Shown here in pieces: positions 1 to 64,000 of a stretch of 64,000 nt of DNA. Source of the stretch: an uncultured beta proteobacterium. Its GTDB lineage: Bacteria > Pseudomonadota > Gammaproteobacteria > Burkholderiales > Casimicrobiaceae. The position numbers were made by a program, and so were the translations under genes. The stretch's first letter is position 1; each line of letters starts with the position of its first letter. The notes below the pieces were generated by a model, which worked only from the letters and a program-made list of their open reading frames with translations, had not been told where the DNA came from and made no database searches. The stretch covers positions 50,407 through 114,406 of the forward strand of contig CAVPUM010000003.1 of NCBI GenBank assembly GCA_963708855.1. Direction: 5' to 3'.

Positions 1-2
1 TG

Positions 3-668
3 CTACACACCTACGCCGGACGGGCGGGCGGCAGTCCGCTGATGCTGTCGTACCGGGACATCGTCGTCGCCTACAGCGGCAGCGGTAAGGCGTCGCGGCT
101 CGAATCGGCGCTGCGCGGGCCGATGTCGAGCATGTTGCGGCCCGACGAGACCAGCGCCATCATTGCCTGGGTGCAGGATGGCGCCGATCGTGCGAAGTAC
201 GAGAGCGAGATCAAGCCGACGATCGAGCAGCGCTGCCTCACCTGCCACGACGGGAGCGTCAATCCGCACCTGCCGAACTTCAACAGCTACGACAGCTTGA
301 AGAAAGTGACCGAGCAGGACACCGGCGCGAATGTCTTCACGCTCGTTCGCGTGTCGCACATCCACCTGTTCGGGGTCACGTTCATCTTCTTCATCGTGGG
401 CACCATCTTCAGCCACGCCTACGTCCGTCCGGTGTGGTTCAAGTGCACTGTTATCGCCCTTCCGTTCGGCGCCCTCTTCGTCGACATCGCATCGTGGTAC
501 TTCACGAAGCTCTATCATCCGTTCGCCATCGTGGTGATGCTCGCCGGCGCGATCATGGGGCTGTGCTTCGCCTTCATGTGGGTGGTCAGCATGTACCAGC
601 TCTGGTTCTCCCCGACGCCCTCGCCCGTAGCCCAGCGCGAGAGCGGCGACCTGCCCGCGATCGACTGA
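3..668 (+). CDS. membrane protein with one CxxCH haem-c motif (5' end probably outside window)
   Basis: Frame is open from the window edge (first in-frame ATG at 42). CLTCH motif is followed by hydrophobic helices (VTFIFFIVGTIF, VIALPFGALFV, AIVVMLAGAIMGLCFAFMWVV). TGA at 666-668. No family name recognised. Confidence 0.55.
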   Translation, partial: LHTYAGRAGGSPLMLSYRDIVVAYSGSGKASRLESALRGPMSSMLRPDETSAIIAWVQDGADRAKYESEIKPTIEQRCLTCHDGSVNPHLPNFNSYDSLKKVTEQDTGANVFTLVRVSHIHLFGVTFIFFIVGTIFSHAYVRPVWFKCTVIALPFGALFVDIASWYFTKLYHPFAIVVMLAGAIMGLCFAFMWVVSMYQLWFSPTPSPVAQRESGDLPAID

Positions 669-765
669 GGCGGCATCGGCCCGGGGAACAAGTGTGCGCC
701 GATCGACGTCGACGAGGAGGACCGGCTCCGGCGCTTCGCAAGCCATCGCAATTCGAGGAATCGTC

Positions 766-1857
766 ATGACGCAGATCGCAGGCTTTACTGTTACCCGGTT
801 GGTCGACAAGGCGCGGTGGTGGCTCGTCATGTTAGCCGTCGCCGCGTTGACGACCGGGCTCGCATCCGGAGCGTCTTCGGCGCAGAGCGCCGAGCGCAGC
901 GGCAAGGACGTCGTGGCGGCGTCGTGTGTCGCCTGCCACGGCAGCGGCGCGAACGGCGCACCCAGGATCGGCGACAAGAAGGCTTGGGAGAAGCGCGCGG
1001 CTCAGGGCCTGACCGGCCTCACGGCCAACGCGCTCAAGGGCATCCGGCAGATGCCGTCGCACGGCGGAAACACCAATCTGACGGACACGGAAGTCGAGCG
1101 CGCGATCACCTACATGGTCAACCAGTCGGGCGGCAAATGGGTCGAACCGACGAGCCGCACGGCCAAGACAGCCGACCGCACCGGCGAACAGGTCGTGCAG
1201 GCACGGTGCATCAAGTGCCACCAGACGGGCGAGGGCGGCGCGCCGAAGATCGGCGACCGCGCAGCATGGATCCCGCGCGTCAAGCAAGGGCTCGACGTCG
1301 TGGTCCGCTCGGCGATCCAGGGCCACGGCGGCATGCCGGCGCGCGGCGGACAGGCCGACCTCACCGATGCGGAAATGCGCAATGCAGTGATCTACATGTT
1401 CAATCAAGGTACCGCGCCGGCCGGCGGCGCGACCGCGGCTGCGCCGTCGGTTCCGGCGCCCCGATCCGACGCCACGCACAAGGTCGTCGCCGGAACGGCG
1501 ATCGAATTGGGCGTCGTCTCGGCCGAATCGCTGCGCGCGCAGCACCCCAAGCCGGACGCGGAAAGCACGATGCACGGAGGGATTCCGACCGGCAGTGGCT
1601 TTTTCCACGTGAACATCTCGCTGCGCGATACGGCGACGAATGACACAATCAAGGATGCCGAGGTCGAGGTGAGGGTCGCTAATCCCGTCACCGGCAGCGA
1701 AACAAAGAAGCTCGACCCGATCGCGATTGGCGGCACGCCGAGCTACGGAAATTACTTCCGGATGCCCGGCAAGGAACCCTACACGATCGTGGTGCAGGTC
1801 AGCCGACCGGGCGTGCCCCGGCTTATCGAGGCCAGGTTCGCCTACCGGCACGACTGA
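766..1857 (+). CDS. dihaem class-I cytochrome c (c5-like repeats) fused to a C-terminal beta-rich domain
   Basis: GAGGAA lies 6 nt before ATG 766. Leader WWLVMLAVAALTTGLASGA. Two repeats, CVACHG...MPSHGG and CIKCHQ...MPARGG. An Ala/Pro linker precedes a ~130-aa tail (FHVNISL...YGNYFRM...YTIVVQV). Confidence 0.75.
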   Translation: MTQIAGFTVTRLVDKARWWLVMLAVAALTTGLASGASSAQSAERSGKDVVAASCVACHGSGANGAPRIGDKKAWEKRAAQGLTGLTANALKGIRQMPSHGGNTNLTDTEVERAITYMVNQSGGKWVEPTSRTAKTADRTGEQVVQARCIKCHQTGEGGAPKIGDRAAWIPRVKQGLDVVVRSAIQGHGGMPARGGQADLTDAEMRNAVIYMFNQGTAPAGGATAAAPSVPAPRSDATHKVVAGTAIELGVVSAESLRAQHPKPDAESTMHGGIPTGSGFFHVNISLRDTATNDTIKDAEVEVRVANPVTGSETKKLDPIAIGGTPSYGNYFRMPGKEPYTIVVQVSRPGVPRLIEARFAYRHD

Positions 1858-1889
1858 GCACGGGTCCGCGTGCGAAGGTACGGAGACGG

Positions 1890-2375
1890 TCAGTACCGCC
1901 CGTGCTGCTTGTAGATGTAGTTGGACAGCTCGACCTGCTGCATCGACAGCCGGCGCTGGATCTGGTGGACGACGCGGATGATCGCGCGCATCACGCGATA
2001 GACGATCTCCGGATGCGACTGCAATATCGACTCCAGCTTCTCGCGCTCGATGCCCAGCACGCGCGTGGCGCCAAGCGCGACCTTGGACGCGTAGAGCACC
2101 GAGCCGTCCATGAACCCCATCTCGCCGATGAAGTCGCCCTGCGAAAGCGTGTTGATCGTCAACGCCTGATCGGTGTCGGCATTCTTGATCACGCCGAGCG
2201 AGCCTTGCAGGATCACATACAGGTGGTTGTCGACGGCGCCCTCCTCCACCAGGACTTCGCCCTGCTTCAGTTCGCGCAGCGTCACGAGTTTGGCCAGGAT
2301 ACGGCACTGCTCGTCGGTAAGCTCGGCGGCGAGCTTGGTCGAGCGCACGGCTTCGAATGGGGATGGATCGGTCAT
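1890..2375 (-). CDS. cyclic nucleotide-binding domain protein (161 aa)
   Basis: cNMP-binding fold pattern (LKQGEVLVEEG, LYVILQGSL, GDFIGEMGF...AS). ATG at 2375 overlaps the upstream stop as ATGA. Confidence 0.75.
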   Translation of the reverse strand: MTDPSPFEAVRSTKLAAELTDEQCRILAKLVTLRELKQGEVLVEEGAVDNHLYVILQGSLGVIKNADTDQALTINTLSQGDFIGEMGFMDGSVLYASKVALGATRVLGIEREKLESILQSHPEIVYRVMRAIIRVVHQIQRRLSMQQVELSNYIYKQHGRY

Positions 2376-2959
2376 GACGATGTGCTCCTGTGGAAGGGGT
2401 CGTCGCTGTTGCCGGGGAGCCTCGGCCCGGAGGCGGCCTGCGGTGATGTGATCGGCGTCAAGGTGGACATCGTTGCGATTGGCGGCGGCGGAGGGACGGT
2501 GCTCGCGCCCCCGGAAGCGACGCCACCGCCGGGGGCGTACACCTGGTCGGCCCGCGCCACGAACCGGTCGACCAGCGTGTTGGCGATGCGGTCGAAGACC
2601 GGCCGCGCGATTCGCGCCATCGCCGTGCTGTCGAAATCGTAGCGCAGCCCGAAATCGATGCGGCAGCCGTCGGCGGCAAGCGGCGTCAGGTCCCAGACGC
2701 CGTCGAAGTGCCGGAACGGGCCCCGCTCGAGGTGGATCGTCATCGCGGTCGGACGCCGTTTCGGATTGCGCGTCCGAAAGTCGAAGCGCACACCGAGGTA
2801 GTTGACTGTGATGTCCGCGACCACCGTGTTCTCGTCGCGGGCGACGACGGTCGCGCCGCTGCACCAGGGCAGGAAGTCGGGGTAGTGCTCGCACGCCTCG
2901 ATGAGGTCGAACATCTGCTCGGCCGAATGGCCGACGAGCACCGTCTTGCGCACGTCCAT
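2372..2959 (-). CDS. ratA: SRPBCC RatA/COQ10-like protein with Gly/Pro-rich C-terminal tail
   Basis: MFDLIEACEHYPDFLPWC...GPFRHFDGVWDLTPL...CRIDFGLRYDF matches the RatA(YfjG)/COQ10 family. ATG at 2959. About 50 extra low-complexity residues at the C-terminus. Confidence 0.7.
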   Translation of the reverse strand: MDVRKTVLVGHSAEQMFDLIEACEHYPDFLPWCSGATVVARDENTVVADITVNYLGVRFDFRTRNPKRRPTAMTIHLERGPFRHFDGVWDLTPLAADGCRIDFGLRYDFDSTAMARIARPVFDRIANTLVDRFVARADQVYAPGGGVASGGASTVPPPPPIATMSTLTPITSPQAASGPRLPGNSDDPFHRSTSS

Positions 2960-3243
2960 GCGGCATATTGTTTCACAGCGGCACCGTCCGCGGCGCACCG
3001 GAGTCGCGTCCGCACGCTCCGGCCCCTTTCGGCATCCGGGCGTGTTCAGCGCCGACGCCGGTCGCCGGGGCGGCCCGCCTGCGAGCGCCCCGGGGGGTTC
3101 CGGCGCCTGCGATGAACTGCGGAACCCTGCCCGCGCTTGATGTAGCGCAATACCTTTGCGCGCGGGACCGGTAGCCTCCCGAGGTGTGGTTTCACCATCG
3201 CCCGTGCGCATTGCGCCGGGCACTTTCTGACGAAGGAGCGAAG

Positions 3244-3528
3244 ATGAAGTCGATCGTTTTGGCGGCCGTCGTGGCCGCGGGGATCGCCGTGTCCGGCGCA
3301 GCGAACGCATCCGAAGCGCTGGCGAAAAGCAGCGGCTGCATGACGTGCCACGACATGGCCACCAAGAAGATGGGGCCGTCGTACAAGGACATCGCGGCCA
3401 AGTACAAGGGCAAGGCGGATGCGGAAAAGACGATCGTCGCGAATCTGAAGGCTGCCAAGGGCCATCCGGCCGTCAAGACGTCGGATGCCGATACGGTCAC
3501 GCTGGTGAAGTGGATCCTCGCGATGTAG
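3244..3528 (+). CDS. small soluble monohaem cytochrome c (c551/c552-like)
   Basis: AAGGAG before ATG 3244. Signal peptide, single CMTCH, KYKGK, and C-terminal LVKWIL. Confidence 0.85.
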   Translation: MKSIVLAAVVAAGIAVSGAANASEALAKSSGCMTCHDMATKKMGPSYKDIAAKYKGKADAEKTIVANLKAAKGHPAVKTSDADTVTLVKWILAM

Positions 3529-3666
3529 GCATCGGCGCCCGAGCGGTGTCAACCCCGCGCCTCGCCCGTGCGTTAGAATGCGGCACGGGGCGCCGGGGGT
3601 TCGCCGGCAATGTGATTTGCCCGCACATCCGTCGGCCGGGCACTTGCGCAAAGAGGAGCAACCAGC

Positions 3667-3951
3667 ATGAAATCGATCGTTATTGCGGCCATCGTGGCCG
3701 TTGGGATGGCGGCTGCCGGCACGGCCAGCGCGCAGGAGGCACTGGCCAAGAGCAGCGGTTGCATGACCTGCCACGACATCAACACGAAGAAGATGGGCCC
3801 GGCGTTCAAGGAAACGGCCGCCAAGTACAAGGGCAAGGCCGATGCCGAGGCCAAGCTCGTGACAATGCTCTCCACGGCCAAGGGTCACCCGGAAGTGAAG
3901 GCGAAGGGCGACGACCTGAAGGGCCTCGTCAAATGGGTGCTGTCGCTGTAG
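3667..3951 (+). CDS. small soluble monohaem cytochrome c, tandem paralogue
   Basis: GAGGAG before ATG 3667. 94 aa, 61/94 residues identical to the 3244-3528 product by manual alignment. CMTCH, KYKGKADAE, LVKWVL. Confidence 0.85.
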   Translation: MKSIVIAAIVAVGMAAAGTASAQEALAKSSGCMTCHDINTKKMGPAFKETAAKYKGKADAEAKLVTMLSTAKGHPEVKAKGDDLKGLVKWVLSL

Positions 3952-3972
3952 CAGCTGAGCCCGTTCCCCTCG

Positions 3973-3998
3973 AAAAGGCCGGCGGACGCCGGCTTTTT
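3973..3998 (+). terminator. rho-independent terminator after cytochrome c pair
   Basis: AAAAG-GCCGGC-GGAC-GCCGGC-TTTTT hairpin about 20 nt after the stop at 3951. Confidence 0.7.
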
Positions 3999-4137
3999 CG
4001 TTGCCTGACCGGCGCAATCCGCCGCGATGTGCGTCGAGCTTGCGCCAGCGCAAACACCGCGATCCGCAACCGGGGCCGCTGCGGATAAGATGTGACGTTT
4101 CGTCGCACCACCGCTCGCCCCACCCCTGCTCCAAGGC

Positions 4138-5526
4138 ATGCCCGCCGACGCCGAAACCGCCGTTTCCGCTGCCCCGCTCCAGGGTGAGGGCAAGACGCCC
4201 GCGCCCGCTGCCTGGTGGCGTTCCGCTCCACTGACCCCGGACCGGACCGATCCTCCCGCGCGGTGGCAGGATCCGGCGCTTCCGGCCAGTGTGCGGCAAC
4301 TCATCGACCTGCGCAGCATCGCGATCGCGGGTCAGACGCTCGCGGTGGCGGGGGCCGTCCTGCTTGGAGTGTCGCTCCCCGTCGTCCCGATGGCGATCAT
4401 CATCGCTGCGCTCGTTGCGTTGAATATCGTCGCCTCGGTGCGCCAGAAACGGGGGTCGCCGGCCACGCATGGCGCCGTCGCCGCCCAGCTAGCGCTCGAC
4501 CTCGCGGCCTTCACCGCCCTCCTGCTCCTCGCCGGCGGATCGGCCAATCCGCTCACCTCCATCTACCTGCTGCACGTGGTCGTGATCGCGACGCTGCTGC
4601 CGTGGCGAAGCGCGCTCGCCGGCACGGCGCTCGTCATCGCGAGCCTTGCGCTGGCGATTCGCTTTGCGGAGCCGTTGCGGCACGCGGACGGCCAGCCGCT
4701 GTCGGAGGCGACGCTGGCGGTCGGTCTTTGGGTCAGCTTCGCGCTGACCGCGGCCGTGACCGCCTGGTTCGTCATCCGGCTCATCGCCACGCTGTGCGAG
4801 CACGAACGCCTGCTGCAGGAAGCCGCGCGACGGGCGCTGAACGACGAGACGGTCATGCGCATAGGCACGCTGGCGGCCGGCGCCGCGCACGAGCTCGGAA
4901 CGCCGCTCACCACGATGACCATGGTCGTCGGCGAAATGCAGCGCGAAGCCGATACGCCGGCGCGGCAGCGCGACACCGCGATCCTGGCCGCGCAGATAGA
5001 GGCGTGCCGGCAGGCGCTGTCCAATCTGTGCGCGGCTGCGGGTCACGCCCGCGCCGAGGACGGCGGTCCGGAGAGGTTCGACGCGTTTCTGGCATCGGTG
5101 GCGGCGCGGTTCCGCGCGATGCGACCCGATGTTCCGCTGCAGACCCGCTGGGACGGCGCACTCCCGGCGCCGGAGATCTTCGCCGACCGGTCGCTGCGAC
5201 AGTCGCTGCTGATTCTTCTCAACAACGCTGCCGACGCCTCCCCGCATCGGGTCGACATCACGGCCCGCTGGGACGCGCAATCGCTTTACGTGGCCGTCAC
5301 TGACCGCGGTAGCGGCGTTGCGCCCGACCACATCGACATGCTGGGACGAGCTTTCTTCACGACGAAGGCTCCCGGGCAGGGCACCGGACTCGGGCTTGTC
5401 CTCGCCGCGTCGACGGTGAGTCGCCTCGGTGGTACAGTCCGCTGGTCGAATCGCGGCGACGGCGGGCTCTGCGCAGAGATCCGGTTGCCGCTGGATCGCC
5501 TGCTGCTGTCGTCGCCATGCCCATGA
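4138..5526 (+). CDS. regB: RegB/PrrB/ActS-type redox-sensing histidine kinase
   Basis: Polytopic N-terminus with a GGSANPL (RegB quinone-site-like GGxxNPF) motif. H-box AHELGTPLTTM, Cys in IEACRQAL, N/G boxes LLNNAADAS, DRGSGV, GTGLGL. 10-nt overlap with regA. Confidence 0.8.
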   Translation: MPADAETAVSAAPLQGEGKTPAPAAWWRSAPLTPDRTDPPARWQDPALPASVRQLIDLRSIAIAGQTLAVAGAVLLGVSLPVVPMAIIIAALVALNIVASVRQKRGSPATHGAVAAQLALDLAAFTALLLLAGGSANPLTSIYLLHVVVIATLLPWRSALAGTALVIASLALAIRFAEPLRHADGQPLSEATLAVGLWVSFALTAAVTAWFVIRLIATLCEHERLLQEAARRALNDETVMRIGTLAAGAAHELGTPLTTMTMVVGEMQREADTPARQRDTAILAAQIEACRQALSNLCAAAGHARAEDGGPERFDAFLASVAARFRAMRPDVPLQTRWDGALPAPEIFADRSLRQSLLILLNNAADASPHRVDITARWDAQSLYVAVTDRGSGVAPDHIDMLGRAFFTTKAPGQGTGLGLVLAASTVSRLGGTVRWSNRGDGGLCAEIRLPLDRLLLSSPCP

Positions 5527-6080
5527 ACCCCGCCAAACCCGATTCGCACGATCGAGCGCGCCTGTTGCTGGTCGACGACGATCGTGCGCTTTGCGAGGTC
5601 ATGGGACGGGCGTTCGCGGCGCGCGGATTCGACGTGGTCGCCGTGCACACGGTGGAAGACGCGATCCGCACGATCGACGGTGATCCGCCCGAGTTCGCAA
5701 TCGTCGACCTCAAGCTGCCCGACCATTCGGGCCTCAAGATCGTGTCTCACCTCAAGACGGCGGATGCCTGCACGCGCATCGTCGTGCTCACCGGGCACGG
5801 CAGCATCCCGACGGCGATCGAGGCGATCAAGCTCGGCGCGACGTATTACCTTACCAAGCCCACCGACGCCGACGCCGTGCTGGCGGCATTCGGACGGGAG
5901 GGTGGTGACGACGCCGTGCCGATCGACGCGAAGCCCATGAGCGTCGAACGCGTCGAGTGGGAGCATATCCAGCACGTTCTGCATGAGAACGGCGGGAATG
6001 TCTCCGCGACAGCGCGCGCGCTGTCGATGCACCGGCGCACGCTGCAACGCAAGCTCCTTCGCCGACCGGCGAAGGCCTGA
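5517..6080 (+). CDS. regA: RegA/PrrA/ActR-type response regulator
   Basis: Receiver domain (LLLVDDD, DLKLPD, LTKP) plus the near-invariant RegA HTH NVSATARALSMHRRTLQRKL. Confidence 0.88.
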   Translation: MPMNPAKPDSHDRARLLLVDDDRALCEVMGRAFAARGFDVVAVHTVEDAIRTIDGDPPEFAIVDLKLPDHSGLKIVSHLKTADACTRIVVLTGHGSIPTAIEAIKLGATYYLTKPTDADAVLAAFGREGGDDAVPIDAKPMSVERVEWEHIQHVLHENGGNVSATARALSMHRRTLQRKLLRRPAKA

Positions 6081-6171
6081 CGCGCCCGCGGGAAGCGGGA
6101 AGCCGGGCGCGCGGCCAAGCCCGCACCCGGGCGACCGCCGCTGGAGGCAGCGAGGGTCGAGGCCGCTTCCC

Positions 6172-7518
6172 TCAGCCCTTCGTCGCGTCGAGGTTCATCT
6201 CCGGCCATTTCCTGCCGTGGCAGGCCGGATTGGAACAGAAGCTGCCGCCGTCCTTGCCCCACTTGATCGGGCCGTGGCACATCGCGCACGAGCTGTCGAT
6301 CTTCGAGCGGTGGTCGTGCATCCAGTTCGGCGCGTTGTGGCCTTCCGGCGGCGTCAGGCCCTGAGCGACGGTCGACGCGACGGTCTTCAGACTGCCGTCG
6401 ATCGTGACCTGCGGGAGGTCGTGGCACAGCGTGCACTGCAGCCTGATCGCCTCGCCCTTCTCGTTCACGTGCTTGCCGTCGTGGCAGCGGAAGCAACCGG
6501 GGAAGTCCTTGTGCCCGACGTGGTTCGGGAACGACTTCCACGTGAGGTCCTTCGCCTCGAACTCGGACAGCTTGAGGACTTCGAGCATCGCCGCCGCGAA
6601 CTGCGCCTCGGCCGCCTTCGCCTCGGGCTTCAGCTCGCCCTTGGGCGCCGCGTCGGCGATGATCTGCTGGAATTTCGGGACCTGTTCCTCCATCGGGCCG
6701 TGCAGCGTCGAGGCCTTGTCGATGATCGCGAGCGCGCGCGCCTTGATCGACGGCAGGCTGCGGTCGATCTTGCCCTCCGAGATCGCCTGGTCGACGCGAT
6801 CCGACGGGTTGACGAACGGGTGGCCCGCCGCATTGTGGCAGTCGGAGCACTCCATCCGCTGCTTCGGCTTCTGGTCCATCTCGGCACGGCCGACCTTGCT
6901 CGCGGCGTCGAAGTAGGTCGTGGTCTTGCCGTCCTTGCCCGTGATGCGAACCCAGGGGATCGTGCGCTTCTGCGCGTCGTCGGTGACGAACTCGACGTTC
7001 TGGGCGATGTGCCAGTGAATGCCGCGCGTCGCCTTGTCGCGCGCCTCGCCGCTGCCCGTGTGCACGACGAGCCGCGTGCGCGTTTCCGTGTTCTTGGCGT
7101 CGGCTTCGTAGTGGACCTTGGTGCGGACCCGGTCGGAGTGGTTGACCTCCGGCCAGTGACAGCTCTCGCAGTTGTCGCGAGCCGGGCGCAGCGTCGTGGC
7201 CGCGAGCGGCCGCTTGTACCCGGTGACCATGCCCAGCAGCTCGTGGTAGTGCGCCATCTTGAGCGTCATCAGCTGCAGCGTGGGCAGCCGCCCCATGTGG
7301 CACTCGACGCACTGGACGCGCGCGTGCGACGCGACGGCGTAGGCCCGCGGCTCCTCCGGGTGGACCGCGTGGCAGTTGTCGGTGCAGAACGCGTTGCTGT
7401 TGCTGTACTCCCACGCGACGATGCCGCCCGCGCCCAGGACCGCCAGAGCGATGGCGCCGACGACGAGCGTGGTCACCGTGCCCAGCATCAAGGTGCGCCG
7501 CCCCAATGTGATCTTCAT
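6172..7518 (-). CDS. membrane-anchored multihaem cytochrome c, NapC/NirT-like N-terminus (up to 8 haems)
   Basis: GGGAGGGA RBS before ATG 7518. N-terminal TM helix. Motifs CTDNCH (CX3CH), CVECH, CESCH, CSDCH, CFRCH, CTLCH, CAMCH, CSNPACH (CX4CH). Confidence 0.8.
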   Translation of the reverse strand: MKITLGRRTLMLGTVTTLVVGAIALAVLGAGGIVAWEYSNSNAFCTDNCHAVHPEEPRAYAVASHARVQCVECHMGRLPTLQLMTLKMAHYHELLGMVTGYKRPLAATTLRPARDNCESCHWPEVNHSDRVRTKVHYEADAKNTETRTRLVVHTGSGEARDKATRGIHWHIAQNVEFVTDDAQKRTIPWVRITGKDGKTTTYFDAASKVGRAEMDQKPKQRMECSDCHNAAGHPFVNPSDRVDQAISEGKIDRSLPSIKARALAIIDKASTLHGPMEEQVPKFQQIIADAAPKGELKPEAKAAEAQFAAAMLEVLKLSEFEAKDLTWKSFPNHVGHKDFPGCFRCHDGKHVNEKGEAIRLQCTLCHDLPQVTIDGSLKTVASTVAQGLTPPEGHNAPNWMHDHRSKIDSSCAMCHGPIKWGKDGGSFCSNPACHGRKWPEMNLDATKG

Positions 7519-7584
7519 CGCCGATTCCCTCCCTGTGGTCCCGCGCACCGGTGGCCGGGTGCAACGACCTGCCGGATATTGTAA

Positions 7585-8463
7585 CTAGAAGATGCTGTAG
7601 ACGATCAGCACGATCGCCACGATGCCGAGCGTCAGCGCCGTGCCGCCGACGACCCAGCCGAACCACTTCGCTTCGGCGGTCGGCGCCGGCGCTTCCTTCT
7701 CGGCGAGCCGGCCTTCCCTGACCAGCCGCTCGTATTCGGCCAGGCGCTCCGACTTGAGCTCGTGCTCGGAAATGCGCCCGGTGAAGATCACGGTGTCCAT
7801 CGGGAACTTCGCGGGCCGCACGTGGCCGTTGAAGAAGTGGAAGGTGAAGATGAAGCCGGCGGCGAGCAGCGCCTCCTCGCCGTGCACCAGCGCCGCGATG
7901 TTGAACATCCAGCCGGGCAGGAGCTGCGAGAAGAACACCGGGAACCAGAGCAGCAGCCCGGAGCCGCCGATGATCACCATCCCCCAGAACACCGCCCAGT
8001 AGTCGAACTTCTCCCAGTAGGTCCAGCGGTCGAACTGGGGCTGCGGCCCGGCGCCGACGAACCACTTGAAGTTGCGCACGATGTCGACGATGTCCTGCGG
8101 TTGCGGCACCAGCGAGTCCGGGCCCCAGAGGAGCGGCAGGACGCCGCCGCGCGCGATCGCCTTCGACAGCAGGAGGACCACGTGGCTCGAGAACACGAGG
8201 ATCATCACGCACGCGCAGATCCGGTGAATGACGCCGGCGCTCTCGAACCCGCCGAGGATGCGCGCGAGCGTCGCGGCCCACGGCTCGTCCGCGTACAGAA
8301 GCGGCAGGCCGGTCAGCGCGCAGCCGACGAAAGTCAGCATCAGCCCCGCGTGCATGACGCGCTGGGGCGCCGTGAAGCGCCGGTAGTAGCGCTGCGCGGG
8401 ACCGGCGGTGCCGGCCGCGACGCCGGCCGCCGGAGCAGCCGGATTACCCGTAGCGATCGCCAT
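7585..8463 (-). CDS. b-type cytochrome membrane subunit (FdnI/HydC, PF01292-like)
   Basis: ATG 8463 shares one base with the upstream TGA (TGATG). Multiple hydrophobic helices carry His in VMHAG, VIHRI, LVHGEE, FTFHFF. Confidence 0.7.
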   Translation of the reverse strand: MAIATGNPAAPAAGVAAGTAGPAQRYYRRFTAPQRVMHAGLMLTFVGCALTGLPLLYADEPWAATLARILGGFESAGVIHRICACVMILVFSSHVVLLLSKAIARGGVLPLLWGPDSLVPQPQDIVDIVRNFKWFVGAGPQPQFDRWTYWEKFDYWAVFWGMVIIGGSGLLLWFPVFFSQLLPGWMFNIAALVHGEEALLAAGFIFTFHFFNGHVRPAKFPMDTVIFTGRISEHELKSERLAEYERLVREGRLAEKEAPAPTAEAKWFGWVVGGTALTLGIVAIVLIVYSIF

Positions 8464-9720
8464 CAATGCCTTTCGTCACGTTTGCGGCCGCCCCCGAACT
8501 TGACGGCGAGCTCGCGATAGAGCCAGAGGATCGAGTGGAGGCCGAAGAACGCGAACACGCCGAACAGCAGGAACTCCATGAACATGGCGGCGTAGTAGTA
8601 GAGGGGATCGCGGTTCCTGTCGTGCCGGTTCGCGTGCGGATCGATGTTGGCGAAGTTCGCGCCCGCCCCGGCGTGGCAGGCCTGGCATGTCTTGAGCCTG
8701 TTCTCCTTCGACACCTTCGACGCGGGGTTCGCTGCCGGCAGCACCTCGTGCGCGCCATGACAGGAGGCGCAGGTCGCCACCCGCGCGTAGCCGAGTGCCG
8801 TCACCTGGCCGTGGAACGTGTTGCGGTAGGTCGATATGTAATCGGCATGGCAGTTGCCGCATTCCTTGATGACCTCGGTCTGGAAGGACGGCTTGTCGTG
8901 CTCCTGGATCGCGTGCGCGCTGTGGCAGTCCGTGCATCCGGGCGCCGCGAGCATGCCCTCCTGGCGCAGCTTGCCGTGCATGCTCTGGACGTACGCCTCG
9001 CGCTCCTTCTTGTGGCAGCTGCCGCAGGTGTCCGGGATCCGGGCGCGATGGGTGCGGCTCTCCGCTTCGCCCTTGGCGCGGATGTCGTGCGCGCCGTGGC
9101 AGTTCGTGCAGGTGGGCGCCGAAGCCTGCGCCGCACCCTGGAGCGCCTTGCCGTGGATGCTGTCGTGGAACTTGCTGCCGATGTTGCCGCCGGGCAGCTT
9201 GCCCTTGGCCACGACGGCATCGCTGCCGTGGCACTTGCCGCAGGTGGCCTCGACGTTCGCGTGATTCGTGCGCGAATCCTCGCCCTTTGCCCGCTTGATG
9301 TCGTGCGTGCCGTGGCAATCCGTGCAGGTGGCGGCGACGGCGTTGCCGCCCTTGCGCGCCAGCGCCGTGCACGGTCCCCGCGTACTCCTTGACCGCCTTG
9401 CTCGTGGCAGGTCGCGCAGTTGACCGGCTTCAGCTTGTCGGGATGCGGGAGCTTCGTCGGCCGAGACATCCGCGTGGCAGTCGGTGCATTTCAGCTTGAG
9501 TTCGCCGTGCACCGACGCGCCGAACTTCGCTCCGTCGACGGCGATCGACTTGCCGCCCGCGCCCTTGGCGTCGGCGGCGGCATGGCACATCTGGCAGGTT
9601 TCGTTCGGGTTCGGGGGCGCCGCCGGGGCTGCCGCCCGGGTTGCTGCCGGCGCGGAGGCGGCGGCAGCGAGGCAGAAGACAGCCGCACAGGGCCTGAAAT
9701 ATTGTTTTGGCGAGAATCAT
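8463..9720 (-). pseudogene. 11-haem cytochrome c with C-terminal membrane anchor, frame-disrupted (about 4 breaks; may be assembly indels)
   Basis: ATG 9720 and leader MILAKTIFQALCGCLL. Motifs CQMCH, CTDCH, CATCH, CTDCH, CGKCH, CTNCH, CGSCH, CTDCH, CGNCH, CASCH, CQACH. C-terminal helix FMEFLLFGVFAFFGL. The colinear reading needs frame changes near 9670, 9455, 9400 and 9370. Confidence 0.7.
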
Positions 9721-9925
9721 CCGATATCCCTGCGAGGGACGCGCGGCACACACCGGCCGCGACCCGCGCATTGCGCGGGCCCGGGGCGCACCACTGGCGA
9801 ATGGTGTCACCCGGTTCCGCCCCGCGGTCTTGACCTGTGTCAATCCGCGCCGCTCGACGCCGGGATTCGCCGCGACCGGTTGCCGGGATGGCGCGCGAGT
9901 CCCCGGACCAACGCGGTTCAAGGGT

Positions 9926-10909
9926 TCAGTCGCCTCGCACGCGTCCTTCGCGGACCAGCGCCGTGTAGAGCTTCACGTCGGCTTCGATGCGCGCCGTCAG
10001 CTGCTGCGGCGTCGACGGGGTCACCTCGAAGCCGGCCGCTTCGATCCGGCCGCGCACCGCCGGCGCCGCCAGCGCATCGACCACCTCGCGCTGGATCGCC
10101 GCCAGTACCGCGGGCGGCGTGCCGGCGACGCCGACCAGCGCCGCCCACGGCCGCATCTCCACCGCCGGCCCGCCGGCTTCGACGATGGTCGGAATTTCCG
10201 GCGCCTCGGCCAGCCGCGCCGGCGCGGCCACCGCCAGCGCCTTCATCTTGCCGCCCTTGAGGTAGCCGCTCGCCGAATTGAGCCCGAACACGGTGAAGTC
10301 GACATCGCCGAGCGCCACCGCGGTGAAAAGAGCGCCCGCCTCCTTGAACGGAACGTGCAGCATGTTCACGTTGGCCGCCCGTGCCAGCGTTTCGACGCAC
10401 ATCTGCGTCGGGTGGCCGTTGCCAAGCGAGGCGTAGCTCACCTTCCCCGGCTGCCGCCGGGCGTCGGCCAGCATCTCCGCCACCGTGGCGTAGCGGCTCT
10501 TCGACGCGACCAGGATCAGGAACGTGGCGCGAAACAGCAGCGATATCGGCACCAGGTCTCGCGCAGGATCGTAGGGCAGCGACGCGTGGATGAGCGGATT
10601 CACGGCGAGCGTACCGGTGTCCCCGACAAACAGCGTGTGGCCGTCCGGCGGCGTGTTGCGCACGTCCGCGAACGCCACGATGCCGGACGCCCCGGGCTTG
10701 TTGTCGACGATCACCGGCTGGCCCCAGCGCTGCGCCAGCCGTTCGGCCAGCGCACGGGCGACGAGGTCGGGTCCGATGCCGACCGAGTACGGGACGACGA
10801 TGCGCACGGTGCGCGCGGGAAATGCGGCGGCCGCGATCGCGGCGCGCGGCGCCAGCGCGCAGCCCGCCAGCGTCACGAGCATGCGGCGGCGCGTGGTGAC
10901 GACAGCCAT
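9926..10909 (-). CDS. Bug/TctC-family tripartite tricarboxylate transporter substrate-binding protein
   Basis: 327 aa. Leader [55 protein letters not shown]. Starts 14 nt after the metH stop. Confidence 0.85.
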
Positions 10910-10923
10910 TGGCTCGGGCGTCC

Positions 10924-14628
<3,705 letters not shown>

Positions 14629-14785
14629 GGCGGGCGATGGAGGCGGATTCGAGTCTTGGATTCTAGCATTGGCAGCGACCCCGTCCGTGGCGCCCGGGCA
14701 CCGGATGCCCGACCCGGCGGACCGGTTATAACGGCCCAACCAACGAGCCTAACGCGCCGCAATCCCGCGTGTTAAATTGATCGCC

Positions 14786-15172
14786 ATGAAGCACATGAAA
14801 CCACACGAAGCCGCCCAGTTCCTTCACGACAATCCGTCGGCGGTCTTCATCGACTGCCGCAGCGAGATGGAGTACTTCTTCGTCGGCCACCCGGTCGGCG
14901 CGCACCACGTCGCGTGGAACGACGGGCCCGACTGGGACATCAATCCCCATTTCGTCGGGCAGGTGAAGAAAGTCGCGAGCATGAACCGGCCGATCGTCCT
15001 CATCTGCCGCAGCGGGCATCGGTCGCTCGACGCCGGCGACGCGCTCGAAAAGGCCGGCTTCGGCGATGTCTGCAACGTCCTCGACGGATTCGAAGGACCG
15101 CTCGACGATACCCATCACCGCGGCAGCGTCTCCGGCTGGCGGATGGAAGGCCTGCCCTGGGAGCAGCTGTAG
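14786..15172 (+). CDS. single-domain rhodanese-like sulfurtransferase
   Basis: Active-site loop CRSGHRS. ATG 14786 (a TTG at 14777 is also possible). Confidence 0.8.
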   Translation: MKHMKPHEAAQFLHDNPSAVFIDCRSEMEYFFVGHPVGAHHVAWNDGPDWDINPHFVGQVKKVASMNRPIVLICRSGHRSLDAGDALEKAGFGDVCNVLDGFEGPLDDTHHRGSVSGWRMEGLPWEQL

Positions 15173-15197
15173 CCTGACAGGCGCCGGCACTTCCGGA

Positions 15198-15716
15198 TCA
15201 CAACGCGAGCGCCATGTAGACCACGCCGCGGCAGCGGGTTGTCGTAATACGCCGCGCATTCCCGGAAGCCCAGCCGGGCGTAGAGCCTTCGCGCGTCGGC
15301 CATCCAGTCGAGCGTGTCGAGCTTGAGCTCCCGGTAGCCGATCGCTCGCGCATCGGCGATCAGCGCCTCCGCGAGCCGGCGCCCCCAGCCGCCGCTGCGA
15401 TGGGCCGGTTGCACGTAAAGTCGCTTCACTTCGCCGATGCCCGGCGCACCGGGTGCAGCCGACACCCCGGCGAGCCGCCGCGTCGAGCTGCCCGATCGGC
15501 CGCAGCGCGATGCAGCCGAACGCTGCTCCGGGACCGCCCGCGAGCAGCAGCCGCCCGCGCGGCGGCGCGTAGGCACCCGGCAAGGCGGCGAGTTCCCGGT
15601 CGAAGCCCTGAAAACAGAGATCGACCTGCAGCCAATGCGCGTACTCGACGAACAGCGCGCGCGCAAGCGCGATGTCGTCATCCGTCGTGGCGAGGCGAAG
15701 GCTGGCCGTCCGGCAC
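15198..15716 (-). pseudogene. GNAT family N-acetyltransferase, frame-disrupted (>=3 breaks)
   Basis: Motif A RLYVQPAHRSGGWGRRLAEAL and YARLGF lie in one frame. The N-terminus (ATTDDDIALARALFVEYAHW..., GCIALRPIG) and C-terminus (VVYMALAL-stop) lie in other frames. Confidence 0.65.
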
Positions 15717-15810
15717 GGTGCGCTCCCCGGCCCTACCCGGCTGCGCCGCGCGCCGCCGGCTTCGCGTCGGGACCGCTCGCCAATTTCATCAGCGCCTCAA
15801 CGCCGGAATC

Positions 15811-16471
15811 TCACTGCGCCTTCTCGCAATTGCCGATCTTCGCCTCGCTGCCCGGGTACGCCGGCGCGAGATCGCGAAGCCGCGCGATGACCGGCGCCTG
15901 CGGATCGCGGATGACGAAAAGCGATCGACACGATCACTTGCTGGCGCGGCCCCAGCCTGGCGTTCGCCGCGCCCAGCCGCACGACCTCGGCAAGCCGGGC
16001 CTTCGCGGCGTCCTCGGTGACGAAGGCACCGAGCGATACGGCATTGCGTTGCAGACTGTTGTCGACGATCGACACGTCGTTGATGCCGCGCGCCCTGGCT
16101 TCGGCGGCCCGACGCTCGGCCTCGGCCCGGTTCGTCGCCGGCGGAAGATAGACCCAGAAAGCCGTGCTGGTCTCGATGCGTCGCTGCGTGAGCAGCTTGC
16201 CCAGCGCGAGCGACTCGAGCTCCGCGAGCGCCCGCGCGCGGTCGCCTTCGGCAATCGGGCCCCACTCGAGGCAGACGTCCGCGAGCGCCGCGACCTTGCC
16301 CGGGCCGAGCGCCGCCACCTGCTGCGGGGTGAGCAACTTGATCTTGTCGGGCTGCACCTGCTCGGCGAGGCGGACGGCTTCGCCGCTTCCCGTCGAGTCG
16401 AGGCGCGTGTAACCGAAGAACGTCACGTTCGCGAGCAGGAGAAGGAACACGACGGTTCGCATCGGGGTCAT
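15811..16471 (-). pseudogene. SPOR domain membrane protein, one frame break
   Basis: TM helix VVFLLLLANVTFFGY. The break sits at the A4/T4 run 15917-15920. The restored tail ...VIRDPQAPVIARLRDL...GNCEKAQ ends at TGA 15811-15813. ATGA overlap with the coaX stop. Confidence 0.65.
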
Positions 16472-17223
16472 TTCACTTCTTCGGCGAGCGCGAGCACGCC
16501 TTCGAGCACGAGATTGTCGATCACCTCCACCGGCGGGTCGAGATGCAATCCGATTTCGGGGGCGGCGCCGCCGGCGAGATAGCAACGGACGTGTCCCGGA
16601 TCGGCATCGATCCGGCGGCGCATCTGCTCGACTGGCGCCGCAGACGGCCTGCACCGCGCCGGTGTAGATCGCGTCCGCCGTGTTGTCCGGAAACGGGCGG
16701 AACGCACCGGCCGGCACCTTGAGGCCCGACGTGTTCTCGGCGAGCGAGGCCAGCATGAGCCGCAGGCCCGGGAAGGATCAGGCCGCCGCGGAAGACGCCG
16801 TCCACGTCGAGCACATCGATGGTGACCGCCGTGCCCGCGTTGACGACGACGCACGCCGGCGGGAACAGATCGGTCGCCGTCGAGCGCCGCCATGCCGCGA
16901 CGAGCGATGCCCACCGGTCCGCGCCGAGTTGCGCGGGCTGTGCGTAGCGGTTGGTGACGCCGCAGGCGGATTCCGATGCGCACAGCCATTCCGGCGTGAT
17001 GCGCCAGCGCGCGAGCTGCGCCTCGATGCGCACGCGCGCAGCCTCGCCGGCGACGTTGACGCCCACGACGCGCGCCGGGGCGCGGCAGATTGTGCCAGTC
17101 GCGCAGCGACAGCGCGCCGATCTCGCTGTTGGGAGTCACGCCGAGCGTCACCCACCCGTGCGGGCCGCGCAGTCCCCATTTCATCCGGCTGTTGCCGGCG
17201 TCGATGACGAGAACCCGGCTCAA
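16468..17223 (-). pseudogene. coaX: type III pantothenate kinase CoaX, frame-disrupted (>=3 breaks)
   Basis: VLVIDAGNSRMKW, VVVNAGTAVTIDV, FPDNTADAIYTGAV and DNLVLEGV are colinear but spread over three frames. TTG start overlaps the birA stop. Confidence 0.8.
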
Positions 17224-18351
17224 TAGCGCACCCTTGGCGCTGCGCGCCGTCCCTCCGAGAGGGACTTCGCGCCTTGGGCGGCCCGGCGGCGCCCACGCTT
17301 GCGCTGACGCGCTGCCGGCATTCGCGCCTTGGGACGGCCCGGCGGCTCATGCGCGCGCAGTGTGATCTCGCCGGAAAGGAACCGCGCGCGGCGCGGGCCG
17401 TCGGCGAGCACCAGCGCGCCGCTCGCATCGACGCCGGCCACCTTGCCGGTGACGCTCGCGCCGTCCGGCAGCAGCAGCCGCACCGCCTTGCCCTGGTACG
17501 CGTGGCGATGCTGCCACTCGGCGACGAACGGCGCAAAGCCCTCCTTCGCGTACAGGTGAAGGACCGTGGCGAGCTCGGCCAGCAGCGCGGCGAACAGCCG
17601 GTTGCGGTCGATCGGCGGGGCCTTTCGTCCGGCGATGGACGCGAGATCGGTGACCGGGACGGGAATTTCCTTGCGGGCGGCCGCGGGAACACGAACATTG
17701 AGGCCCACGCCGATGACGGTCGTCGTCGGACCGAGCGCGTCGCCGTTCAACTCGATCAGGATGCCGCCGACCTTGAGGTGGCGGTGGATGAGGTCGTTCG
17801 GCCACTTGAGCGCCACGTCCTTGAAGCCTTCGGCTTCGAGCGCGCGAACGACGGCGACGCCCACTGCAAGCGACAGCCCGGCGAGGAAGCCCGCGCCCTG
17901 CTCGAACTTCCAGCCCAGCGAAAACGTGAGGCTCCCGCCGGCGATCGCCGTCCACGCGCGTCCGCGCCGGCCGCGCCCAGCCGTCTGCCATTCGGCGGCA
18001 AGCGCGGTCTGGTGCACATCCCGGCGCTGCGCCCGCCGCATGAGCTCCGAGGAGGTCGATTCGATCTGGTCGACGACCTCGATCGCGATAGGCAACGGGA
18101 TTCCCCGCGCCACGGCCACCTCGGCGAGGGAGACTCCGGACTTTCTTGGCGTCGAGGAAATCCGGCGCCTCCAGCAGGCGGTAGCCGCGGCCCTTGATCC
18201 GCTCGAGGGCGAGGCCCGAGGTACCGGCATCCTTCAGGACCTGCGAAACGCGGGCGCGCGTCAACCCCACCTTGGCGGCGAGGTCCTCACCGGAATGGAA
18301 CTCTCCATCGGCAAGTTGGCGCAGCAGCGAGAATCCAAGCGGAGTGAGCAC
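17220..18351 (-). pseudogene. birA: bifunctional biotin-protein ligase/repressor BirA, one frame break
   Basis: N-terminal wHTH LLRQLADGEFHSGEDLA (GTG 18351), GRGRRGRAW loop, KWPNDL. Break near 18140. Basic C-terminal extension. Confidence 0.8.
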
Positions 18352-18497
18352 TTATTCACAGAATGGCCGGAACAGGTCGAAATGTTACACGACGAGGGCC
18401 CCGAAGCGGGGGAGAAACTGGGGTCGGACGCGCCGCATTTCGCCGGCAACGGCCAGGCGCCGCCGGGCGCCGCTCGTCGTAGCTGACCCCGCCGTCC

Positions 18498-19310
18498 TCA
18501 GCCGTCAGGCGGACGGGACGCCAGCAGCTCCAGGACCCGCGAATGCAGCGCCCGTCGCCGCAGGCCACCACCGATCCGCCTTCGTCGCAGCGCCCGCCGT
18601 CCCAGGTGGTCATCGTCCCTCCGGCCGCCTCGACGATCGGCATCAGCGCCTGCACGTCGTAGGCGTGCAGCGACGCCTCGATCACGATGTCGATGAGGCC
18701 CATGGCGAGCAGGCAATAGGCATAGCAATCGCCCCCCCACCGGGTCAGCCGCGAGCCCTCGGCGACGCGGTCGAACGCCGCGCGCTCCCCGGCCGTCCGG
18801 AACATCCTGGGGTCGGTGCAGGCCACGGCCGCATCGCCGACGGTCGGGCAGCGCCGCGTTCGGAGCGTGCGCCGCTCGCTCCCGCGCCGCCACTCGGCCC
18901 TGCCGCCCGCCGACGCCGCGAACGTCTCGCCGACGTAGGGCTGATGCGCCACGCCGGCGACCACGCCCTCGCCGTCGTGGAGGGCGATCAGCGTGGCCCA
19001 GTGCATCTGGCCAAGGATGAAGCTCCGCGTGCCGTCGATGGGGTCGATGACCCAGGTGTATTTCGACGCGCCCTTTTGCCAGCCGTGCTCCTCGCCGCGG
19101 ATGCCGTGATCGGGATACGACGCGCGCGATCGCGTCGCTGATCACCCTTTCGGCCGCGTGATCGGCGATGGTGACGGGGTCGTACCCCGTAGCGCCCCCC
19201 TTGTCCTCCACGTCGAGCGCGGCGCGAAAGTGCGGCAGGATGACATCGCCGGCGGCCCTGGCCGTTTGCACGGCGAATTCGAGGAAGGCGGCGTTCGTGG
19301 CGTTGTCCAT
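18498..19310 (-). pseudogene. inositol monophosphatase family protein (possibly histidinol-phosphatase type), frame-disrupted (>=2 breaks)
   Basis: DPVTIADHAAE, EEHG, WVIDPIDGT and WGGDCYAYCLLA are colinear in three frames. ATG 19310. Confidence 0.7.
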
Positions 19311-19380
19311 GCGGATGCCGGCCCGCGTTCGGCGCGGGCCTGACTTATGATCGCACGCCCGTTCCGGCAGGCGACGATCC

Positions 19381-20301
19381 CTACCCGCGCGGCACGATCG
19401 TCACGCCGGCGAGCTTCTCCTGTGCTTCGATCAGCGAGGCGACGTACTTGTCGCCGAATCCGAGCAGGTTCGCCGTGACGAGGCTCTGGTGCACCGCTTC
19501 GCCGACGATGCACGGCGCCGGCAGCGACTCCGCGACGTGCGTGTAGTAGCGCAGGTCCTTCATCGCATTCACCAGCGTGAATTTGAGGCCGGTGAGGTCG
19601 CCGTTGCCGTCGAGCATTTTGCCCACCATCATCTGGAAGATGCCGGAGTTGACGGCGCCGGCCGAGATCACCTCGTGCAGTTTCCTCAGCGAAAGCCCGG
19701 ACTTCACCGCGACCGCGCAGGCCTCGGCCGTCGCCGCCGCGATCGCCTGCGCGATGAAGTTGTTGATGAGCTTGAGCGTGTGCCCGTGCCCCGGCGGGCC
19801 CGCGTGGATCACGTTCTCGCAGAATGCTGAGAGCACCGGCTTCAGGCGCGCGAACACCGAGTCGTCGGCGCCGACCATCGTGTTGAGCCGCCCCTGCTCC
19901 GCCTCGACCGGCGTGCGCGCGAGGGGCGCGTCGACGAACAGCGCGCGCTTGGCCTCGAAATCCCGCCGGATCGCGGCCGTCGACGCGGGTTCCGCGGTGG
20001 ACGTGTCGACGACGATCAACCCCTCCCGCGCGGCGGCGAGCAGGCCCGTCTCGCCGTAGACGATGGACTCGATCTGCGGCGAGCCGGTGACGCAGAGGAA
20101 CACGATGTCCGATTGGCGGACGACGTCGGCATGTGTCGTCACCTCGCGCGCCCCGGCCGCGAGCAGATCCTCGAGCGGCTTCCGGTTGCGGTGCGCGCAC
20201 ACCGTGAGCGGGTAGCCCTTGGTGACGAGGTTCTTCGCCATGCCGTGGCCCATCAGCCCCAGTCCGATGAAACCGATGCGCGGCTTCGCGTCTGCGTTCA
20301 T
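19381..20301 (-). CDS. NAD(P)-dependent oxidoreductase, 3-hydroxyisobutyrate/tartronate-semialdehyde reductase family
   Basis: Intact 306 aa. Rossmann motif GFIGLGLMGHGMAKNL and a family-typical C-terminal helical domain. Confidence 0.8.
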   Translation of the reverse strand: MNADAKPRIGFIGLGLMGHGMAKNLVTKGYPLTVCAHRNRKPLEDLLAAGAREVTTHADVVRQSDIVFLCVTGSPQIESIVYGETGLLAAAREGLIVVDTSTAEPASTAAIRRDFEAKRALFVDAPLARTPVEAEQGRLNTMVGADDSVFARLKPVLSAFCENVIHAGPPGHGHTLKLINNFIAQAIAAATAEACAVAVKSGLSLRKLHEVISAGAVNSGIFQMMVGKMLDGNGDLTGLKFTLVNAMKDLRYYTHVAESLPAPCIVGEAVHQSLVTANLLGFGDKYVASLIEAQEKLAGVTIVPRG

Positions 20302-20403
20302 GTGTCCTCCGTATTCGCGTTGAGGCGGACGGCGCGAAAGGCCGGGCCGAGCCGGCGAGTCTACCGCATGGCCCGCGACGCGCGGAACGGGTGGCGCGCG
20401 CGG

Positions 20404-21297
20404 TCAGTCGACCGCCGTCGGCTCCTGCGCCGCGCCCTTCGCGCGCCGCCGTTCGTGCAACGTGATCAGGAGCCCGCTGCCGCCTATCACGGCCATCCCG
20501 GCCAATGTCCACGCGTCGGGAAAATTGCCGAACGCGATCCAGCCGATGAGGGTCGCCCACACGAGCTGCATGTACGTGAACGGCGTCAGGGCGGACGCCG
20601 GAGCGCGCTGGAACGCGAGGATGAAGAGAAAATGCCCGATCGTCCCGAGCAGGCCCGCCACGGCGATGAGCGCGACGTCCCCCCAGGGCATCTCCACGCC
20701 GATGCCCAGCCATGGCAGCAGCGCGCTCATCATCAGCGTGCCCACGAGCGCGGGGTAGAACAGCAGCACGCGCGAATCCTCGCCGGCGAGCGTGCGCGTC
20801 AGGATCTGGAACGCCCCGTAGAACACGGCGGAACCCAGCGCCAGCAACGCGGCGCCCTGGAACACCACGGAACCCGGCCGCACGATCAGGAACATCCCGG
20901 CAATGCCCGCCAGCACGAGCGCGATCCTGGGCCGCGTCATCCTTTCCCCGAGAAAGAGCACGGCGAGGATGACGACGAGAATCGGCGTCGCGTAGTTGAT
21001 CGCCGTCGCCTCGGCAAGCGGCAGGAACCTCAAAGCGCTGAAGAAGCACAGCGACGACAGCGGCAGGATCGCGGCGCGCACGAGCTGCAGCCGGATCCGT
21101 GGCGTGCGAAACAGTCCGGCGCCCATCCGCGGCAGCAGCCACAGCAGGATCACCAGCAACTGGACGGCATAGCGCGCCCATACGAGCAGCGGGATCGTAT
21201 AGCGTTCCGCCAGCGCCTTGACGGTCGCGTCGAGCAGCGTGAAACACAGGACGGCCCCGACGATCAGGAGGATCGCGGACAGCGGCACGTGGGCCAT
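20404..21297 (-). CDS. DMT superfamily (EamA-like) transporter
   Basis: Intact 297 aa. About 10 hydrophobic helices arranged as two EamA-like halves. Confidence 0.75.
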   Translation of the reverse strand: MAHVPLSAILLIVGAVLCFTLLDATVKALAERYTIPLLVWARYAVQLLVILLWLLPRMGAGLFRTPRIRLQLVRAAILPLSSLCFFSALRFLPLAEATAINYATPILVVILAVLFLGERMTRPRIALVLAGIAGMFLIVRPGSVVFQGAALLALGSAVFYGAFQILTRTLAGEDSRVLLFYPALVGTLMMSALLPWLGIGVEMPWGDVALIAVAGLLGTIGHFLFILAFQRAPASALTPFTYMQLVWATLIGWIAFGNFPDAWTLAGMAVIGGSGLLITLHERRRAKGAAQEPTAVD

Positions 21298-21446
21298 GCG
21301 GGCGCATCAGCGCGCCCCTCTGCCGATGCGGCCGCGCGCCTCGACCCGGCGGTGCGCGAACGTGGGTGACGCGATCGAACCGGCGGCGATCCGACGGCGG
21401 CGGTACAATTCCAAGGGTCTTGATCCAGCCAGGAAGGGTTCCCATT

Positions 21447-22124
21447 ATGAAGCTCTATTACCATCCCGTCTCCACGGTCAGCCGTCCGATCGTGCTGTTC
21501 GCCGCCGACAACGGCATTCGCACTCGACTACCAGGTCGTCGACCTGATGACCGGCGAACACACGAAAGAGCCTTACAGCGCCATCAATCCGAGCCGGCTG
21601 GTCCCGGTGCTCGAGGACGGCGACTTCCGCCTGACCGAGAGCTCGGCGATCCTCAAGTACCTCGCCGACAAGATCGATTCGCCTGCCTATCCGAAGGACC
21701 TGCGTCGCCGCGCGCGGGTGAACGAGATGATGGACTGGCTCAACACGGGCTTCTACCGCGACTTCGGCTACGGTCTCATCTATCCGCAGATCTTTCCGCA
21801 TCACAAGCGCCCGGGCGACGAGGCGCACGCCGGCAACGGTGGCGTGGGGCAAGGAGAAGGCGCAGTTCTGGCTCGGGGTCCTCGATCGGCATCTGCTCGG
21901 GTCGGGACGGAAGTACCTGTGCGGCGACGACATCACGATCGCCGATTATCTGGGCGCGGGGATGATCTCGCTGGGCGAGGTCGTCCACTGCGATTACTCG
22001 CGCTACCCCAACCTCGCGCGCTGGTTCGAGCGCGATGAAGGCGCGGCCCAACTGGACCAAAGCCAACGAAGCGTTCTACGGGATGGTCGGCGCGTTCAAG
22101 GAGAAGGCGTTCGAGGCCGTCTGA
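21447..22124 (+). pseudogene. glutathione S-transferase, frame-disrupted (3 breaks)
   Basis: MKLYYHPVSTVSRP, SSAILKYLADK, ITIADYLG and PNLARWFERMKARPNW... are colinear in four frame segments. TGA 22122-22124. Confidence 0.75.
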
Positions 22125-22208
22125 CGCGGGCGGATGCCGGTGCGCTCGCTCGGTACGCTCGACCGCAGGCACCGGTTCCGCACGCCACATCGCGCGAGGA
22201 CATCGACG

Positions 22209-22693
22209 ATGATCAAGGGACTGCACCACAACGCCTACCGCTGCCGCGACTCCGAGGAGACGCGCCGCTTCTACGAGGATTTCCTCGGCCTTCCGCTCGC
22301 CGGCACGCTCGCGATCGCCGAGACGAAGACCGGCCGCAAGACCGCCGTGCTGCACACGTTCTACCGGATGGACGACGGCTCGTACCTCGCGTTCTTCGAG
22401 GCGCCGGATTCGCCGTTCGAGTTCAAGGCGCAGCACGACTTCGACCTGCACATCGCGCTCGAAGTCGACGAGCGCGCGCTGCACGAGATGCTCGCCAAGG
22501 GGAAGGCGCAGCGGCATCGAGACCCGCGGCGTCATCGACCACGGCTTCATTCACTCGATCTACTTCCGCGATCCCAACGGCTACGTGGTGGAGCTGACCG
22601 CGAAGACCGCGCGCCACGCGCGAGGAGATGGATCCCGCGACCAACGGGGCGCGCGCGAAGCTCGACCGCTGGCAGAAGGAAAAGGTTCGGTAG
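22209..22693 (+). pseudogene. VOC/glyoxalase family protein, frame-disrupted (2 breaks)
   Basis: MIKGLHHNAYRCRDSEETRRFYEDFLGL, then GIETRGVIDHGFIHSIYFRDPNGYVVEL, then EMDPATNGARAKLDRWQKEKVR-stop, each in a different frame. Confidence 0.7.
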
Positions 22694-22734
22694 CCCCCTG
22701 TTCGAGCGTTCCCGTCGCTTCGGCCCTGCCTGCA

Positions 22735-22758
22735 AAAACGGCCCGCGAGGGCCGTTTT
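22735..22758. terminator. bidirectional intrinsic terminator
   Basis: AAAACGGCCC-GCGA-GGGCCGTTTT. The T-run on the + strand follows the VOC gene, and the T-run on the - strand follows tRNA-Gly. Confidence 0.75.
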
Positions 22759-22761
22759 CGT

Positions 22762-22835
22762 TGGAGCGGGTGAAGGGAATCGAACCCTCGTCGTAAGCTT
22801 GGGAAGCTTCTGCTCTACCATTGAGCTACACCCGC
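22762..22835 (-). tRNA. tRNA-Gly (anticodon CCC)
   Basis: 74-nt cloverleaf. Acceptor GCGGGTG/CACCCGC, D-arm GCTCAATGGTAGAGC, anticodon loop TTCCCAA, T-arm GAGGGTTCGATTCCCTT, discriminator T, encoded CCA. Confidence 0.95.
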
Positions 22836-22876
22836 GCGAGCAGCGATTGTAGCGAATATGGCGCGGCCCGTCGCCG

Positions 22877-24295
22877 TCACGCCGGCGGGGCCGTCCGCTC
22901 CCGCGCGGGAGCGCTGCCCGGTTCGCCCAGGTCCCAGAAGAGGCCCGTCATGATTCCGAGACCCTCGCGCGCGACGCGGGCCAGGAGGTGCTCGTCGGGC
23001 GCGTGCTGCGAGCACGCCGGATAGGAGTGCGGCACCCAGATCGTCGGCAAGCCAAGCACGTCGGCGAAGCAGTCGTTGGGCAGCGAACCGCCGAGGTTCG
23101 GCAGGATCGCGGGACGCGCGCCCGTGGTGGCCGCGATCGACGCCGACGCCCAGTGCACCCACGGGTGGTCCGGATCGAGGCGCGTGGCCGTCATCGGCAC
23201 GGCATCTGCCTGCCGCACCTGGACTTTGGCGAAGCCAAGGAGGTCGAGATGCGTGCGCAGGGCGGGGACGAAGGTGCGCCAGTCGCAGCCCGCGACGAAA
23301 CGCAGCTGCAGATGCGCGTGAGCGCGCGGCGGAATCGCATTGACGGGTCGGTCGGGGTTGCCGGTGCGAAACGCGAGCACCTCGAGCGCGTTCCAGCCGA
23401 AGACGCGCTCGGCGGGCGTCAAGCCCGGCTCGCCCCAGTTGGCGTCGATCGCGGGCCCGTCCGGCTCGCCGGGCTCGATGTCCTCGAGCGCATGGCGCAC
23501 CGACGGCGGGATCGGCGGCGCGCGCAGCCCGGCGACGAGAATCCGGCCGCGCGCATCGATCATCGACGCGATGGCGTTGGCCAGCACGACCCCGGGATTG
23601 GCGAGCAGCCCGCCCCAGTTTCCCGAGTGATGCGCACCCTCGCGCAGATCGACGACGAGATCGAAATTGAACGCGCCGCGCGACCCGAGGAAGAGCGTCG
23701 GCCGGTCGGAGCGAAGGCGGGGGCCATCGGAGGCGATCAGGACATCGGCGCGCAGCGATTCGGCACGCGCCTCGCACGACCTGCGCAGTCCCGGCGAACC
23801 GACCTCCTCGCCCATCTCGAGCAACAGCTTCGCGTTGAAGCCGAGCCGCCCGCGCGCGGCCAGCACCTGCCCGAGCGCCGCGAGGTTGATCGTGTGCTGT
23901 CCCTTGTTGTCGGCGGTGCCGCGGCCGTACCAGCGGCCGTCGGTGTCGGTGACGTCCCACGGCGAGCGGCCGGCGGTCCACTGGCTGTCGTGGCCCGCGA
24001 CGACGTCTCCGTGGCCGTAGATCAGAACCGTGGGCAGCGCGGGGTCCTCGGCACGCTCCGCGAACAGCATCGGCGGCGCACCGGCAACAGGGTTGTCCCA
24101 GAGCGTCCGCCGGAAGCCCATCCGTTCCACCGCGGGACCGATTTCCTCAATCAAGTATCGCGCGAGTTCCGCGGCGCGTTGCGGATTCTGACTCTCCGTG
24201 CGGATGCCCACGCGCCGCCGCAAGTCGGCGAGCAGCGCACCGGCATCGAACCAGGCGGCTGCGGCCGCGATCGCCGCATTGCGTGACTCGGACAC
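22877..24295 (-). CDS. M20 family metallopeptidase (ArgE/DapE/CPG2-like)
   Basis: Intact 472 aa. IYGHGDVV, GRGTADNKG, EMGEEVGS. Confidence 0.8.
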   Translation of the reverse strand: MSESRNAAIAAAAAWFDAGALLADLRRRVGIRTESQNPQRAAELARYLIEEIGPAVERMGFRRTLWDNPVAGAPPMLFAERAEDPALPTVLIYGHGDVVAGHDSQWTAGRSPWDVTDTDGRWYGRGTADNKGQHTINLAALGQVLAARGRLGFNAKLLLEMGEEVGSPGLRRSCEARAESLRADVLIASDGPRLRSDRPTLFLGSRGAFNFDLVVDLREGAHHSGNWGGLLANPGVVLANAIASMIDARGRILVAGLRAPPIPPSVRHALEDIEPGEPDGPAIDANWGEPGLTPAERVFGWNALEVLAFRTGNPDRPVNAIPPRAHAHLQLRFVAGCDWRTFVPALRTHLDLLGFAKVQVRQADAVPMTATRLDPDHPWVHWASASIAATTGARPAILPNLGGSLPNDCFADVLGLPTIWVPHSYPACSQHAPDEHLLARVAREGLGIMTGLFWDLGEPGSAPARERTAPPA

Positions 24296-24310
24296 GACCG
24301 GGCGGCGCGC

Positions 24311-24988
24311 CTACGCGTCGTCCATGGCGTAGGGCAGCGCGGCTTCGCCGTCGAGCACCAGCACGACGCGGGCGACTGCGGCCATCACCGCTTCGACCGT
24401 TGCCAAATGCTCGACGCCATCGACATGTGGCGCTCCCTCGAGGCCGAACACGCGCTTTCCGAACTGCATGCCGAACGCGACTTCGGACAGCGTGCCGTGG
24501 CTCCCGCCGACCGCGACGAGGCACAACGAGCCGCGCGCGATGATCGCGTTGCGCGCCAATCCGACGCCGGTCGGAATCGGGACCGTGACGAACGGATTGC
24601 CGTCCGCGATCGATTCGCCCGGCAGCAGGCCAATGCTGACGCCGCCCTGCGCGGCCACACCCTCGCACACCGCCAGCATCACGCCGCGCCGGCCGCCGCA
24701 GAGCACCGTGAGGCCGATCTTCGCGAGATCGTTGCCCAGGAGGCGTGCCGCGGCAAGCTGCGCGTGCGTCGCGTGATGGCCGCCGATCACGCCGATCGGC
24801 TGCCGCGACGGCGTGCCGCTTTCCTTCTGCAGCCAGTGCACCGCGGCGACGGGATCGATCGCATTGCCCGCGAGCGGCTGCGTTGCCGTGTGCCACGCCC
24901 GGGTATCGCCGTCGAACGCGAGGCCGGCACCATCGTGCAGGCGACCGCGATCACGGTCGAGGTAGAGCGTCGGCGCGGGTGTGGGCAT
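24311..24988 (-). CDS. TIGR00725/LOG-like (SLOG) Rossmann protein with N-terminal extension
   Basis: IGVIGG, LTVLCGGRRGVMLAVCEG, GGVSIGLLP, TGVGLARNAII, VAVGGSHGTLSEV. Start uncertain (ATG 24988 or 25027). Confidence 0.65.
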   Translation of the reverse strand: MPTPAPTLYLDRDRGRLHDGAGLAFDGDTRAWHTATQPLAGNAIDPVAAVHWLQKESGTPSRQPIGVIGGHHATHAQLAAARLLGNDLAKIGLTVLCGGRRGVMLAVCEGVAAQGGVSIGLLPGESIADGNPFVTVPIPTGVGLARNAIIARGSLCLVAVGGSHGTLSEVAFGMQFGKRVFGLEGAPHVDGVEHLATVEAVMAAVARVVLVLDGEAALPYAMDDA

Positions 24989-25149
24989 GGCGGGGAATCC
25001 GGGGGGCAATGACGGGATCGCCGCCATCTTATCGGATCGGCGCCGGCCCAACGATGTCGCGCAGTGGACCGGCCGGATTGGCGGAGGTCTCCGCCCGGCC
25101 CGCGTCGGCGCGACAGTCATTGGACGGGCGCGATGCTTTGGCGTAACGT

Positions 25150-27175
<2,026 letters not shown>

Positions 27176-27246
27176 TGAGCATCGTCGAACGGCGCCACGC
27201 GACGATTTACGGTCGACCGGGAGCCCCGTCGTACCTGTCTCGCATC

Positions 27247-28094
27247 ATGGATGCTTTCCTTCTGACCAACGAGGTGCCGGTTCGGCTCGGCGTCTTCCTC
27301 GGCCTCTTCGCGACGATGGCCGTGTGGGAGCTCGCGGCGCCCCGGCGCGCCCTGCAGCGAGCGCAAGGCTCTGCGCTGGACGAACAACCTCGCGCTCACC
27401 GTCCTGAACAGCGTTCTGGTGCGGGCGATCCTGCCGTTGGCGGCGATCGGCGTCGCCGGATTCGCCGCCGAGCGCGGCATGGGCGTGCTCAACGTCTTCA
27501 CCCTGCCCTATGCCTGGGCCATCGTGGTCTCGGTGCTGGCGCTCGACGCTCGCCATCTATCTGCAGCACCTGATGTTCCATGCGGTGCCGCTGTTCTGGC
27601 GCCTGCACCGCGTCCACCATGCGGACCTCGACTTCGACGTGACCACGGGCGCCCGCTTTCATCCCATCGAGATCCTGCTGTCGATGCTGATCAAGTTCGC
27701 CGTGATTCTCGTGCTGGGCCCGCCGGCCGTGGCGGTGCTGATCTTCGAGATCCTGCTCAACGCGACGTCGATGTTCAACCACGGCAACGTTCGCCTGCCG
27801 GCGCGCATCGACCGGGTACTGCGCTGGCTGGTGGTCACGCCGGACATGCACCGCGTCCACCATTCGATCGATCCCCGCGAGACGAACAGCAACTTCGGGT
27901 TCAACGTGCCGTGGTGGGACCGCCTGTTCGGCACCTACCGGGCGCAGCCCCAGGCCGGCCACGAGGCGATGACGATCGGCATCGAGCAGTTCCGTGAGCG
28001 GCGGGAGCTGTGGCTCGACCGGATGCTGCTGCAACCGTTTCGCCCTGACAGCGGCACCTACCCGATCGGGCGGCCGCGTGAGCGCGACGGCTGA
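27247..28094 (+). pseudogene. fatty acid hydroxylase/sterol desaturase superfamily membrane protein, frame-disrupted (2 breaks)
   Basis: Histidine boxes (LQHLMFH, HRVHHAD, MHRVHHS). The N-terminal two segments lie in other frames. Confidence 0.7.
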
Positions 28095-28206
28095 CATCGA
28101 TGGAAAGCGGCGCGGTGAATGCCCTGTTCCCGTAGCGGCTGCGAAATCGGCGACAATACTCGCCTGTGACAGCCGTTCCGCGCACCTGTCTGCACGTCTT
28201 CCCATC

Positions 28207-29211
28207 ATGACCCCGCCCACGCTCAAGCTGCCGCCGCGCAGTGCTCCCGCGGGACCCGCGAAGCCGCCGACGTCGCGTCAACGCCGTGCGCAGCACGGCC
28301 GTGCGCCGACCGTCGCGCTGGCGCCGGGGCACACGCTCGCCCCACCTCCCGCGCCGCCGGATGCGCCCCCACGGCGCGCCAAGCCGGCCATTCCGCCGCG
28401 GGCGCAGACCGATCCCCCGCCGCGCGCGAAGAGCGATGCCCAGCCAAGCCCGACCCGCGCTTCCACGACGCCGCTCGTCGCCGAAAATCCGCGACTGTCC
28501 AAGCGCATGAGCGAGCTCGGCCTCTGCTCACGACGCGAAGCGGACGAGTGGATCGAGAACGGCTGGGTCAAGGTCGATGGCGCGGTGACGAGCACGCTGG
28601 GCACGCGCGTCGCGCCCGAGGCGGTGATCGAGATCGACGCCGCTGCGCGCAGGCATCAGAGCGAGCAGGTCACGATCCTCCTCCACAAGCCGATCGGCTA
28701 CGTTTCGGGCCAGGCCGAGGACGGCTACCAGCCGGCGAGCGTGCTGATCCGTCCGGAGAACCGCTGGCCCGAAGACCGGGCGCCGCACACGTTCAAGCCC
28801 AGTCACCTGCGCGGATTGGCGCCCGCCGGCCGGCTCGACATCGACTCCACCGGACTCATCGTGTTCACGCAGGACGGCCGCGTCGCACGGCGGCTCATCG
28901 GCCGCGACTCCGAAGTGGAGAAGGAATACCTGGTGCGCGTCGAGGGCACGCTGTCGGCGGCTGGAATGAAGCAACTGCAGCACGGTCTCGAGCTCGACGG
29001 CGTGAAGCTGAAGCCGGCGCGGGTGTCGTGGCAGAACGAGCATCAGCTGCGGTTCGTGCTGCGCGAAGGCAGGAAGCGCCAGATCCGCCGCATGTGCGAG
29101 CTGGTCGGTCTCGTGGTGACGGGCCTGAAGCGTGTGCGCACCGGCAGCGTCGTGCTCGGAAAGCTGCCGGTCGGACGTTGGCGTTATCTGCGCGCCGACG
29201 AGACGTTCTGA
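28207..29211 (+). CDS. RsuA/RluB/RluF-family pseudouridine synthase with Pro/Ala-rich N-terminal extension
   Basis: S4 domain [21 protein letters not shown], catalytic [21 protein letters not shown]. About 95 low-complexity residues precede the S4 domain. Confidence 0.8.
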
Positions 29212-29307
29212 CCGGACGCAGGCGCAGGGGATATCCGATCGATCGATCCGGCCGCAGCGATTCCGCGATCACGGGATCGTTGGCGGCGGCTGCTGGAGGT
29301 AGCGAAA

Positions 29308-29661
29308 ATGGCCGACAGTCTTGCCGAACTGCAGGACGCTCTCGACACGTTCATCGAGGAGCGCAACTGGGCGCAGTTCCACGCGCCGAAGAATCTGGCG
29401 ATGGGCGTGGCCATCGAGGCGGCGGAGATCATGGAGCATTTCCTGTGGTGCACCGGCGACGAGTCGTATTCGCTGCCGAAGGAAAAACGCGCCGAGGTCG
29501 CCAACGAGATCGGCGACGTGCTGATGTACCTGCTGGGCCTCGGCCGCACGCTGGACATCGACATCATCGCGGCCGCGCGGGACAAGCTCGTGCTCAATCG
29601 CGAAAAGTACCCGATCGAGAAGGCGAAGGGGCGCGCGACGAAGTACGTCGATCTCGACTGA
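29308..29661 (+). CDS. MazG-like nucleotide pyrophosphohydrolase (small single-domain type)
   Basis: 117 aa. AIEAAEIMEHF and EIGDVLMYLL acidic helices typical of the MazG/dCTPase-like family. Confidence 0.75.
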   Translation: MADSLAELQDALDTFIEERNWAQFHAPKNLAMGVAIEAAEIMEHFLWCTGDESYSLPKEKRAEVANEIGDVLMYLLGLGRTLDIDIIAAARDKLVLNREKYPIEKAKGRATKYVDLD

Positions 29662-29827
29662 CCGCGCATCGTCCCGGCTGGACCGTGCGCCGCCAAATTC
29701 GCCCGCCGGCTTGCAAAGGGACGATCCAGGTCAAAGTTCCGGTCGGCTTTCGCATGTCAGAATCGCGCCGGTCGGATGGGGTCGAACCACATTCCACGCA
29801 ACCGCACACAAACGAGAGAGGCAGGCA

Positions 29828-30298
29828 ATGAAGGTATTGGTGGCAGTTCTGATGGCGTTACTGGCCGGCATCGGCTGGGCAGCGGACAACGCGCCCTCCC
29901 CGCATTCCGCAGCCCCGAAGGTCGACGTTGGCCAGATGCACGCGGGCATCGCCAGGGCGGCAGTCGTCGGCGACGTGAAAGTGCCCAAGGCGACGGGTCC
30001 GGATGCGCGGACCGTCGCTGAAATCATCGAGAAAAAGGCGGCGCTCAACAGCAAGCCCGTCCTCGTTCGCGGCAAAGTCGTCAAGTACACGCCCGGCGTG
30101 ATGGGAAAGAACTGGATCCATCTGCAGGACGGTTCGGGTTCGGCGGCGGACAGCACGAACGACGTGCTGGTCACGACCAAGGACGAGACGAAGATCGGCG
30201 CTGTCGTGGTGGCCCGGGGAACCGTGCGCACCGACGTGGATCTCGGGTCGGGCTATTTCTACAAGGTGCTGGTCGACGAGGCCAAGCTGCAGCAATAG
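29828..30298 (+). CDS. secreted hypothetical protein, possible OB-fold
   Basis: Signal peptide MKVLVAVLMALLAGIGWA. KPVLVRGKVVKYTPGVMGKNWIHLQDGSG and GAVVVARGTV strand pattern. No confident family. Confidence 0.5.
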   Translation: MKVLVAVLMALLAGIGWAADNAPSPHSAAPKVDVGQMHAGIARAAVVGDVKVPKATGPDARTVAEIIEKKAALNSKPVLVRGKVVKYTPGVMGKNWIHLQDGSGSAADSTNDVLVTTKDETKIGAVVVARGTVRTDVDLGSGYFYKVLVDEAKLQQ

Positions 30299-30358
30299 CG
30301 GGAGTACGCACCGCGGCGGCGCTGGCTCCGGGGCAAGGGGCGCCGATGCGCAACGCCG

Positions 30359-31027
30359 TCAGGCGCGCCCGGTGGGCGGTGATTCCCCCAAAATCCGCAG
30401 TGCGGCGTGGGCCGCGCCGAAGCCGTTGTCGATGTTGACGACGGCGAGTCCCGACGCGCAGCTCGCGAGCGCGGCGTGCAGCGCCGTGCGGCCGCCCTCG
30501 GCGACGCCGTAGCCGACCGAGGTCGGCACCGCGATCACCGCGCACGGCACAAGGCCCGCCAGCACGCTGAACAGCGCGCCCTCCATGCCCGCCACGGCGA
30601 TCACCACGCGATGCCGGCGGATGGCGTCGAGGTGATCCATGAGCCGCCACAATCCCGCGACGCCCACGTCGGCGAGGAGCGTCGCCACTTCTCCCTCGAA
30701 CGTGAGCGTGCGGGCCGCTTCGCGCGCGACGGGCAGGTCCGACGTGCCGCCGCACACGATCGCGACCCGGCCGCTGGCGCGCGGCGCCGGCAGTGCGCCG
30801 AGGATCGCGGTGCGCGTGACCGAATCGTAGTCGAGCGCGTTTCGCATCGGCGCCGAGAGGCGGCTGAACTTGCGCGGTCCGAGGCGGGTGAGCAGCAGCC
30901 GCTGCCCCAGCTCGACGGCATGCGCGAGGATCGCGTCGATCTGCGCCGCGGACTTCGGGTCGCACAGCACCGCTTCGCTCGTCCCGGTGCGCCCGGCACG
31001 CTGCCAGTCGACCCGGAAATCAGTCAT
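30359..31027 (-). CDS. larB: nickel-pincer cofactor biosynthesis protein LarB (PurE-like carboxylase/hydrolase)
   Basis: VAIVCGGTSDLPVA, VIAVAGMEGAL, PTSVGYG. ATG 31027 overlaps the larE end by 8 nt. Confidence 0.85.
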   Translation of the reverse strand: MTDFRVDWQRAGRTGTSEAVLCDPKSAAQIDAILAHAVELGQRLLLTRLGPRKFSRLSAPMRNALDYDSVTRTAILGALPAPRASGRVAIVCGGTSDLPVAREAARTLTFEGEVATLLADVGVAGLWRLMDHLDAIRRHRVVIAVAGMEGALFSVLAGLVPCAVIAVPTSVGYGVAEGGRTALHAALASCASGLAVVNIDNGFGAAHAALRILGESPPTGRA

Positions 31028-31835
31028 CGGCGAGCCGACGCAGGAACGCCGCACCCCGCGCGTAGGGGCGCACGCCGGCGAACACGCGACCGTCCCGGCG
31101 GCAGGCATCGGCGCCGATGTTGCGGGCGATCGCGCCCGCCGCGGCGTCGCGCGCCACCGCGAGCTCGATCACGATGCCCGCCTGCGTCACCCGACAGCGC
31201 AACACCGCCTCGCGTCCAAGGCGTGCCGCGAGACTGCTCTCCACGGTATCGATAAAGGCGAGGTCTTCCGGCGCGATGGCGATCCCCGTTTCGACGCGAC
31301 TCGCGAGGCACGGTTGCGCGGGCAGCCGCTCGAGATCCGGCAGCCCGAGGCTCGCGGCAAGCGCGTAGACGGCTGCCTTGTCGATGCCCGCCTCGACATA
31401 CGGATGCACGACGCCGTGTTCGGCCGCGGCGCGCAACCCTGGCCGGAAATCGTCGAGATCGTCGCGGTTGGTGCCGGAAGCGATCGGGTCGGGTGTCGCT
31501 TCGCGGATTCGCGCATACAGGTTCGACTTGCAGTAGTAGCAGCGATCGACGGGATTCGCCCGATAGCGCGCATCGGCCTGCTCGCCGGCGTCGAGCAGCA
31601 CCAATGGCCATCCGTGCCGCGCCGCGTGCGACTCCACCCGTCCGCGTGCCGCCGCCGGCACCGCCGGCCCGGTCGCGTGGTACATCGTGGCCCGCGTGCG
31701 CGAAAGTCGCCACGCGACGTGCGCGAGCGTCATCGAGTCCACGCCACCGGAAACGGCGAGCGCGAGCCGCTCGTGGCGGTCCAGGCGTGCCACGAGCCGC
31801 GCGAGCACCTCGCTGGCGGGAAGCGATGCGTTCAT
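31020..31835 (-). CDS. larE: ATP-dependent sacrificial sulfur transferase LarE (PP-loop)
   Basis: PP-loop AVSGGVDS, NPVDRCYYCK, GTNRDDLDDFRPG. ATG 31835. Confidence 0.85.
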   Translation of the reverse strand: MNASLPASEVLARLVARLDRHERLALAVSGGVDSMTLAHVAWRLSRTRATMYHATGPAVPAAARGRVESHAARHGWPLVLLDAGEQADARYRANPVDRCYYCKSNLYARIREATPDPIASGTNRDDLDDFRPGLRAAAEHGVVHPYVEAGIDKAAVYALAASLGLPDLERLPAQPCLASRVETGIAIAPEDLAFIDTVESSLAARLGREAVLRCRVTQAGIVIELAVARDAAAGAIARNIGADACRRDGRVFAGVRPYARGAAFLRRLADD

Positions 31836-31844
31836 GAGGCCTCC

Positions 31845-31975
31845 CGCCGGGCCGCCCCAAGGGAGGGCTTGCTCCCCATCGGGGGGCAGCGAACACCAGG
31901 CCGAAGGCCGCAGGACAGCCGAAGGCTGGTCCCGCGAAGCGGGATGCGGCTTTGCCGCACAAAGTGAGCGTGGGG
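31845..31975. repeat. GC-rich hairpin array (REP-like) in the larC-larE spacer
   Basis: 18-nt head CGCCGGGCCGCCCCAAGG, then five consecutive short stem-loops: GGGAG/CTCCC, GGCC-GAA-GGCC, CAGCC-GAA-GGCTG, TCCCGC-GAA-GCGGGA, TGCGGC-TTT-GCCGCA. Confidence 0.7.
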
Positions 31976-31977
31976 GC

Positions 31978-33277
31978 TCATTTGTCCGTGCCTTCGAGCG
32001 CCCGCGCCGCGACGGCGGCACGCTTGCGCCGGCGCGCGCCGAGCCCGGGTGTCGCGACGACATCGTCCTGCGCCGCCTTCGCGGAGCGCTCGCCCCCGGG
32101 TCGCAGGGCGACCTTCGCGCTCATCGAGGCGCCGTCGACCATCGCCGTGACCTCGGTTCGGCGCAGCACGCGGCGGCGCTCCTCGCGCCAGCGCAGCCCC
32201 AGCGTCGATGTTTCGGTGAAGCAGGCCCGCGCGATCGCATCGGCCGCATGCGGTTGCACCAGCAAGCGGAAATCGGCGAGCGGCCGTCCCTTCTTGCCCT
32301 GCCGCGTGCCCACCGACACGTCGACGACGCCGGGCTCCCCGCGCAGGCGGTCCGCGGCCACGGCGATCTCCTCGCCCGTCATGTCGTCGACGTCGAACTC
32401 CAGCACCGCCACCGACGTCGGCGTCGGCGTCGGAAGCAGAGCCGCGCTCCAGCACCAGCGCGCGCAGGATGTTCGGCAACCCCGGCAGCGTGCGCGTGCC
32501 CGCGCCACAGCCCACATGCAGGAGGCGGCCCGCGTCGCGTCGCGTGCCGCACTGTGCCGCAGGCACCAGATGCCGAAGGATCGCGGCGCCCGTCGGCGTC
32601 ACCCGCTCGCCGGCGATGCCGTCGTCGTGCCATGGATAGCCGGTCAACAGCATGCTCGTGGCAGGGGTCGGCACGGGCAACAGCCCATGCGCAGTGCGCA
32701 CCGTGCCGCCGCCCAGCGGAAGCGCCGACGCGGTCCAGCGCGCGCCGTCGAGCTGCGCCGCGATGCATCCGGCCGCGACCACGTCCAGCAGCGAATCCCA
32801 ATCCGCGAGCTCGTGGAAGTGCACTTCGTCGACGGGGATACCGTGCACATGAGCCTCGGCGTCGGCGAGGAGCGCCAGCAGCGCCAATGCGTGCGTGCGC
32901 GTCGCCGCGCTCAGCGGCGCGGCGACCAGTCTGCCGCGCAGCGCTGTGTACGCAGTGCCTGCATGCTCGTGCGCCATCCCCCCGTGCACGCCGATCTCAC
33001 TGCGTCGCCGATAAACGCCCGCGTCAGGCGCGCTCGACAGACCGAAGCGCCTGGCGCGCAAGCCGCCATTCGACGCTTCGACGAACTCCGGCGCCCGCTC
33101 GTCGGCGGATCGCACCGCGGCCAGTTCGGCCAGCACGGGCGCTTCGAGTCCGGGCAGCGCATCGACCATCGCCGCGACGAACATGTCGCCGGCCAGTCCG
33201 CCGACGAGATCGAGGTGAATCGCGAGCGATGCGGGCGGGAGCGCCACGGTTCCGTCAGCCGACGACGGGCACGACAT
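31978..33277 (-). pseudogene. larC: nickel insertion protein LarC, N- and C-terminal domains in different frames
   Basis: N-terminal IHLDLVGGLAGDMFVAAMVDA...PNILRALVLE in one frame. LLPTPTPTSVAVLEFDVDDMTGEE...TSTLGLRWRE in the +1 frame. Start is ATG 33277 or GTG 33247. Confidence 0.8.
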
Positions 33278-34557
33278 ACGGCCCTTCGGGCACGACCGCG
33301 ATCGCTGCATCGGCCGCGCGCGCGACCGCCGTGGCGAGTGCGGCATCGATCGAGGCGATCGATTCGACGCCCGTGAGGCTGCGCTCTTCGTCGTCGAGGC
33401 CGGTCGTGTAGAGCTGCACGTGCCCCGCTCGCATCGACTTCAGCTGCATCTCGGTCTGCCATTCGTCGACGTCGGCGAGGCTCTTGGCGAGCAGCGTTTG
33501 CAGGAACGCGTCCGGGCCGAGCGAGCGCAGCCGCCCCTGCGCCGCCCGGAACTCGGGCGAGCCGAAGCCCTCGGAGCAGGCCGAGGCGACGATCAGCGTC
33601 CCGCCCGGCTCCAGGATGTCGAGCGGGGTCACCATGCCCTTCACGGTCTGGTAGTAGGTCTTGTCGAGGGGATGCCCGGCGGCAGAGGTCACGATGGTCG
33701 AAAAGCGCCGGCCCACCGGCACCCGCGTGCTCTCGGCGACGAAGGCGACCGCGGCGAGATGGCTGGCGATGACCTCGCCGAAATTGACGTGAACGAGATC
33801 GCGGTCCTCGTCGATCACCGTGTTGACGGCATAGACCTCGCCCAGCATGCGCACGATCTCGAGCTGCTCCTCGTGCAGCGGATTGCCGCTGAGGTTGCAC
33901 TGGATCGCCGCCGGGTCCTCCATGAAGCGCGCGCTGTGAAACGTGCGAATGGTGTCCTCGTGCGCGACACCCGGCGCGATGACCTTCCTCCCGCCCGAGT
34001 AGCCGGCCATGAAATGCGGCTCGACGAGACCGGTGGCGATGCGCAGGTCCGCCTCGACGAAGCGGCGGTCGAGCTTCACCGGCGTGCGGCGCCCGGAGGT
34101 CACGCCGAAATCGACGTGCGCCGCGGCGTCCCGCGCGAAATGATTCTCGACCTTCACCGTGGCGAGAACCCAGGGGTCGCCGACGACTTCCGCGAGCTCC
34201 GCACCCTCGTTGGGCCGATGCAGGCCGGTCGCGACCAGCACGGTGATGCCGTCGCGGGGCATGCCCGCCGCCAGCATGCCCTCGATCAGCGGCCGCAGGA
34301 ACAGGTGATTCGGGACCGGCCGCGTGATGTCGCAGATCAGGATGCAGGCACTCCTGCGCTCACGTACCAGCGTCGCCGTACGCAGCCGCGCCGATGGGGC
34401 GCGCCAGCGCATCGCGCACGGCCGCCCGCGGATCGGGCAGTTTCGCCAGCGGCCGCTTGCCGATCACGGTCGCCCGCGCACCGCGCGGCAGCCGGATCTC
34501 CAACCCGGACTTGCCGTACAGGATGTCGACGGTTTCCCGCGCGTGAGTCTCGCTCAT
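33255..34557 (-). pseudogene. larA: LarA-family nickel-pincer-dependent 2-hydroxyacid racemase/epimerase, one frame break near 34390
   Basis: MSETHARETVDILYGKSGLEIRLP (ATG 34557), then ICDITRPVPN, VATGLHRPN, EPHFMAGYSGGRK. 434 aa when joined. Confidence 0.85.
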
Positions 34558-34625
34558 CGATCCCTCGCCTGGCCGTGAAAATGCTAGCGTACCGCTTTGC
34601 CGCCGCAGAAGGTAGCATAGCCACA

Positions 34626-35873
34626 ATGACAGGCTCCGGATTCGCCGACCGCTTCCTTGCCGAGGACGAGACGCGCGAGATCGTACGCGCGGGCCTCGCG
34701 TCGCTGTCGCTCGCGGGCAAGCGCGTGCTGTTCATCATTCCCGACGGCACGCGCACGATGCCGATGCCGCAGTTCTTCGCGCTGTTCCAGGAAATGCTGG
34801 GCGGCAAGGTCGCGGCGCTCGACTTCCTGGTGGCGCTCGGCACGCACCCGCCGATGGATGACGCAGCGCTCTCGCGGCTGGTCGGCGCAAGCGTCGTCGA
34901 CGGCCGCGCGGGCAACTCGCACATCTTCAACCACGAATGGGCCGATCCGGCGACCTTCGCCACGATCGGTGAGATTCCGTCCGCCGAAATCGCGCAACTG
35001 TCCGGCGGACGGCTGGAGCAGCCGGTCACCGTGTCGCTGAACCGGCGCATCTTCGACTACGACCAGATCGTCATCTGTGGCCCGGTGTTCCCGCACGAGG
35101 TCGTCGGCTTCTCGGGAGGCAACAAGTACTTCTTCCCCGGCATCGCCGGCGCCGACGTGATCAATTTCACGCACTGGCTCGGTGCCCTCATCACCAACTT
35201 CGAGATCATCGGTGCCGGCTACACGCCGGTGCGCGCCGTCATCGACCGCGCGGCGTCGATGGTGACGGTGCCCACCGCGTGCTTCGCGCTCGTCGTCACG
35301 CCCGCGGGCCTGGCCGGCCTCTACTTCGGCTCGGCGCGCGAGGCCTGGGAGAAGGCGTCCGCGCTGTCGGCAAAGCGGCACATCGTCTGGCTCGATGCGC
35401 CCGTGCGCCAGGTGCTGTCGGTGATGCCGCCGATGTATGCCGACATCTGGACCGCGGGCAAGGGCATGTACAAGATCGAGCCCGTCGTCGCCGACGGCGG
35501 CGAGGTGATCATCTATGCACCGCACATCAACGAGGTGAGCTTCACGCACGGGCACCTGATCGAGGAAGTCGGCTACCACTGCCGCGACTATTTTCTCGCC
35601 CAGCCCGAGCGCTTCGCCGGTTACCCCGGCGGCGTGCTGGCGCACTCGACGCACGTGAAGGGCCAGGGTCGCTACGACGCGGCGACCGGCATCGAGACGC
35701 CGCGCGTGACGGTGACGCTCGCCACCGGAATCCCGCCCGAGCGCTGCCGGCGGATCAACCTCGGCTACCGCGACCCGGCGTCGATCGATGTCGCGGCCTT
35801 CGGCGGACGCGAGCGCGAGGGCATTCTGCTCGTGCCGCGCGCAGGTGAAATGCTCTATCGGCTCAAGCGCTGA
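34626..35873 (+). CDS. second, divergent LarA homologue (DUF2088 family), substrate unknown
   Basis: Intact 416 aa. LarA-type positions are retained (IIPDGTRTMP, VALGTHPP, FPHEVVGFSGGNKYF, INFTHW) but overall it is very different from the 33255-34557 product. Confidence 0.8.
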   Translation: MTGSGFADRFLAEDETREIVRAGLASLSLAGKRVLFIIPDGTRTMPMPQFFALFQEMLGGKVAALDFLVALGTHPPMDDAALSRLVGASVVDGRAGNSHIFNHEWADPATFATIGEIPSAEIAQLSGGRLEQPVTVSLNRRIFDYDQIVICGPVFPHEVVGFSGGNKYFFPGIAGADVINFTHWLGALITNFEIIGAGYTPVRAVIDRAASMVTVPTACFALVVTPAGLAGLYFGSAREAWEKASALSAKRHIVWLDAPVRQVLSVMPPMYADIWTAGKGMYKIEPVVADGGEVIIYAPHINEVSFTHGHLIEEVGYHCRDYFLAQPERFAGYPGGVLAHSTHVKGQGRYDAATGIETPRVTVTLATGIPPERCRRINLGYRDPASIDVAAFGGREREGILLVPRAGEMLYRLKR

Positions 35874-35963
35874 CCGGGACTCGGCCGTTCGGTTCGGCGG
35901 GCAACCATCGGGGTTTTCCTTTGTGTTCGCATTTGCGCGTTTTCGATCGATTGACAACCGATT

Positions 35964-35997
35964 GTTTGCGGTTCAAAGTCGTTTGCGGTTCAAAGTC
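35964..35997 (+). repeat. perfect 17-bp tandem direct repeat in the promoter region of the ABC operon
   Basis: GTTTGCGGTTCAAAGTC x2 (35964-35980, 35981-35997), directly after a TTGACA at 35951-35956 in a locally AT-richer tract. Confidence 0.85.
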
Positions 35998-36050
35998 GCA
36001 CCCCGCTGCCTTCCCCGGCCGCCGAAGACCACCCAAGAGGAGACGCTACG

Positions 36051-37796
36051 ATGACGACGAGGCTGATGCTGACCGCCCTTGCCAGCGCAACGCTGGCAGT
36101 CTTTGCCCAAGGCGCGCAGGCGGACGCCGCTGCCGCCAAACGCTGGATCGACCAGGAATTCCAGCCTTCGGTGCTGAGCAAGGACGCTCAGATGAAGGAG
36201 ATGGAGTGGTTCATCAAAGCCGCTGCGCCTTTCAAGGGACTCGAGGTCAACGTGCTTTCGGAGACGATCCCGACCCACGAATACGAGGCCAAGACGCTGG
36301 CCAAGGCGTTCGAGGAGATCACCGGCATCAAGGTCAACCACCAGCTGCTCGGCGAGGGTGAGGTCGTGCAGGCGGTGCAGACGCAGATGCAGACCAACCG
36401 CAACCTGTACGACGCCTACATCAACGACAGCGACCTGATCGGCACCCACTCGCGGCTGCAGTCGGCGGTCAACCTGACCGACTGGATGGCCGGCGAGGGC
36501 AAGGACGTGACGAACCCGATCCTCGACGTCAAGGACTTCATCGGCATCTCGTTCACCACCGGCCCGGACGGCAAGGTCTGGCAGCTGCCCGACCAGCAGT
36601 TCGCCAACCTCTACTGGTTCCGCAAGGACTGGTTCGACCGCGCCGACCTGAAGGCCAAGTTCAAGGAAAAGTACGGCTACGACCTCGCCGTGCCGGTGAA
36701 CTGGAGCGCCTACGAGGACATCGCCGAGTTCTTCAGCGTGCAGGTCAAGGAGATCGACGGCAAGCGGATCTACGGCCACATGGACTACGGCAAGCGCGCC
36801 CCCGACCTCGGCTGGCGGATGACCGACGCCTGGCTGTCGATGGCCGGCGCCAGCAGCAAGGGCCTGCCGAACGGCCGGCCGATCGACGAGTGGGGCATCC
36901 GCATGCCGGCGGGCTCGTGCAACCCGCAGGGCGCCTCGGTGACGCGCGGCGGCGAGACCAACGGCCCGGCTTCGGTCTACGCGATCGCCAAGTGGGACGA
37001 ATGGCTGCGCAAGTACGCGCCGCCCGGTGCTGCCGACTACGACTTCTACCAGTCGCTGCCGGCGCTGGCGCAAGGCAACGTCGCGCAGCAGGTGTTCTGG
37101 TACACCGCGTTCACCGCGTCGATGGTCGCGCCCAAGAAGGACGGCAACAACACGGTCGACGACAAGGGCATGCCGCTGTGGCGGATGGCGCCGAGCCCGA
37201 AAGGCTCGTACTGGCAGGACGGCATGAAGCTCGGCTACCAGGACGCCGGTTCATGGACGCTGTTCAAGAGCACGCCGGTCAATCGCCGCAAGGCGGCCTG
37301 GCTGTACGCGCAGTTCGTCGTCAGCAAGACGGTCGACACGAAGAAGAGCCACGTCGGGCTGACCTTCATCCGCGACAGCACGGTGCGCCACGCCTCGTTC
37401 ACCGAGCGCGCGCCCAAGCTCGGCGGCCTGGTCGAGTTCTACCGTTCGCCCGACCGGGTGATGTGGACGCCCACCGGGGTCAACGTGCCCGACTATCCCA
37501 AGCTCGCGCAGCTGTGGTGGCAGCAGATCGGCGACGTCAACTCCGGCGCTTTCACGCCGCAGCAGGCGATGGACCGCCTGGCCGGCGAGATGGACCAGGT
37601 GATGGCGCGCATGCAGGAGGCCGACGAGAAGGCCAAGGTCTACGGCGGCTGCGGCCCGCGGCTGAACAAGCCGGTCGACGCGAAGGAGTGGCTCGGCAAG
37701 CCCGACGGCCCGAAGGCCAAGCTCGCCAACGAAAAGCCCAAGGGCGTGACGATGCCCTACGAGGAGATCGTCAAGCGCTGGGCCGCCACGAAGTAG
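36051..37796 (+). CDS. large family-1 ABC substrate-binding protein (GlpV-like size class)
   Basis: GAGGAG RBS. Signal peptide MTTRLMLTALASATLAVFAQGAQA. Intact 581 aa. Followed by two ATPases, two permeases and a DUF2160 gene. Confidence 0.8.
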   Translation: MTTRLMLTALASATLAVFAQGAQADAAAAKRWIDQEFQPSVLSKDAQMKEMEWFIKAAAPFKGLEVNVLSETIPTHEYEAKTLAKAFEEITGIKVNHQLLGEGEVVQAVQTQMQTNRNLYDAYINDSDLIGTHSRLQSAVNLTDWMAGEGKDVTNPILDVKDFIGISFTTGPDGKVWQLPDQQFANLYWFRKDWFDRADLKAKFKEKYGYDLAVPVNWSAYEDIAEFFSVQVKEIDGKRIYGHMDYGKRAPDLGWRMTDAWLSMAGASSKGLPNGRPIDEWGIRMPAGSCNPQGASVTRGGETNGPASVYAIAKWDEWLRKYAPPGAADYDFYQSLPALAQGNVAQQVFWYTAFTASMVAPKKDGNNTVDDKGMPLWRMAPSPKGSYWQDGMKLGYQDAGSWTLFKSTPVNRRKAAWLYAQFVVSKTVDTKKSHVGLTFIRDSTVRHASFTERAPKLGGLVEFYRSPDRVMWTPTGVNVPDYPKLAQLWWQQIGDVNSGAFTPQQAMDRLAGEMDQVMARMQEADEKAKVYGGCGPRLNKPVDAKEWLGKPDGPKAKLANEKPKGVTMPYEEIVKRWAATK

Positions 37797-37908
37797 CCCG
37801 CCTCGGCCCGAGGCACGGCCGCGGATTCGGGCGGGGGCGCGCGCCGCGCCCCTGCCCGGCAGTGGCCCGTGGCCGTCGCCGATCGCTCCAGAGCCTGCGC
37901 CCACGGAC

Positions 37909-38973
37909 GTGACCCTCGAACTCCGCCAGGTCGGCCTGCAGGTCGGCGCCGATGTCCACATCCATCCGACCACGCTGGCGCTGGAGCCGGGCCGTTTCAA
38001 CACGTTGCTCGGCGAGACGCTCGCCGGCAAGACCACGCTGCTGCGGCTGATGGCCGGTCTGGTGAGGCCGACCACCGGCGAGCTCTGGTTCGGCGGTCGC
38101 GACGTCACCGGCGTGCCGGTGCAGCGGCGCCACGTCTCGATGGTCTACCAGCAGTTCATCAACTATCCGAACCTGTCGGTGTTCGAGAACATCGCGTCGC
38201 CGCTGAAGGTGACCCGCGCGCCGGCCGGCGAGGTCCGCGAGCGCGTGGGACGCATCGCCGAACTGCTGCGCCTGACGCCGCTGCTCGACCGCCGGCCGAG
38301 CGAGCTCTCCGGCGGCCAGCAGCAGCGCACCGCACTCGCCCGCGCACTGGTCAAGGATGCCGAGCTGGTGCTGCTCGACGAGCCGCTGGCCAACCTCGAC
38401 TACAAGCTGCGCGAGGCGCTGCGCGACGAGTTGCCGCGCCTGTTCGCCGACCGCGGCTGCACCGTCGTCTACGCGACCACCGAGCCGGCCGAGGCGCTGC
38501 TGCTCGGCGGCCACGTCGCGACGCTGCACCAGGGCCGGGTGACGCAGTACGGCCCGGGCGCCGAGGTCTACCGCGATGCCGGCCGACCTGATCACCGCGC
38601 GGGTGTTCTCCGACCCGCCGATCAACGTCGCCGCGGCCCGCAAGGAGGGCGGCGAGGTCGTGCTCGTCGACGGCGTGCGCTGGCCGGCGCCGCCGGCGCT
38701 GCGCGCACTGCCCGACGGCGAGATCACCGTCGCGTTGCGCCCGCACCATGTGCGCCCGGCCGGGCATGCCGGCGTTGCCGGTGTCCGGGCGCGTGCTGAT
38801 CTGCGAGATCAGCGGGTCCGAGAGCGTCGTGCACTTCACGCTCGCCGGCACCACCTGGGTCTCGCAGGCGCACGGCGTGCGGAACCATCGCGATCGGCGA
38901 GCAGGCGCACTTCGCGCTCGACGTCGAACGCTGCCTGTACTTCGACGCCGCCGGCGCTCGCCTGGCGGCCTGA
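37909..38973 (+). pseudogene. ABC transporter ATP-binding protein 1 (GlpS-like, degenerate Walker A), frame-disrupted (about 3 breaks)
   Basis: LLGETLAGKTTLL, LSGGQQQRTALARAL, LLDEPLANLD. The C-terminal regulatory domain is spread over other frames. GTG 37909, TGA 38971-38973. Confidence 0.75.
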
Positions 38974-38985
38974 GGAGCGAGGGCG

Positions 38986-40067
38986 ATGGCGCGCATCCGC
39001 CTCGAACAGCTGCGCCACAGCTACCGGCCGCAGCCGCGCGCCGAGGTCGACGCCGACTGGGCCCTGCGCGACCTCGACCTCGAGTGGGCCGACGGCGGCG
39101 CGTACGCGCTGCTCGGCCCCTCGGGCTGCGGCAAGACCACGCTGCTGAACCTGATCTCGGGGCTGCTGACAGCCCACGCAGGGTCGCGTGCACTTCGACG
39201 ACCGCGACGTCACTGCGCTCGAGCCCGGCCAGCGCAACATCGCGCAGGTGTTCCAGTTCCCGGTGGTCTACGACACGATGACCGTGTTCGACAACCTCGC
39301 GTTCCCGCTGCGCAACCGCGGGCTGGGCGAGCCCGAGGTCCAGCGCGCGCGTGAACGAGATCGCCGAGATGCTCGACCTGGGCGCCGCGCTGGGCCAGCG
39401 CGCCAGCGGCCTGACGGCCGACGGCAAGCAGAAGATCTCGCTCGGCCGCGGCCTGGTGCGCAGCGACGTCGCGGCGATCCTGTTCGACGAGCCGCTGACG
39501 GTGATCGACCCGCACCTGAAGTGGCGGCTGCGCAGCAAGCTCAAGGAGCTGCACCAGCGCGTGCGTCGCACGATGATCTACGTGACGCACGACCAGACCG
39601 AGGCGCTGACCTTCGCCGACCAGGTGGTGGTGATGCTCGACGGCCAGGTCGTGCAGTCGGGCACGCCGGTCGAGCTGTTCGAGCGGCCGGCGCACACCTT
39701 CGTCGGCCACTTCATCGGCTCGCCGGGCATGAACCTGCTGCCCTGCGAGATCGACGCCGCCGGCGTGCCGCGCTTCGCCGGCCACGCGGTGGCCACTGCT
39801 TCGTGGCGATCTCGCCGGCGCGCGCGGCAAGCGGACCGAGATCGGCGTGCGGCCGGAGTTCGTGCGCTTCGCCGGCGACGGCATCCCGGTGCAGATCGAG
39901 CGCGCCAGCCGACAGTCGGGCGCTTCCACATCGTCGATGCGCGCCACGGCGAGCACCTGATCAAGCTGCTCGTCGCCGAGGGCCAGCCCGTGCCCGAAGG
40001 CCAGGGGCACCTCGCCTTCGACGCTCAACGCACCCGCGTCTACGCCGACGGCTGGGCAGTGGCCTGA
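38986..40067 (+). pseudogene. ABC transporter ATP-binding protein 2 (UgpC/MalK-like), frame-disrupted (>=4 breaks)
   Basis: [67 protein letters not shown]. Segments lie in three frames. Confidence 0.75.
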
Positions 40068-40073
40068 TCGACC

Positions 40074-40938
<865 letters not shown>

Positions 40939-40941
40939 ACG

Positions 40942-41743
<802 letters not shown>

Positions 41744-41759
41744 CCGGGGAGGGCGCGCG

Positions 41760-42061
41760 ATGCAACCGATCGTCGAAGCGGGTCTCGGCTGGATGGCCTG
41801 GACCTGGCAGACCGCGCTGTTCTTCGGCGTGATCGCGCTGCTGCTGGTCGCTGATGGGCGTGCTGGGAGTGGCGGTCGCCCGGCGGCGGGCCGCGCCGCG
41901 GCATCCTCGGGCTGGTCACGACGCGCGGCGACCGCCTCTTCATCTCGCTGCTCGCGGCCGGCTACATCCACCTGCTGTGGCTGGCCTTCTTCGGCGCGCC
42001 GCTGTGGGGCGCGAGCGCGCTCGCTCTCGTGGTCGCCGCGCTGGTCTTCCGCCGCGTCTGA
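41760..42061 (+). pseudogene. DUF2160-type small integral membrane protein, frame-disrupted
   Basis: MQPIVEAGLGWMAWTWQTALFFGVIALLLV, then (other frame) GILGLVTTRGDRLFISLLAAGYIHLLWLAFFGAPLWGA. The span length is not a multiple of 3. Confidence 0.6.
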
Positions 42062-42103
42062 CTCGCCCACCTCGATGAGCCAACGGCACCACCCCGCATC
42101 GCG

Positions 42104-42171
42104 CCCGCCCGCGGCCACCCTGGCGGCGGCACCCGCGCGGAAGTGCCGCGACTAGGAGGCAGAGTCGCACG
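42104..42171 (+). repeat. 68-bp GC-rich repeat, copy A
   Basis: CCCGCCCGCGGCCACCCTGGCGGCGGCACCCGCGCGGAAGTGCCGCGACTAGGAGGCAGAGTCGCACG. 61/68 identical to copy B, same orientation. Contains a GCGGCAC...GTGCCGC hairpin and AGGAGG. Confidence 0.85.
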
Positions 42172-42349
42172 AAGTGGCGGCAAAGCCATTCGAAGGCCAT
42201 CCGCATTTGCACATCCCGCAGTCCTCCATTGAAGTCATGGAGATTCATCCGTTGTCCGGGATGTAAAGCCACCGGTCGGGGCGGCTGCCTCAGGCAGGCT
42301 CGCCCCCTGCGGCAAACCGACAAGTGCGCCGGGATAGAGCCCATCGAGC

Positions 42350-42972
42350 AGCCCCGCGCAAGGTTCGCCACTGTTTCCCGCAACCGGGCTTCGATGACGC
42401 CGCTCTCGCAGTGCGTTGTTCGCAGCGCCCAGATCGCCGCCAGCGGTTCCTGTTGCGCGGCAACCGCGTTTGATGCGCAGTCGCGCCAAAACAGCGGATA
42501 TTCGCTTTCCTGCCATTCACCGCGACCGCGGCCGTAGTGTGCCACCGCCAAGTAGCGAACGAGCGCTGATACAACGAGCCGATCGAGGAAGGCGTTGTCC
42601 CAGCGCACGATGGCTTCGGTCGTACCGCGCGTCTGCCTGGTCGCGCACATTGAAGACAGCTTTCTGCGTCAGCCAGAACGGACGGTCGCGAAAGCGATCC
42701 CAGACTTGCGACAGGAACCAGCCGACGGGATTACCCTGCTGCCGCAGCCGCCGCACGAGGCGCACACTGTCGCCGAAGCCGGGAGTGTCCCAGAGGACCA
42801 AGGTATCGCCGTCCTTCGTTGCGAGCAGCGTATAGGAGGCGGCCTCGCTCGTGACGTGCGGGGCATCGCGGACTTCGCCGACATCGCGCGACAGCAAAGT
42901 CCGCGCGAGAGTGGTCTTGCCCGCATTGGTGTGCGAGATCAGCGATAGCGCGATCGACGTGCGATCGGTCAC
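42350..42972 (-). pseudogene. GTPase/DUF3482 family gene remnant with large internal deletion (3' limit approximate)
   Basis: N-terminal GTPase (SLISHTNAGKTTLARTL, LWDTPGFGD) runs ~110 aa. It then joins directly to a C-terminal-like segment (FLDRLVVSALVRYLAVAHYGRGRGEW) in another frame. Typical family members are ~450 aa. Confidence 0.5.
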
Positions 42973-43875
42973 GAGCGAGCCGGCGCCGCGGGTTCGATGG
43001 TGCCCTGCGCCGCGAGCGCGGCGTCAATGGCCGACTCCGCCAACGCAAGATCCGGCGCCGTGAGATCCACGAAGATCGGAGCGGCGCGCTGCGCGGCCAG
43101 CAACTCACTCCAGATTCCGCGGCGTTGCGCAAGGCGCCGGTCGTCGCGCGGCCAGCGCGCGCGAAACGCGGACTCGTCGATCAGGATGAGCAGTGATTGC
43201 GCGGGACCGACTTCCTTCGCCACTCGGACGAAAGCGCCGTGCGCGGCGGGCTCCGGCGTCGCGCTGAGATTGAACAGGACTATGACAGGACTCTGACGAT
43301 CGTTCGGTGCACGCTTGGCAAGCGTGTCCTCGTCGCCGTAGGCCACCGGCGATTCCATCATCAGCGCAGCGCTGCCGCCGAAGGCCCGGGCGACGATCGT
43401 TTCCAGTCCGGCGAGCGCAGCCGGTGGTACGGCATAGCTGTACGGAATGACGCGTACTCGTACCGGGCCGCCGCGGAAACCGCGCAGTAGCCGCTGGTAG
43501 TACGCCTCGCCAAGCGGAATTGCAACGCGCGTTGCACGATGCCGTTCGATGATGCCCGTCACGAGGCCCAGCACAAGACGCGGGATAACCACGATCGCAA
43601 CGACGCTCGCGGCGAGCAGGTGCAGCCACGGCGCGGCGTTCTCGCTTCCGGGAGCGCGGATCGCTTCCAGCTGCGCCACGCCCGGCATCGCAACGCCACT
43701 AAGTACCGACCCCGGTTCGAGCAGCAGGGCCAGCAGCCGGTGAACGCTGGTCGCGTCCAGAAACGTGCTTGCCCACGTCGCGCGGTACTCGAAGGCCAGC
43801 CCTCGGACATACAACCCCGCCCGCCTTGACGAGCAAGCAAACAGCGAGGACCAGCAAACTTCCGAGATTGCGCAT
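42969..43875 (-). pseudogene. DUF2868-like membrane protein, short and with one frame break near 43815
   Basis: ATG 43875 (MRNLGSLLVLAVCLLVKAG), then AGLYVRGLAFEYRATWASTFLD...VAIVVIPRLVLGLV...IPYSYAVP in another frame. Stop overlaps the GTPase start (GTGA). Confidence 0.5.
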
Positions 43876-44062
43876 GGTGGTTTTTCCGCGGTTGACGAAG
43901 CTTGTAACGAGGCGCCGGCCCGACGCGGCCTCGGGTGCCCGAGGCGGGCTCCGCTGATGCGATGCGCCGGCAGCAACCGGATTCGGCCGGTAGTTGTCGT
44001 CCCCCAATTCCTTGCCACGTCGAAAAGCATAGCAGGGACGACACCGCCCACACCCGCCCGCG

Positions 44063-44130
44063 GCCACCCTGGGGTCGGCACCCGCGCGGAAGTGCCACGA
44101 CAAGGAGGCAGCGTAGCCCGTTGCCGCCGA
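44063..44130 (+). repeat. 68-bp GC-rich repeat, copy B
   Basis: CCCGCCCGCGGCCACCCTGGGGTCGGCACCCGCGCGGAAGTGCCACGACAAGGAGGCAGCGTAGCCCG. Direct repeat of copy A, 1.96 kb away. Confidence 0.85.
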
Positions 44131-44223
44131 AACTCGACGCTTGAACCCAACCACCGAACTCACCACCAACCCCACCACTGGTTGAAACATCGATCGTTCC
44201 GAAGCTTTGATCGGTGAGTGCAT

Positions 44224-44271
44224 AATTGTCCATGACAATTGGTTGACATGTCCCGGAAAAGCCGTTAATAT
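44224..44271 (+). promoter_or_regulatory. near-consensus sigma70 promoter preceded by a perfect palindrome
   Basis: AATTGTC-CAT-GACAATT (44224-44240), TTGACA (44243-44248), 17-nt spacer, TAATAT (44266-44271), in an AT-rich tract about 80 nt upstream of the gpx start. Confidence 0.6.
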
Positions 44272-44348
44272 TCGATCTGACAGCTTTTTTGTCCAGGACA
44301 ACATCTCTGTCATCCCGGCCCGCAAACGACGATCGACGAAAGCCCGCC

Positions 44349-45092
44349 ATGTCAATGCTCCGCCCCTACCGGATCCCCCGTGCCGCGGCGTTCGCCGCGG
44401 CGCTGCTCGCCACGCCGGCACTCGCCACGCCCCGGCTCGATCATCTGATCGAAGTGCACCGCACCGAGGCGGCCACCACGACGTACGGCTTGCTCCGGGC
44501 ACGTCCGGCGCCCGGAGTCGACGTGCCGGCGGCGTCGGCAGGAACACCGTCGTTCGTGCAGGTCGCGATGGCGCTCGGCACGCCTGAGTCCTGCCCGACG
44601 CTCCTGCGCCACTCGTTCACTCCGGTCCAGGGCGGCGCGCCGCAGTCGCTCTGCCAGCACCAAGGCAAGGTGGTGCTCGTGGTCAACACCGCAAGCAAGT
44701 GCGGCTACACGTACCAGTACGAGGGTCTTGAGGCACTGTACCGCAAGTACAGGGACCGCGGGCTCGTCGTGCTGGGGTTCCCGTCCGACGAATTCGGCGA
44801 TCAGGAGCCCGGCTCGAACAAGGAGATCGCCGAGTTCTGCCGCACCGTCTACGGCGTGCAGTTCCCGATGTTCGAGAAGGCGAGCGTGACGCGCATCGAC
44901 GCGAACCCGCTGTACGCCGAGCTCGCGGCGAAGACCGGCCAGAGGCCGCGCTGGAATTTCCACAAGTACCTGATCGACCGCTCCGGCACGCGAGTGGCGA
45001 GCTTCGGCAGCAACGTCGAGCCCGGCGGCCACGAGTTCGTGACGCAGATCGAGCGGCTGCTCGCCGAAAAGCCGCCCGCGAACAGGACCTGA
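44349..45092 (+). CDS. glutathione peroxidase family protein with signal peptide/N-terminal extension
   Basis: VVNTASKCGYT (Cys, not Sec), LGFPSDEFGDQEPG, WNFHKYLI. ATG 44349 gives the leader MSMLRPYRIPRAAAFAAALLATPALA. Confidence 0.85.
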   Translation: MSMLRPYRIPRAAAFAAALLATPALATPRLDHLIEVHRTEAATTTYGLLRARPAPGVDVPAASAGTPSFVQVAMALGTPESCPTLLRHSFTPVQGGAPQSLCQHQGKVVLVVNTASKCGYTYQYEGLEALYRKYRDRGLVVLGFPSDEFGDQEPGSNKEIAEFCRTVYGVQFPMFEKASVTRIDANPLYAELAAKTGQRPRWNFHKYLIDRSGTRVASFGSNVEPGGHEFVTQIERLLAEKPPANRT

Positions 45093-45093
45093 C

Positions 45094-46410
45094 ATGCCAC
45101 GAGGAGACGAAGCCGGGCAGCGGCAGCGGATTGCCATCGTCGGGTCGGGCATCGCCGGGCTGGGCACCGCGTGGCTGCTCCACAAGCAGGGTCACGCGGT
45201 CACGGTGTTCGAAGCGGAGCCCCGGGCGGGCGGACACACGCACACGGTCGACGTGACGCTCGAAGGCATCACGCACCCCGTCGACACCGGCTTCCTGGTG
45301 TTCAACGACCGCACCTATCCGCACCTGGTCGGGCTCTTCGCGGAACTCGGCGTGCCGAGCGTCGCATCGGAGATGTCGTTTTCCGTGCGCGACGACAGGA
45401 CCGGCCTCGAATGGGCGGGCACGAACCTCGCCACGCTGTTCGCGCGCCCGGCGAACGCGGTCTCGCCCGCGTTCTGGTCGATGCTCGCGGACATCCTGCG
45501 CTTCAACAGCGAGACCACCGCGGCGTTCGCCGCGGGCACACTGCCCTCGACCACGCTCGGCGCGTACCTCGACGCCAAGCGCTACCGGCGGCCGTTTCGC
45601 GACGGCTACCTCGTCCCGATGGCGGCGGCGATCTGGTCGTCGCCGGCGCGCGAGATCCTCGACTTCCCGCTGCCAACGTTCGTGCGCTTCTGCCACAACC
45701 ACGGCCTGCTCACGATCGACGACCGCCCGCTCTGGCGCACAGTTCGGGGCGGCGGCCGCGTGTACGTGGACGCGATCGTCGCACGGCTGCCGGACGTGCG
45801 CCTCGGCTGCCCGGTGCGGCAGGTGCATCGTCACGGCGACACGGTCATGATCGACTCGTCTGCGCACCGCGGCGAGCGCTTCGACGGCGTCGTGCTCGCC
45901 TGCCACAGCGACCAGGCGCTCTCGCTACTCGCCGTACCCTCGGCCGACGAGCGTCGGCTCCTGTCCCAGGTGCGCTACCAGCCGAACCGCGTCGTGCTGC
46001 ACACCGACTCCGCGCTGCTGCCGCGCCGCCGCCGCGCGTGGGCGGCGTGGAATTGCCTCGCCGCCGCCGACCTCGACCGCCGGCGCCCGGTGTCGGTGTC
46101 GTATCTCATCAACAAGCTGCAGCCAGTGCCGTTCCGCGCACCGGTGGTCGTCACACTTAACCCCGCGATTGAGCCCGATCCGCACACGGTGATCGGTGAA
46201 TTCGAGTACTCGCATCCGCTGCTGGACACCCACGCGGTCGCGGCGCAGGATGCGATCGCGCGCCGACAGGGCCGGCACCGCACGTGGTACGCCGGCGCGT
46301 GGCTGGGCTATGGCTTCCACGAGGACGGCCTCCGGTCCGCACACGCGGTCGCCGCGAGCATCGCGGAGCACGCCGCCCGCCGCGGCGAGCCGGTGCGCGT
46401 CGCCGCCTAA
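45094..46410 (+). CDS. FAD-dependent oxidoreductase (amine-oxidase-like; UfaD-type neighbour of DUF1365)
   Basis: IAIVGSGIAGLGTAWLL dinucleotide fold. Intact 438 aa. ATG follows the gpx stop by 1 nt. Confidence 0.8.
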   Translation: MPRGDEAGQRQRIAIVGSGIAGLGTAWLLHKQGHAVTVFEAEPRAGGHTHTVDVTLEGITHPVDTGFLVFNDRTYPHLVGLFAELGVPSVASEMSFSVRDDRTGLEWAGTNLATLFARPANAVSPAFWSMLADILRFNSETTAAFAAGTLPSTTLGAYLDAKRYRRPFRDGYLVPMAAAIWSSPAREILDFPLPTFVRFCHNHGLLTIDDRPLWRTVRGGGRVYVDAIVARLPDVRLGCPVRQVHRHGDTVMIDSSAHRGERFDGVVLACHSDQALSLLAVPSADERRLLSQVRYQPNRVVLHTDSALLPRRRRAWAAWNCLAAADLDRRRPVSVSYLINKLQPVPFRAPVVVTLNPAIEPDPHTVIGEFEYSHPLLDTHAVAAQDAIARRQGRHRTWYAGAWLGYGFHEDGLRSAHAVAASIAEHAARRGEPVRVAA

Positions 46411-46427
46411 CTCCGGACCCGCGTGCG

Positions 46428-47249
46428 ATGACCCCCCGCCTCGCCACGGACGTGACCATGCCCGGCGCGCATGCGTCGCTTGGCGCTGCCGGCCCCGCAC
46501 TGGTCGAGGGGCAGGTGATGCACCGGCGCACGCGCCCGGCGCAGAACGCATTCATCTATCCGGCGTTCTGCCTGCGACTGCCGCTGTCGCGCCTCGATGC
46601 GCTGCACGGGCTGGGCATCGCGCACAACAGGTGCGGCCTGCTGTCGTTCCACGACCGCGACCACGGGGCGCGGGACGGCTCGCCGCTCGAGAGCTGGACC
46701 CGTGCCCTGCTTGCGCGCGAGGGCATCGACGCCCCGGGCGAGGTCGTGCTGCATGCCTTCCCGCGCATGCTGGGCTATTTGTTCAACCCCGTGAGCTTCT
46801 GGGTGTGCCACGACGCGGCCGGCCGTGTCTCCGCCGTGCTCGCGGAGGTCAACAACACGTTCGGCGAGCGCCACCTCTATCTGGTCGCCCACCCGGACGG
46901 CCGCGCGATCGCGGACGGCGCGACGCTCGAGGCGCGCAAGGTGTTCCATGTGTCGCCGTTCTGCGAGGTGCGCGGACATTACGCGTTCCGGTTCCACTTC
47001 GGCGCCGACCGCTGGCTCGCGCGCATCGACTACTTCGACGGCGACGGCGACGCGCCGCTGATCGCGACGTCGATCTCCGGCACCGTGCGCCCGCTGACCC
47101 GCGGGCGCGCGCGCGCGCTGCTCGCCCGCTATCCCGCGTTCACCCTCGGCGTCGTCGCCCGCATCCACTGGCAGGCGGCGAAGCTGTGGGCGAAGCGCGT
47201 GCCGTTTTTCGCCAAGCCCGAACCGCCCGCGTCGCTCCTCTCCCGCTGA
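46428..47249 (+). CDS. DUF1365 family protein (UfaO-type)
   Basis: HRRTRPAQNAFIYPAFCLRLPL, LLSFHDRDHG, LGYLFNPVSFWVCHD, AEVNNTFGERHLY. Start ATG 46428 (46458 possible). Confidence 0.8.
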   Translation: MTPRLATDVTMPGAHASLGAAGPALVEGQVMHRRTRPAQNAFIYPAFCLRLPLSRLDALHGLGIAHNRCGLLSFHDRDHGARDGSPLESWTRALLAREGIDAPGEVVLHAFPRMLGYLFNPVSFWVCHDAAGRVSAVLAEVNNTFGERHLYLVAHPDGRAIADGATLEARKVFHVSPFCEVRGHYAFRFHFGADRWLARIDYFDGDGDAPLIATSISGTVRPLTRGRARALLARYPAFTLGVVARIHWQAAKLWAKRVPFFAKPEPPASLLSR

Positions 47250-47251
47250 CC

Positions 47252-48496
47252 ATGTCCACTCTCGACCGCCACCTCTCGTTCCCGCCGGGAATCGCGCCGC
47301 TCGCGAAGCCGCGACGTGTCCACCGTGTGCCGCCCAGCGGCCGTGTGCTCCTCGCCCTCCTCGCCCGCCTCGAGCGCGGCGCGATCGTCGTCGAGACGCC
47401 CGGCGGCGGCGCCGCGCGCTTCGGCGACCACGACGGCAGTCCGGTCGTTCTGTCGATACGGGACTGGCGCGTCGCGCGCGACACGCTGCAACGCGGCGAC
47501 GTCGGCTTCGCCGAGGGCTACATCGCCGGCCACTGGGACACGCCCGATCTCGTCGGCCTGCTCACGCGCCTCGCGGAGAACCAGCCGGCGCTCGAGCGCG
47601 CGTTCTACGGCCGCCGCGCCGCGATGCTGATGCTGCGCCTCCGGCACTGGCTCAACGCCAACACCAGGCGGCAGGCGCGCAGAAACATCGTCGCCCACTA
47701 CGACCTCGGCAACGACTTCTACCGGCTGTGGCTCGACGAGTCGATGACCTACTCGTCGGCGTGCTTCGACGGCAACCTGGCGGCGCCGCACGCGGCTGCC
47801 CAGCAGGCGAAGTACGCGCGCATCCTCGCCGAGCTCGCGCTGCCTTGCGGCGCGCACATCCTCGAGATCGGCTGCGGCTGGGGCGGGTTCGCAGAGGCCG
47901 CGGCGCGCGCGGGCTACCGCGTGACCGGGTTGTCGCTCTCCCAGGCGCAGACCGCCTGGGCGCGCGATCGCCTCGCGCGCGCGGGGCTTGCGGACCGCGT
48001 CGACTTCCGTATCGAGGACTATCGCGACCACCGCGGCAGCTACGACGGCGTCGCCTCGATCGAGATGTACGAGGCGGTCGGCGAGCGCTGGTGGCCCGCC
48101 TATTTCGCGAAGATCCGCGACGCGCTCGTGCCGGGCGGTCGCGCCTGCGTCCAGGGGATCACGATCGCCGAGTCGCGCTTCGAGCGCTACCGTCGCGAAA
48201 CCGACTTCATCCAGCAGTACATATTTCCCGGCGGCATGCTCGCCTCGCCCTCGCGGCTTGTCGCAGAGGCGCAGGCCGCAGGCCTGGCCCCCGTTCGCCA
48301 GCATCGCTTCGGGCGCGATTACGCGGAAACGCTCACGCGCTGGCTCGCAGCGTTCGAAGCGAACACCGCGGCGATCCGCACCCAGGGCTTCGACGAGCGC
48401 TTCGTCCGCTGCTGGCGCTTCTACCTCGCGTACTGCGCCGCGGGTTTCCTCACGGAGTCCACCGATGTCGGCCACTACACGTTCGCTCGCCCGTAG
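47252..48496 (+). CDS. cyclopropane-fatty-acyl-phospholipid synthase family SAM methyltransferase
   Basis: HYDLGNDFYRLWLDESMTYSSA, ILEIGCGWGG, SIEMYEAVG, YIFPGGMLAS. 414 aa. Confidence 0.88.
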   Translation: MSTLDRHLSFPPGIAPLAKPRRVHRVPPSGRVLLALLARLERGAIVVETPGGGAARFGDHDGSPVVLSIRDWRVARDTLQRGDVGFAEGYIAGHWDTPDLVGLLTRLAENQPALERAFYGRRAAMLMLRLRHWLNANTRRQARRNIVAHYDLGNDFYRLWLDESMTYSSACFDGNLAAPHAAAQQAKYARILAELALPCGAHILEIGCGWGGFAEAAARAGYRVTGLSLSQAQTAWARDRLARAGLADRVDFRIEDYRDHRGSYDGVASIEMYEAVGERWWPAYFAKIRDALVPGGRACVQGITIAESRFERYRRETDFIQQYIFPGGMLASPSRLVAEAQAAGLAPVRQHRFGRDYAETLTRWLAAFEANTAAIRTQGFDERFVRCWRFYLAYCAAGFLTESTDVGHYTFARP

Positions 48497-49031
48497 CGCG
48501 CTCGCGCTCTGCGCCACCGCCACGCTCGCCGTCGGCGCCGCCTTGGCGATGGGCAAGGTCTCGCCTCCACCCCTGCCCGACCCGGTCGCGGCGCTCGCCC
48601 CGGACCTGCGGCCGCAGGGGGGTGGCGAGCTCAGGTACTTCGGCCTGTCGATCTACGACGGCTTCTACTGGAGCCCCGCCCCCAGCTTCTCGGTGACGCA
48701 GCCGTTCGCGCTCGATCTCCATTACCACCGCCACCTCAAGGGCGACGGCATCGCCGAGCGCAGCATCGAGGAGATCCGCAGGCTGGGCGTCGCCTCGCCC
48801 GACGAGCAATCGCGCTGGCACGACGCGATGCGGCGGATCTTCCCCGACGTGAAGAAAGGCGACCGCCTCATTGGCGTCAATGTCCCCGGACGCGGCGCAA
48901 AGTTCTTCCACAACGGCGCGCCGATAGGCGAGATCGCCGACATTGCGTTCGCACGCGCGTTCTTCGGCATCTGGCTCGATCCGAAGACGTCGCGACCGGA
49001 CTTCCGCCGGTTGCTCCTCGGCGAGCGCTAG
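48465..49031 (+). CDS. secreted chalcone-isomerase-like domain protein
   Basis: Leader MSATTRSLARSALALCATATLAVGAALA. FGLSIYDGFYW, FARAFFGIWL. 32-nt overlap with the cfa-family gene. Confidence 0.55.
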   Translation: MSATTRSLARSALALCATATLAVGAALAMGKVSPPPLPDPVAALAPDLRPQGGGELRYFGLSIYDGFYWSPAPSFSVTQPFALDLHYHRHLKGDGIAERSIEEIRRLGVASPDEQSRWHDAMRRIFPDVKKGDRLIGVNVPGRGAKFFHNGAPIGEIADIAFARAFFGIWLDPKTSRPDFRRLLLGER

Positions 49032-49042
49032 GATCTCAGGTC

Positions 49043-50383
49043 ATGCCGTCGAGCGCTCACGTTCCGGCATCGGCTGCGGCCGCCGCGCCCCGGCTCGCCG
49101 CCCCGATGCCGTACGGCAAGCCCGCGCAACGCCTGCCACTGCCCGCGCTCGTCGCGTACGGTGCGTTCGGCATGCCGCTCGCGATGGCGGCGCTGCCGCT
49201 GTACGTGCACCTGCCGCGCTTCTACGGCGAGCACCTCGGCGTGGGACTCGCCGCGCTCGGCGTGCTGCTGCTTCTGCTGCGCGTCGCCGACGGCCTCCTC
49301 GACCCGCTGCTCGGCGCATGGAGCGACCGCGGGCCGTCGCGCCGCGCGCTGATCGCGCTGTCGGCGCCGGCGCTCGCCGTCGGCATGATCGCGCTGTTCT
49401 CGCCGACGGTCGCGGGCGAGGGCGCGCTCCTCGCGTGGCTCGGCGTGTCGCTCGCGCTCGTCTATCTCGCCTTCAGCCTCGCGACGATCAACCACGGCGC
49501 GTGGGGCGCGGAGCTCGCGCACGATCCCGTCGAGCGCACGCGCATCACGGCTGTGCGCGAGGGCCTCGCGCTGCTCGGAGTCGTGGTCGCCAGCATTGCG
49601 CCGGGAATGCTCGGCGGCGCCGGCGGCGACGACGCCGGCCTGCCACGATTCGCGATCGCCTTCGCGGTGTTCACCGCATTCTGCCTCGCGCTGCTCTGGC
49701 GCGCGCCGCTTGCGCCGCGGGCCGACGCACGTCAGGGCACGATCTTCGCCAGCATGGCGAAGCCCCTTGCCGATCCCCTGTTCCGGCCGCTCGTCGCGGT
49801 GTTCCTCGCCAACGGCATCGCGTCGGCGATCCCGGCGACGCTCGTTCTCTTCTTCATCGCCGACGTGCTGCAGGCGGAATCGCGCCAGGGGTTGTTCCTC
49901 GCGCTGTACTTCGTCGCCGGCGCCGCCGGCATGCCGCTGTGGATCCGGCTCTCGGCGGCGGTCGGCAAGGTGCGCGGCTGGGCGATCGCGATGCTCGCCG
50001 CGACCACGGCGTTCGTCTGGGCTGCGCTGCTCGGGCCGGGCGACGTGACCGCGTTCGCGATCATCTGCGTGCTGTCGGGGCTCGCGCTCGGTGCCGATCT
50101 CGCGCTGCCGCCGTCGATCCTCGCCGACGTCATCGAACGCCGCGGCGCAATGCAGTCGACCGGTGCGTACTTCGGCGTGTGGACGCTCGTGACCAAGCTC
50201 AACCTCGCGCTGGCGGCGGGCATCGCATTGCCGCTCCTCTCCGCACTCGGCTACACCCCTGGCGCGACTGACGCGAAGGCGCAGGACGCGCTGGCCTTCG
50301 TCTATGCGGCCGTCCCCTGCGCACTCAAGCTCGTCGCCGTCGGCGCGCTCGTCTGGTTCGCCAAGCGCCAAAACAGAGGCTGA
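49043..50383 (+). CDS. MFS transporter (GPH-like)
   Basis: Intact 446 aa. 12 hydrophobic helices. DGLLDPLLGAWSDR loop motif. Confidence 0.75.
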   Translation: MPSSAHVPASAAAAAPRLAAPMPYGKPAQRLPLPALVAYGAFGMPLAMAALPLYVHLPRFYGEHLGVGLAALGVLLLLLRVADGLLDPLLGAWSDRGPSRRALIALSAPALAVGMIALFSPTVAGEGALLAWLGVSLALVYLAFSLATINHGAWGAELAHDPVERTRITAVREGLALLGVVVASIAPGMLGGAGGDDAGLPRFAIAFAVFTAFCLALLWRAPLAPRADARQGTIFASMAKPLADPLFRPLVAVFLANGIASAIPATLVLFFIADVLQAESRQGLFLALYFVAGAAGMPLWIRLSAAVGKVRGWAIAMLAATTAFVWAALLGPGDVTAFAIICVLSGLALGADLALPPSILADVIERRGAMQSTGAYFGVWTLVTKLNLALAAGIALPLLSALGYTPGATDAKAQDALAFVYAAVPCALKLVAVGALVWFAKRQNRG

Positions 50384-50386
50384 CTC

Positions 50387-50908
50387 ATGCTCAAATATGT
50401 GCTGATCGGCGCCGCCGCGCTTTCGCTCGCCGGCTGCGCGACCGTCGACGTGGCGAACTACGCCTCCGAGCGTCCTGCGCTCGACCTCGCCGAGTACTTC
50501 AACGGCACGGTCGACGGCTGGGGCATGTTCCAGGACCGCTCGGGCAAGGTCGTGCGCCGCTTTACGGTGCGCATCGATGCGAAATGGGAAGGCAACCGGG
50601 GTACGCTCGACGAGCAGTTCGAGTTCGCGGACGGCGAGAAGCAGCAGCGCGTCTGGACCCTGGTAAAGGACGGCGACCGCTATTCGGGCACCGCCGGCGA
50701 CGTCGTCGGAACGGGACACGGCATCCAGCAGGGAAATGCGTTCAACATGCGCTACGTGCTGCAGGTGCCGTGGTCGGGATGGGCGATCGACGTCGACATG
50801 GACGACTGGATGTGGCGCATCGACGACAAGACCGTGCTCAACCGCACAGTGATGAGCAAGTTCGGCTTCCGCGCCGGTGAAGTGACGCTCTCGTTCCGCA
50901 GGCGCTAG
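50387..50908 (+). CDS. DUF3833 family lipoprotein
   Basis: Lipobox LSLAGC. YFNGTVDGWGMFQDRSGKVVRRFTV...W..G.LDE.F.F.DGE pattern. Confidence 0.7.
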   Translation: MLKYVLIGAAALSLAGCATVDVANYASERPALDLAEYFNGTVDGWGMFQDRSGKVVRRFTVRIDAKWEGNRGTLDEQFEFADGEKQQRVWTLVKDGDRYSGTAGDVVGTGHGIQQGNAFNMRYVLQVPWSGWAIDVDMDDWMWRIDDKTVLNRTVMSKFGFRAGEVTLSFRRR

Positions 50909-53026
50909 GGCCTGCTCACGACAACCCTCTCGGCATTCCCGCCCCGGGCACCGGTTCGCTTTTTCGGCGGCTTCACCTTCGCCTTGTCCGCCGCAGCCTT
51001 TGGCGCGCGCGGCAAGCGCCAGCCTGCGCACGCGCCGGATGTCCGCATCCGAGAACGGCCCGTTGACGCCGGAGATGGCCGCGAGCTTCATCCCGTGCTT
51101 GCGGCCGAGACGATAGATCTCGCGCACCTTCTCCCATTCGATGTTGCGGCCGACGGTGAAGTTGTCGAACTTTCCCTCCAGGGCGAGGACAATCGTTTCG
51201 GCGAGGCAGGCATAGGCCACGTTCCTGGGTAGCCCGATGTTCTTCATCGACACCTGCCCGGGCAGCAGGATCTCGCCGGACTCGATCACCAGCACGTCCG
51301 GACGCTTGGCCACTTCCTCCGGCGGCAGATCGAGCGGGCGCGCGACGTCGGTGATCACGCATCCGGGCTTGACCTGCATGATGTCGAGGATCTTCTTGCC
51401 GGCCCCCGAGGTCGCGGTCACGATCATGTCCATGCCGGCGATGTCCGTGTCGGCGCGCGAGGACAGGAACAGCCTGGCGTCGGGGGTCTCCTTCAGGATC
51501 GACCCCTTGAGCGAGAGCAGCTTCGCGGTTTCGGGAGACACCAGGTAGACCTCCTCGGCGACCATCGCCAGCAGGCGCGCGCAGACCGAGCCGATGGCCC
51601 CGGTGGCGCCCACCACCATCGCCTTGAAGCGCACTTTCTGACCGCGCGCCGGCATGGGCACCAGGCCGAGGCGCAGCACGGCATCGTGCGCGGCCCACAG
51701 CGCCCCCGAGGCGCTGTAGCTGTTGCCGGTGGTGATGGGCAGCGGCGCGCGCTTGGACACGGTGAGCCCCGCGTCGCCGACCACCTTGGTGAAGGCGCCG
51801 AGGCCCATGATCTGCGCACCGAGGCTCTTGGCGATCCCGGCGGCGTCCAGCAGGCGGCGGTAGGTGAACTCCGGGTTGTGGCTCATGATTTCCTGGGGCG
51901 TGCCGCCCACGGAGATGAGCCAGCCTTCGGCTTCCACGCCGGTGGGCGACTTGATGCCCGTCACCTTCGAATAGACGAACGGCGGCGCGTAGGCCATCAC
52001 TTTCTCCACCGCGTCCATGAAGATGGGCGGGGACACGTGGGAAAGCAGCTCGATGGGCTTCACGTTCTTGAAATACTCCTGCGACAGCGGATGGATGACG
52101 AAGGCGAACCGGTTGACGCGCTTGAAGCCGTTGGGATAGACGATCCGCGGCTCCAGCTCGAGGCTGGTGATGATCTCCAGATAGTCGTCCTCGAGGATCT
52201 CCGCGGGCGCCTTCTCGGTCGCGGCGATGATCATCGCGTCGAGGAGGCTCGGGCTCAGCACGTGATCGAACATCACGGGCGCGCCGTCGACCACCATGTT
52301 GACGCCCTTCTTCCTGAACTGCGCGATGCGCCCGTCGTTCACCGTCGACGTGACGATCGTCTTGCCGGCGAGCTCCTCGGCGGCAAAGCCGTCCAGCTCG
52401 TGCACGGGGGCGACGATGACCGTCGCATCCCGCATGGCCTGGCGCAGCACGAACTTCGTCCACGCCTTGACCGGGGCCGACGACATCAGGCCGTCGGGGG
52501 CCCAGTCGAGCACGTAGTGCGCGCCGCTGGTGTAGAGCTCCAGCGCCTCCAGCGAGGTCAGCATCTTGGGCACGCCGAGCTGCAGCAGGGCGTCGGCGAA
52601 CTCGAGATTCTGCGTGTACTCGGACATGGCCAACGCCAGCTTGTAGTTGGTTCGTCCCGAAAAGAACAGGACGCGGGCGTTGTTGAAATAGTCGCCCAGC
52701 TTGATCTGGACGTGGCGCAGCGCCCACTCCTGCAGGATGTCGTTCAACCGTCCGCCGGTGGTCACGGGAACGCGCGTGACGGCATTCTTCATCCGCGCGC
52801 TGTCCTTCTCGACATAGCGCCGCGATCCGACCGCATAGCTGTCCTTGACCACACCCAGGCCGATCGCGTCGGCATGCTGTTCCCAGTGCTTCAGCAGGTT
52901 CACGGCCTTCGCGGTGCTGCCGTTCGTGCCCAGCCTCCGGACGTCGAGTTTCTGCCGCAGGAACCGGGCGACGAAGGCGAAATCCTGGTCGCCCGCACCC
53001 AGGCTGACACCGATCACTTTTTTCAT
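50905..53026 (-). pseudogene. fusion protein: N-terminal uncharacterised 'quinate 5-dehydrogenase'-annotated domain + C-terminal acyl-ACP reductase (AAR)-like domain; one frame break near 50995
   Basis: ATG 53026. The C-terminal half aligns with cyanobacterial AAR (FAFVIHPLS, GLGAFTKVVG, TTGNSYSA, VVGATGAIGS, YACLAETIVLALEG..NFTVGRN). The main frame never stops (runs to 49028). A +1 shift gives ...AAADKAKVKPPKKRTGARGGNAERVVVSRP-TAG at 50905. Confidence 0.7.
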
Positions 53027-53200
53027 TCCATCCCCGCGCCATGCACGATGCCCAAGACGCTAGTGTACGGGGGCACTCCGGTCCCCGCGCCACCGCGAAT
53101 CTGCTCGAGATCAAACAGTTGACGAATGTTTCCGGCAGCGCTCTGGTCCGGCCGGCCCGATTGGTGCAATCTTGCAGGAAGTGAAACGCGAGACACGGGA

Positions 53201-54460
53201 ATGATGATGATCGAGGTGCCGGGCATCGTGAGTGACGTGGTGCGTTCCGTCGGGCTGTCGACGGCGATGAAAGCGGCGGGCGTCGTGACGGGGCTGTTGC
53301 CGATTCCGCAGCCGATGCTGCTGGTCGGACCGGGGGCCAGCGGCCGCCTGGGGCAGGCCCTCTGCGGCTTCGGGCACCGGAAGATCCTGGTCGTGACGGA
53401 CCGCACCATCGCGCAGATGGGACTGCTCGACGGCCTGACCAAGGCATTGTCCGCGGGCGGTACCGCGCACGTCGTCTTCGACGCGATCACGCCGGACGCC
53501 CCGATCCCGGTGATCGAAAAGGGCATCGCGTTCTACGAGAAGCACCGCTGCGACGCCGTCGTCGCGTTCGGCGGCGGCTCCCCGATGGACGCGGCGAAGA
53601 CGATTGCGTTGGCCGTCGCCAACAGGAAGCACCCCAGGAAGCTCGTCGGCTACTTCAAGGGCCTCCGTGCGCCGGCGCCGATCTATGCCGTCCCGACCAC
53701 GGCGGGCACCGGTTCCGAGGTGACCGTGGCCGCGGTCGTCTCGGACCCTGAAACCAACCGGAAACTGGTCATCGCCGATACGCGCCTCGTGCCGACGATG
53801 GCAGCGCTCGATCCCTCGCTGATGACCGGCTTGCCACGCCACGTCACGGCCGCAACCGGCATGGACGCACTGACCCACGCCGTCGAAGCCTTCGTCGGCC
53901 AGTGGTCGACCGCCTACACCGATCGCATGGCGCTCGCGGCGGTCGGCATGATTTACGAGAACCTGCGCATCGCGTACAGGAACGGCAGGAATCTCGCGGC
54001 GCGCGAGCAGATGGCGCTGGCGGCGACGTACGCCGGCCTGGCGTTCACGCGGGCCAACGTCGGTTATGTCCACGCCATCGCGCACCAGCTGGGCGGCAAA
54101 TACCACACGCCTCACGGCCTGGCCAACGCGATCATGTTGCCGCACGTGCTGGCGTTCCTGAGCCCCGCGATCACGAAGAAGCTGGCCGTCCTCGCAGTGC
54201 GCGCCAAAGTAGGCAAAGCAGGCGAGCGGCCCGCCGTTCTGGCGAAGAAGTTCCTGGCCTCGGTCGAAACGCTGAATCGTGACCTCGGGATTCCGCGGCA
54301 TCTGGCGGCACTGCGCGAGGAGGACATTCCGGAACTGGCCAAGGCCGCCTGCTGGGAGGCGGACACCAACTATCCGGTGCCGCGCTACATGTCGCCGGAA
54401 ACCTGCGCGGATCTGATCCGCCAGGTCCTGCCCACGGCCGATCGGCGCAGGAAACGCTAG
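53201..54460 (+). CDS. iron-containing (group III) alcohol dehydrogenase
   Basis: FGGGSPMDAAK, PTTAGTGSE, GMDALTHAVE, HAIAHQLGGKYHTPHG. ATG 53201. Confidence 0.88.
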   Translation: MMMIEVPGIVSDVVRSVGLSTAMKAAGVVTGLLPIPQPMLLVGPGASGRLGQALCGFGHRKILVVTDRTIAQMGLLDGLTKALSAGGTAHVVFDAITPDAPIPVIEKGIAFYEKHRCDAVVAFGGGSPMDAAKTIALAVANRKHPRKLVGYFKGLRAPAPIYAVPTTAGTGSEVTVAAVVSDPETNRKLVIADTRLVPTMAALDPSLMTGLPRHVTAATGMDALTHAVEAFVGQWSTAYTDRMALAAVGMIYENLRIAYRNGRNLAAREQMALAATYAGLAFTRANVGYVHAIAHQLGGKYHTPHGLANAIMLPHVLAFLSPAITKKLAVLAVRAKVGKAGERPAVLAKKFLASVETLNRDLGIPRHLAALREEDIPELAKAACWEADTNYPVPRYMSPETCADLIRQVLPTADRRRKR

Positions 54461-54485
54461 GTCCGGCGGCTGGCCGCGGCCCCTT

Positions 54486-55556
54486 TCATCGGCCCGGCCG
54501 GGGTGGTGGCCTCACGGCGCGGCCGCCGGCTGCGAGCCGGCGCGTCTCGCCGATCTTCAGCACGTCGAACTGATCCGGCGTGAGTCCGCGCTCCTGCCGC
54601 TGCCGGGCGAGCACGATGGGCGGCTCGTCCAGCGGCTCGTCGGCGAGCGACTCGAACGTGCCCCAGTGCATGCCGATCGCGCGCGCTGCCTTGAGGTCGG
54701 CGCGAACCTGCACGGCTTCGGGAACGTCGACGTGCATCACTTTCATGAACCAGCGCGGAGCGTACGATCCGATGGGGATGAAGGCCATGTCGAAAGGGCC
54801 CAGACGCTCGCCGATGTCGCGAAAATCCTTCGAATAGCCGGTGTCGCCCGTGTGGATGAGCCGAAGCCCCTCGCCTTCGACGACCCAGCCGCCCCAGAGC
54901 GTCTGGTTGGCGTCGTCGAGCCTGCGCTTGCTCCAGTGCTGCACCGGCACGAACGTCACGCGAAGATCGCCCTCGGCGTCTCCTGCCACCAGTCGTATTC
55001 GTCGACACGCGTGATGCCGAGGGTGGCGAACCAGGCCTTCAGTCCAAGCGGGACGAGAAAGCGCGGACTGCCCTGCGGCATGGCGGCAAGCCGCGTCACC
55101 GACTCGAGCGTCGAGGTGGTCGTAGTGGTTGTGCGAGATCAGCACGACATCTATCCGCGGCAATTCCGGAATGTCGATGGGCAGGGGCACGATGCGTTTC
55201 GGGCCCGCGAAGCCCACCGGCGACGCGCGTTCCGAGAAGATCGGATCGAAGAGAATGTTCTTGCCGGCGAGACGGACGAGCATCGTCGCGTGTCCGACCC
55301 ACGTCACCGACGGGTTGGCATCGGAGGCGCCAAGCGCGACGGGATCCGTTCGCACCGCCGGCAGGTTCCAGCCGCCCGGCGGCGGCTTCGGCAGCCCGTC
55401 CCGCATGCGCACCCACTGCCAGGACCAGAAGCTCTCCTTGTCGGGGTGCGGGTAGTTGTTGCGAAAGCCGTCCGGCCCCGTGGGCGCGGGCTGTGCCCAA
55501 GCAAAGCTCGCGCCGGTGGCAAGGAAATACACGGCGCAGGAAAGGAGGAGGCGCAT
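54486..55556 (-). pseudogene. secreted MBL-fold hydrolase (NAPE-PLD-like), two compensating frame breaks
   Basis: Signal peptide MRLLLSCAVYFLATGASFAWA. VTWVGHATML, ISHNHYDHLD, then ~45 out-of-frame residues, then VTFVPVQHWS, IHTGDTGY, MHWGTF. Confidence 0.75.
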
Positions 55557-55614
55557 CGGGTCAAGGTAGGATAGATTCCGCGGTGAGACGCACTCTAGCC
55601 GAGAATCGTTCCCG

Positions 55615-56418
55615 ATGGATAAAAGGCTCGACCGTGCCCGCGCGCTGCTGTCGGCCGCCAAGCGCGTTGCCGCGCTGACGGGCGCCGGCATCTCCGCCGA
55701 ATCGGGCATCCCCACGTTTCGCGACGCGATGAGCGCCGCCGGGCCGCCCCAAGGCGCTCGCCCCCCTGGGGGGGAGCGTCGCGAAGCGACGATCGGGGGG
55801 GATCACACCGCGGGGCTATGGTCGCAGTTCCGGCCCGAGGACCTCGCCACACCCGAGGCGTTCGCGGCGAACCCGAAGACGGTGTGGGAGTGGTACGCGT
55901 CGCGGCGCGAACGGGTGGCGAAGGTCGCGCCCAACGCGGGCCATCTTGCGCTCGCCGAACTCGAGCGGCGCACTCCCCACTTCACGCTCATCACGCAGAA
56001 TGTGGACGGGCTGCACGCGCGGGCCGGCAGCCGCCGCGTGATCGAGCTTCACGGCAACATCATGGTCGACCAGTGTTTCGCCGAAGGGCGCGTCCTGGCA
56101 CCGGCCGACCAGATTCCAGGAACGCCGCCGCGGTGCGCGCGGTGCGGCGCGCCCGTGCGCCCGGGGGTGGTCTGGTTCGGCGAAGCGCTGCCGCCGCAGG
56201 CGCTCGACGACGCTCTTGCCGCAACGGAGCGCTGCGACGTGTTCCTTTGCATCGGCACGTCGAACGTGGTCGAGCCCGCGGCGTCGTTGCCGTTCGCCGC
56301 GCTCGAGGCAGGCGCCGCGGTGATCGAGGTGAACCCCGCGCGCACACCGCTTTCAGCGCGGGCGACGATCGTGCTCACGGGTGCCGCGGGTGAAGTACTG
56401 CCGCAGCTGCTGCGTTAG
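55615..56418 (+). CDS. cobB: NAD-dependent protein deacylase (CobB/Sir2) carrying an in-frame ~26-aa insertion
   Basis: GAGISAESGIPTFRDA, QNVDGLH, ELHGN, Zn ribbon CARCG, CIGTS. The insertion lies between FRDA and GLW. Confidence 0.85.
   Translation: MDKRLDRARALLSAAKRVAALTGAGISAESGIPTFRDAMSAAGPPQGARPPGGERREATIGGDHTAGLWSQFRPEDLATPEAFAANPKTVWEWYASRRERVAKVAPNAGHLALAELERRTPHFTLITQNVDGLHARAGSRRVIELHGNIMVDQCFAEGRVLAPADQIPGTPPRCARCGAPVRPGVVWFGEALPPQALDDALAATERCDVFLCIGTSNVVEPAASLPFAALEAGAAVIEVNPARTPLSARATIVLTGAAGEVLPQLLR
55729..55812. repeat. GC-rich palindromic element inserted in-frame in cobB
   Basis: Same 18-nt head CGCCGGGCCGCCCCAAGG as the element at 31845. Hairpins CGCTCGCCCCCC-T-GGGGGGGAGCG and CGTCGC-GAA-GCGACG, then ATCGGGGGGG. 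Confidence 0.75.
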
Positions 56419-56421
56419 CGA

Positions 56422-57545
<1,124 letters not shown>

Positions 57546-57549
<4 letters not shown>

Positions 57550-58121
57550 CGCGGTTGTTCGCTCATCAGGAACTCACCCTCTTCCCATTTGGTCACGCCG
57601 TAGCGGGAAACGTTCACCTGCGGGCTCCAGAAATCCGCCGGCAGTCCCGCCTTGCGCTTCAGCGCCGCCAGGAAGCCGCGCGGGTCGGGGAGCGATTCCC
57701 ACACCTGGGGAAGGAACGTCGCGCGATGGTGGCCGTACTCGAGCACCAAGCCGTCGATGTCCGGGCGCAGCCGTGCGAGCAGGTCCGATTCGTCGCGGAC
57801 GTCAAGGCGCTCGTCGGCGGACAGCAGCGACACCTCGACCATGGTGGCCTCGAACTCGACGACGGCGAGCGGCGGAAAGCGAGGGTCGCGGAACGCGGCG
57901 GCGATCGCGTTTGCCCGGACGTCCACGCCGAGCGGACGCATGGGTTTCAGCGAGCCGATGCAGCCGCGTAACTCGCCCGCCAGCTTCAGCGTCACGAACG
58001 TGGCGGCAGGCTCCGTCAGCGCGGCATGGCTCGCTGCCGCGAACGGGCGCAAGCCGAGCTCCGCACCGATCGCCGAGCGGGCGATCGCCAGCAGCGCGCG
58101 GCCGAGATCAGGATCGTTCAT
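57546..58121 (-). CDS. AmmeMemoRadiSam system protein A (AMMECR1 domain)
   Basis: ATFVTLKLAGELRGCIGSL, FRDPRFPPL, ATFLPQVW. Confidence 0.85.
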
Positions 58122-58969
58122 GACGAGGCTCGCTGGTGTTGCGGGTCGGACCCGGGCTCGGCGAACGCGAACGCCGCATAGCCGACCACGCGCGACTTGT
58201 CGCCCGCGGTGTCTCCGGAGTTGCGCAAGTCGAGAAGCTCCGCCTGCATTCCGTGCCGGCGTGCCGCCAGCAGCAACCCGTTGATGGGCGTCGCGCCGCA
58301 GGCCTGCTCGTGATCGAGCGTGGCCGAGAGCGCGAGTATCGCCTCGCCGGTCGCGCGATCGATCTCGCGGGCGTCCGCGTAGCGGTGGTAGTGCGACAAA
58401 TCGGAGCTGACGACAATCAGAGTCTCCGGGCCACCCCAGAGCAACTCGACGACTTCGGCCACCTCGGCCGGTGTCGCGTCGCCGACAGCGAAGGGCACGA
58501 TGCTGAAGTTGGCAAGCACTGCCTGGAGGAAAGGTAGCTGCACTTCAAGCGAGTGCTCGAACGCGTGCGCCGCGTCGCTCGCGCGCACCTGCGGCAGTGT
58601 CAGCGCGGTGGCGGCGCTCTGGCGATCGACGTCCACGGTTCCCAGCGGCGTGGCGAATGCCCGCGCCGACGGCAGCGCGAGGCCGCGGATCGGCACGCGA
58701 TGTGTCGGCCCGAGCAGCACGACGCGCCGGATCGCGTCGCGCCCGGCGGCGAGCCGCGCGTACGCGGCAGCCGCGATCGGACCCGAAAAGGCATAGCCGG
58801 CATGCGGCGCGATCAGCGCCTTGGGAGCGGCGCCCACCGGCGAAATCCGGGATCTCGCCCCTGCGAGATGCGCGCGCACCTCCGCTGCCAGCGCCGACGG
58901 CGCATCGGAATAGAACATGCCGGCCACGGCGGCAGGACGTACATCAGGCATCGCATTGATCCCTTTCAT
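58118..58969 (-). CDS. AmmeMemoRadiSam system protein B (MEMO1 family)
   Basis: VAGMFY, IAPHAGYAFSG, EHSLEVQLPFL, VSSDLSHY, ACGATPI. Start ATG 58969 or 58951. Confidence 0.85.
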   Translation of the reverse strand: MKGINAMPDVRPAAVAGMFYSDAPSALAAEVRAHLAGARSRISPVGAAPKALIAPHAGYAFSGPIAAAAYARLAAGRDAIRRVVLLGPTHRVPIRGLALPSARAFATPLGTVDVDRQSAATALTLPQVRASDAAHAFEHSLEVQLPFLQAVLANFSIVPFAVGDATPAEVAEVVELLWGGPETLIVVSSDLSHYHRYADAREIDRATGEAILALSATLDHEQACGATPINGLLLAARRHGMQAELLDLRNSGDTAGDKSRVVGYAAFAFAEPGSDPQHQRASS

Positions 58970-59128
58970 AGCTTCTTAAATTGGGGCGACACCGCTGCCA
59001 ATCAAGACCTTGGGAAGGCTCCGAACGGAACACGGGGCCGTTCTCGAGGTAGCGCCGATGGCGAGCGCGTCGCGCCACCTTGCCGAGCCACTTTGCGCTC
59101 ACGGCACGCTGCGCCCGGCCCTGTCGGC

Positions 59129-59992
59129 TCAATCGCCGTTCGATGCGAGCCGGACGAGATAGCCACCTGATTTCTCGTCGCGCTCGAGCTTGAGGCTGCC
59201 ACGCCGCTCGGCTTCCTCGAGCATGCCATTGAACGAGCGGAATCCATAGTACGACTCGTTGAAGCCGGGTTTGCGCCGCTTCAACGCCTGCTTGACCATC
59301 GAGCCCCAGATCTTCTCCTCGTCACCGCGCTCCGCGCCCAGGGCCTCGATCGTCTCGAGGATGAGGTCGAGCGCTTCCTGCCGGCGCTCTTCGTCGCTCT
59401 TCTTGCCCGGAGCCGGCGCGTCCGCGGCCGTCTCCTTCGCCGCCGCCTTCGGCGCCGGTTTCGCGGTGCTGGCGGGCGTGCGCGCCGGCGCCTTGCGCGG
59501 CGTCGCCTTCTTCTTCTCGCGGACGAGGTCGTCGTAGAAGATGAACTCGTCGCAATTCGCGATCAGCAGGTCCGACGTCGAATTCTTCACGCCGACGCCG
59601 ATCACGACCTTGTCGTTCTCGCGCAGCTTGGAGACGAGCGGCGAGAAGTCCGAGTCGCCGCTGATGATGACGAAGGTCTCGACGTGCGACTTCGTGTAGC
59701 ACAGGTCGAGCGCGTCGACGACCATCCGGATGTCGGCGGAATTCTTGCCGGATTGCCGCACGTGCGGGATCTCGATCAGCTCGAACGACGCCTCGTGCAT
59801 CGGCGCCTTGAACGACTTGTAGCGCTCCCAGTCGCAGTAAGCCTTCTTCACGACGATGCTGCCCTTGAGCAGCAGCCGCTCCAGCACCTTGCCGATGTCG
59901 AACTTGTCGTATTTGGCGTCCTGCACGCCGAGCGCGATGTTCTCGAAATCGCAGAACAGCGCCATGTTGGTCACTTCGGGCGGGTGGGCCAT
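59129..59992 (-). CDS. NYN (LabA-like) domain protein with C-terminal OST-HTH/LOTUS domain
   Basis: ALFCDFENI, KNSADIRMVVDA, IISGDSDFSPLV. A Lys/Ala/Pro linker, then IWGSMVKQALKRRKPGFNESYYGFRSF. Start uncertain (59992, 60010 or 59965). Confidence 0.75.
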   Translation of the reverse strand: MAHPPEVTNMALFCDFENIALGVQDAKYDKFDIGKVLERLLLKGSIVVKKAYCDWERYKSFKAPMHEASFELIEIPHVRQSGKNSADIRMVVDALDLCYTKSHVETFVIISGDSDFSPLVSKLRENDKVVIGVGVKNSTSDLLIANCDEFIFYDDLVREKKKATPRKAPARTPASTAKPAPKAAAKETAADAPAPGKKSDEERRQEALDLILETIEALGAERGDEEKIWGSMVKQALKRRKPGFNESYYGFRSFNGMLEEAERRGSLKLERDEKSGGYLVRLASNGD

Positions 59993-60191
59993 GATGGATT
60001 TCGGGCGCATCCGCGCCCGGCCATGAAGGGTTGGCGACCGAGCGGCGGCCGCATTCCGCAACGATAGCAGCCCCGGCGAACCGGCGCGACCTTGATCACG
60101 GACAAGACCCGGTCCGGCGGGTCTTTGGAAAATGGAAGGGGAGGCGCCCGGACGGGCGGGGTAGGCTATCCATCGACATCAGGGGGGAACC

Positions 60192-60584
60192 ATGAGAATC
60201 GCAACCGCAATCGCGTTGACAGCCCTCGCAGGGGCGGCACTCGCTGCGGCCCCTGACTGGCAGCCGCTTGGGGAGAACGCGAACGGCAACAAGGTCTACG
60301 TCGACAAGGCGAGCCTCAAGGCGACCGGCGGCACGACGACCGTGACGTTCCGCACGGAACTCAAGACGCCGGTCGACACGCTGCAGGGCGGCATCACCAG
60401 CATGCGCTCGCAGATGCGCGTGCGCTGCAAGGACATGATGGCTGCCGGCATCGAAGTGATCCTGTTCGAGAACGAGGCGAAGAATCAGGCGTTCGCCCGC
60501 AACAAGGCCACGAAGATCGAGTACCTGAAGGAGCCCGAGGGCAGCTCCGCGGACCTCGTCATCAAGCACGTCTGCAAGAAGTAG
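60192..60584 (+). CDS. small secreted hypothetical protein
   Basis: GGGGGAA RBS. Signal peptide MRIATAIALTALAGAALAAA. 130 aa with two Cys. No confident family. Confidence 0.5.
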   Translation: MRIATAIALTALAGAALAAAPDWQPLGENANGNKVYVDKASLKATGGTTTVTFRTELKTPVDTLQGGITSMRSQMRVRCKDMMAAGIEVILFENEAKNQAFARNKATKIEYLKEPEGSSADLVIKHVCKK

Positions 60585-60648
60585 CCGGCGCGGCGCCGCC
60601 GGCGAGGGACGGGCCCGACCGCCGCGCCCGTGTGCGGCCGCGCGGCGA

Positions 60649-62274
<1,626 letters not shown>

Positions 62275-62495
62275 CTGCGGCCTGAAGTGAGCCCGGCAAG
62301 CGCGGAGCTCCGGCGGGCATACTACAAAGTCCTCGCCGGACAATCCTTGATCCAGGGCAGGTCTGCGGTCCGGTGCGCCGGATTTCCGGCCGGGCCGACC
62401 CTGACCTGCGCGCAGACGGTCGCCCCGGCAACCTCCTCGCCCGACGGAGAGTCCAGGCGTTACACTGGACGCGACTTGCCAACCCCGCGCGCGAC

Positions 62496-63164
62496 ATGAA
62501 TCCACCCGTTCTCTCGCTGCTCGAGACCCGCGTCCTCGGCGTGCTGGTCGAGAAGCAGCACACGGTGCCCGACACCTACCCGCTCACGCTGCTCGCGCTC
62601 ACCTCGGGCTGCAACCAGAAGACGAGCCGCGATCCTGTGCTCAACGCGGGCGAAGCCGAAGTGCAGGCGGCGCTCGATCACCTGAAGTCGCTTTCTTTCA
62701 TCGTGGAGACGAGCGGCGGCCGCGTCATGCGCTATGCGCACAACGTCGAGCGCGTGCTGCTGGTCCCTTCGCAGGCGGTGGCGCTGATCGCCGCCCTGAT
62801 GCTGCGCGGCCCGCAAACCGTGGGCGAGCTGCGGATCAACTGCGACCGCCTGCATCGCTTCGCCGACACCTCCGCGGTAGAGGGATTTCTGCACGAGCTC
62901 GCGGCTCGGCCACCCGGCGCACTGGTGGTCGAGTTGCCGCGCCAGCCCGGCGCGCGCGAAACGCGATGGGCGCACCTGCTGTCCGGCCCGCCTGCCGCGG
63001 AGACCCTGTTGCACGCCGCGCTCGGCGAATCCGGGACCGATCCCGCAGGCGCATCGGACATCGCCGTGCTGAAATCGAATGTCGCGCAAATACAGGCCGA
63101 GCTTGCGACGCTGAAGGCGGCCGTCGCGAAGCTGCGCGCCGAGCTCGGGGTCGCCGAAGACTGA
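62496..63164 (+). CDS. yceH: YceH/DUF480 family protein
   Basis: LSLLETRVLGVLVEKQHTVPDTYPLTLLALTSGCNQKTSRDPV, MLRGPQTVGELR, C-terminal coiled-coil tail. Confidence 0.8.
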   Translation: MNPPVLSLLETRVLGVLVEKQHTVPDTYPLTLLALTSGCNQKTSRDPVLNAGEAEVQAALDHLKSLSFIVETSGGRVMRYAHNVERVLLVPSQAVALIAALMLRGPQTVGELRINCDRLHRFADTSAVEGFLHELAARPPGALVVELPRQPGARETRWAHLLSGPPAAETLLHAALGESGTDPAGASDIAVLKSNVAQIQAELATLKAAVAKLRAELGVAED

Positions 63165-63314
63165 ACGGTCCGGACGCGCCCGGAATGGCGCTGCGCGACG
63201 GCGCTTGTCCTCACCGCACCGGCTGCACGATAATGCAGTATTGGTCGCCCGACCGGCATCCCATCCGGCACGGCGCGCGGCCACCTTCGACACCCATCCG
63301 CTTCCGGGAGATTC

Positions 63315-64000
63315 ATGGACATTCCACGCATGCTCGAAACCGCGGGCCCGATGCTTATCGCGTTCGGCCTGAAACTCCTGGGCGCGATCGCCGCCTACAT
63401 CGTCGGCCGGATGCTGATCGGGTTCGCGTCGAACCTCGTCCAGCGCGCGCTCGAGCGGCAGAAAGTCGAGCCGACGGTGATCCGCTACATCGGGTCCATC
63501 CTCACGGTCGCGCTCAACATCATCCTGGTCGTCGCGATCCTCGGCTACTTCGGCGTCGAGACGACGTCGTTCGCCGCGCTGGTCGCGGGCCTCGGCATCG
63601 CGGTGGGCGCGGCCTGGGGCGGCCTGCTGTCGAATTTCGCCGCGGGCGTGTTCATACTGGTCCTGCGGCCGTTCAAGGTCGGCGACTACGTGCTGGCCGG
63701 CGACGTCGAAGGCACGGTGCGGATGCTCGGGCTCTTCAACACGACGATCGACTCGCCCGACAACGTGCAGACGATGGTCGGCAACACGAAGATCATGGGC
63801 GGGACGATCAAGAATTTCACCCACAATCCGTACCGCCGCGTCGACCTCACGGCCCAGCTCGACCACAGCGTCGATCCGGCCGACGCGGTGCGCCGGCTGA
63901 AGGAAGCGCTGCCGAAGATCGCCAACGTCGTCGCCGCGCCCGCGCCCGACGTCGAGATCATCTCGTTCAACGAGCGCGGTCCGGTGCTCGCGGTGCGGCC
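63315..64000 (+). CDS. MscS-family mechanosensitive channel (3' end outside window)
   Basis: GGGAG RBS before ATG 63315. Three TM helices, then the pore-helix/beta-domain motif GIAVGAAWGGLLSNFAAGVFILVLRPFKVGDYV...G.V. The frame is open to the window end, so it is absent from the ORF track. Confidence 0.8.
   Translation, partial: MDIPRMLETAGPMLIAFGLKLLGAIAAYIVGRMLIGFASNLVQRALERQKVEPTVIRYIGSILTVALNIILVVAILGYFGVETTSFAALVAGLGIAVGAAWGGLLSNFAAGVFILVLRPFKVGDYVLAGDVEGTVRMLGLFNTTIDSPDNVQTMVGNTKIMGGTIKNFTHNPYRRVDLTAQLDHSVDPADAVRRLKEALPKIANVVAAPAPDVEIISFNERGPVLAVR

Follow-up and report, generated by a model that had tools for sequence, protein, structure and literature searches.

A conserved three-gene cytochrome operon, probably quinone-linked and induced at low oxygen, in uncultured Burkholderiales

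Results

Layout and conservation of the locus

The window (the whole 64-kb stretch of DNA analysed) carries three co-oriented genes on the minus strand, referred to hereafter as genes 1, 2 and 3 and together as the trio. The features of the trio and its surroundings are as follows.

42-668 and 694-1857: further c-type cytochrome genes
3244-3528, plus strand: small class-I monohaem cytochrome c, c551/MtoD-like
3667-3951, plus strand: second small class-I monohaem cytochrome c, c551/MtoD-like
4138-5526, plus strand: regB-type sensor kinase, convergent with the trio
5517-6080, plus strand: regA-type response regulator (receiver domain and Fis-type HTH)
6172-7518, minus strand: gene 3, 8-haem cytochrome c, 448 aa, fitting the ImcH family (motifs, PF03264, profile search; family as described in PMC4251993 and PMC6295460)
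7585-8463, minus strand: gene 2, FdnI-type cytochrome b, predicted dihaem, 292 aa (PF01292, Foldseek, histidines)
8463-9720, minus strand: gene 1, 11-haem c-type cytochrome (PF14522, PF09699, PF14537, PF22113)
9830-9843, no strand assigned: FNR/CRP-type palindrome TTGACCTGTGTCAA (motif scan, conservation)

An earlier note on this DNA had placed three same-direction minus-strand genes, with regBA and four further c-type cytochrome genes beside them (the first four genes listed), in a Burkholderiales-like context. These and all its other sequence-level statements were verified. Its description of the trio as an orphan overstated the case: the operon is conserved among uncultured soil bacteria, and of 80 related loci, all from uncultured Burkholderiales/Casimicrobiaceae, at least 71 have it complete with its gene order unchanged. 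Its products are predicted to bind about 21 haems, 19 of c type and two of b type.

Gene 1 encodes an 11-haem cytochrome anchored at its C-terminus

Gene 1 runs from an ATG at 9720 to a TGA at 8465-8463 and, after frame repair, encodes a product of 417 aa. As the earlier note had described, this product has a signal peptide (site ASA/PA), 11 CxxCH motifs, a C..CHG.H.I-type pattern (as in CTDCHGTHDI and CTNCHGAHDI) and a C-terminal transmembrane helix, here placed at residues ∼372-400. PF09699 and PF14537, two families that the note had named, are among its Pfam matches. The 11 motifs are also present in 70 of 75 orthologues, and a conserved histidine, His394, lies within the C-terminal helix. 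The protein is distantly MtrA/DmsE-like, and its invariant histidines are numerous enough for bis-His ligation of all c haems.

Relative to its orthologues in loci L001 and L002, gene 1 carries four one-base insertions, located around 9675-9678 and at positions 9455, 9400 and 9362. Four frameshifts within 1.26 kb, of which the start-proximal one cuts the signal peptide out of the open frame, could indicate a true pseudogene in an operon that is dead in the source organism, an alternative that the earlier note had raised. Such decay is highly improbable. Comparison with three close relatives revealed 13 private indels in the window between 9362 and 17075, all of them single-base insertions, and these also break coaX/PanK (three insertions), metH (two), one GNAT gene and one SPOR gene, a pattern that marks faulty assembly rather than selective decay. 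The reading frames of genes 2 and 3 are unbroken, and their identity to the orthologues is 95-97%. Many of the relatives are long-contig metagenome-assembled genomes, and comparable frameshift artefacts occur in some of them, for instance at loci L014 and L052, where they produce apparent gene 1-gene 2 fusions that we do not regard as genuine. Because the same kind of error is found in metH, coaX and other nearby genes, we conclude from the distribution of indels that the frameshifts of gene 1 are assembly errors rather than gene decay.

Gene 2 encodes a b-type cytochrome with an FdnI-type fold

The start of gene 2 overlaps the stop of gene 1 (TGATG), in the window, as noted earlier, and in its relatives. 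The earlier reading of the product as a polytopic FdnI/HydC-type b cytochrome is supported by five hydrophobic helices, a match to PF01292 above the gathering score, and six histidines (38, 80, 94, 194, 209 and 214) that are invariant among 70 sequences. When a structure model was searched against the PDB with Foldseek, the sole significant match was FdnI (1kqf_C; E 1.5e-4; TM-score 0.72, normalized to target length), with His 38, 80 and 194 aligned to residues His 18, 57 and 155, which bind haem in FdnI. The model, of weak to moderate confidence (pLDDT 60), shows an FdnI-type fold. Gene 2 is not an FdnI equivalog, as it scored 42 bits against TIGR01583 (cut-off 116 bits) and has no molybdopterin or FeS subunit gene nearby.

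Gene 3 fits the ImcH family

The ATG of gene 3 (7518) lies 66 nt downstream of gene 2. Its homologues are also 448 aa long. The single N-terminal transmembrane helix (residues 8-38) is followed by eight haem motifs, made up, as the earlier note had counted them, of six CxxCH, a CTDNCH (CX3CH, residues 45-50) by the anchor helix, and a C-terminal CSNPACH (CX4CH); the last two are invariant in an alignment of 15 homologues. CX4CH is typical of class III cytochromes. As in gene 1, invariant histidines suffice for bis-His ligation of all c haems.

Gene 3 had been described as NapC/NirT-like. Homology to that family holds, with a PF03264 score of 28.8 bits against a cut-off of 24.1, whereas plain NapC/NirT identity does not. 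The NapC/NirT/NrfH tetrahaem dehydrogenases have ∼200 aa and four haems, which the length and the eight motifs of gene 3 do not match, and its family scores fell far below the cut-offs (TIGR03153, 30 versus 134 bits; TIGR02161, 19 versus 311 bits). The structure model was weak (pLDDT 47). In a profile search, with matches down to E 1e-76, seven haem motifs of gene 3 all aligned with those of seven-haem proteins of ∼500 aa with three transmembrane helices. One of these matches, P0325, has E127, H137, K173 and Q179 where they have been described in ImcH, and has relatives in Ignavibacteriae, Melioribacteraceae and Calditrichia; ImcH homologues have been reported from phyla that include these. 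The hallmark of the ImcH family is an atypical CX3CH adjoining the anchor and followed by CXXCH motifs; most members have three N-terminal transmembrane motifs and a few have one, the single-helix form being found in two homologues (PMC4251993; PMC6295460). In gene 3, K87, E37 (at the helix end) and Y101 are invariant, with spacings near those of ImcH K173, E127 and Y188. The glutamine that ligates haem 1 in ImcH (Q179) corresponded, in a pairwise alignment, to variable residue 92, flanked by invariant H90 and E93. Compared with GSU3259 through its published description, the gene 3 sequence agrees with membership of the ImcH family.

A conserved FNR-type box and nearby genes

The FNR/CRP-type palindrome ends 110 nt before the ATG of gene 1. 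A scan of the whole window gave this one match, against 0.04 expected, and 62 of 67 loci likewise carry the box upstream of gene 1. In relatives, the same box precedes MtrA-like decahaem genes (five loci among those scanned) and small cytochrome c genes. It is likely to be a binding site for a low-oxygen activator, through which the operon is probably switched on when oxygen is scarce.

The regB- and regA-type genes are adjacent to the trio in 21 and 26 of the 80 loci respectively. The most constant neighbour is a small cytochrome c gene, present within 10 kb in 54 of them. The two copies in the window are 65% identical to each other. A PDB search with the copy at 3667-3951 (not that at 3244-3528) gave a full-length match to 4xxl_A, which we take to be MtoD, at E 8.8e-14; these small cytochromes are also near c551/c552. 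The product of 3244-3528 is likely to be a periplasmic carrier. Genes for an MtrB_PioB porin and a decahaem cytochrome (MtoAB-like) lie within 10 kb in nine of the 80 loci, in several arrangements and with no MtrC-like gene seen near them. Hydrogenase maturation genes (hypF, hypD, hypE, hoxX) are commoner, with 25 loci over the same distance.

The earlier note found no partner enzyme in the window, and we agree: no MtrAB/MtoAB-like or Hyp genes were present in the 64 kb, nor any other partner among 20 of the larger remaining ORFs (reaching to 55.8 kb), which are housekeeping genes or have no Pfam match. With the query set used, no terminal oxidase or reductase was seen beside the trio in the loci examined. 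The note's statement that the role could not be deduced went too far, in view of the conserved FNR-type box, the MtoD-like cytochromes and the MtoAB-like genes of the nine relatives.

Discussion

Proposed role of the trio

[quoted passage not shown] We retain the earlier view of a quinone-linked module for periplasmic electron transfer, similar to the Cbc-type complexes of Geobacter, and make the likeness sharper. No characterized complex has the synteny of the whole trio. We favour, with a probability of roughly 0.65, the reading that the trio is a quinone:cytochrome c oxidoreductase operon, induced at low oxygen, whose products would probably serve as the inner-membrane terminus of an extracellular electron-transfer pathway. 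In its favour are the domains and motifs of the three products, the conserved synteny and FNR-type box, and the MtoD-like and, in relatives, MtoAB-like neighbours.

We infer that the three proteins assemble into one complex, together with its quinone sites, direction of electron flow and physiological partners. This complex would exchange electrons between the quinone pool, presumably of ubiquinone, and periplasmic c-type cytochromes. Ubiquinone is the usual quinone of Burkholderiales. Genes 1 and 2 would provide a bc-type module, in which the C-terminal helix of gene 1 packs against the b subunit to give six helices together, and in which the dihaem b would carry electrons across the membrane between a cytoplasmic-side quinone site and the 11-haem MtrA-like wire. 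Gene 3 would supply an ImcH-type subunit, whose NrfH-like quinone site would face the periplasm and lead into the 8-haem chain. The haem chains may exchange electrons, in either direction, with the MtoD-like monohaem cytochromes of the neighbouring genes; where a genome has MtoAB-type outer-membrane porin-cytochromes, these would be the next step. Several points count against the favoured reading: the window holds neither MtoAB-like genes nor another partner, MtoAB-like genes are scarce near the trio (nine of 80 relatives as against 25 for hydrogenase maturation), the residue aligned with the haem-1 glutamine of ImcH is a different one, and the structure models of genes 2 and 3 are weak.

Alternative explanations

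It is possible, although we consider it clearly the less probable case, that the trio runs inward, from an extracellular or periplasmic donor (Fe(II) via MtoAB, or H2 via a periplasmic hydrogenase) to quinone. This concerns direction alone and is compatible with the favoured reading. In Fe(II) oxidizers, where CbcL/MtoC-type proteins occur, MtoC and ImoA have been suggested to work in this direction. The MtoD-like nature of the adjoining cytochromes, the MtoAB/PioAB type of the relatives' porin-cytochromes (decahaem and MtrB_PioB porin, with no MtrC-like gene seen nearby) and the uptake-hydrogenase maturation genes all point the same way. However, Mtr/Mto conduits are reversible in direction, and ImcH homologues have so far been implicated in quinol oxidation alone, with none found beside mtoAB. 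Moreover, with an FdnI-type cytoplasmic-side site, flow would, by the Fdn-N mechanism, oppose the membrane potential, so that reduction of ubiquinone from Fe(II)-level donors would be harder.

Rather unlikely is a general respiratory quinol:cytochrome c oxidoreductase, like alternative complex III, with no special extracellular link, which at low oxygen would reduce the c551/MtoD-like cytochromes and so feed a cbb3 oxidase or denitrification reductases. It is consistent with the preponderance of small class-I cytochromes over MtoAB-like genes near the trio, with their nearness to c551/c552, a family of classical donors to such enzymes, and with the FNR-type box and regBA, which fit control of microaerobic respiration. 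Against it, extracellular electron transfer is the process with which ImcH and the CbcL/MtoC-like architecture have so far been associated, the product of gene 1 is a bis-His wire like MtrA, of a kind that is usually low-potential, the regulatory box is also found at MtoAB-like genes, and the query set used revealed no terminal oxidase or reductase next to the trio in the loci examined.

Improbable, and offered as speculation, is a single complex that joins the ImcH-like periplasmic-side and the FdnI-like cytoplasmic-side quinone sites through the 19 c and two b haems. It might act as a potential-sensing switch between an electroneutral and a membrane-potential-assisted route, or might branch electrons in a Q-cycle-like manner without a Rieske protein. 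A third b haem, or a quinone site, could involve the extra invariant histidines that lie towards the cytoplasm (gene 2 His94 and His214; gene 1 His394). If true, this would allow ubiquinone-based soil bacteria to drive low-potential extracellular electron transfer.

That one multihaem protein is a catalytic enzyme, such as a nitrogen or sulfur oxyanion reductase, with the other two subunits as its quinol-oxidizing anchor, is hard to credit despite weak similarity to the NrfB, NrfH and c554 families and the unusual CX3CH and CX4CH motifs of gene 3, because CX3CH is an ImcH hallmark, CX4CH is class III-like and invariant histidines suffice for bis-His ligation throughout genes 1 and 3; in addition, the multihaem proteins have no CXXCK, long-spacer or other catalytic-haem motif, and all NCBIfam matches are far below their cut-offs.

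Comparison with known systems

In architecture only, genes 1 and 2 look like a split CbcL/MtoC-type bc cytochrome. CbcL, MtoC and MtrH have a periplasmic multihaem domain followed by six transmembrane helices, here supplied as one by gene 1 and five by gene 2, and a b domain of the PF01292/FdnI type. When the gene 1 helix is counted as TM1, there is one histidine each in TM1-TM3 and two in TM5, matching the published CbcL pattern (gene 1 His394; gene 2 His38, His80 (plus His94), and His194 with His209). Furthermore, mtoC and mtrH sit in betaproteobacterial mtoAB/mtrAB clusters, and the trio lies near MtoAB-like genes in nine relatives. The domains are fused in those proteins, whereas here they are two proteins with a 1-nt overlap after the first helix; CbcL has nine haems as compared with 11 in gene 1, and His94 and His214 of gene 2 are additional invariant histidines.

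CbcBA of Geobacter sulfurreducens is likewise a two-gene bc unit, with a multihaem c subunit anchored by a histidine-bearing C-terminal helix. CbcB, however, has four helices and three histidines as compared with five and six (invariant) in gene 2, CbcA has seven haems to the 11 of gene 1, and regulation is by σ54/BccR where the trio has an FNR-type box. According to published work, CbcB and CbcL are not homologous in sequence, and the histidine pattern of genes 1 and 2 is nearer that of CbcL.

FdnI, the γ subunit of Escherichia coli formate dehydrogenase-N, is the best structural match of gene 2, with aligned haem-ligand histidines, and in both cases a neighbouring subunit (FdnH there, gene 1 here) supplies a C-terminal anchor helix. 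Gene 2 differs in its additional fifth helix and histidines, and the trio has neither FdnG nor FdnH.

With ImcH (GSU3259) of G. sulfurreducens, gene 3 shares the N-terminal anchor, NapC/NirT/NrfH-like homology, a CX3CH directly after the anchor and then six CXXCH, and a 'GIHWH' insert domain. It differs in having one transmembrane helix instead of three, an eighth haem at the C-terminal CX4CH and a residue other than glutamine at the Gln179 haem-1 ligand position. While imcH is monocistronic, gene 3 is part of an operon that also encodes a bc module; ubiquinone is presumably the quinone of the host, as against menaquinone for ImcH; and mtoAB-like genes are near gene 3 in relatives, whereas a 2018 survey found none beside any imcH.

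The Mto pathway of Sideroxydans lithotrophicus ES-1 (MtoAB, MtoD, PmcA, ImoA) differs in that ImoA is a simple tetrahaem NapC/NirT protein as compared with three subunits and ∼21 haems, and MtoAB is absent from the window. It resembles the trio and its surroundings in that a quinone-linked cytochrome of the inner membrane is accompanied by two small monohaem cytochromes and, in relatives of the trio, by a decahaem cytochrome and MtrB_PioB porin as well.

Layout and distribution of the three cytochrome genes

ORF listing and six-frame translation reproduced the layout described in the earlier note: three minus-strand genes in the same orientation, with the ATG of gene 2 overlapping the stop codon of gene 1 by one base (TGATG), 66 nt between the gene 2 stop and the gene 3 start, and 11 CXXCH motifs in gene 1 once its frame is repaired.

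8463-9720, minus strand: gene 1, 11-haem cytochrome c
7585-8463, minus strand: gene 2, cytochrome b
6172-7518, minus strand: gene 3, eight-haem cytochrome c

A scan of one genome per species identified 194 carriers of gene 3. The best 80 of these were compared; nearly all are uncultured Betaproteobacteria, Burkholderiales or Casimicrobiaceae genomes. The order gene 1-gene 2-gene 3 was the same throughout, down to 52% identity, and the trio was complete in at least 71 of the 80 loci; the exceptions are contig ends and assemblies with frameshifts. At greater distance, single-helix relatives of gene 3 (457 aa; found in a metagenome cluster and in a Haliea sp. genome) were solitary, lacking the b-type and 11-haem genes. 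In the data examined, the arrangement therefore appears to be confined to this clade. Metagenomic homologues of gene 3 number in the thousands and bear only generic names, as did the cluster look-ups of its distant matches. Literature searches on Casimicrobiaceae and extracellular electron transfer turned up no description of the operon. No characterized complex with the full synteny of the trio was found, so the syntenic match by which the earlier note would have been refuted did not appear. The earlier word orphan is nevertheless too strong for an operon conserved in so many related loci.

Integrity of gene 1

Comparison of gene 1 with the orthologues of two relatives revealed four extra single bases in the window, near 9675-9678 and at 9455, 9400 and 9362. 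Their removal gives a protein of 417 aa that carries a signal peptide and a C-terminal helix as well as 11 CXXCH motifs, the number also present in 70 of 75 orthologues. These breaks could be read as decay of gene 1 to a pseudogene. When the proteins of the closest relative (L001) were searched against the window by tblastn, frame changes were also found in PanK/coaX (three), metH (two), a GNAT gene and a SPOR gene. Compared with three independent close relatives, 13 indels are private to the window, every one a single-base insertion and all within 9362-17075 (among them metH 12697 and 14332, and coaX/PanK 16632, 16765 and 17075, with others in the GNAT gene, the SPOR gene and gene 1), and none at 4100-9300; this comparison missed the N-terminal gene 1 insertion near 9676. 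The uniform type of error and the broken housekeeping genes indicate assembly error rather than decay of the trio, and a pseudogene is unlikely. The insertions look like a local assembly or polishing fault. The relatives are mostly long-contig metagenome-assembled genomes, some of which have similar artefacts. Two long ORFs that suggested natural gene 1-gene 2 fusions (loci L014 and L052) proved to be frameshift artefacts. Elsewhere in the window, a 1343-codon open frame (49028-53059, minus strand) has no Pfam match and only its first ~700 residues are protein-like; the remainder has the look of a reading frame open by chance in GC-rich sequence, or of a further frame error.

Gene 3 fits the definition of the ImcH family

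From the ATG used by its homologues, gene 3 encodes 448 aa with one N-terminal hydrophobic helix, six CXXCH motifs, CTDNCH (CX3CH, residues 45-50) and CSNPACH (CX4CH, residues 428-434). All eight motifs were invariant in an alignment of 15 homologues with 60-95% identity to gene 3. The earlier note had called the protein NapC/NirT-like; the anchor and the haem motifs that it listed are present, but scores against the NrfH and NapC models fell far below their cut-offs, which rules out a plain NapC/NirT protein. The ImcH family has been defined by a membrane anchor, an adjoining atypical CX3CH, five to nine CXXCH motifs and NapC/NirT homology (PMC4251993, PMC6295460), a definition that the predicted gene 3 product fits. 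When 1.8 billion representative proteins were searched with a profile, 2366 related clusters were found. Many of these are proteins of about 500 aa with three helices, a CX3CH and six CXXCH motifs, and all seven motifs align with gene 3. Relatives of one such match, P0325, came from Ignavibacteriae, Melioribacteraceae and Calditrichia, phyla in which ImcH homologues have been reported. Gene 3 differs from ImcH in its single helix, its eighth haem and the absence of a Gln at the aligned haem-1 ligand position. Protein and profile searches of PDB sequences gave no match for gene 3, and its AlphaFold2 model (pLDDT 47) was too poor for a fold search.

Genes 1 and 2 resemble a split bc cytochrome

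Gene 2 encodes 292 aa with five hydrophobic helices and scored above the gathering threshold of PF01292. Protein and profile searches of PDB sequences found no match for it. The sole significant PDB structural match of its model, which is of moderate confidence (pLDDT 60), was FdnI of Escherichia coli formate dehydrogenase-N (E 1.5e-4, target-length-normalized TM-score 0.72). His 38, 80 and 194 correspond to FdnI haem ligands His 18, 57 and 155 in a weak profile alignment. In 70 sequences His 38, 80, 94, 194, 209 and 214 of gene 2 were invariant, and His394 in the anchor helix of gene 1 was almost so. Gene 2 His94 and His214 and gene 1 His394 are conserved in addition to the four expected haem ligands. 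They are predicted to lie in the cytoplasmic half of the membrane and could form a quinone site or ligate a third haem. The inner-membrane proteins of PCC3/PCC4 have WX3HX13H motifs on helices 3 and 5 and no assigned family (He et al., 2017); gene 2, matching PF01292 and FdnI, is not one of these.

Gene 1 is distantly MtrA/DmsE-like, with a marginal match to NrfB as its only result in protein and profile searches of PDB sequences, and has enough conserved His to give each of its 11 haems a bis-His ligation. If the gene 1 helix is taken as helix 1, genes 1 and 2 together specify a periplasmic multihaem domain and, after it, six helices; helices 1-3 each contain a single His, and helix 5 contains two. 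The published description of Geobacter CbcL has the same layout, and the pair therefore looks, in architecture, like a split cytochrome of the CbcL/MtoC type. CbcL has homologues in Betaproteobacteria, MtoC and MtrH, whose genes are located in mtoAB/mtrAB clusters. CbcBA likewise has a separate c subunit with a His-bearing C-terminal anchor helix, as in gene 1.

An FNR-type box precedes the operon

9830-9843: FNR/CRP-type palindrome TTGACCTGTGTCAA, pattern TTGAY-N4-RTCAA, 110 nt upstream of the gene 1 ATG

This was the one match to the pattern in 64 kb, against 0.04 expected. In 62 of 67 related loci the box occurs no more than 350 nt upstream of gene 1, usually at a distance of about 115-135 nt from the start codon. 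It also stands before MtrA-like decahaem genes (five loci) and, in several loci, before genes for small cytochromes c, a distribution that points to a shared low-oxygen regulon.

The membrane part of the kinase encoded by the adjacent regB (4138-5526) contains GGSANPL. This resembles GGXXNPF, the ubiquinone-binding motif described for RegB, and would fit sensing of the quinone pool. Two genes lie at 1890-2990 (minus strand). One encodes an SRPBCC/polyketide-cyclase-type protein, the other a 161-aa protein that has no domain besides a cyclic-nucleotide-binding one, no HTH having been found in it. This pair accompanies the trio and MtrAB-like genes in 11-16 loci, and an FNR-type box stands before its first gene in six.

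Genes surrounding the trio

42-668, plus strand: membrane protein with one CXXCH and no Pfam family, cut by the left window end
694-1857, plus strand: dihaem cytochrome c, 387 aa, whose C-terminal ~130 aa form a domain without Pfam match
3244-3528 and 3667-3951: two class-I cytochromes c, 94 aa each

The cytochrome at 3667-3951 matched PDB entry 4xxl_A over its full length (E 8.8e-14), alongside c551/c552 entries. Entry 4xxl corresponds to MtoD of Sideroxydans, a cytochrome with bis-His ligation. Within 10 kb of the trio, the 80 loci contained small cytochromes c (54), regA (26), hydrogenase maturation genes (25) and MtrA/MtrB-like genes (nine). The last two classes were mutually exclusive. 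The MtrA-like proteins have ten CXXCH motifs and the accompanying porin has an MtrB_PioB domain. Their genes lie upstream, downstream or divergent, depending on the locus, so their linkage to the trio is not one inherited arrangement. The maturation genes are hypF, hypD, hypE, hoxX/hypX and hypB of [NiFe]-hydrogenase, the structural genes being outside the flanks covered. Loci with them include L009, L011, L015, L023, L031, L036-L042, L046, L063, L068, L070, L072 and L074; in L063, L068, L070 and L074 they are directly upstream of the trio on the same strand.

Neither MtrAB-like/MtoAB-like nor hyp genes were found in the 64-kb window, and 20 of its larger remaining ORFs are housekeeping genes or have no Pfam match, in line with the earlier remark that partner enzyme and porin-cytochrome are both missing from it. 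In L003, the closest relative so arranged, MtrAB-like genes occupy the place of the dihaem cytochrome and CXXCH membrane-protein genes, where the window has its edge. The latter pair also adjoins MtrAB-like genes in L053 and lies near an MtrA-like gene in L049.

A proposed role in electron transfer at the inner membrane

The best-supported reading is that the trio encodes a quinone:cytochrome c oxidoreductase of the inner membrane, which would be induced at low oxygen and contain quinone-interacting modules of two kinds. One of them, the ImcH/NrfH-type subunit (gene 3), would bind quinol on the periplasmic side and act electroneutrally, as has been shown for ImcH. The FdnI-type b subunit would have its quinone site on the cytoplasmic side, so that outward electron flow would gain from the membrane potential; such help towards low-potential acceptors has been argued for CbcL and CbcBA. 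The haem chains may exchange electrons with MtoD-like cytochromes and, where present, MtoAB-type conduits.

The same components might carry electrons inwards from Fe(II) or H2, a direction that is less probable but compatible with this reading; a general role like that of complex III is a little less probable still. That one of the multihaem proteins is itself a catalytic enzyme is unlikely.

Comparison with known systems

Of the steps in extracellular electron transfer, the one carried out by inner-membrane quinol oxidases and quinone reductases is understood least. A 2018 survey recognized only the CymA, CbcL/MtoC and ImcH families, and did not find imcH near mtoAB. By their predicted features, the parts of the trio fit known families of these cytochromes or resemble them in architecture. 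What appears new is the union of an ImcH-type protein and a module of CbcL/MtoC architecture in one conserved, apparently oxygen-regulated operon. Also new are a bc unit divided between two genes, an apparent ImcH variant with one helix and eight haems, and the host clade, and related loci give the first case of an apparent ImcH-family gene near mtoAB-like genes. The hosts are a large uncultured clade of soil and sediment Burkholderiales, presumably ubiquinone-using; should the proposed role be confirmed, a common lineage of soil bacteria would be electroactive and would provide a natural system for studying how two kinds of quinone site cooperate. In Geobacter, the two kinds of quinone enzyme have separate genes and are used for acceptors that differ in potential, whereas here both are encoded in one operon.

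Follow-up and report, generated by a model that had tools for sequence, protein, structure and literature searches.

The window, a stretch of 64,000 nucleotides, carries four lar genes on its minus strand in the order larA1-larC-larE-larB (34557 to 30359). Divergent from larA1, another LarA-family gene (larA2) occupies 34626-35873 of the plus strand. The preliminary description had gene order, divergence and coordinates right. The features are:

30359-31027, minus strand: larB, NaAD carboxylase/hydrolase for the first step of nickel-pincer nucleotide (NPN) synthesis; intact (NCBIfam NF033503)
31020-31835, minus strand: larE, ATP-dependent sulfur insertase; intact, 271 aa (TIGR00268)
31978-33277, minus strand: larC, CTP-dependent nickel insertase; in two frames, with one extra base at ~32412-32414 (PF01969)
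33255-34557, minus strand: larA1, putative Sar/LarAH2-like short-chain 2-hydroxyacid racemase; one extra base at ~34372-34374
34558-34625, no strand: divergent spacer, 68 nt between larA1 and larA2, the length given previously
34626-35873, plus strand: larA2, GntE-clade LarA homologue, predicted hexonate C2-epimerase; intact, 415 aa
35893-42271, plus strand: glycerol-type ABC importer cassette, judged independent of the lar system

The cofactor genes are readily recognized. LarB scores 254 bits against its model (cutoff 175) and is 91% identical to its counterparts in two close relatives (L001 and L002); its gene begins with MTDFRVDW at 31027, the start overlapping the larE stop by 8 nt. LarE scores 222.8 bits (cutoff 150) and contains the SGGVDS PP-loop and C99xxC102...C176, the CXXC-C motif that marks the [4Fe-4S]-type, non-sacrificial class (PMC9283937). 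For larC the start codon is uncertain, with ATG at 33277, 33313 or 33346. PF01969 positions 2-235 are found in the ORF 31832-33346 and positions 243-359 in the ORF 31978-32517, and the LarC1 (161 bits) and LarC2 (~100 bits) parts both exceed their NCBIfam cutoffs. The extra base lies exactly at the LarC1/LarC2 junction, separating the two parts into different frames, and is adjoined by a (CGTCGG)x3 repeat at 32416-32433.

The 5' frame of larA1 ends after 65 codons at a premature TGA (34360-34362), with the remainder of the gene in the ORF 33255-34412. Read through, LarA1 is 433 aa long, and more than 100 homologues of exactly this length match it at 80-93% identity. It contains Lar_N (146.7 bits) and LarA_C (55 bits) domains and matches Sar/LarAH2, the broad-spectrum short-chain aliphatic 2-hydroxyacid racemase of Isosphaera pallida (PDB 9EIA/9EID), at 346 bits (E 2e-102, 43% identity). 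With the roles of substrate, NPN and catalytic residues taken from PMC11851776, LarA1 retains D76, R79, H113, H181, K191, H207, Y302, Q303, K306, W366 and Q367, and among these the equivalents of Sar Arg73, His107, His173, Lys183, His199, Tyr294, Gln295, Lys298 and Trp/Gln357. The specificity positions read F-M-W-Q, so that the loop is F-M in LarA1, compared with L-M in Sar and F-F in LarA; its first residue is Phe as in Lactiplantibacillus plantarum LarA, where Sar has Leu. The match to the NCBIfam LarA equivalog (329 bits) falls below the cutoff of 460. LarA1 is thus likely to be a Sar/LarAH2-like racemase of lactate and other short-chain 2-hydroxyacids, although in comparison with Sar its substrate range is predicted and its gene, as assembled, is frameshifted.

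LarA2 is a very different protein: the two can be aligned only within the N-terminal domain, where they are 30% identical across 170 residues (52.8 bits), in keeping with the strong divergence remarked on earlier. LarA2 has a Lar_N domain (81 bits), and its best match among solved structures, over the full length, is GntE2/LarAH20, the D-gluconate (D-gluconate/D-mannonate) 2-epimerase of Thermotoga maritima (PDB 4NAR; PMC7583248), at 214 bits (E 3e-62, residues 16-414). This structure is also its top Foldseek match (TM 0.78) for an AF2 model of no more than moderate confidence, lowest near the active-site loops (pLDDT 66). Identity to GntE2 is only about one third (36.5%), but the 2 proteins agree in their NPN-binding residues (Arg, Lys and His) and catalytic residues (Asp, His, His and Lys). 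In each, an acidic residue directly follows the second catalytic His, helix 11 has W...G-K and helix 14 has A-H. In LarA2 we find D40, R43, H74, H157, E158, V159, K167, H183, W275, G278, K279, A339 and H340, with the equivalents of GntE2 R41, K164, H180, E155 and G286-K287 taken from the alignment and PMC7583248. The loop is E-V in LarA2 versus E-S in GntE2; together with the W...GK of helix 11 and the A-H of helix 14 it makes up a LarA2 signature that includes the residues of the published GntE signature "E, V, A, H" (PMC11770544). Across 40 betaproteobacterial homologues and 22 from hexuronate contexts, these active-site columns are conserved. The motifs previously quoted for both proteins are present, TGLHRP and EPHFMAGYSGGRK in LarA1 and LGTHPP and FPHEVVGFSGGNKY in LarA2, and neither protein has lost an NPN-binding or catalytic residue.

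Genomic context elsewhere points in the same direction. In 24 of 36 non-betaproteobacterial loci, the LarA2 homologue (60-70% identical) is flanked by hexuronate-pathway genes encoding D-mannonate oxidoreductase (NF006132, 350 bits), UxaE (PF16257, 466 bits), UxaC (507 bits), Gnd (761 bits) and a PfkB-type kinase; a Thermotoga-type hexuronate operon of uxaC, uxaE, mannonate oxidoreductase and gnd houses the LarA2 orthologues of Acidobacteriota and Chloroflexota. LarA2 lies below every NCBIfam equivalog cutoff. Its best model there is LarAH group 18, "putative hexonate epimerase" (NF052594), at 174.7 bits over residues 11-329 only, far under the 500-bit cutoff, and group 18 has itself never been characterised. 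The published context of group 18 (SDR 36%, 6-phosphogluconate dehydrogenase 32%, ribokinase-type kinase 16%, UxaC 12%; Desguin 2020 Table S1) agrees with that of LarA2 homologues in other phyla. The most likely reaction of LarA2 is the interconversion of D-mannonate with D-gluconate, or of another, closely related pair of hexonates. The substrate specificities, previously called unknown, can therefore be assigned in kind, with LarA1 placed alongside Sar/LarAH2, LarA2 among the GntE hexonate 2-epimerases, and LarA1 alone being lactate-racemase-like.

The preliminary description called the locus complete and overlooked the 2 frameshifts; for the sequence as assembled this does not hold, since larA1 and larC are each broken by one extra base. 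We think it quite probable that both bases are sequencing errors in the assembly of a noisy long-read contig, because the relatives all lack them and metH, thiC and the ABC genes are broken likewise. An alignment of larA1 with 8 relatives has a single extra column, in the window sequence. The base that breaks larC is absent from the relative in every alignment spanning the site, L002 having a single ORF of 461 aa, and environmental contigs are also one base shorter there. On the same contig, metH is spread across 4 frames and thiC across 2, and about 6 frameshifts fall in the ABC genes. Related metagenome-assembled genomes (MAGs) with long-read-style "contig_N" names carry frameshifts at other, different positions, while larA1 is free of them in the relatives' NODE_/k141-style short-read assemblies. 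The read-through length of LarA1, typical of its family, also counts toward error. Against it, the best public read run contained only 0.15 of the words. If the extra bases are errors, then all five lar genes are probably intact in the organism. If instead larA1 and larC were real frameshift pseudogenes in a decaying locus, no NPN would be made here and LarA2 would either be an orphan or depend on a larC elsewhere. The bases are present in the sequence as given, and both lie within or beside short repeats, where replication slippage can occur. We nevertheless consider decay unlikely: the same type of lesion is found three times in metH and once in thiC, which are essential or conserved, the proteins otherwise give no hint of relaxed constraint, at ~93-95% identity to the nearest homologues, neither insertion is common to any relative or environmental contig, and the same genes carry other random frameshifts in related long-read-style assemblies. 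In L. plantarum, LarC is produced by frameshifting at the LarC1/LarC2 junction, and the extra base in larC is within 2-3 codons of the LarC2 model start. A programmed ribosomal frameshift like that of larC1/larC2 is still exceedingly improbable at this site, where slippery or stop-pause context is absent, the upstream frame continues for ~200 codons rather than ending, the GC-rich hexamer repeat that forms the linker is prone to indel errors, and the frame-breaking base is one that the relatives do without.

The assignment of LarA2 must likewise be weighed against its surroundings. Mannonate, gluconate and hexuronate genes are absent from both the window and the ~40 related betaproteobacterial loci; for this lineage the physiological substrate is accordingly a predicted one. 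If the gene moved out of a hexuronate operon and became coupled to the lar operon, the betaproteobacterial enzyme could act on some other sugar acid or hydroxyacid; 39 of 40 betaproteobacterial homologues have Gly just before the catalytic Lys, where most of those from hexuronate contexts have Ala, and the native substrate of published GntE1 may itself differ (PMC7583248). We regard this as rather doubtful, since GntE2 itself has Gly (G286) at that position, the remaining active-site columns are all identical to those of the hexuronate-context homologues, and specificity is usually preserved at 60-70% identity across phyla. A second question is how larA2 is expressed. The inverted repeat noted earlier, ATGCTA (34581-34586) and TAGCAT (34613-34618) 26 nt apart, does exist, but it is no more than chance would give and does not represent a conserved operator. 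Its location in the divergent spacer and its conserved right arm could suggest the operator of a regulator co-controlling both genes, yet this is very improbable: the arms are only 6 nt, about 0.5 perfect 6-mer inverted pairs are expected in 68 nt, and we counted 22 inverted pairs in 221 nt (6-nt seeds, arms 6-20 nt). The left arm differs even in the three closest relatives (L001, L038, L002), and spacer length varies, with 95 to 254 nt (one outlier at 414 nt) from about residue 10 of LarA1 to the larA2 start. Conservation of the right arm is fully accounted for by a -10-like hexamer that precedes the larA2 ATG by 6-7 nt, in the window by 7. In 31 of ~32 betaproteobacterial loci with the head-to-head layout, and in 31 of all 78 scanned, TAnnAT starts 12-13 nt ahead of the ATG with no Shine-Dalgarno sequence in between, and this placement suggests that larA2 is transcribed as a leaderless mRNA. 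A weak -35-like TACCGC (34590-34595) lies 17 nt upstream of TAGCAT, a simple sigma-70 scan returned no full promoter, and larA1 has a minus-strand Shine-Dalgarno sequence, GAGGGA, at ~34562-34568.

Taken as a whole, the region is likely a recognizable, ordinary NPN cofactor locus of an uncultured, Casimicrobiaceae-like soil betaproteobacterium. One larBCE set adjoins two LarA homologues of different clades, as had been proposed, and judging by homology a lactate-racemase-like enzyme is combined at this locus with an epimerase-like one of the sugar-acid (gluconate/mannonate) type. By family membership and the established pathway, LarB would carboxylate and hydrolyse NaAD, LarE would insert two sulfurs and LarC would insert nickel, and the two apo-enzymes, encoded back to back, would each receive the cofactor. 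With every catalytic and NPN-binding residue retained, both would work by the proton-coupled hydride-transfer mechanism of LarA. The locus is a new example of a system of known kind: one NPN pathway serving several LarA homologues, as many as eight in an organism, is already documented (PMC7583248). The head-to-head arrangement is kept in ~30 related species-level betaproteobacterial MAGs. Like larABCDE of L. plantarum, the locus has the same three biosynthetic genes and a LarA in one operon, but it is without larD, larR, lactate permease and the larMNQO nickel transporter, its LarE is of the CXXC-C iron-sulfur rather than the sacrificial single-Cys type, and a divergent GntE-clade homologue is attached. 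Pfam scans of the window ORFs detected no Ni transporter, lactate permease or Crp-type regulator, the first two absences having been recorded before. In contrast to Thermotoga GntE2, the predicted epimerase LarA2 is mesophilic, and its gene adjoins the NPN biosynthesis operon and a second LarA instead of hexuronate genes.

Downstream of larA2, the ABC cassette encodes an SBP (36051-37796), two ATPases, two permeases and a DUF2160-like small protein. It has an upstream region of its own, with TTGACA at 35951 and a 17-nt tandem repeat at 35964-35998. The link to larA2 implied earlier does not survive comparison: L038 has the stretch, L001 and L002 lack it in the interval from larA2 to the downstream genes, and in nearly all other relatives it is missing downstream of larA2. 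No LarA2 homologue occurs in any of 80 loci of SBP homologues, which are 80-93% identical across Proteobacteria and whose neighbours are GlpR-like DeoR (60 of 80), GlpD (52) and GlpK (37). We judge the cassette to be an insertion unrelated to the lar system.

The high-GC window carries two LarA homologues around one set of genes for biosynthesis of the nickel-pincer (NPN) cofactor. Its nearest relatives are uncultured betaproteobacterial (Casimicrobiaceae/Burkholderiales) MAGs, and LarA2 is 96%, 95% and 93% identical to its counterparts in the related loci L001, L038 and L002, respectively. The minus-strand gene order is larA1-larC-larE-larB, with overlaps of a few bases between larA1 and larC and between larE and larB, and larA2 is transcribed divergently:

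34557 to 33255, minus strand: larA1, from its start ATG to its stop
about 33277 to 31978, minus strand: larC
31835 to 31020, minus strand: larE, NCBIfam score 222.8 bits (cutoff 150)
31027 to 30359, minus strand: larB, NCBIfam score 254 bits (cutoff 175)
34626 to 35873, plus strand: larA2, separated from larA1 by a 68-nt spacer

LarB, LarE, LarC1 (161 bits, cutoff 90) and LarC2 (99-102 bits, cutoff 50) each score above their own curated NCBIfam cutoff, and the reading frames of larB and larE are intact. LarE has an SGGVDS PP-loop at residues 29-34 and the cysteines C99-Y-Y-C102 and C176. A CXXC-C cysteine triad marks those LarE proteins that are [4Fe-4S]-dependent and non-sacrificial (PMC9283937), and with both an SGGXDS PP-loop and this triad the protein is predicted to be of the T. 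maritima [4Fe-4S]-dependent type. The NCBIfam name attached to this gene (31020-31835, minus strand), "sacrificial sulfur transferase", is made misleading by the triad.

The preliminary description called the NPN locus complete, but larA1 and larC are each interrupted as assembled. The larA1 frame that opens at 34557 runs for 65 codons to a stop at 34360-34362, the remainder of LarA1 is encoded in an ORF at 33255-34412, and in a DNA alignment of larA1 with eight relatives the window has exactly one column too many, near 34372-34374. The two parts of the Pfam profile for LarC, positions 2-235 and 243-359, are matched in different frames, the assembled larC being split by a +1 insertion at approximately 32413. 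The frame-breaking base, near 32412-32414, is missing from the relative in every alignment spanning the site, and LarC of L002 is one uninterrupted 461-aa ORF. Removal of one base per site yields a 433-aa LarA1 and a 455-aa LarC, and more than 100 homologues (80-93% identity, full coverage) have exactly the 433 aa of the read-through LarA1. When contigs of four related metagenome runs were compared, those of the three runs that cover both sites had one base fewer at each, with no other single-base indels in the coding part of 32300-34650. A search for public sequencing runs containing the window itself returned none, the best run holding 0.15 of its words.

A GC3 frame plot reveals frame switches inside many other genes of the window. 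Conserved genes broken by single-base changes of frame include the following:

10924-14739, minus strand: metH, spread over four frames
25289-27178, plus strand: thiC, spread over two frames
27175-28094, plus strand: fatty-acid-hydroxylase-family gene, with one apparent break in the GC3 frame plot and an N-terminal ORF that has no Pfam match
37909-42155, plus strand: glycerol-type ABC genes, with about six frame breaks

So many broken conserved genes are the sign of an assembly that is noisy and probably long-read-only. Related MAGs with long-read-style contig names have frameshifts in their lar genes at other, differing positions, and assemblies with SPAdes- or MEGAHIT-style names have zero frameshifts in larA1, assembler type being deduced here from the way the contigs are named. 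Each extra base in the window also lies within or beside short repeats. Since metH, thiC and the ABC genes are broken as well, and since the frameshifts of relatives fall elsewhere, we favor assembly error as the likely cause of the larA1 and larC breaks over real pseudogenes, which the sequence taken as assembled would imply and which we consider improbable. If larC were instead decoded by programmed frameshifting, the coincidence of its break with the LarC1/LarC2 junction would be explained, but this is very unlikely because no relative has the break in common and the upstream frame does not end nearby. Apart from this locus, the case is a caution that frameshifts can hide in "complete" loci taken from noisy MAG contigs.

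In Pfam, LarA1 matches the NPN-binding domain Lar_N (DUF2088, PF09861; 146.7 bits) and LarA_C (55.2 bits). With larA1 read through as an assembly error would allow, the protein is 43% identical to the Isosphaera pallida broad-spectrum LarA (Sar/LarAH2; PDB 9EIA/9EID), which it matches with a score of 346 bits and an E-value of 2e-102; the match to L. plantarum LarA scores 172 bits. It scores 329 bits against the bona fide lactate racemase equivalog NF033504, short of the cutoff of 460. The NPN-binding residues of L. plantarum LarA (R75, K184 and H200) have R79, K191 and H207 as their counterparts in LarA1, and the catalytic residues D76, H113, H181 and K306 correspond to D72, H108, H174 and K298. 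The positions described for the I. pallida enzyme LarAIp (Arg73, His107, His173, Lys183, His199, Tyr294, Gln295, Lys298 and Trp/Gln357; PMC11851776) are all kept, as R79, H113, H181, K191, H207, Y302, Q303, K306, W366 and Q367. Behind the second catalytic His, where Sar has the specificity pair L-M and LarA has F-F, LarA1 has F-M, and together with the W-Q of the C-terminal helix this pair fits the published "LAR" specificity pattern of F, F, W, E/Q (PMC11770544). On the best reading, LarA1 is a predicted racemase of lactate or other short-chain 2-hydroxyacids.

LarA2 is a very different protein, as the preliminary description had it: its 30% identity to LarA1 is confined to 170 residues of the N-terminal domain. 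It scores 81.2 bits against Lar_N, and among solved structures it comes closest to PDB 4NAR, a full-length match (residues 16-414) with 36.5% identity, 214 bits and E 3e-62. This structure is T. maritima GntE2 (LarAH20), for which D-gluconate/D-mannonate 2-epimerase activity has been shown by experiment (PMC7583248). A moderate-confidence AF2 model (pLDDT 66, pTM 0.68), built from a shallow alignment and suited to fold ranking rather than active-site geometry, retrieves 4NAR first in Foldseek (TM 0.78), and the top 19 matches are all LarA-family structures. Alignment to 4NAR identifies R43, K167 and H183 as the NPN-binding residues (R41, K164 and H180 in GntE2), near-invariant in the 62 homologues tabulated with one K-to-R at position 167, and D40, H74, H157 and K279 as the catalytic residues. 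The reported features of GntE enzymes are E-V/S behind the second catalytic His, a Trp in helix 11 and A/V (A-H) in helix 14 (PMC7583248, PMC11770544), condensed into the signature "E, V, A, H" (PMC11770544). LarA2 has this GntE-type hexonate 2-epimerase signature throughout, with H157-E158-V159 (H154-E155-S156 in GntE2), W275 followed by G278-K279 (G286-K287) and A339-H340 (A351-H352), the last pair being mapped onto LarA W358/T359 through sequence alignment to 4NAR rather than by superposition.

The alignments to 9EIA and 4NAR thus bear out that both proteins keep the NPN-binding and catalytic positions, and on domain content and these residues both can be placed in the LarA superfamily, outside the single-His (Asn) subfamily that also exists (PMC12611868). 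LarA2 falls below the bona fide lactate racemase cutoff (66 bits against 460; NF033504) and below that of the curated group-18 model NF052594 (174.7 bits against 500), and no NCBIfam match labelled group 19 or 20 appeared in the scans. The two specificities need no longer be called unknown in kind, as they had been, LarA1 falling with Sar/LarAH2 and LarA2 with GntE2.

Among 80 loci fetched with LarA2 as query, the larB-larE-larC-larA1 and divergent larA2 arrangement is kept in approximately 30 betaproteobacterial MAG species. Outside the betaproteobacteria, hexuronate-pathway genes lie beside a 60-70% identical LarA2 homologue in 24 of 36 loci from Acidobacteriota, Chloroflexota and other groups, the cultured Anaerolinea thermolimosa included. 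These neighbors are uxaC (507 bits), uxaE (PF16257, 466 bits), an SDR D-mannonate oxidoreductase (NF006132, 350 bits), gnd (761 bits) and a PfkB-type kinase, a set that constitutes a Thermotoga-type hexuronate route and agrees with the published gene context of LarAH group 18 (PMC7583248). The window has no hexuronate, gluconate or glycerol catabolic genes, and the association with hexuronate or hexonate genes is likewise absent from the related betaproteobacterial loci. The active-site columns are the same in 40 betaproteobacterial and 22 hexuronate-context homologues except for the residue before the catalytic Lys, which is Gly in betaproteobacteria and GntE2 but mostly Ala in hexuronate-context homologues.

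We lean, with some reserve, toward D-mannonate/D-gluconate as the predicted substrate pair of LarA2; since hexuronate genes are missing from the window, this assignment rests on homology and on the context of orthologues. If LarA2 were instead uncoupled from the hexuronate operon in this Casimicrobiaceae-like lineage and hard-wired through a conserved leaderless divergent promoter to the NPN operon and a Sar-type racemase, then the locus would be a dedicated two-enzyme NPN module in which LarA2 serves some substrate or pathway different from the mannonate-to-gluconate shunt of the Thermotoga type, a scenario we regard as rather doubtful.

An inverted repeat, ATGCTA-N26-TAGCAT, had been singled out in the larA1/larA2 spacer. 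It is present, but a search with a 6-nt seed turns up 22 inverted pairs, this one included, in 221 nt, and the left arm is not shared by L001, L038 and L002; with 6-nt arms, this frequency and an unconserved left arm, we reject it as an operator. The right arm TAGCAT coincides with a conserved TAnnAT hexamer (within 34590-34625 of the window, and close ahead of larA2 in loci L001-L042) that starts 12-13 nt ahead of the larA2 ATG, with a 6-7 nt gap, in 31 of the approximately 32 head-to-head betaproteobacterial loci (31 of all 78 scanned). These 31 loci have no Shine-Dalgarno sequence between hexamer and ATG, and LarA2 homologues of other phyla have GGAGG-type sites upstream instead. A weak -35-like element precedes the box by 17 nt. 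A simple sigma-70 promoter and terminator scan of 34300-36200 found nothing, the -10-like box being recognised only through comparison with relatives. This conservation suggests that the TAnnAT box is a candidate larA2 promoter giving a leaderless transcript.

The implied link between larA2 and the ABC importer downstream does not hold. In L001 and L002, larA2 is followed by the downstream genes without the segment corresponding to 35893-42271, which L038 does have. The 581-aa binding protein (SBP) is 80-93% identical across many Proteobacteria, and its family is tied to glp genes: among 80 SBP-family loci, 60 encode a GlpR-like DeoR protein, 52 GlpD (753 bits) and 37 GlpK (842 bits), with none encoding a LarA2 homologue. 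With this glycerol-type context, its absence from most relatives and the 0 of 80 count, we reject the cassette as the importer of LarA2's substrate and read it as independent and predicted to be glycerol-type. The cassette carries an upstream region of its own: at 35951-35998, ahead of the SBP gene, TTGACA precedes two perfect 17-nt direct copies of GTTTGCGGTTCAAAGTC in tandem, which may be a DeoR/GlpR-type operator, though glpR, like glpD and glpK, is absent from the window. A PDB search with the SBP matched solely a generic sugar-binding protein (40.7 bits), and a literature search on DUF2160 and glycerol transporters found nothing usable. Lar genes occur in one of the 80 SBP-family loci, L133 (Rhodospirillales MAG JADHSV010000027.1), where 2139-10713 holds a LarA1-type gene (58% identical) with larC, larE and larB approximately 3 kb upstream of the same SBP gene; this mirrors the adjacency in the window and may be coincidence.

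Up to eight LarA homologues per organism are known, and their clustering with larB, larC and larE is already documented (PMC7583248). GntE and Sar activities are already characterised too, and the current picture of NPN biology is unchanged. Specific to this betaproteobacterial lineage are the stable divergent pairing of Sar-like and GntE-clade genes about a single larCEB set, a GntE-like gene that has lost its hexuronate context and, probably, the leaderless larA2 promoter. The locus adds a betaproteobacterial lineage, probably one of aerobes in soil and wetland, to the organisms where one NPN pathway serves two LarA clades, and gives each enzyme a functional prediction, short-chain 2-hydroxyacid racemase for LarA1 and hexonate 2-epimerase for LarA2. 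Of modest practical value are a mesophilic GntE-clade candidate enzyme and a conserved candidate leaderless promoter.

An Rfam scan of the whole window, the lar region included, found only a tRNA and a TPP riboswitch, both outside that region and listed here with two other features:

22765-22835, minus strand: tRNA gene (69.3 bits)
25153-25253, plus strand: TPP riboswitch immediately ahead of thiC (58.9 bits, exceeding the gathering score)
50973-53447, minus strand: 824-aa ORF with a strong GC3 coding signal and no Pfam match
6172-9716, minus strand: multihaem c-type cytochrome genes (NapC/NirT-like, MtrC/MtrF-like domain, doubled CXXCH) and a cytochrome b561-like membrane protein

The cytochrome cluster may form a module for electron transfer outside the cell or in the periplasm.

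Follow-up and report, generated by a model that had tools for sequence, protein, structure and literature searches.

A "quinate 5-dehydrogenase"-like domain fused to a predicted AAR/PigE-type thioester reductase is paired with an iron alcohol dehydrogenase in soil betaproteobacteria

What reaction might a two-part reductase-like protein and an iron alcohol dehydrogenase (Fe-ADH), encoded by divergent genes, carry out together? The question is raised by a locus in a stretch of 64,000 nt from an uncultured betaproteobacterium (the window). According to the original prediction, one gene encodes a fusion protein of ~700 aa with a C-terminal part resembling cyanobacterial acyl-ACP reductase (AAR), and the pair forms a route from acyl-thioester to aldehyde to alcohol, or the reverse. 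The features of the locus are collected in Table 1.

Table 1. Features of the fusion gene, the Fe-ADH gene and the spacer between them (positions in the window).
Feature	Position	Strand	Basis or remark
Whole fusion gene	50905..53026	-	N-terminal domain, AAR/PigE-type thioester reductase and basic tail; from ORF/frames and corrected translation
Basic C-terminal tail, Ala/Lys/Arg/Pro-rich	50905..50998	-	+1 frame; matches P0001 tail (KPPKKR..ARG.NAER)
Frame-break site	50999..51001	none	TTT (plus)/AAA (minus) homopolymer with one extra base; 1-nt gap against L164
C-half, predicted COG5322/AAR/PigE-N type NAD(P)H-dependent thioester reductase domain	51011..52111	-	Profiles, PDB, Foldseek
Codon of Cys607, predicted catalytic Cys	51206..51208	-	Aligned with AAR Cys294; invariant in 69 fused homologues
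GATGAIG, residues 473-479, predicted dinucleotide-binding loop	51590..51610	-	Aligned with AAR GATGDIG
TTGN motif, T432-N435	51722..51733	-	Matches AAR TTGN and invariant Thr-Thr-Gly of TAD
N-half, two-lobed α/β domain	52112..53026	-	Homologous to stand-alone proteins named "quinate 5-dehydrogenase"
Divergent promoter spacer	53027..53200	none	174 nt, fusion gene/Fe-ADH gene
11-nt direct repeat, copy 1	53031..53041	+	Overlaps the fusion gene's Shine-Dalgarno (GGGGA, minus strand)
TACACT, candidate -10 element of fusion gene	53062..53067	-	By eye, from 60-nt upstream stretches; inference only
11-nt direct repeat, copy 2	53082..53092	+	Not conserved among orthologous spacers
Group III Fe-ADH, 419 aa	53201..54460	+	PF00465 157.7 bits, PF25137 175.3 bits, above Pfam gathering scores

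The fusion ORF starts at 53026 on the minus strand (MKKVIGVSLGAG...). Its uncorrected main frame meets a first stop only at 49028, giving 1332 aa, while the +1 frame reads ...KAAADKAKVKPPKKRTGARGGNAERVVVSRP and terminates at 50905. The main frame thus lacks its proper stop and a +1 shift regains a Lys-rich tail, as had been proposed; this tail matches that of P0001, which is encoded at the locus of the closest relative (L164) and is 94% identical in aa sequence to the fusion protein. DNA alignment with the L164 gene contains a single 1-nt gap. The reconstruction of the tail is correct, and the site of the shift, earlier placed near 50995, is refined to the run at 50999-51001. Deletion of one base in this run restores tail and stop and yields a protein of 706 aa, which bears out the ~700 aa claimed for 53026 to 50905; homologues are ~645-765 aa long, most of them near 705. 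Since further frame breaks occur in the same window, this one is probably an assembly error. There are more than 5000 homologues of the fusion protein, the best 120 being ~700 aa long and 82-94% identical to it. The tail is positively charged in 119/119 betaproteobacterial homologues (median net charge +9) and is specific to the betaproteobacterial clade. A DUF3833 gene (50387-50908, plus strand) converges on the fusion gene, and the stop overlap noted earlier can be read directly from the sequence: the TAG of the tail (50905) and that of DUF3833 (50908) share CTAG at 50905-50908.

Profile matches and a predicted structure place residues 306-672 (the C-half) in the AAR/PigE (COG5322) thioester-reductase superfamily. 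The NCBIfam models for PigE (NF053554; model positions 1-356 of 837) and AAR (TIGR04058) match it at 3.8e-52 and 4.1e-17, and the PDB sequence matches are PigE 4ppm (7e-27), AAR 6jzq (8.5e-11, phmmer) and the terminal amidation domain (TAD; 0.025). An AF2 model of the full-length protein (pLDDT 87, pTM 0.84) is predicted to adopt the two-domain fold of the AAR superfamily, an α/β N-domain followed by a Rossmann C-domain; in Foldseek it matches AAR 6jzu (E=6.9e-18, TM 0.79 over 365 columns, 21-23% identity) and TAD structures (TM 0.65-0.73). Five motif pairs had been drawn between this half and AAR, and every one of them holds up: the phmmer alignment to 6jzq contains the last four, beginning with GLGAFTKVV, and the first (RFAFVIHPLS) is aligned through PigE 4ppm (E=7e-27). 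The Cys of AYACLAET falls, as predicted, at the position of the acyl-accepting C294 of AAR (FACFAEA; numbering from 6jzz, the AAR-C294S structure), and its PigE counterpart lies in NGCMAET. Among 69 fused homologues (37-93% identity), this C607 is invariant together with E610, T432, G434, N435 and S436, as are G473, A474, T475, G476, I478 and G479. Thus, the GxTGxIG loop and the T-T-G motif at the domain junction that are expected of the superfamily are both present; in the TAD domain, Thr-Thr-Gly contacts the catalytic Cys (bioRxiv 10.1101/2024.10.28.620694). Searches of Pfam and NCBIfam, among others, brought up no family whose established function is a different one.

The C-half is not an orthologue of either characterised reductase, because its scores are far under the curated cut-offs: 62.5 bits against 449.7 for the cyanobacterial long-chain AAR model (TIGR04058), and 177.7 bits against 850 for PigE, whose class-III aminotransferase part is unmatched. 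With AAR (6JZQ/6JZU) it shares the two-domain fold, the aligned Cys and the TTGN, GATGxIG and GLG.FT motifs and, by inference, ping-pong thioester-to-aldehyde chemistry. The fusion differs from AAR in its 305-aa N-terminal domain, its basic tail and its betaproteobacterial host. It also differs in its partner: it is flanked by DUF3833 and Fe-ADH genes and has no adjacent gene for aldehyde-deformylating oxygenase, the partner of AAR sensu stricto. The nearest characterised sequence relative is the N-domain of PigE from the prodigiosin MAP pathway (4PPM), which turns a thioester into an aldehyde used by the next enzyme (PMC8341465; PMC10829540). In PigE-type proteins, with which we group the related TAm-AAR fusions KecF/PpKTFusion, fusion to a class-III aminotransferase, amine products and secondary-metabolite clusters go together, whereas here the N-half is fused instead, the next enzyme would be an alcohol dehydrogenase and no biosynthetic gene cluster is present. 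The TAD of CarI (carmabin pathway; 9E4U) has an AAR-like fold, the Thr-Thr-Gly motif and an invariant Cys beside the nicotinamide (bioRxiv 10.1101/2024.10.28.620694), but it sits inside an NRPS and is NAD-specific, and its sequence likeness to the C-half is marginal.

The N-half (residues 1-305) had been likened to stand-alone proteins called "quinate 5-dehydrogenase", and this likeness extends over the full length (~27% identity, E down to 1e-28). The stand-alone homologues, so named by NCBI, are separate polypeptides of ~300 aa from other phyla; the homologue search gave 598 cluster representatives. Neither Pfam, PDB sequences nor Foldseek revealed a relative of established function: there is no curated Pfam match and no PDB sequence match, and the AF2 model of this half (pLDDT 86) has only weak structural matches (TM 0.3-0.5). 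The best of these include TAD, AAR, malic enzyme, shikimate dehydrogenase and FolD, which share a dehydrogenase-like two-domain architecture. Assignment to shikimate/quinate 5-dehydrogenase (AroE/YdiB) was rejected: no Pfam or NCBIfam model of that enzyme matches the N-half or 46 stand-alone homologues, and AroE structures appear only among the weak matches at TM ~0.3. Since matches to shikimate/quinate dehydrogenase models are missing, the name lacks backing and is a misnomer for the stand-alone homologues. Asp145 is invariant in both alignments (fused and stand-alone homologues), and S8, G10, G36, G91 and K222 are conserved to 90% or more, or invariant, in each of them. In the model, a Rossmann-like β-α-β unit appears to end at Asp145; the canonical GxGxxG is missing, and no profile similarity to the C-half was found. 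An AAR-like reductase gene lies within 5 kb of the stand-alone N-domain gene at 33/46 metagenome loci (those with at least 1.3 kb of sequence on either side) and is adjacent or near in 5/5 inspected operons; the reductase beside it shares 36% identity with the C-half, and its Cys is kept. Many reductases of this subfamily are thus found together with the N-domain, either in one polypeptide or encoded next door.

The second gene starts at the run of ATG triplets at 53201, and its product has an N-terminal extension of ~30 aa, as does an orthologue (L001). PDB relatives are found at E=2e-73, with GMDALTHAVEA and YVHAIAHQLGG..H.PHG aligned; these conserved motifs we take to be those of the metal site. 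The nearest solved relatives are FucO, DhaT, methanol dehydrogenase and the C-domain of AdhE, and among models it comes closest to those for lactaldehyde reductase, 1,3-propanediol dehydrogenase and 4-hydroxybutyrate dehydrogenase. The protein scores under every NCBIfam equivalog cut-off, that of lactaldehyde reductase FucO included (302.1 against 523).

The two start codons, 53026 and 53201, confirm the predicted divergent arrangement across 174 nt. No Rfam element was found in the spacer, and a scan gave no consensus sigma-70 site; by eye, many orthologous spacers show CGTACAAT at a position comparable to that of the candidate TACACT. An 11-nt direct repeat (TCCCCGCGCCA) had been pointed out at 53031 and 53082. 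It is present, and the window holds 3 copies where 0.13 would be expected, but it is missing from ~60 orthologous spacers and its proximal copy overlaps the ribosome-binding site, and so a regulatory role as part of the system is not supported.

We surveyed 69 loci, of which 66 had upstream DNA and were informative. As the prediction of a linked pair would have it, an Fe-ADH gene is adjacent and divergent in 61/66, and it is the only conserved neighbour of the fusion gene; fusion and Fe-ADH thus form a conserved pair of genes in betaproteobacteria from soil. In two relatives 58-59% identical to the fusion (L055 and L058), the Fe-ADH gene is co-directional, 14-50 nt upstream, and in L058 its product is fused to an SCP2 lipid-binding domain. 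The lipid-modification cluster (CMAS-type methyltransferases) and the NAPE-PLD-like, MBL-fold hydrolase reported beside the pair do lie there, but a functional link is not supported, since neither they nor any other tested window neighbour is conserved. Other lineages show other partners. The two halves occur in other phyla as separate adjacent genes beside a PigE-like class-III aminotransferase (1e-122) and a START/SRPBCC protein, and these split operons are nearer to PigE than the window module is. Alternatively, the fusion lies upstream of a FAR-like SDR, a thioester-reductase SDR of FcrA/PRK07201 type, and a PlsC acyltransferase (L076 and L077/78), with a WS/DGAT gene farther downstream in L076. 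In two lineages (L079 and L083), genes for phasin and PhaR come after the fusion, and in L079 an aldehyde dehydrogenase gene is nearby. In L055, a family-III CoA-transferase operon lies upstream and a 3-hydroxyisobutyrate-dehydrogenase-like gene downstream. Neither an NRPS/PKS context nor conserved CoA-/ACP-recycling or transporter genes were found around the fusion gene in the loci surveyed.

What is observed here is homology, a shared fold, conserved motifs and linked genes, and the comparative evidence points to the predicted thioester-aldehyde-alcohol chemistry because the Cys and cofactor motifs are invariant, the fold is that of AAR, the Fe-ADH is linked and no family of unrelated function matches. 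With modest confidence, we favour a module that would convert an acyl-thioester to an aldehyde and then to an alcohol, the favoured acyl chain being hydrophobic, of fatty or lipid-like type; the direction of the reaction, the kind of substrate and what the N-half does are deduced. As in AAR, Cys607 would take over the acyl group from the thiol of a carrier, ACP or CoA, the carrier would depart, and NAD(P)H held at GATGAIG would reduce the acyl-enzyme to a free aldehyde, which the divergent Fe-ADH would convert to the alcohol. For the N-half, the likeliest role is the binding of a ligand or partner within the Gly-rich cleft; its Rossmann-like β-α-β unit with the invariant Asp145 makes an adenine nucleotide or the carrier a candidate. 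An aldehyde product is favoured because other lineages pair the reductase with a PigE-like aminotransferase or an FcrA/PRK07201-type SDR, and a hydrophobic substrate because of the SCP2 fusion and the START/SRPBCC, PlsC, WS/DGAT and phasin/PhaR contexts. Points against this reading are the scores far under the AAR and PigE cut-offs, the non-reductive chemistry that the fold may perform in TAD, an N-half that matches no relative of established function, the five of 66 loci that lack the Fe-ADH, the frame break in the gene as sequenced and the flanks in L055, which hint at small organic acids, not lipids.

The same two enzymes could instead run catabolically, from alcohol through aldehyde to acyl-thioester, with the AAR-fold enzyme acting as an acylating aldehyde dehydrogenase. 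An Fe-ADH with a thioester-forming partner is the classical pattern of alcohol catabolism, Fe-ADHs of this group are often oxidative, and an aldehyde dehydrogenase is encoded near the fusion in L079. Such a route would be a functional analogue of AdhE, PduQ/PduP or EutG/EutE, with which the window module shares the thioester ↔ aldehyde ↔ alcohol logic and a group-III Fe-ADH as second enzyme, the ADH domain of AdhE being a clear relative. The window module is an analogue and not a member of these systems, because their aldehyde-forming partner has the ALDH fold, to which the AAR fold is unrelated. We consider this direction quite unlikely: the characterised members of the AAR superfamily are all reductive, AAR and the PigE N-domain both converting thioester to aldehyde (PMC8341465; PMC10829540), the partners in other lineages (aminotransferase, PlsC, WS/DGAT) are of biosynthetic type, and conserved recycling or transporter genes are lacking.

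An unlikely but somewhat better placed possibility concerns the substrate, which might be a short or functionalised CoA thioester (hydroxyacyl-, succinyl- or lactoyl-CoA) leading to diols or hydroxy-acids, perhaps tied to PHA metabolism. The models closest to the Fe-ADH, the L055 flanks and the phasin and PhaR genes speak for it; against it stand the SCP2 fusion, the START, PlsC, WS/DGAT and FAR-like SDR contexts, and the substrates of characterised relatives, whose acyl groups are of medium to long chain length or of polyketide type (PMC8341465; PMC10829540). Very improbable, in our judgement, is a C-half with non-reductive chemistry of the kind proposed for TAD, or an N-half that is the true second catalytic dehydrogenase-like unit, with the Fe-ADH loosely related or regulatory. 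TAD structures match nearly as well as AAR, and the activity of TAD is something other than simple reduction, so that an AAR-like fold may perform non-reductive chemistry (bioRxiv 10.1101/2024.10.28.620694); yet PigE, a reductase, is far closer to the C-half in sequence than TAD is, and an NRPS/PKS context is missing. The dehydrogenase-like architecture of its best structural matches and the invariant Asp closing the β-α-β unit would suit a catalytic N-half, but not the missing GxGxxG or the lack of profile similarity to the C-half. Finally, the Fe-ADH matches the regulatory ErcA model at 1.9e-87, but its score of 293.8 is well below the cut-off of 550.

New here are the conserved divergent pairing with Fe-ADH, the persistence of the pair as a co-directional operon in distant lineages and the split-gene contexts in other phyla. 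More tentatively, and with some doubt, the "quinate-dehydrogenase-like" domain and the AAR-type reductase may together form the heart of a single system for making lipid aldehydes, widespread in several phyla and so far unrecognised. If so, this shared core would feed three exits: (i) Fe-ADH, giving an alcohol, (ii) FAR-like SDR and PlsC, joined in one locus by WS/DGAT farther downstream, giving fatty-alcohol-derived, wax or ether-type lipids, and (iii) PigE-like aminotransferase and START protein, giving long-chain amines. The N-domain would then be a new nucleotide- or carrier-binding partner needed for AAR-fold catalysis, and the betaproteobacterial module would be a previously unrecognised fatty-alcohol route in soil bacteria.

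Linkage between the fusion gene, which encodes an N-half (residues 1–305), a C-half (residues 306–672) and a basic tail, and the divergent group III iron alcohol dehydrogenase (Fe-ADH) gene is the main new evidence that the two form a unit. With each species represented by a single genome, the scan yielded 69 loci with a close relative of the fusion protein (58–94% identity), all in metagenome-assembled genomes (MAGs) and mostly from Betaproteobacteria/Burkholderiales. In MAG data, Rhodoferax-like strains also have orthologues. When the genes flanking the fusion gene in the window were searched against these loci by tblastn, Fe-ADH adjoined the fusion gene in 61. Three of the eight loci lacking Fe-ADH have no upstream DNA; thus, the co-occurrence survey suggested with the original prediction places Fe-ADH beside the fusion in 61 of 66 loci. 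In L055 (58% identity), Fe-ADH lies on the same strand 50 nt upstream of the fusion, and in L058 (59% identity) a 640-aa Fe-ADH with a C-terminal SCP2 domain stops 14 nt before the fusion gene. The pairing therefore outlasts changes in gene order and a large evolutionary distance.

The same searches did not bear out a functional link to the adjacent lipid-modification cluster and the MBL-fold, NAPE-PLD-like hydrolase. DUF3833 and MFS were found in 0 of the 69 loci by tblastn; MBL, SIR2 and AMMECR1 each turned up in one locus, and radical-SAM in two. When all flank ORFs from the 69 loci were clustered, no third gene besides the fusion and Fe-ADH proved to be conserved, and the next family (13 loci) is an antisense ORF inside the fusion gene. 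On these results we reject a functional tie to the CMAS/amine-oxidase/DUF3833/MFS cluster and the MBL hydrolase. The cluster encodes a glutathione peroxidase, FAD amine-oxidase-like, CMAS/cyclopropane-fatty-acid-synthase-like methyltransferase and chalcone-isomerase-like proteins, an MFS_2 transporter and DUF3833, a set that resembles lipid-modification clusters of other proteobacteria; its position beside the fusion gene is not conserved. Because the CMAS domain spans only residues 491–759 of the methyltransferase ORF (46196–48496), the upstream part of that ORF is probably mis-framed. On the other side, radical-SAM, AMMECR1 and Memo genes stand in a row (56422–58969, minus strand) as an AmmeMemoRadiSam trio; L020 likewise has radical-SAM and AMMECR1 as a pair in the vicinity of Fe-ADH, and L061 a fragment of a radical-SAM gene.

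Residues 306–669 align with positions 1–356 of the NCBIfam model for the prodigiosin-pathway protein PigE (3.8e-52), and residues 343–647 match the cyanobacterial acyl-ACP reductase (AAR) model TIGR04058 (4.1e-17). Because both scores lie far under the curated cut-offs, the C-half is a superfamily relative and not an orthologue. It showed every AAR-superfamily feature tested, and it failed the orthologue tests for both AAR and PigE. Against solved structures it matched PigE (4ppm; 7e-27) and AAR (6jzq, 6jzu and 6jzz; 8.5e-11 to 3.4e-09), and all the AAR motif pairs noticed originally were recovered in these alignments, including AYAC607LAET with FAC294FAEA. A full-length AlphaFold model built from an alignment of 69 homologues was confident (pLDDT 87, pTM 0.84), and its top PDB matches were AAR (E=6.9e-18, TM 0.79) followed by the AAR-like terminal amidation domain (TAD) of CarI (TM 0.65–0.73).

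Among 69 fused homologues (37–93% identity), the residues C607, E610, T432, G434, N435, S436, G473, A474, T475, G476, I478 and G479 are invariant. The Cys proposed to accept the acyl group is thus both aligned with C294 of AAR and invariant in this set. In AAR this Cys serves ping-pong reduction of a thioester to an aldehyde, and for the N-domain of PigE the assignment has been revised to thioester reductase (PMC8341465; PMC10829540); the same Cys and Thr-Thr-Gly geometry are described for TAD (bioRxiv 10.1101/2024.10.28.620694). By analogy, the C-half is predicted to act like AAR and the PigE N-domain. Two distant fused homologues, P0156 (…IAEAELTECIV…) and P0187 (…VAPASLCEAAV…), lack a Cys where the catalytic one is expected; such divergent fusions are possibly pseudo-enzymes or have a shifted nucleophile.

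The minus-strand ORF starting at 53026 (MKKVIGVSLGAG...) is stop-free down to 49028 (1332 aa) and is protein-like only in its first ~675 residues; the rest is antisense of the DUF3833 and MFS genes. In the +1 frame the gene reads ...KAAADKAKVKPPKKRTGARGGNAERVVVSRP* and terminates at 50905. The closest homologue, P0001 (94% identity, 707 aa, encoded by L164), ends in ...AAKTKPPKKRALARGSNAERAVRKARE; therefore, the homologous tail is that of the +1 frame, as had been proposed. Alignment of the window with the P0001 gene has one 1-nt gap, which puts an extra base in the AAA/TTT run of the window at 50999–51001; removal of this base gives a 706-aa product. The TAG of the tail and that of the convergent DUF3833 gene (50387–50908) share one CTAG, also as first read.

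There are two explanations for this frame break. A programmed +1 frameshift or long read-through was rejected, since homologues stop in frame at ~645–765 aa (mostly near 705), and is also countered by the extra base in a homopolymer and by further frame breaks in the window. The break is instead probably an assembly (or sequencing) indel, because the MBL hydrolase and methionine synthase (MetH) genes are also broken and many of the closest relatives of the fusion protein are from ‘MFD’ MAGs. The MBL hydrolase frame shifts after HNHYDHLD and returns before LRVTFVPVQHWS, with the conserved stretch PRFLVPLGLKAWF...DWWQ in another frame, most likely through two compensating assembly errors. Of MetH, just separate fragments are left (10927–12795 and 13596–14357, minus strand), and the GC3-filtered gene map has many gaps; indels appear to be frequent in the window assembly, a point relevant to the break in the fusion gene.

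The tail itself is variable and rich in Ala, Arg, Lys and Pro in 119/119 betaproteobacterial homologues, where its net charge has a median of +9. About half the fusions of a second clade (see below) are without it, and some there have tails of 100–165 aa. We speculate that the tail might direct the protein to an anionic surface (membrane, nucleoid or granule); it bears a likeness to the histone-H1-like tails seen in PHA-granule proteins.

The N-half matched no Pfam or NCBIfam family and, with profile searches included, no sequence relative in the PDB. An exhaustive HMMER search recovered 598 cluster representatives, including full-length fusions of 640–830 aa from other lineages and the ~300-aa stand-alone proteins whose likeness to the N-half had been pointed out. 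When a stand-alone member served as the query, ~8000 proteins were returned, and those that bear a name are called ‘quinate 5-dehydrogenase’ or ‘hypothetical protein’; the former name is misleading and the family is misnamed. The domain was modeled with confidence (pLDDT 86) as two α/β lobes. Its structural matches are weak (TM 0.3–0.5) and fall into two groups: (i) periplasmic-binding-protein-like folds and (ii) a dehydrogenase-like N-domain plus Rossmann fold (TAD, 0.51; AAR, 0.45–0.48; malic enzyme; FolD; shikimate dehydrogenase). Comparison of the two family alignments by hhalign gave a probability of 0.14%, which at the sequence level does not support the N-half as a degenerate copy of the C-half; only a generic fold likeness remains, and tandem duplication is therefore not demonstrable. 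In fused and stand-alone alignments alike, D145 is invariant and S8, G10, G36, G91 and K222 are invariant or ≥90% conserved. D145 ends the second strand of a modeled β-α-β unit (residues 119–145), where Rossmann folds classically carry the acid that binds the adenosine ribose. This position suggests a ligand- or nucleotide-binding role for the N-half rather than that of an inert linker.

The Fe-ADH start, a ATGATGATG run at 53201, leaves a 174-nt spacer to the fusion gene, the length first reported. The Fe-ADH protein has ~30 residues ahead of its canonical core, an extension shared by the L001 orthologue. The 11-nt direct repeat seen in the spacer (53031 and 53082) exists and is statistically unusual in the window, but it is absent from ~60 orthologous spacers and one copy overlaps the ribosome-binding site (Shine-Dalgarno GGGGA), so we rejected it as a conserved operator. 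A third exact copy, TCCCCGCGCCA, lies far from the locus (18102–18112, plus strand), as would suit a word that is GC-rich by chance or specific to the lineage better than an operator. A CGTACAAT box is common to many orthologous spacers, and its window counterpart, TACACT (53062–53067), is a plausible candidate −10 element. The spacer matched no Rfam element and contained no consensus sigma-70 site or canonical promoter.

Positions of the features discussed, in the window or in loci carrying relatives
Feature	Location	Strand	Remark
Basic tail of fusion protein	window 50905-50998	-	tails of P0001-P0120
MBL-fold (NAPE-PLD-like) hydrolase gene	window 54486-55715	-	shifts near 55105 and 54970
Co-directional cluster	window 44289-50908	+	beside fusion gene
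Fe-ADH with SCP2 sterol/lipid-transfer domain	L058 4065-5987	+	Desulfobacterales MAG
Four-gene N-domain operon	L070 3096-6906; L073 2909-6939; L075 2609-6704; many of L091-L163
Second-clade SDR contexts	L076 8309-10571; L077 8229-10130; L081 7452-8576; L082 3554-4672
Second-clade phasin/PhaR contexts	L079 8240-9351; L083 7235-8477

Stand-alone N-domains occur in a four-gene operon with a class-III aminotransferase, a START/Polyketide_cyc2 protein and an AAR-like reductase (L070, L071 and L073–L075), usually just before greA-lysS, in hosts that include MAGs labelled Eremiobacterota, Armatimonadota and Actinobacteria. The reductase shares 36% identity with the window C-half and keeps the Cys, and the aminotransferase matches the aminotransferase portion of PigE (1e-122). 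The operon looks like a split PigE with two extra parts, and it appears undescribed. Of 80 metagenome loci with a stand-alone N-domain, 55 have an AAR-like gene no more than 5 kb away (33/46 among those with ≥1.3 kb on both sides), in both gene orders. The second fusion clade (Chloroflexota, Acidobacteriota, Wallbacteria and Riflebacteria) shares ~40% identity with the window protein and often carries the NCBI name ‘serine carboxypeptidase’, which looks like a mis-annotation. An extended SDR follows the fusion in L076, L077/78, L081 and L082. That of L077 is FcrA-like, matching the PRK07201 SDR family (E=3.3e-88) and the thioester-reductase R-domain model TIGR01746; that of L076 matches both weakly. 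A PlsC-type acyltransferase follows the SDR in L076 and L077/78, with WS/DGAT further downstream in L076, and phasin and PhaR-like genes follow the fusion in L079 and L083.

One reductase core thus has, by lineage, three aldehyde-consuming partners: Fe-ADH, an SDR or R-type reductase, or an aminotransferase. This argues that the core may release an aldehyde; in the lineage of the window, Fe-ADH would then convert it to an alcohol. We infer the reductive direction of flux solely from the behavior of characterised AAR-family enzymes. A fatty or lipid-like acyl substrate is favoured because the handling of hydrophobic molecules is common to SCP2, START, PlsC, WS/DGAT and the FAR-like SDR. A short or functionalised acyl-CoA stays in play as a rival substrate through the CoA-transferase III and 3-HIBDH-like genes beside the pair in L055, the phasin contexts, and the nearest models of Fe-ADH (lactaldehyde, propanediol and 4-hydroxybutyrate enzymes).

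AdhE, PduP-PduQ and EutE-EutG would be functional analogues of the module, but the fold for its thioester step is unrelated to theirs. A literature search returned no paper on the fusion or the split operon, only papers on PigE, TAm fusions and TAD. AAR-fold reductases, which are sought for biocatalysis, open the way to fatty aldehydes, alkanes, alcohols and amines; to our knowledge, studies have been confined to the cyanobacterial AAR and a small number of fusions from secondary metabolism (PigE, KecF and TamH). The fusion locus represents a large, strongly conserved, uncharacterised branch of this fold, with >5000 proteins detected, >80% identity across betaproteobacterial genera, ~40% to Chloroflexota and Acidobacteriota, and a partner domain without a Pfam model. 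The proposed chemistry is unsurprising; the value lies in a large, conserved, database-dark family for which tight linkage to Fe-ADH gives a directly testable two-enzyme hypothesis. If true, this hypothesis would give a function to thousands of proteins annotated as ‘dehydrogenase’, ‘serine carboxypeptidase’ or ‘quinate 5-dehydrogenase’ and could show how uncultured soil bacteria produce fatty alcohols or related lipids.
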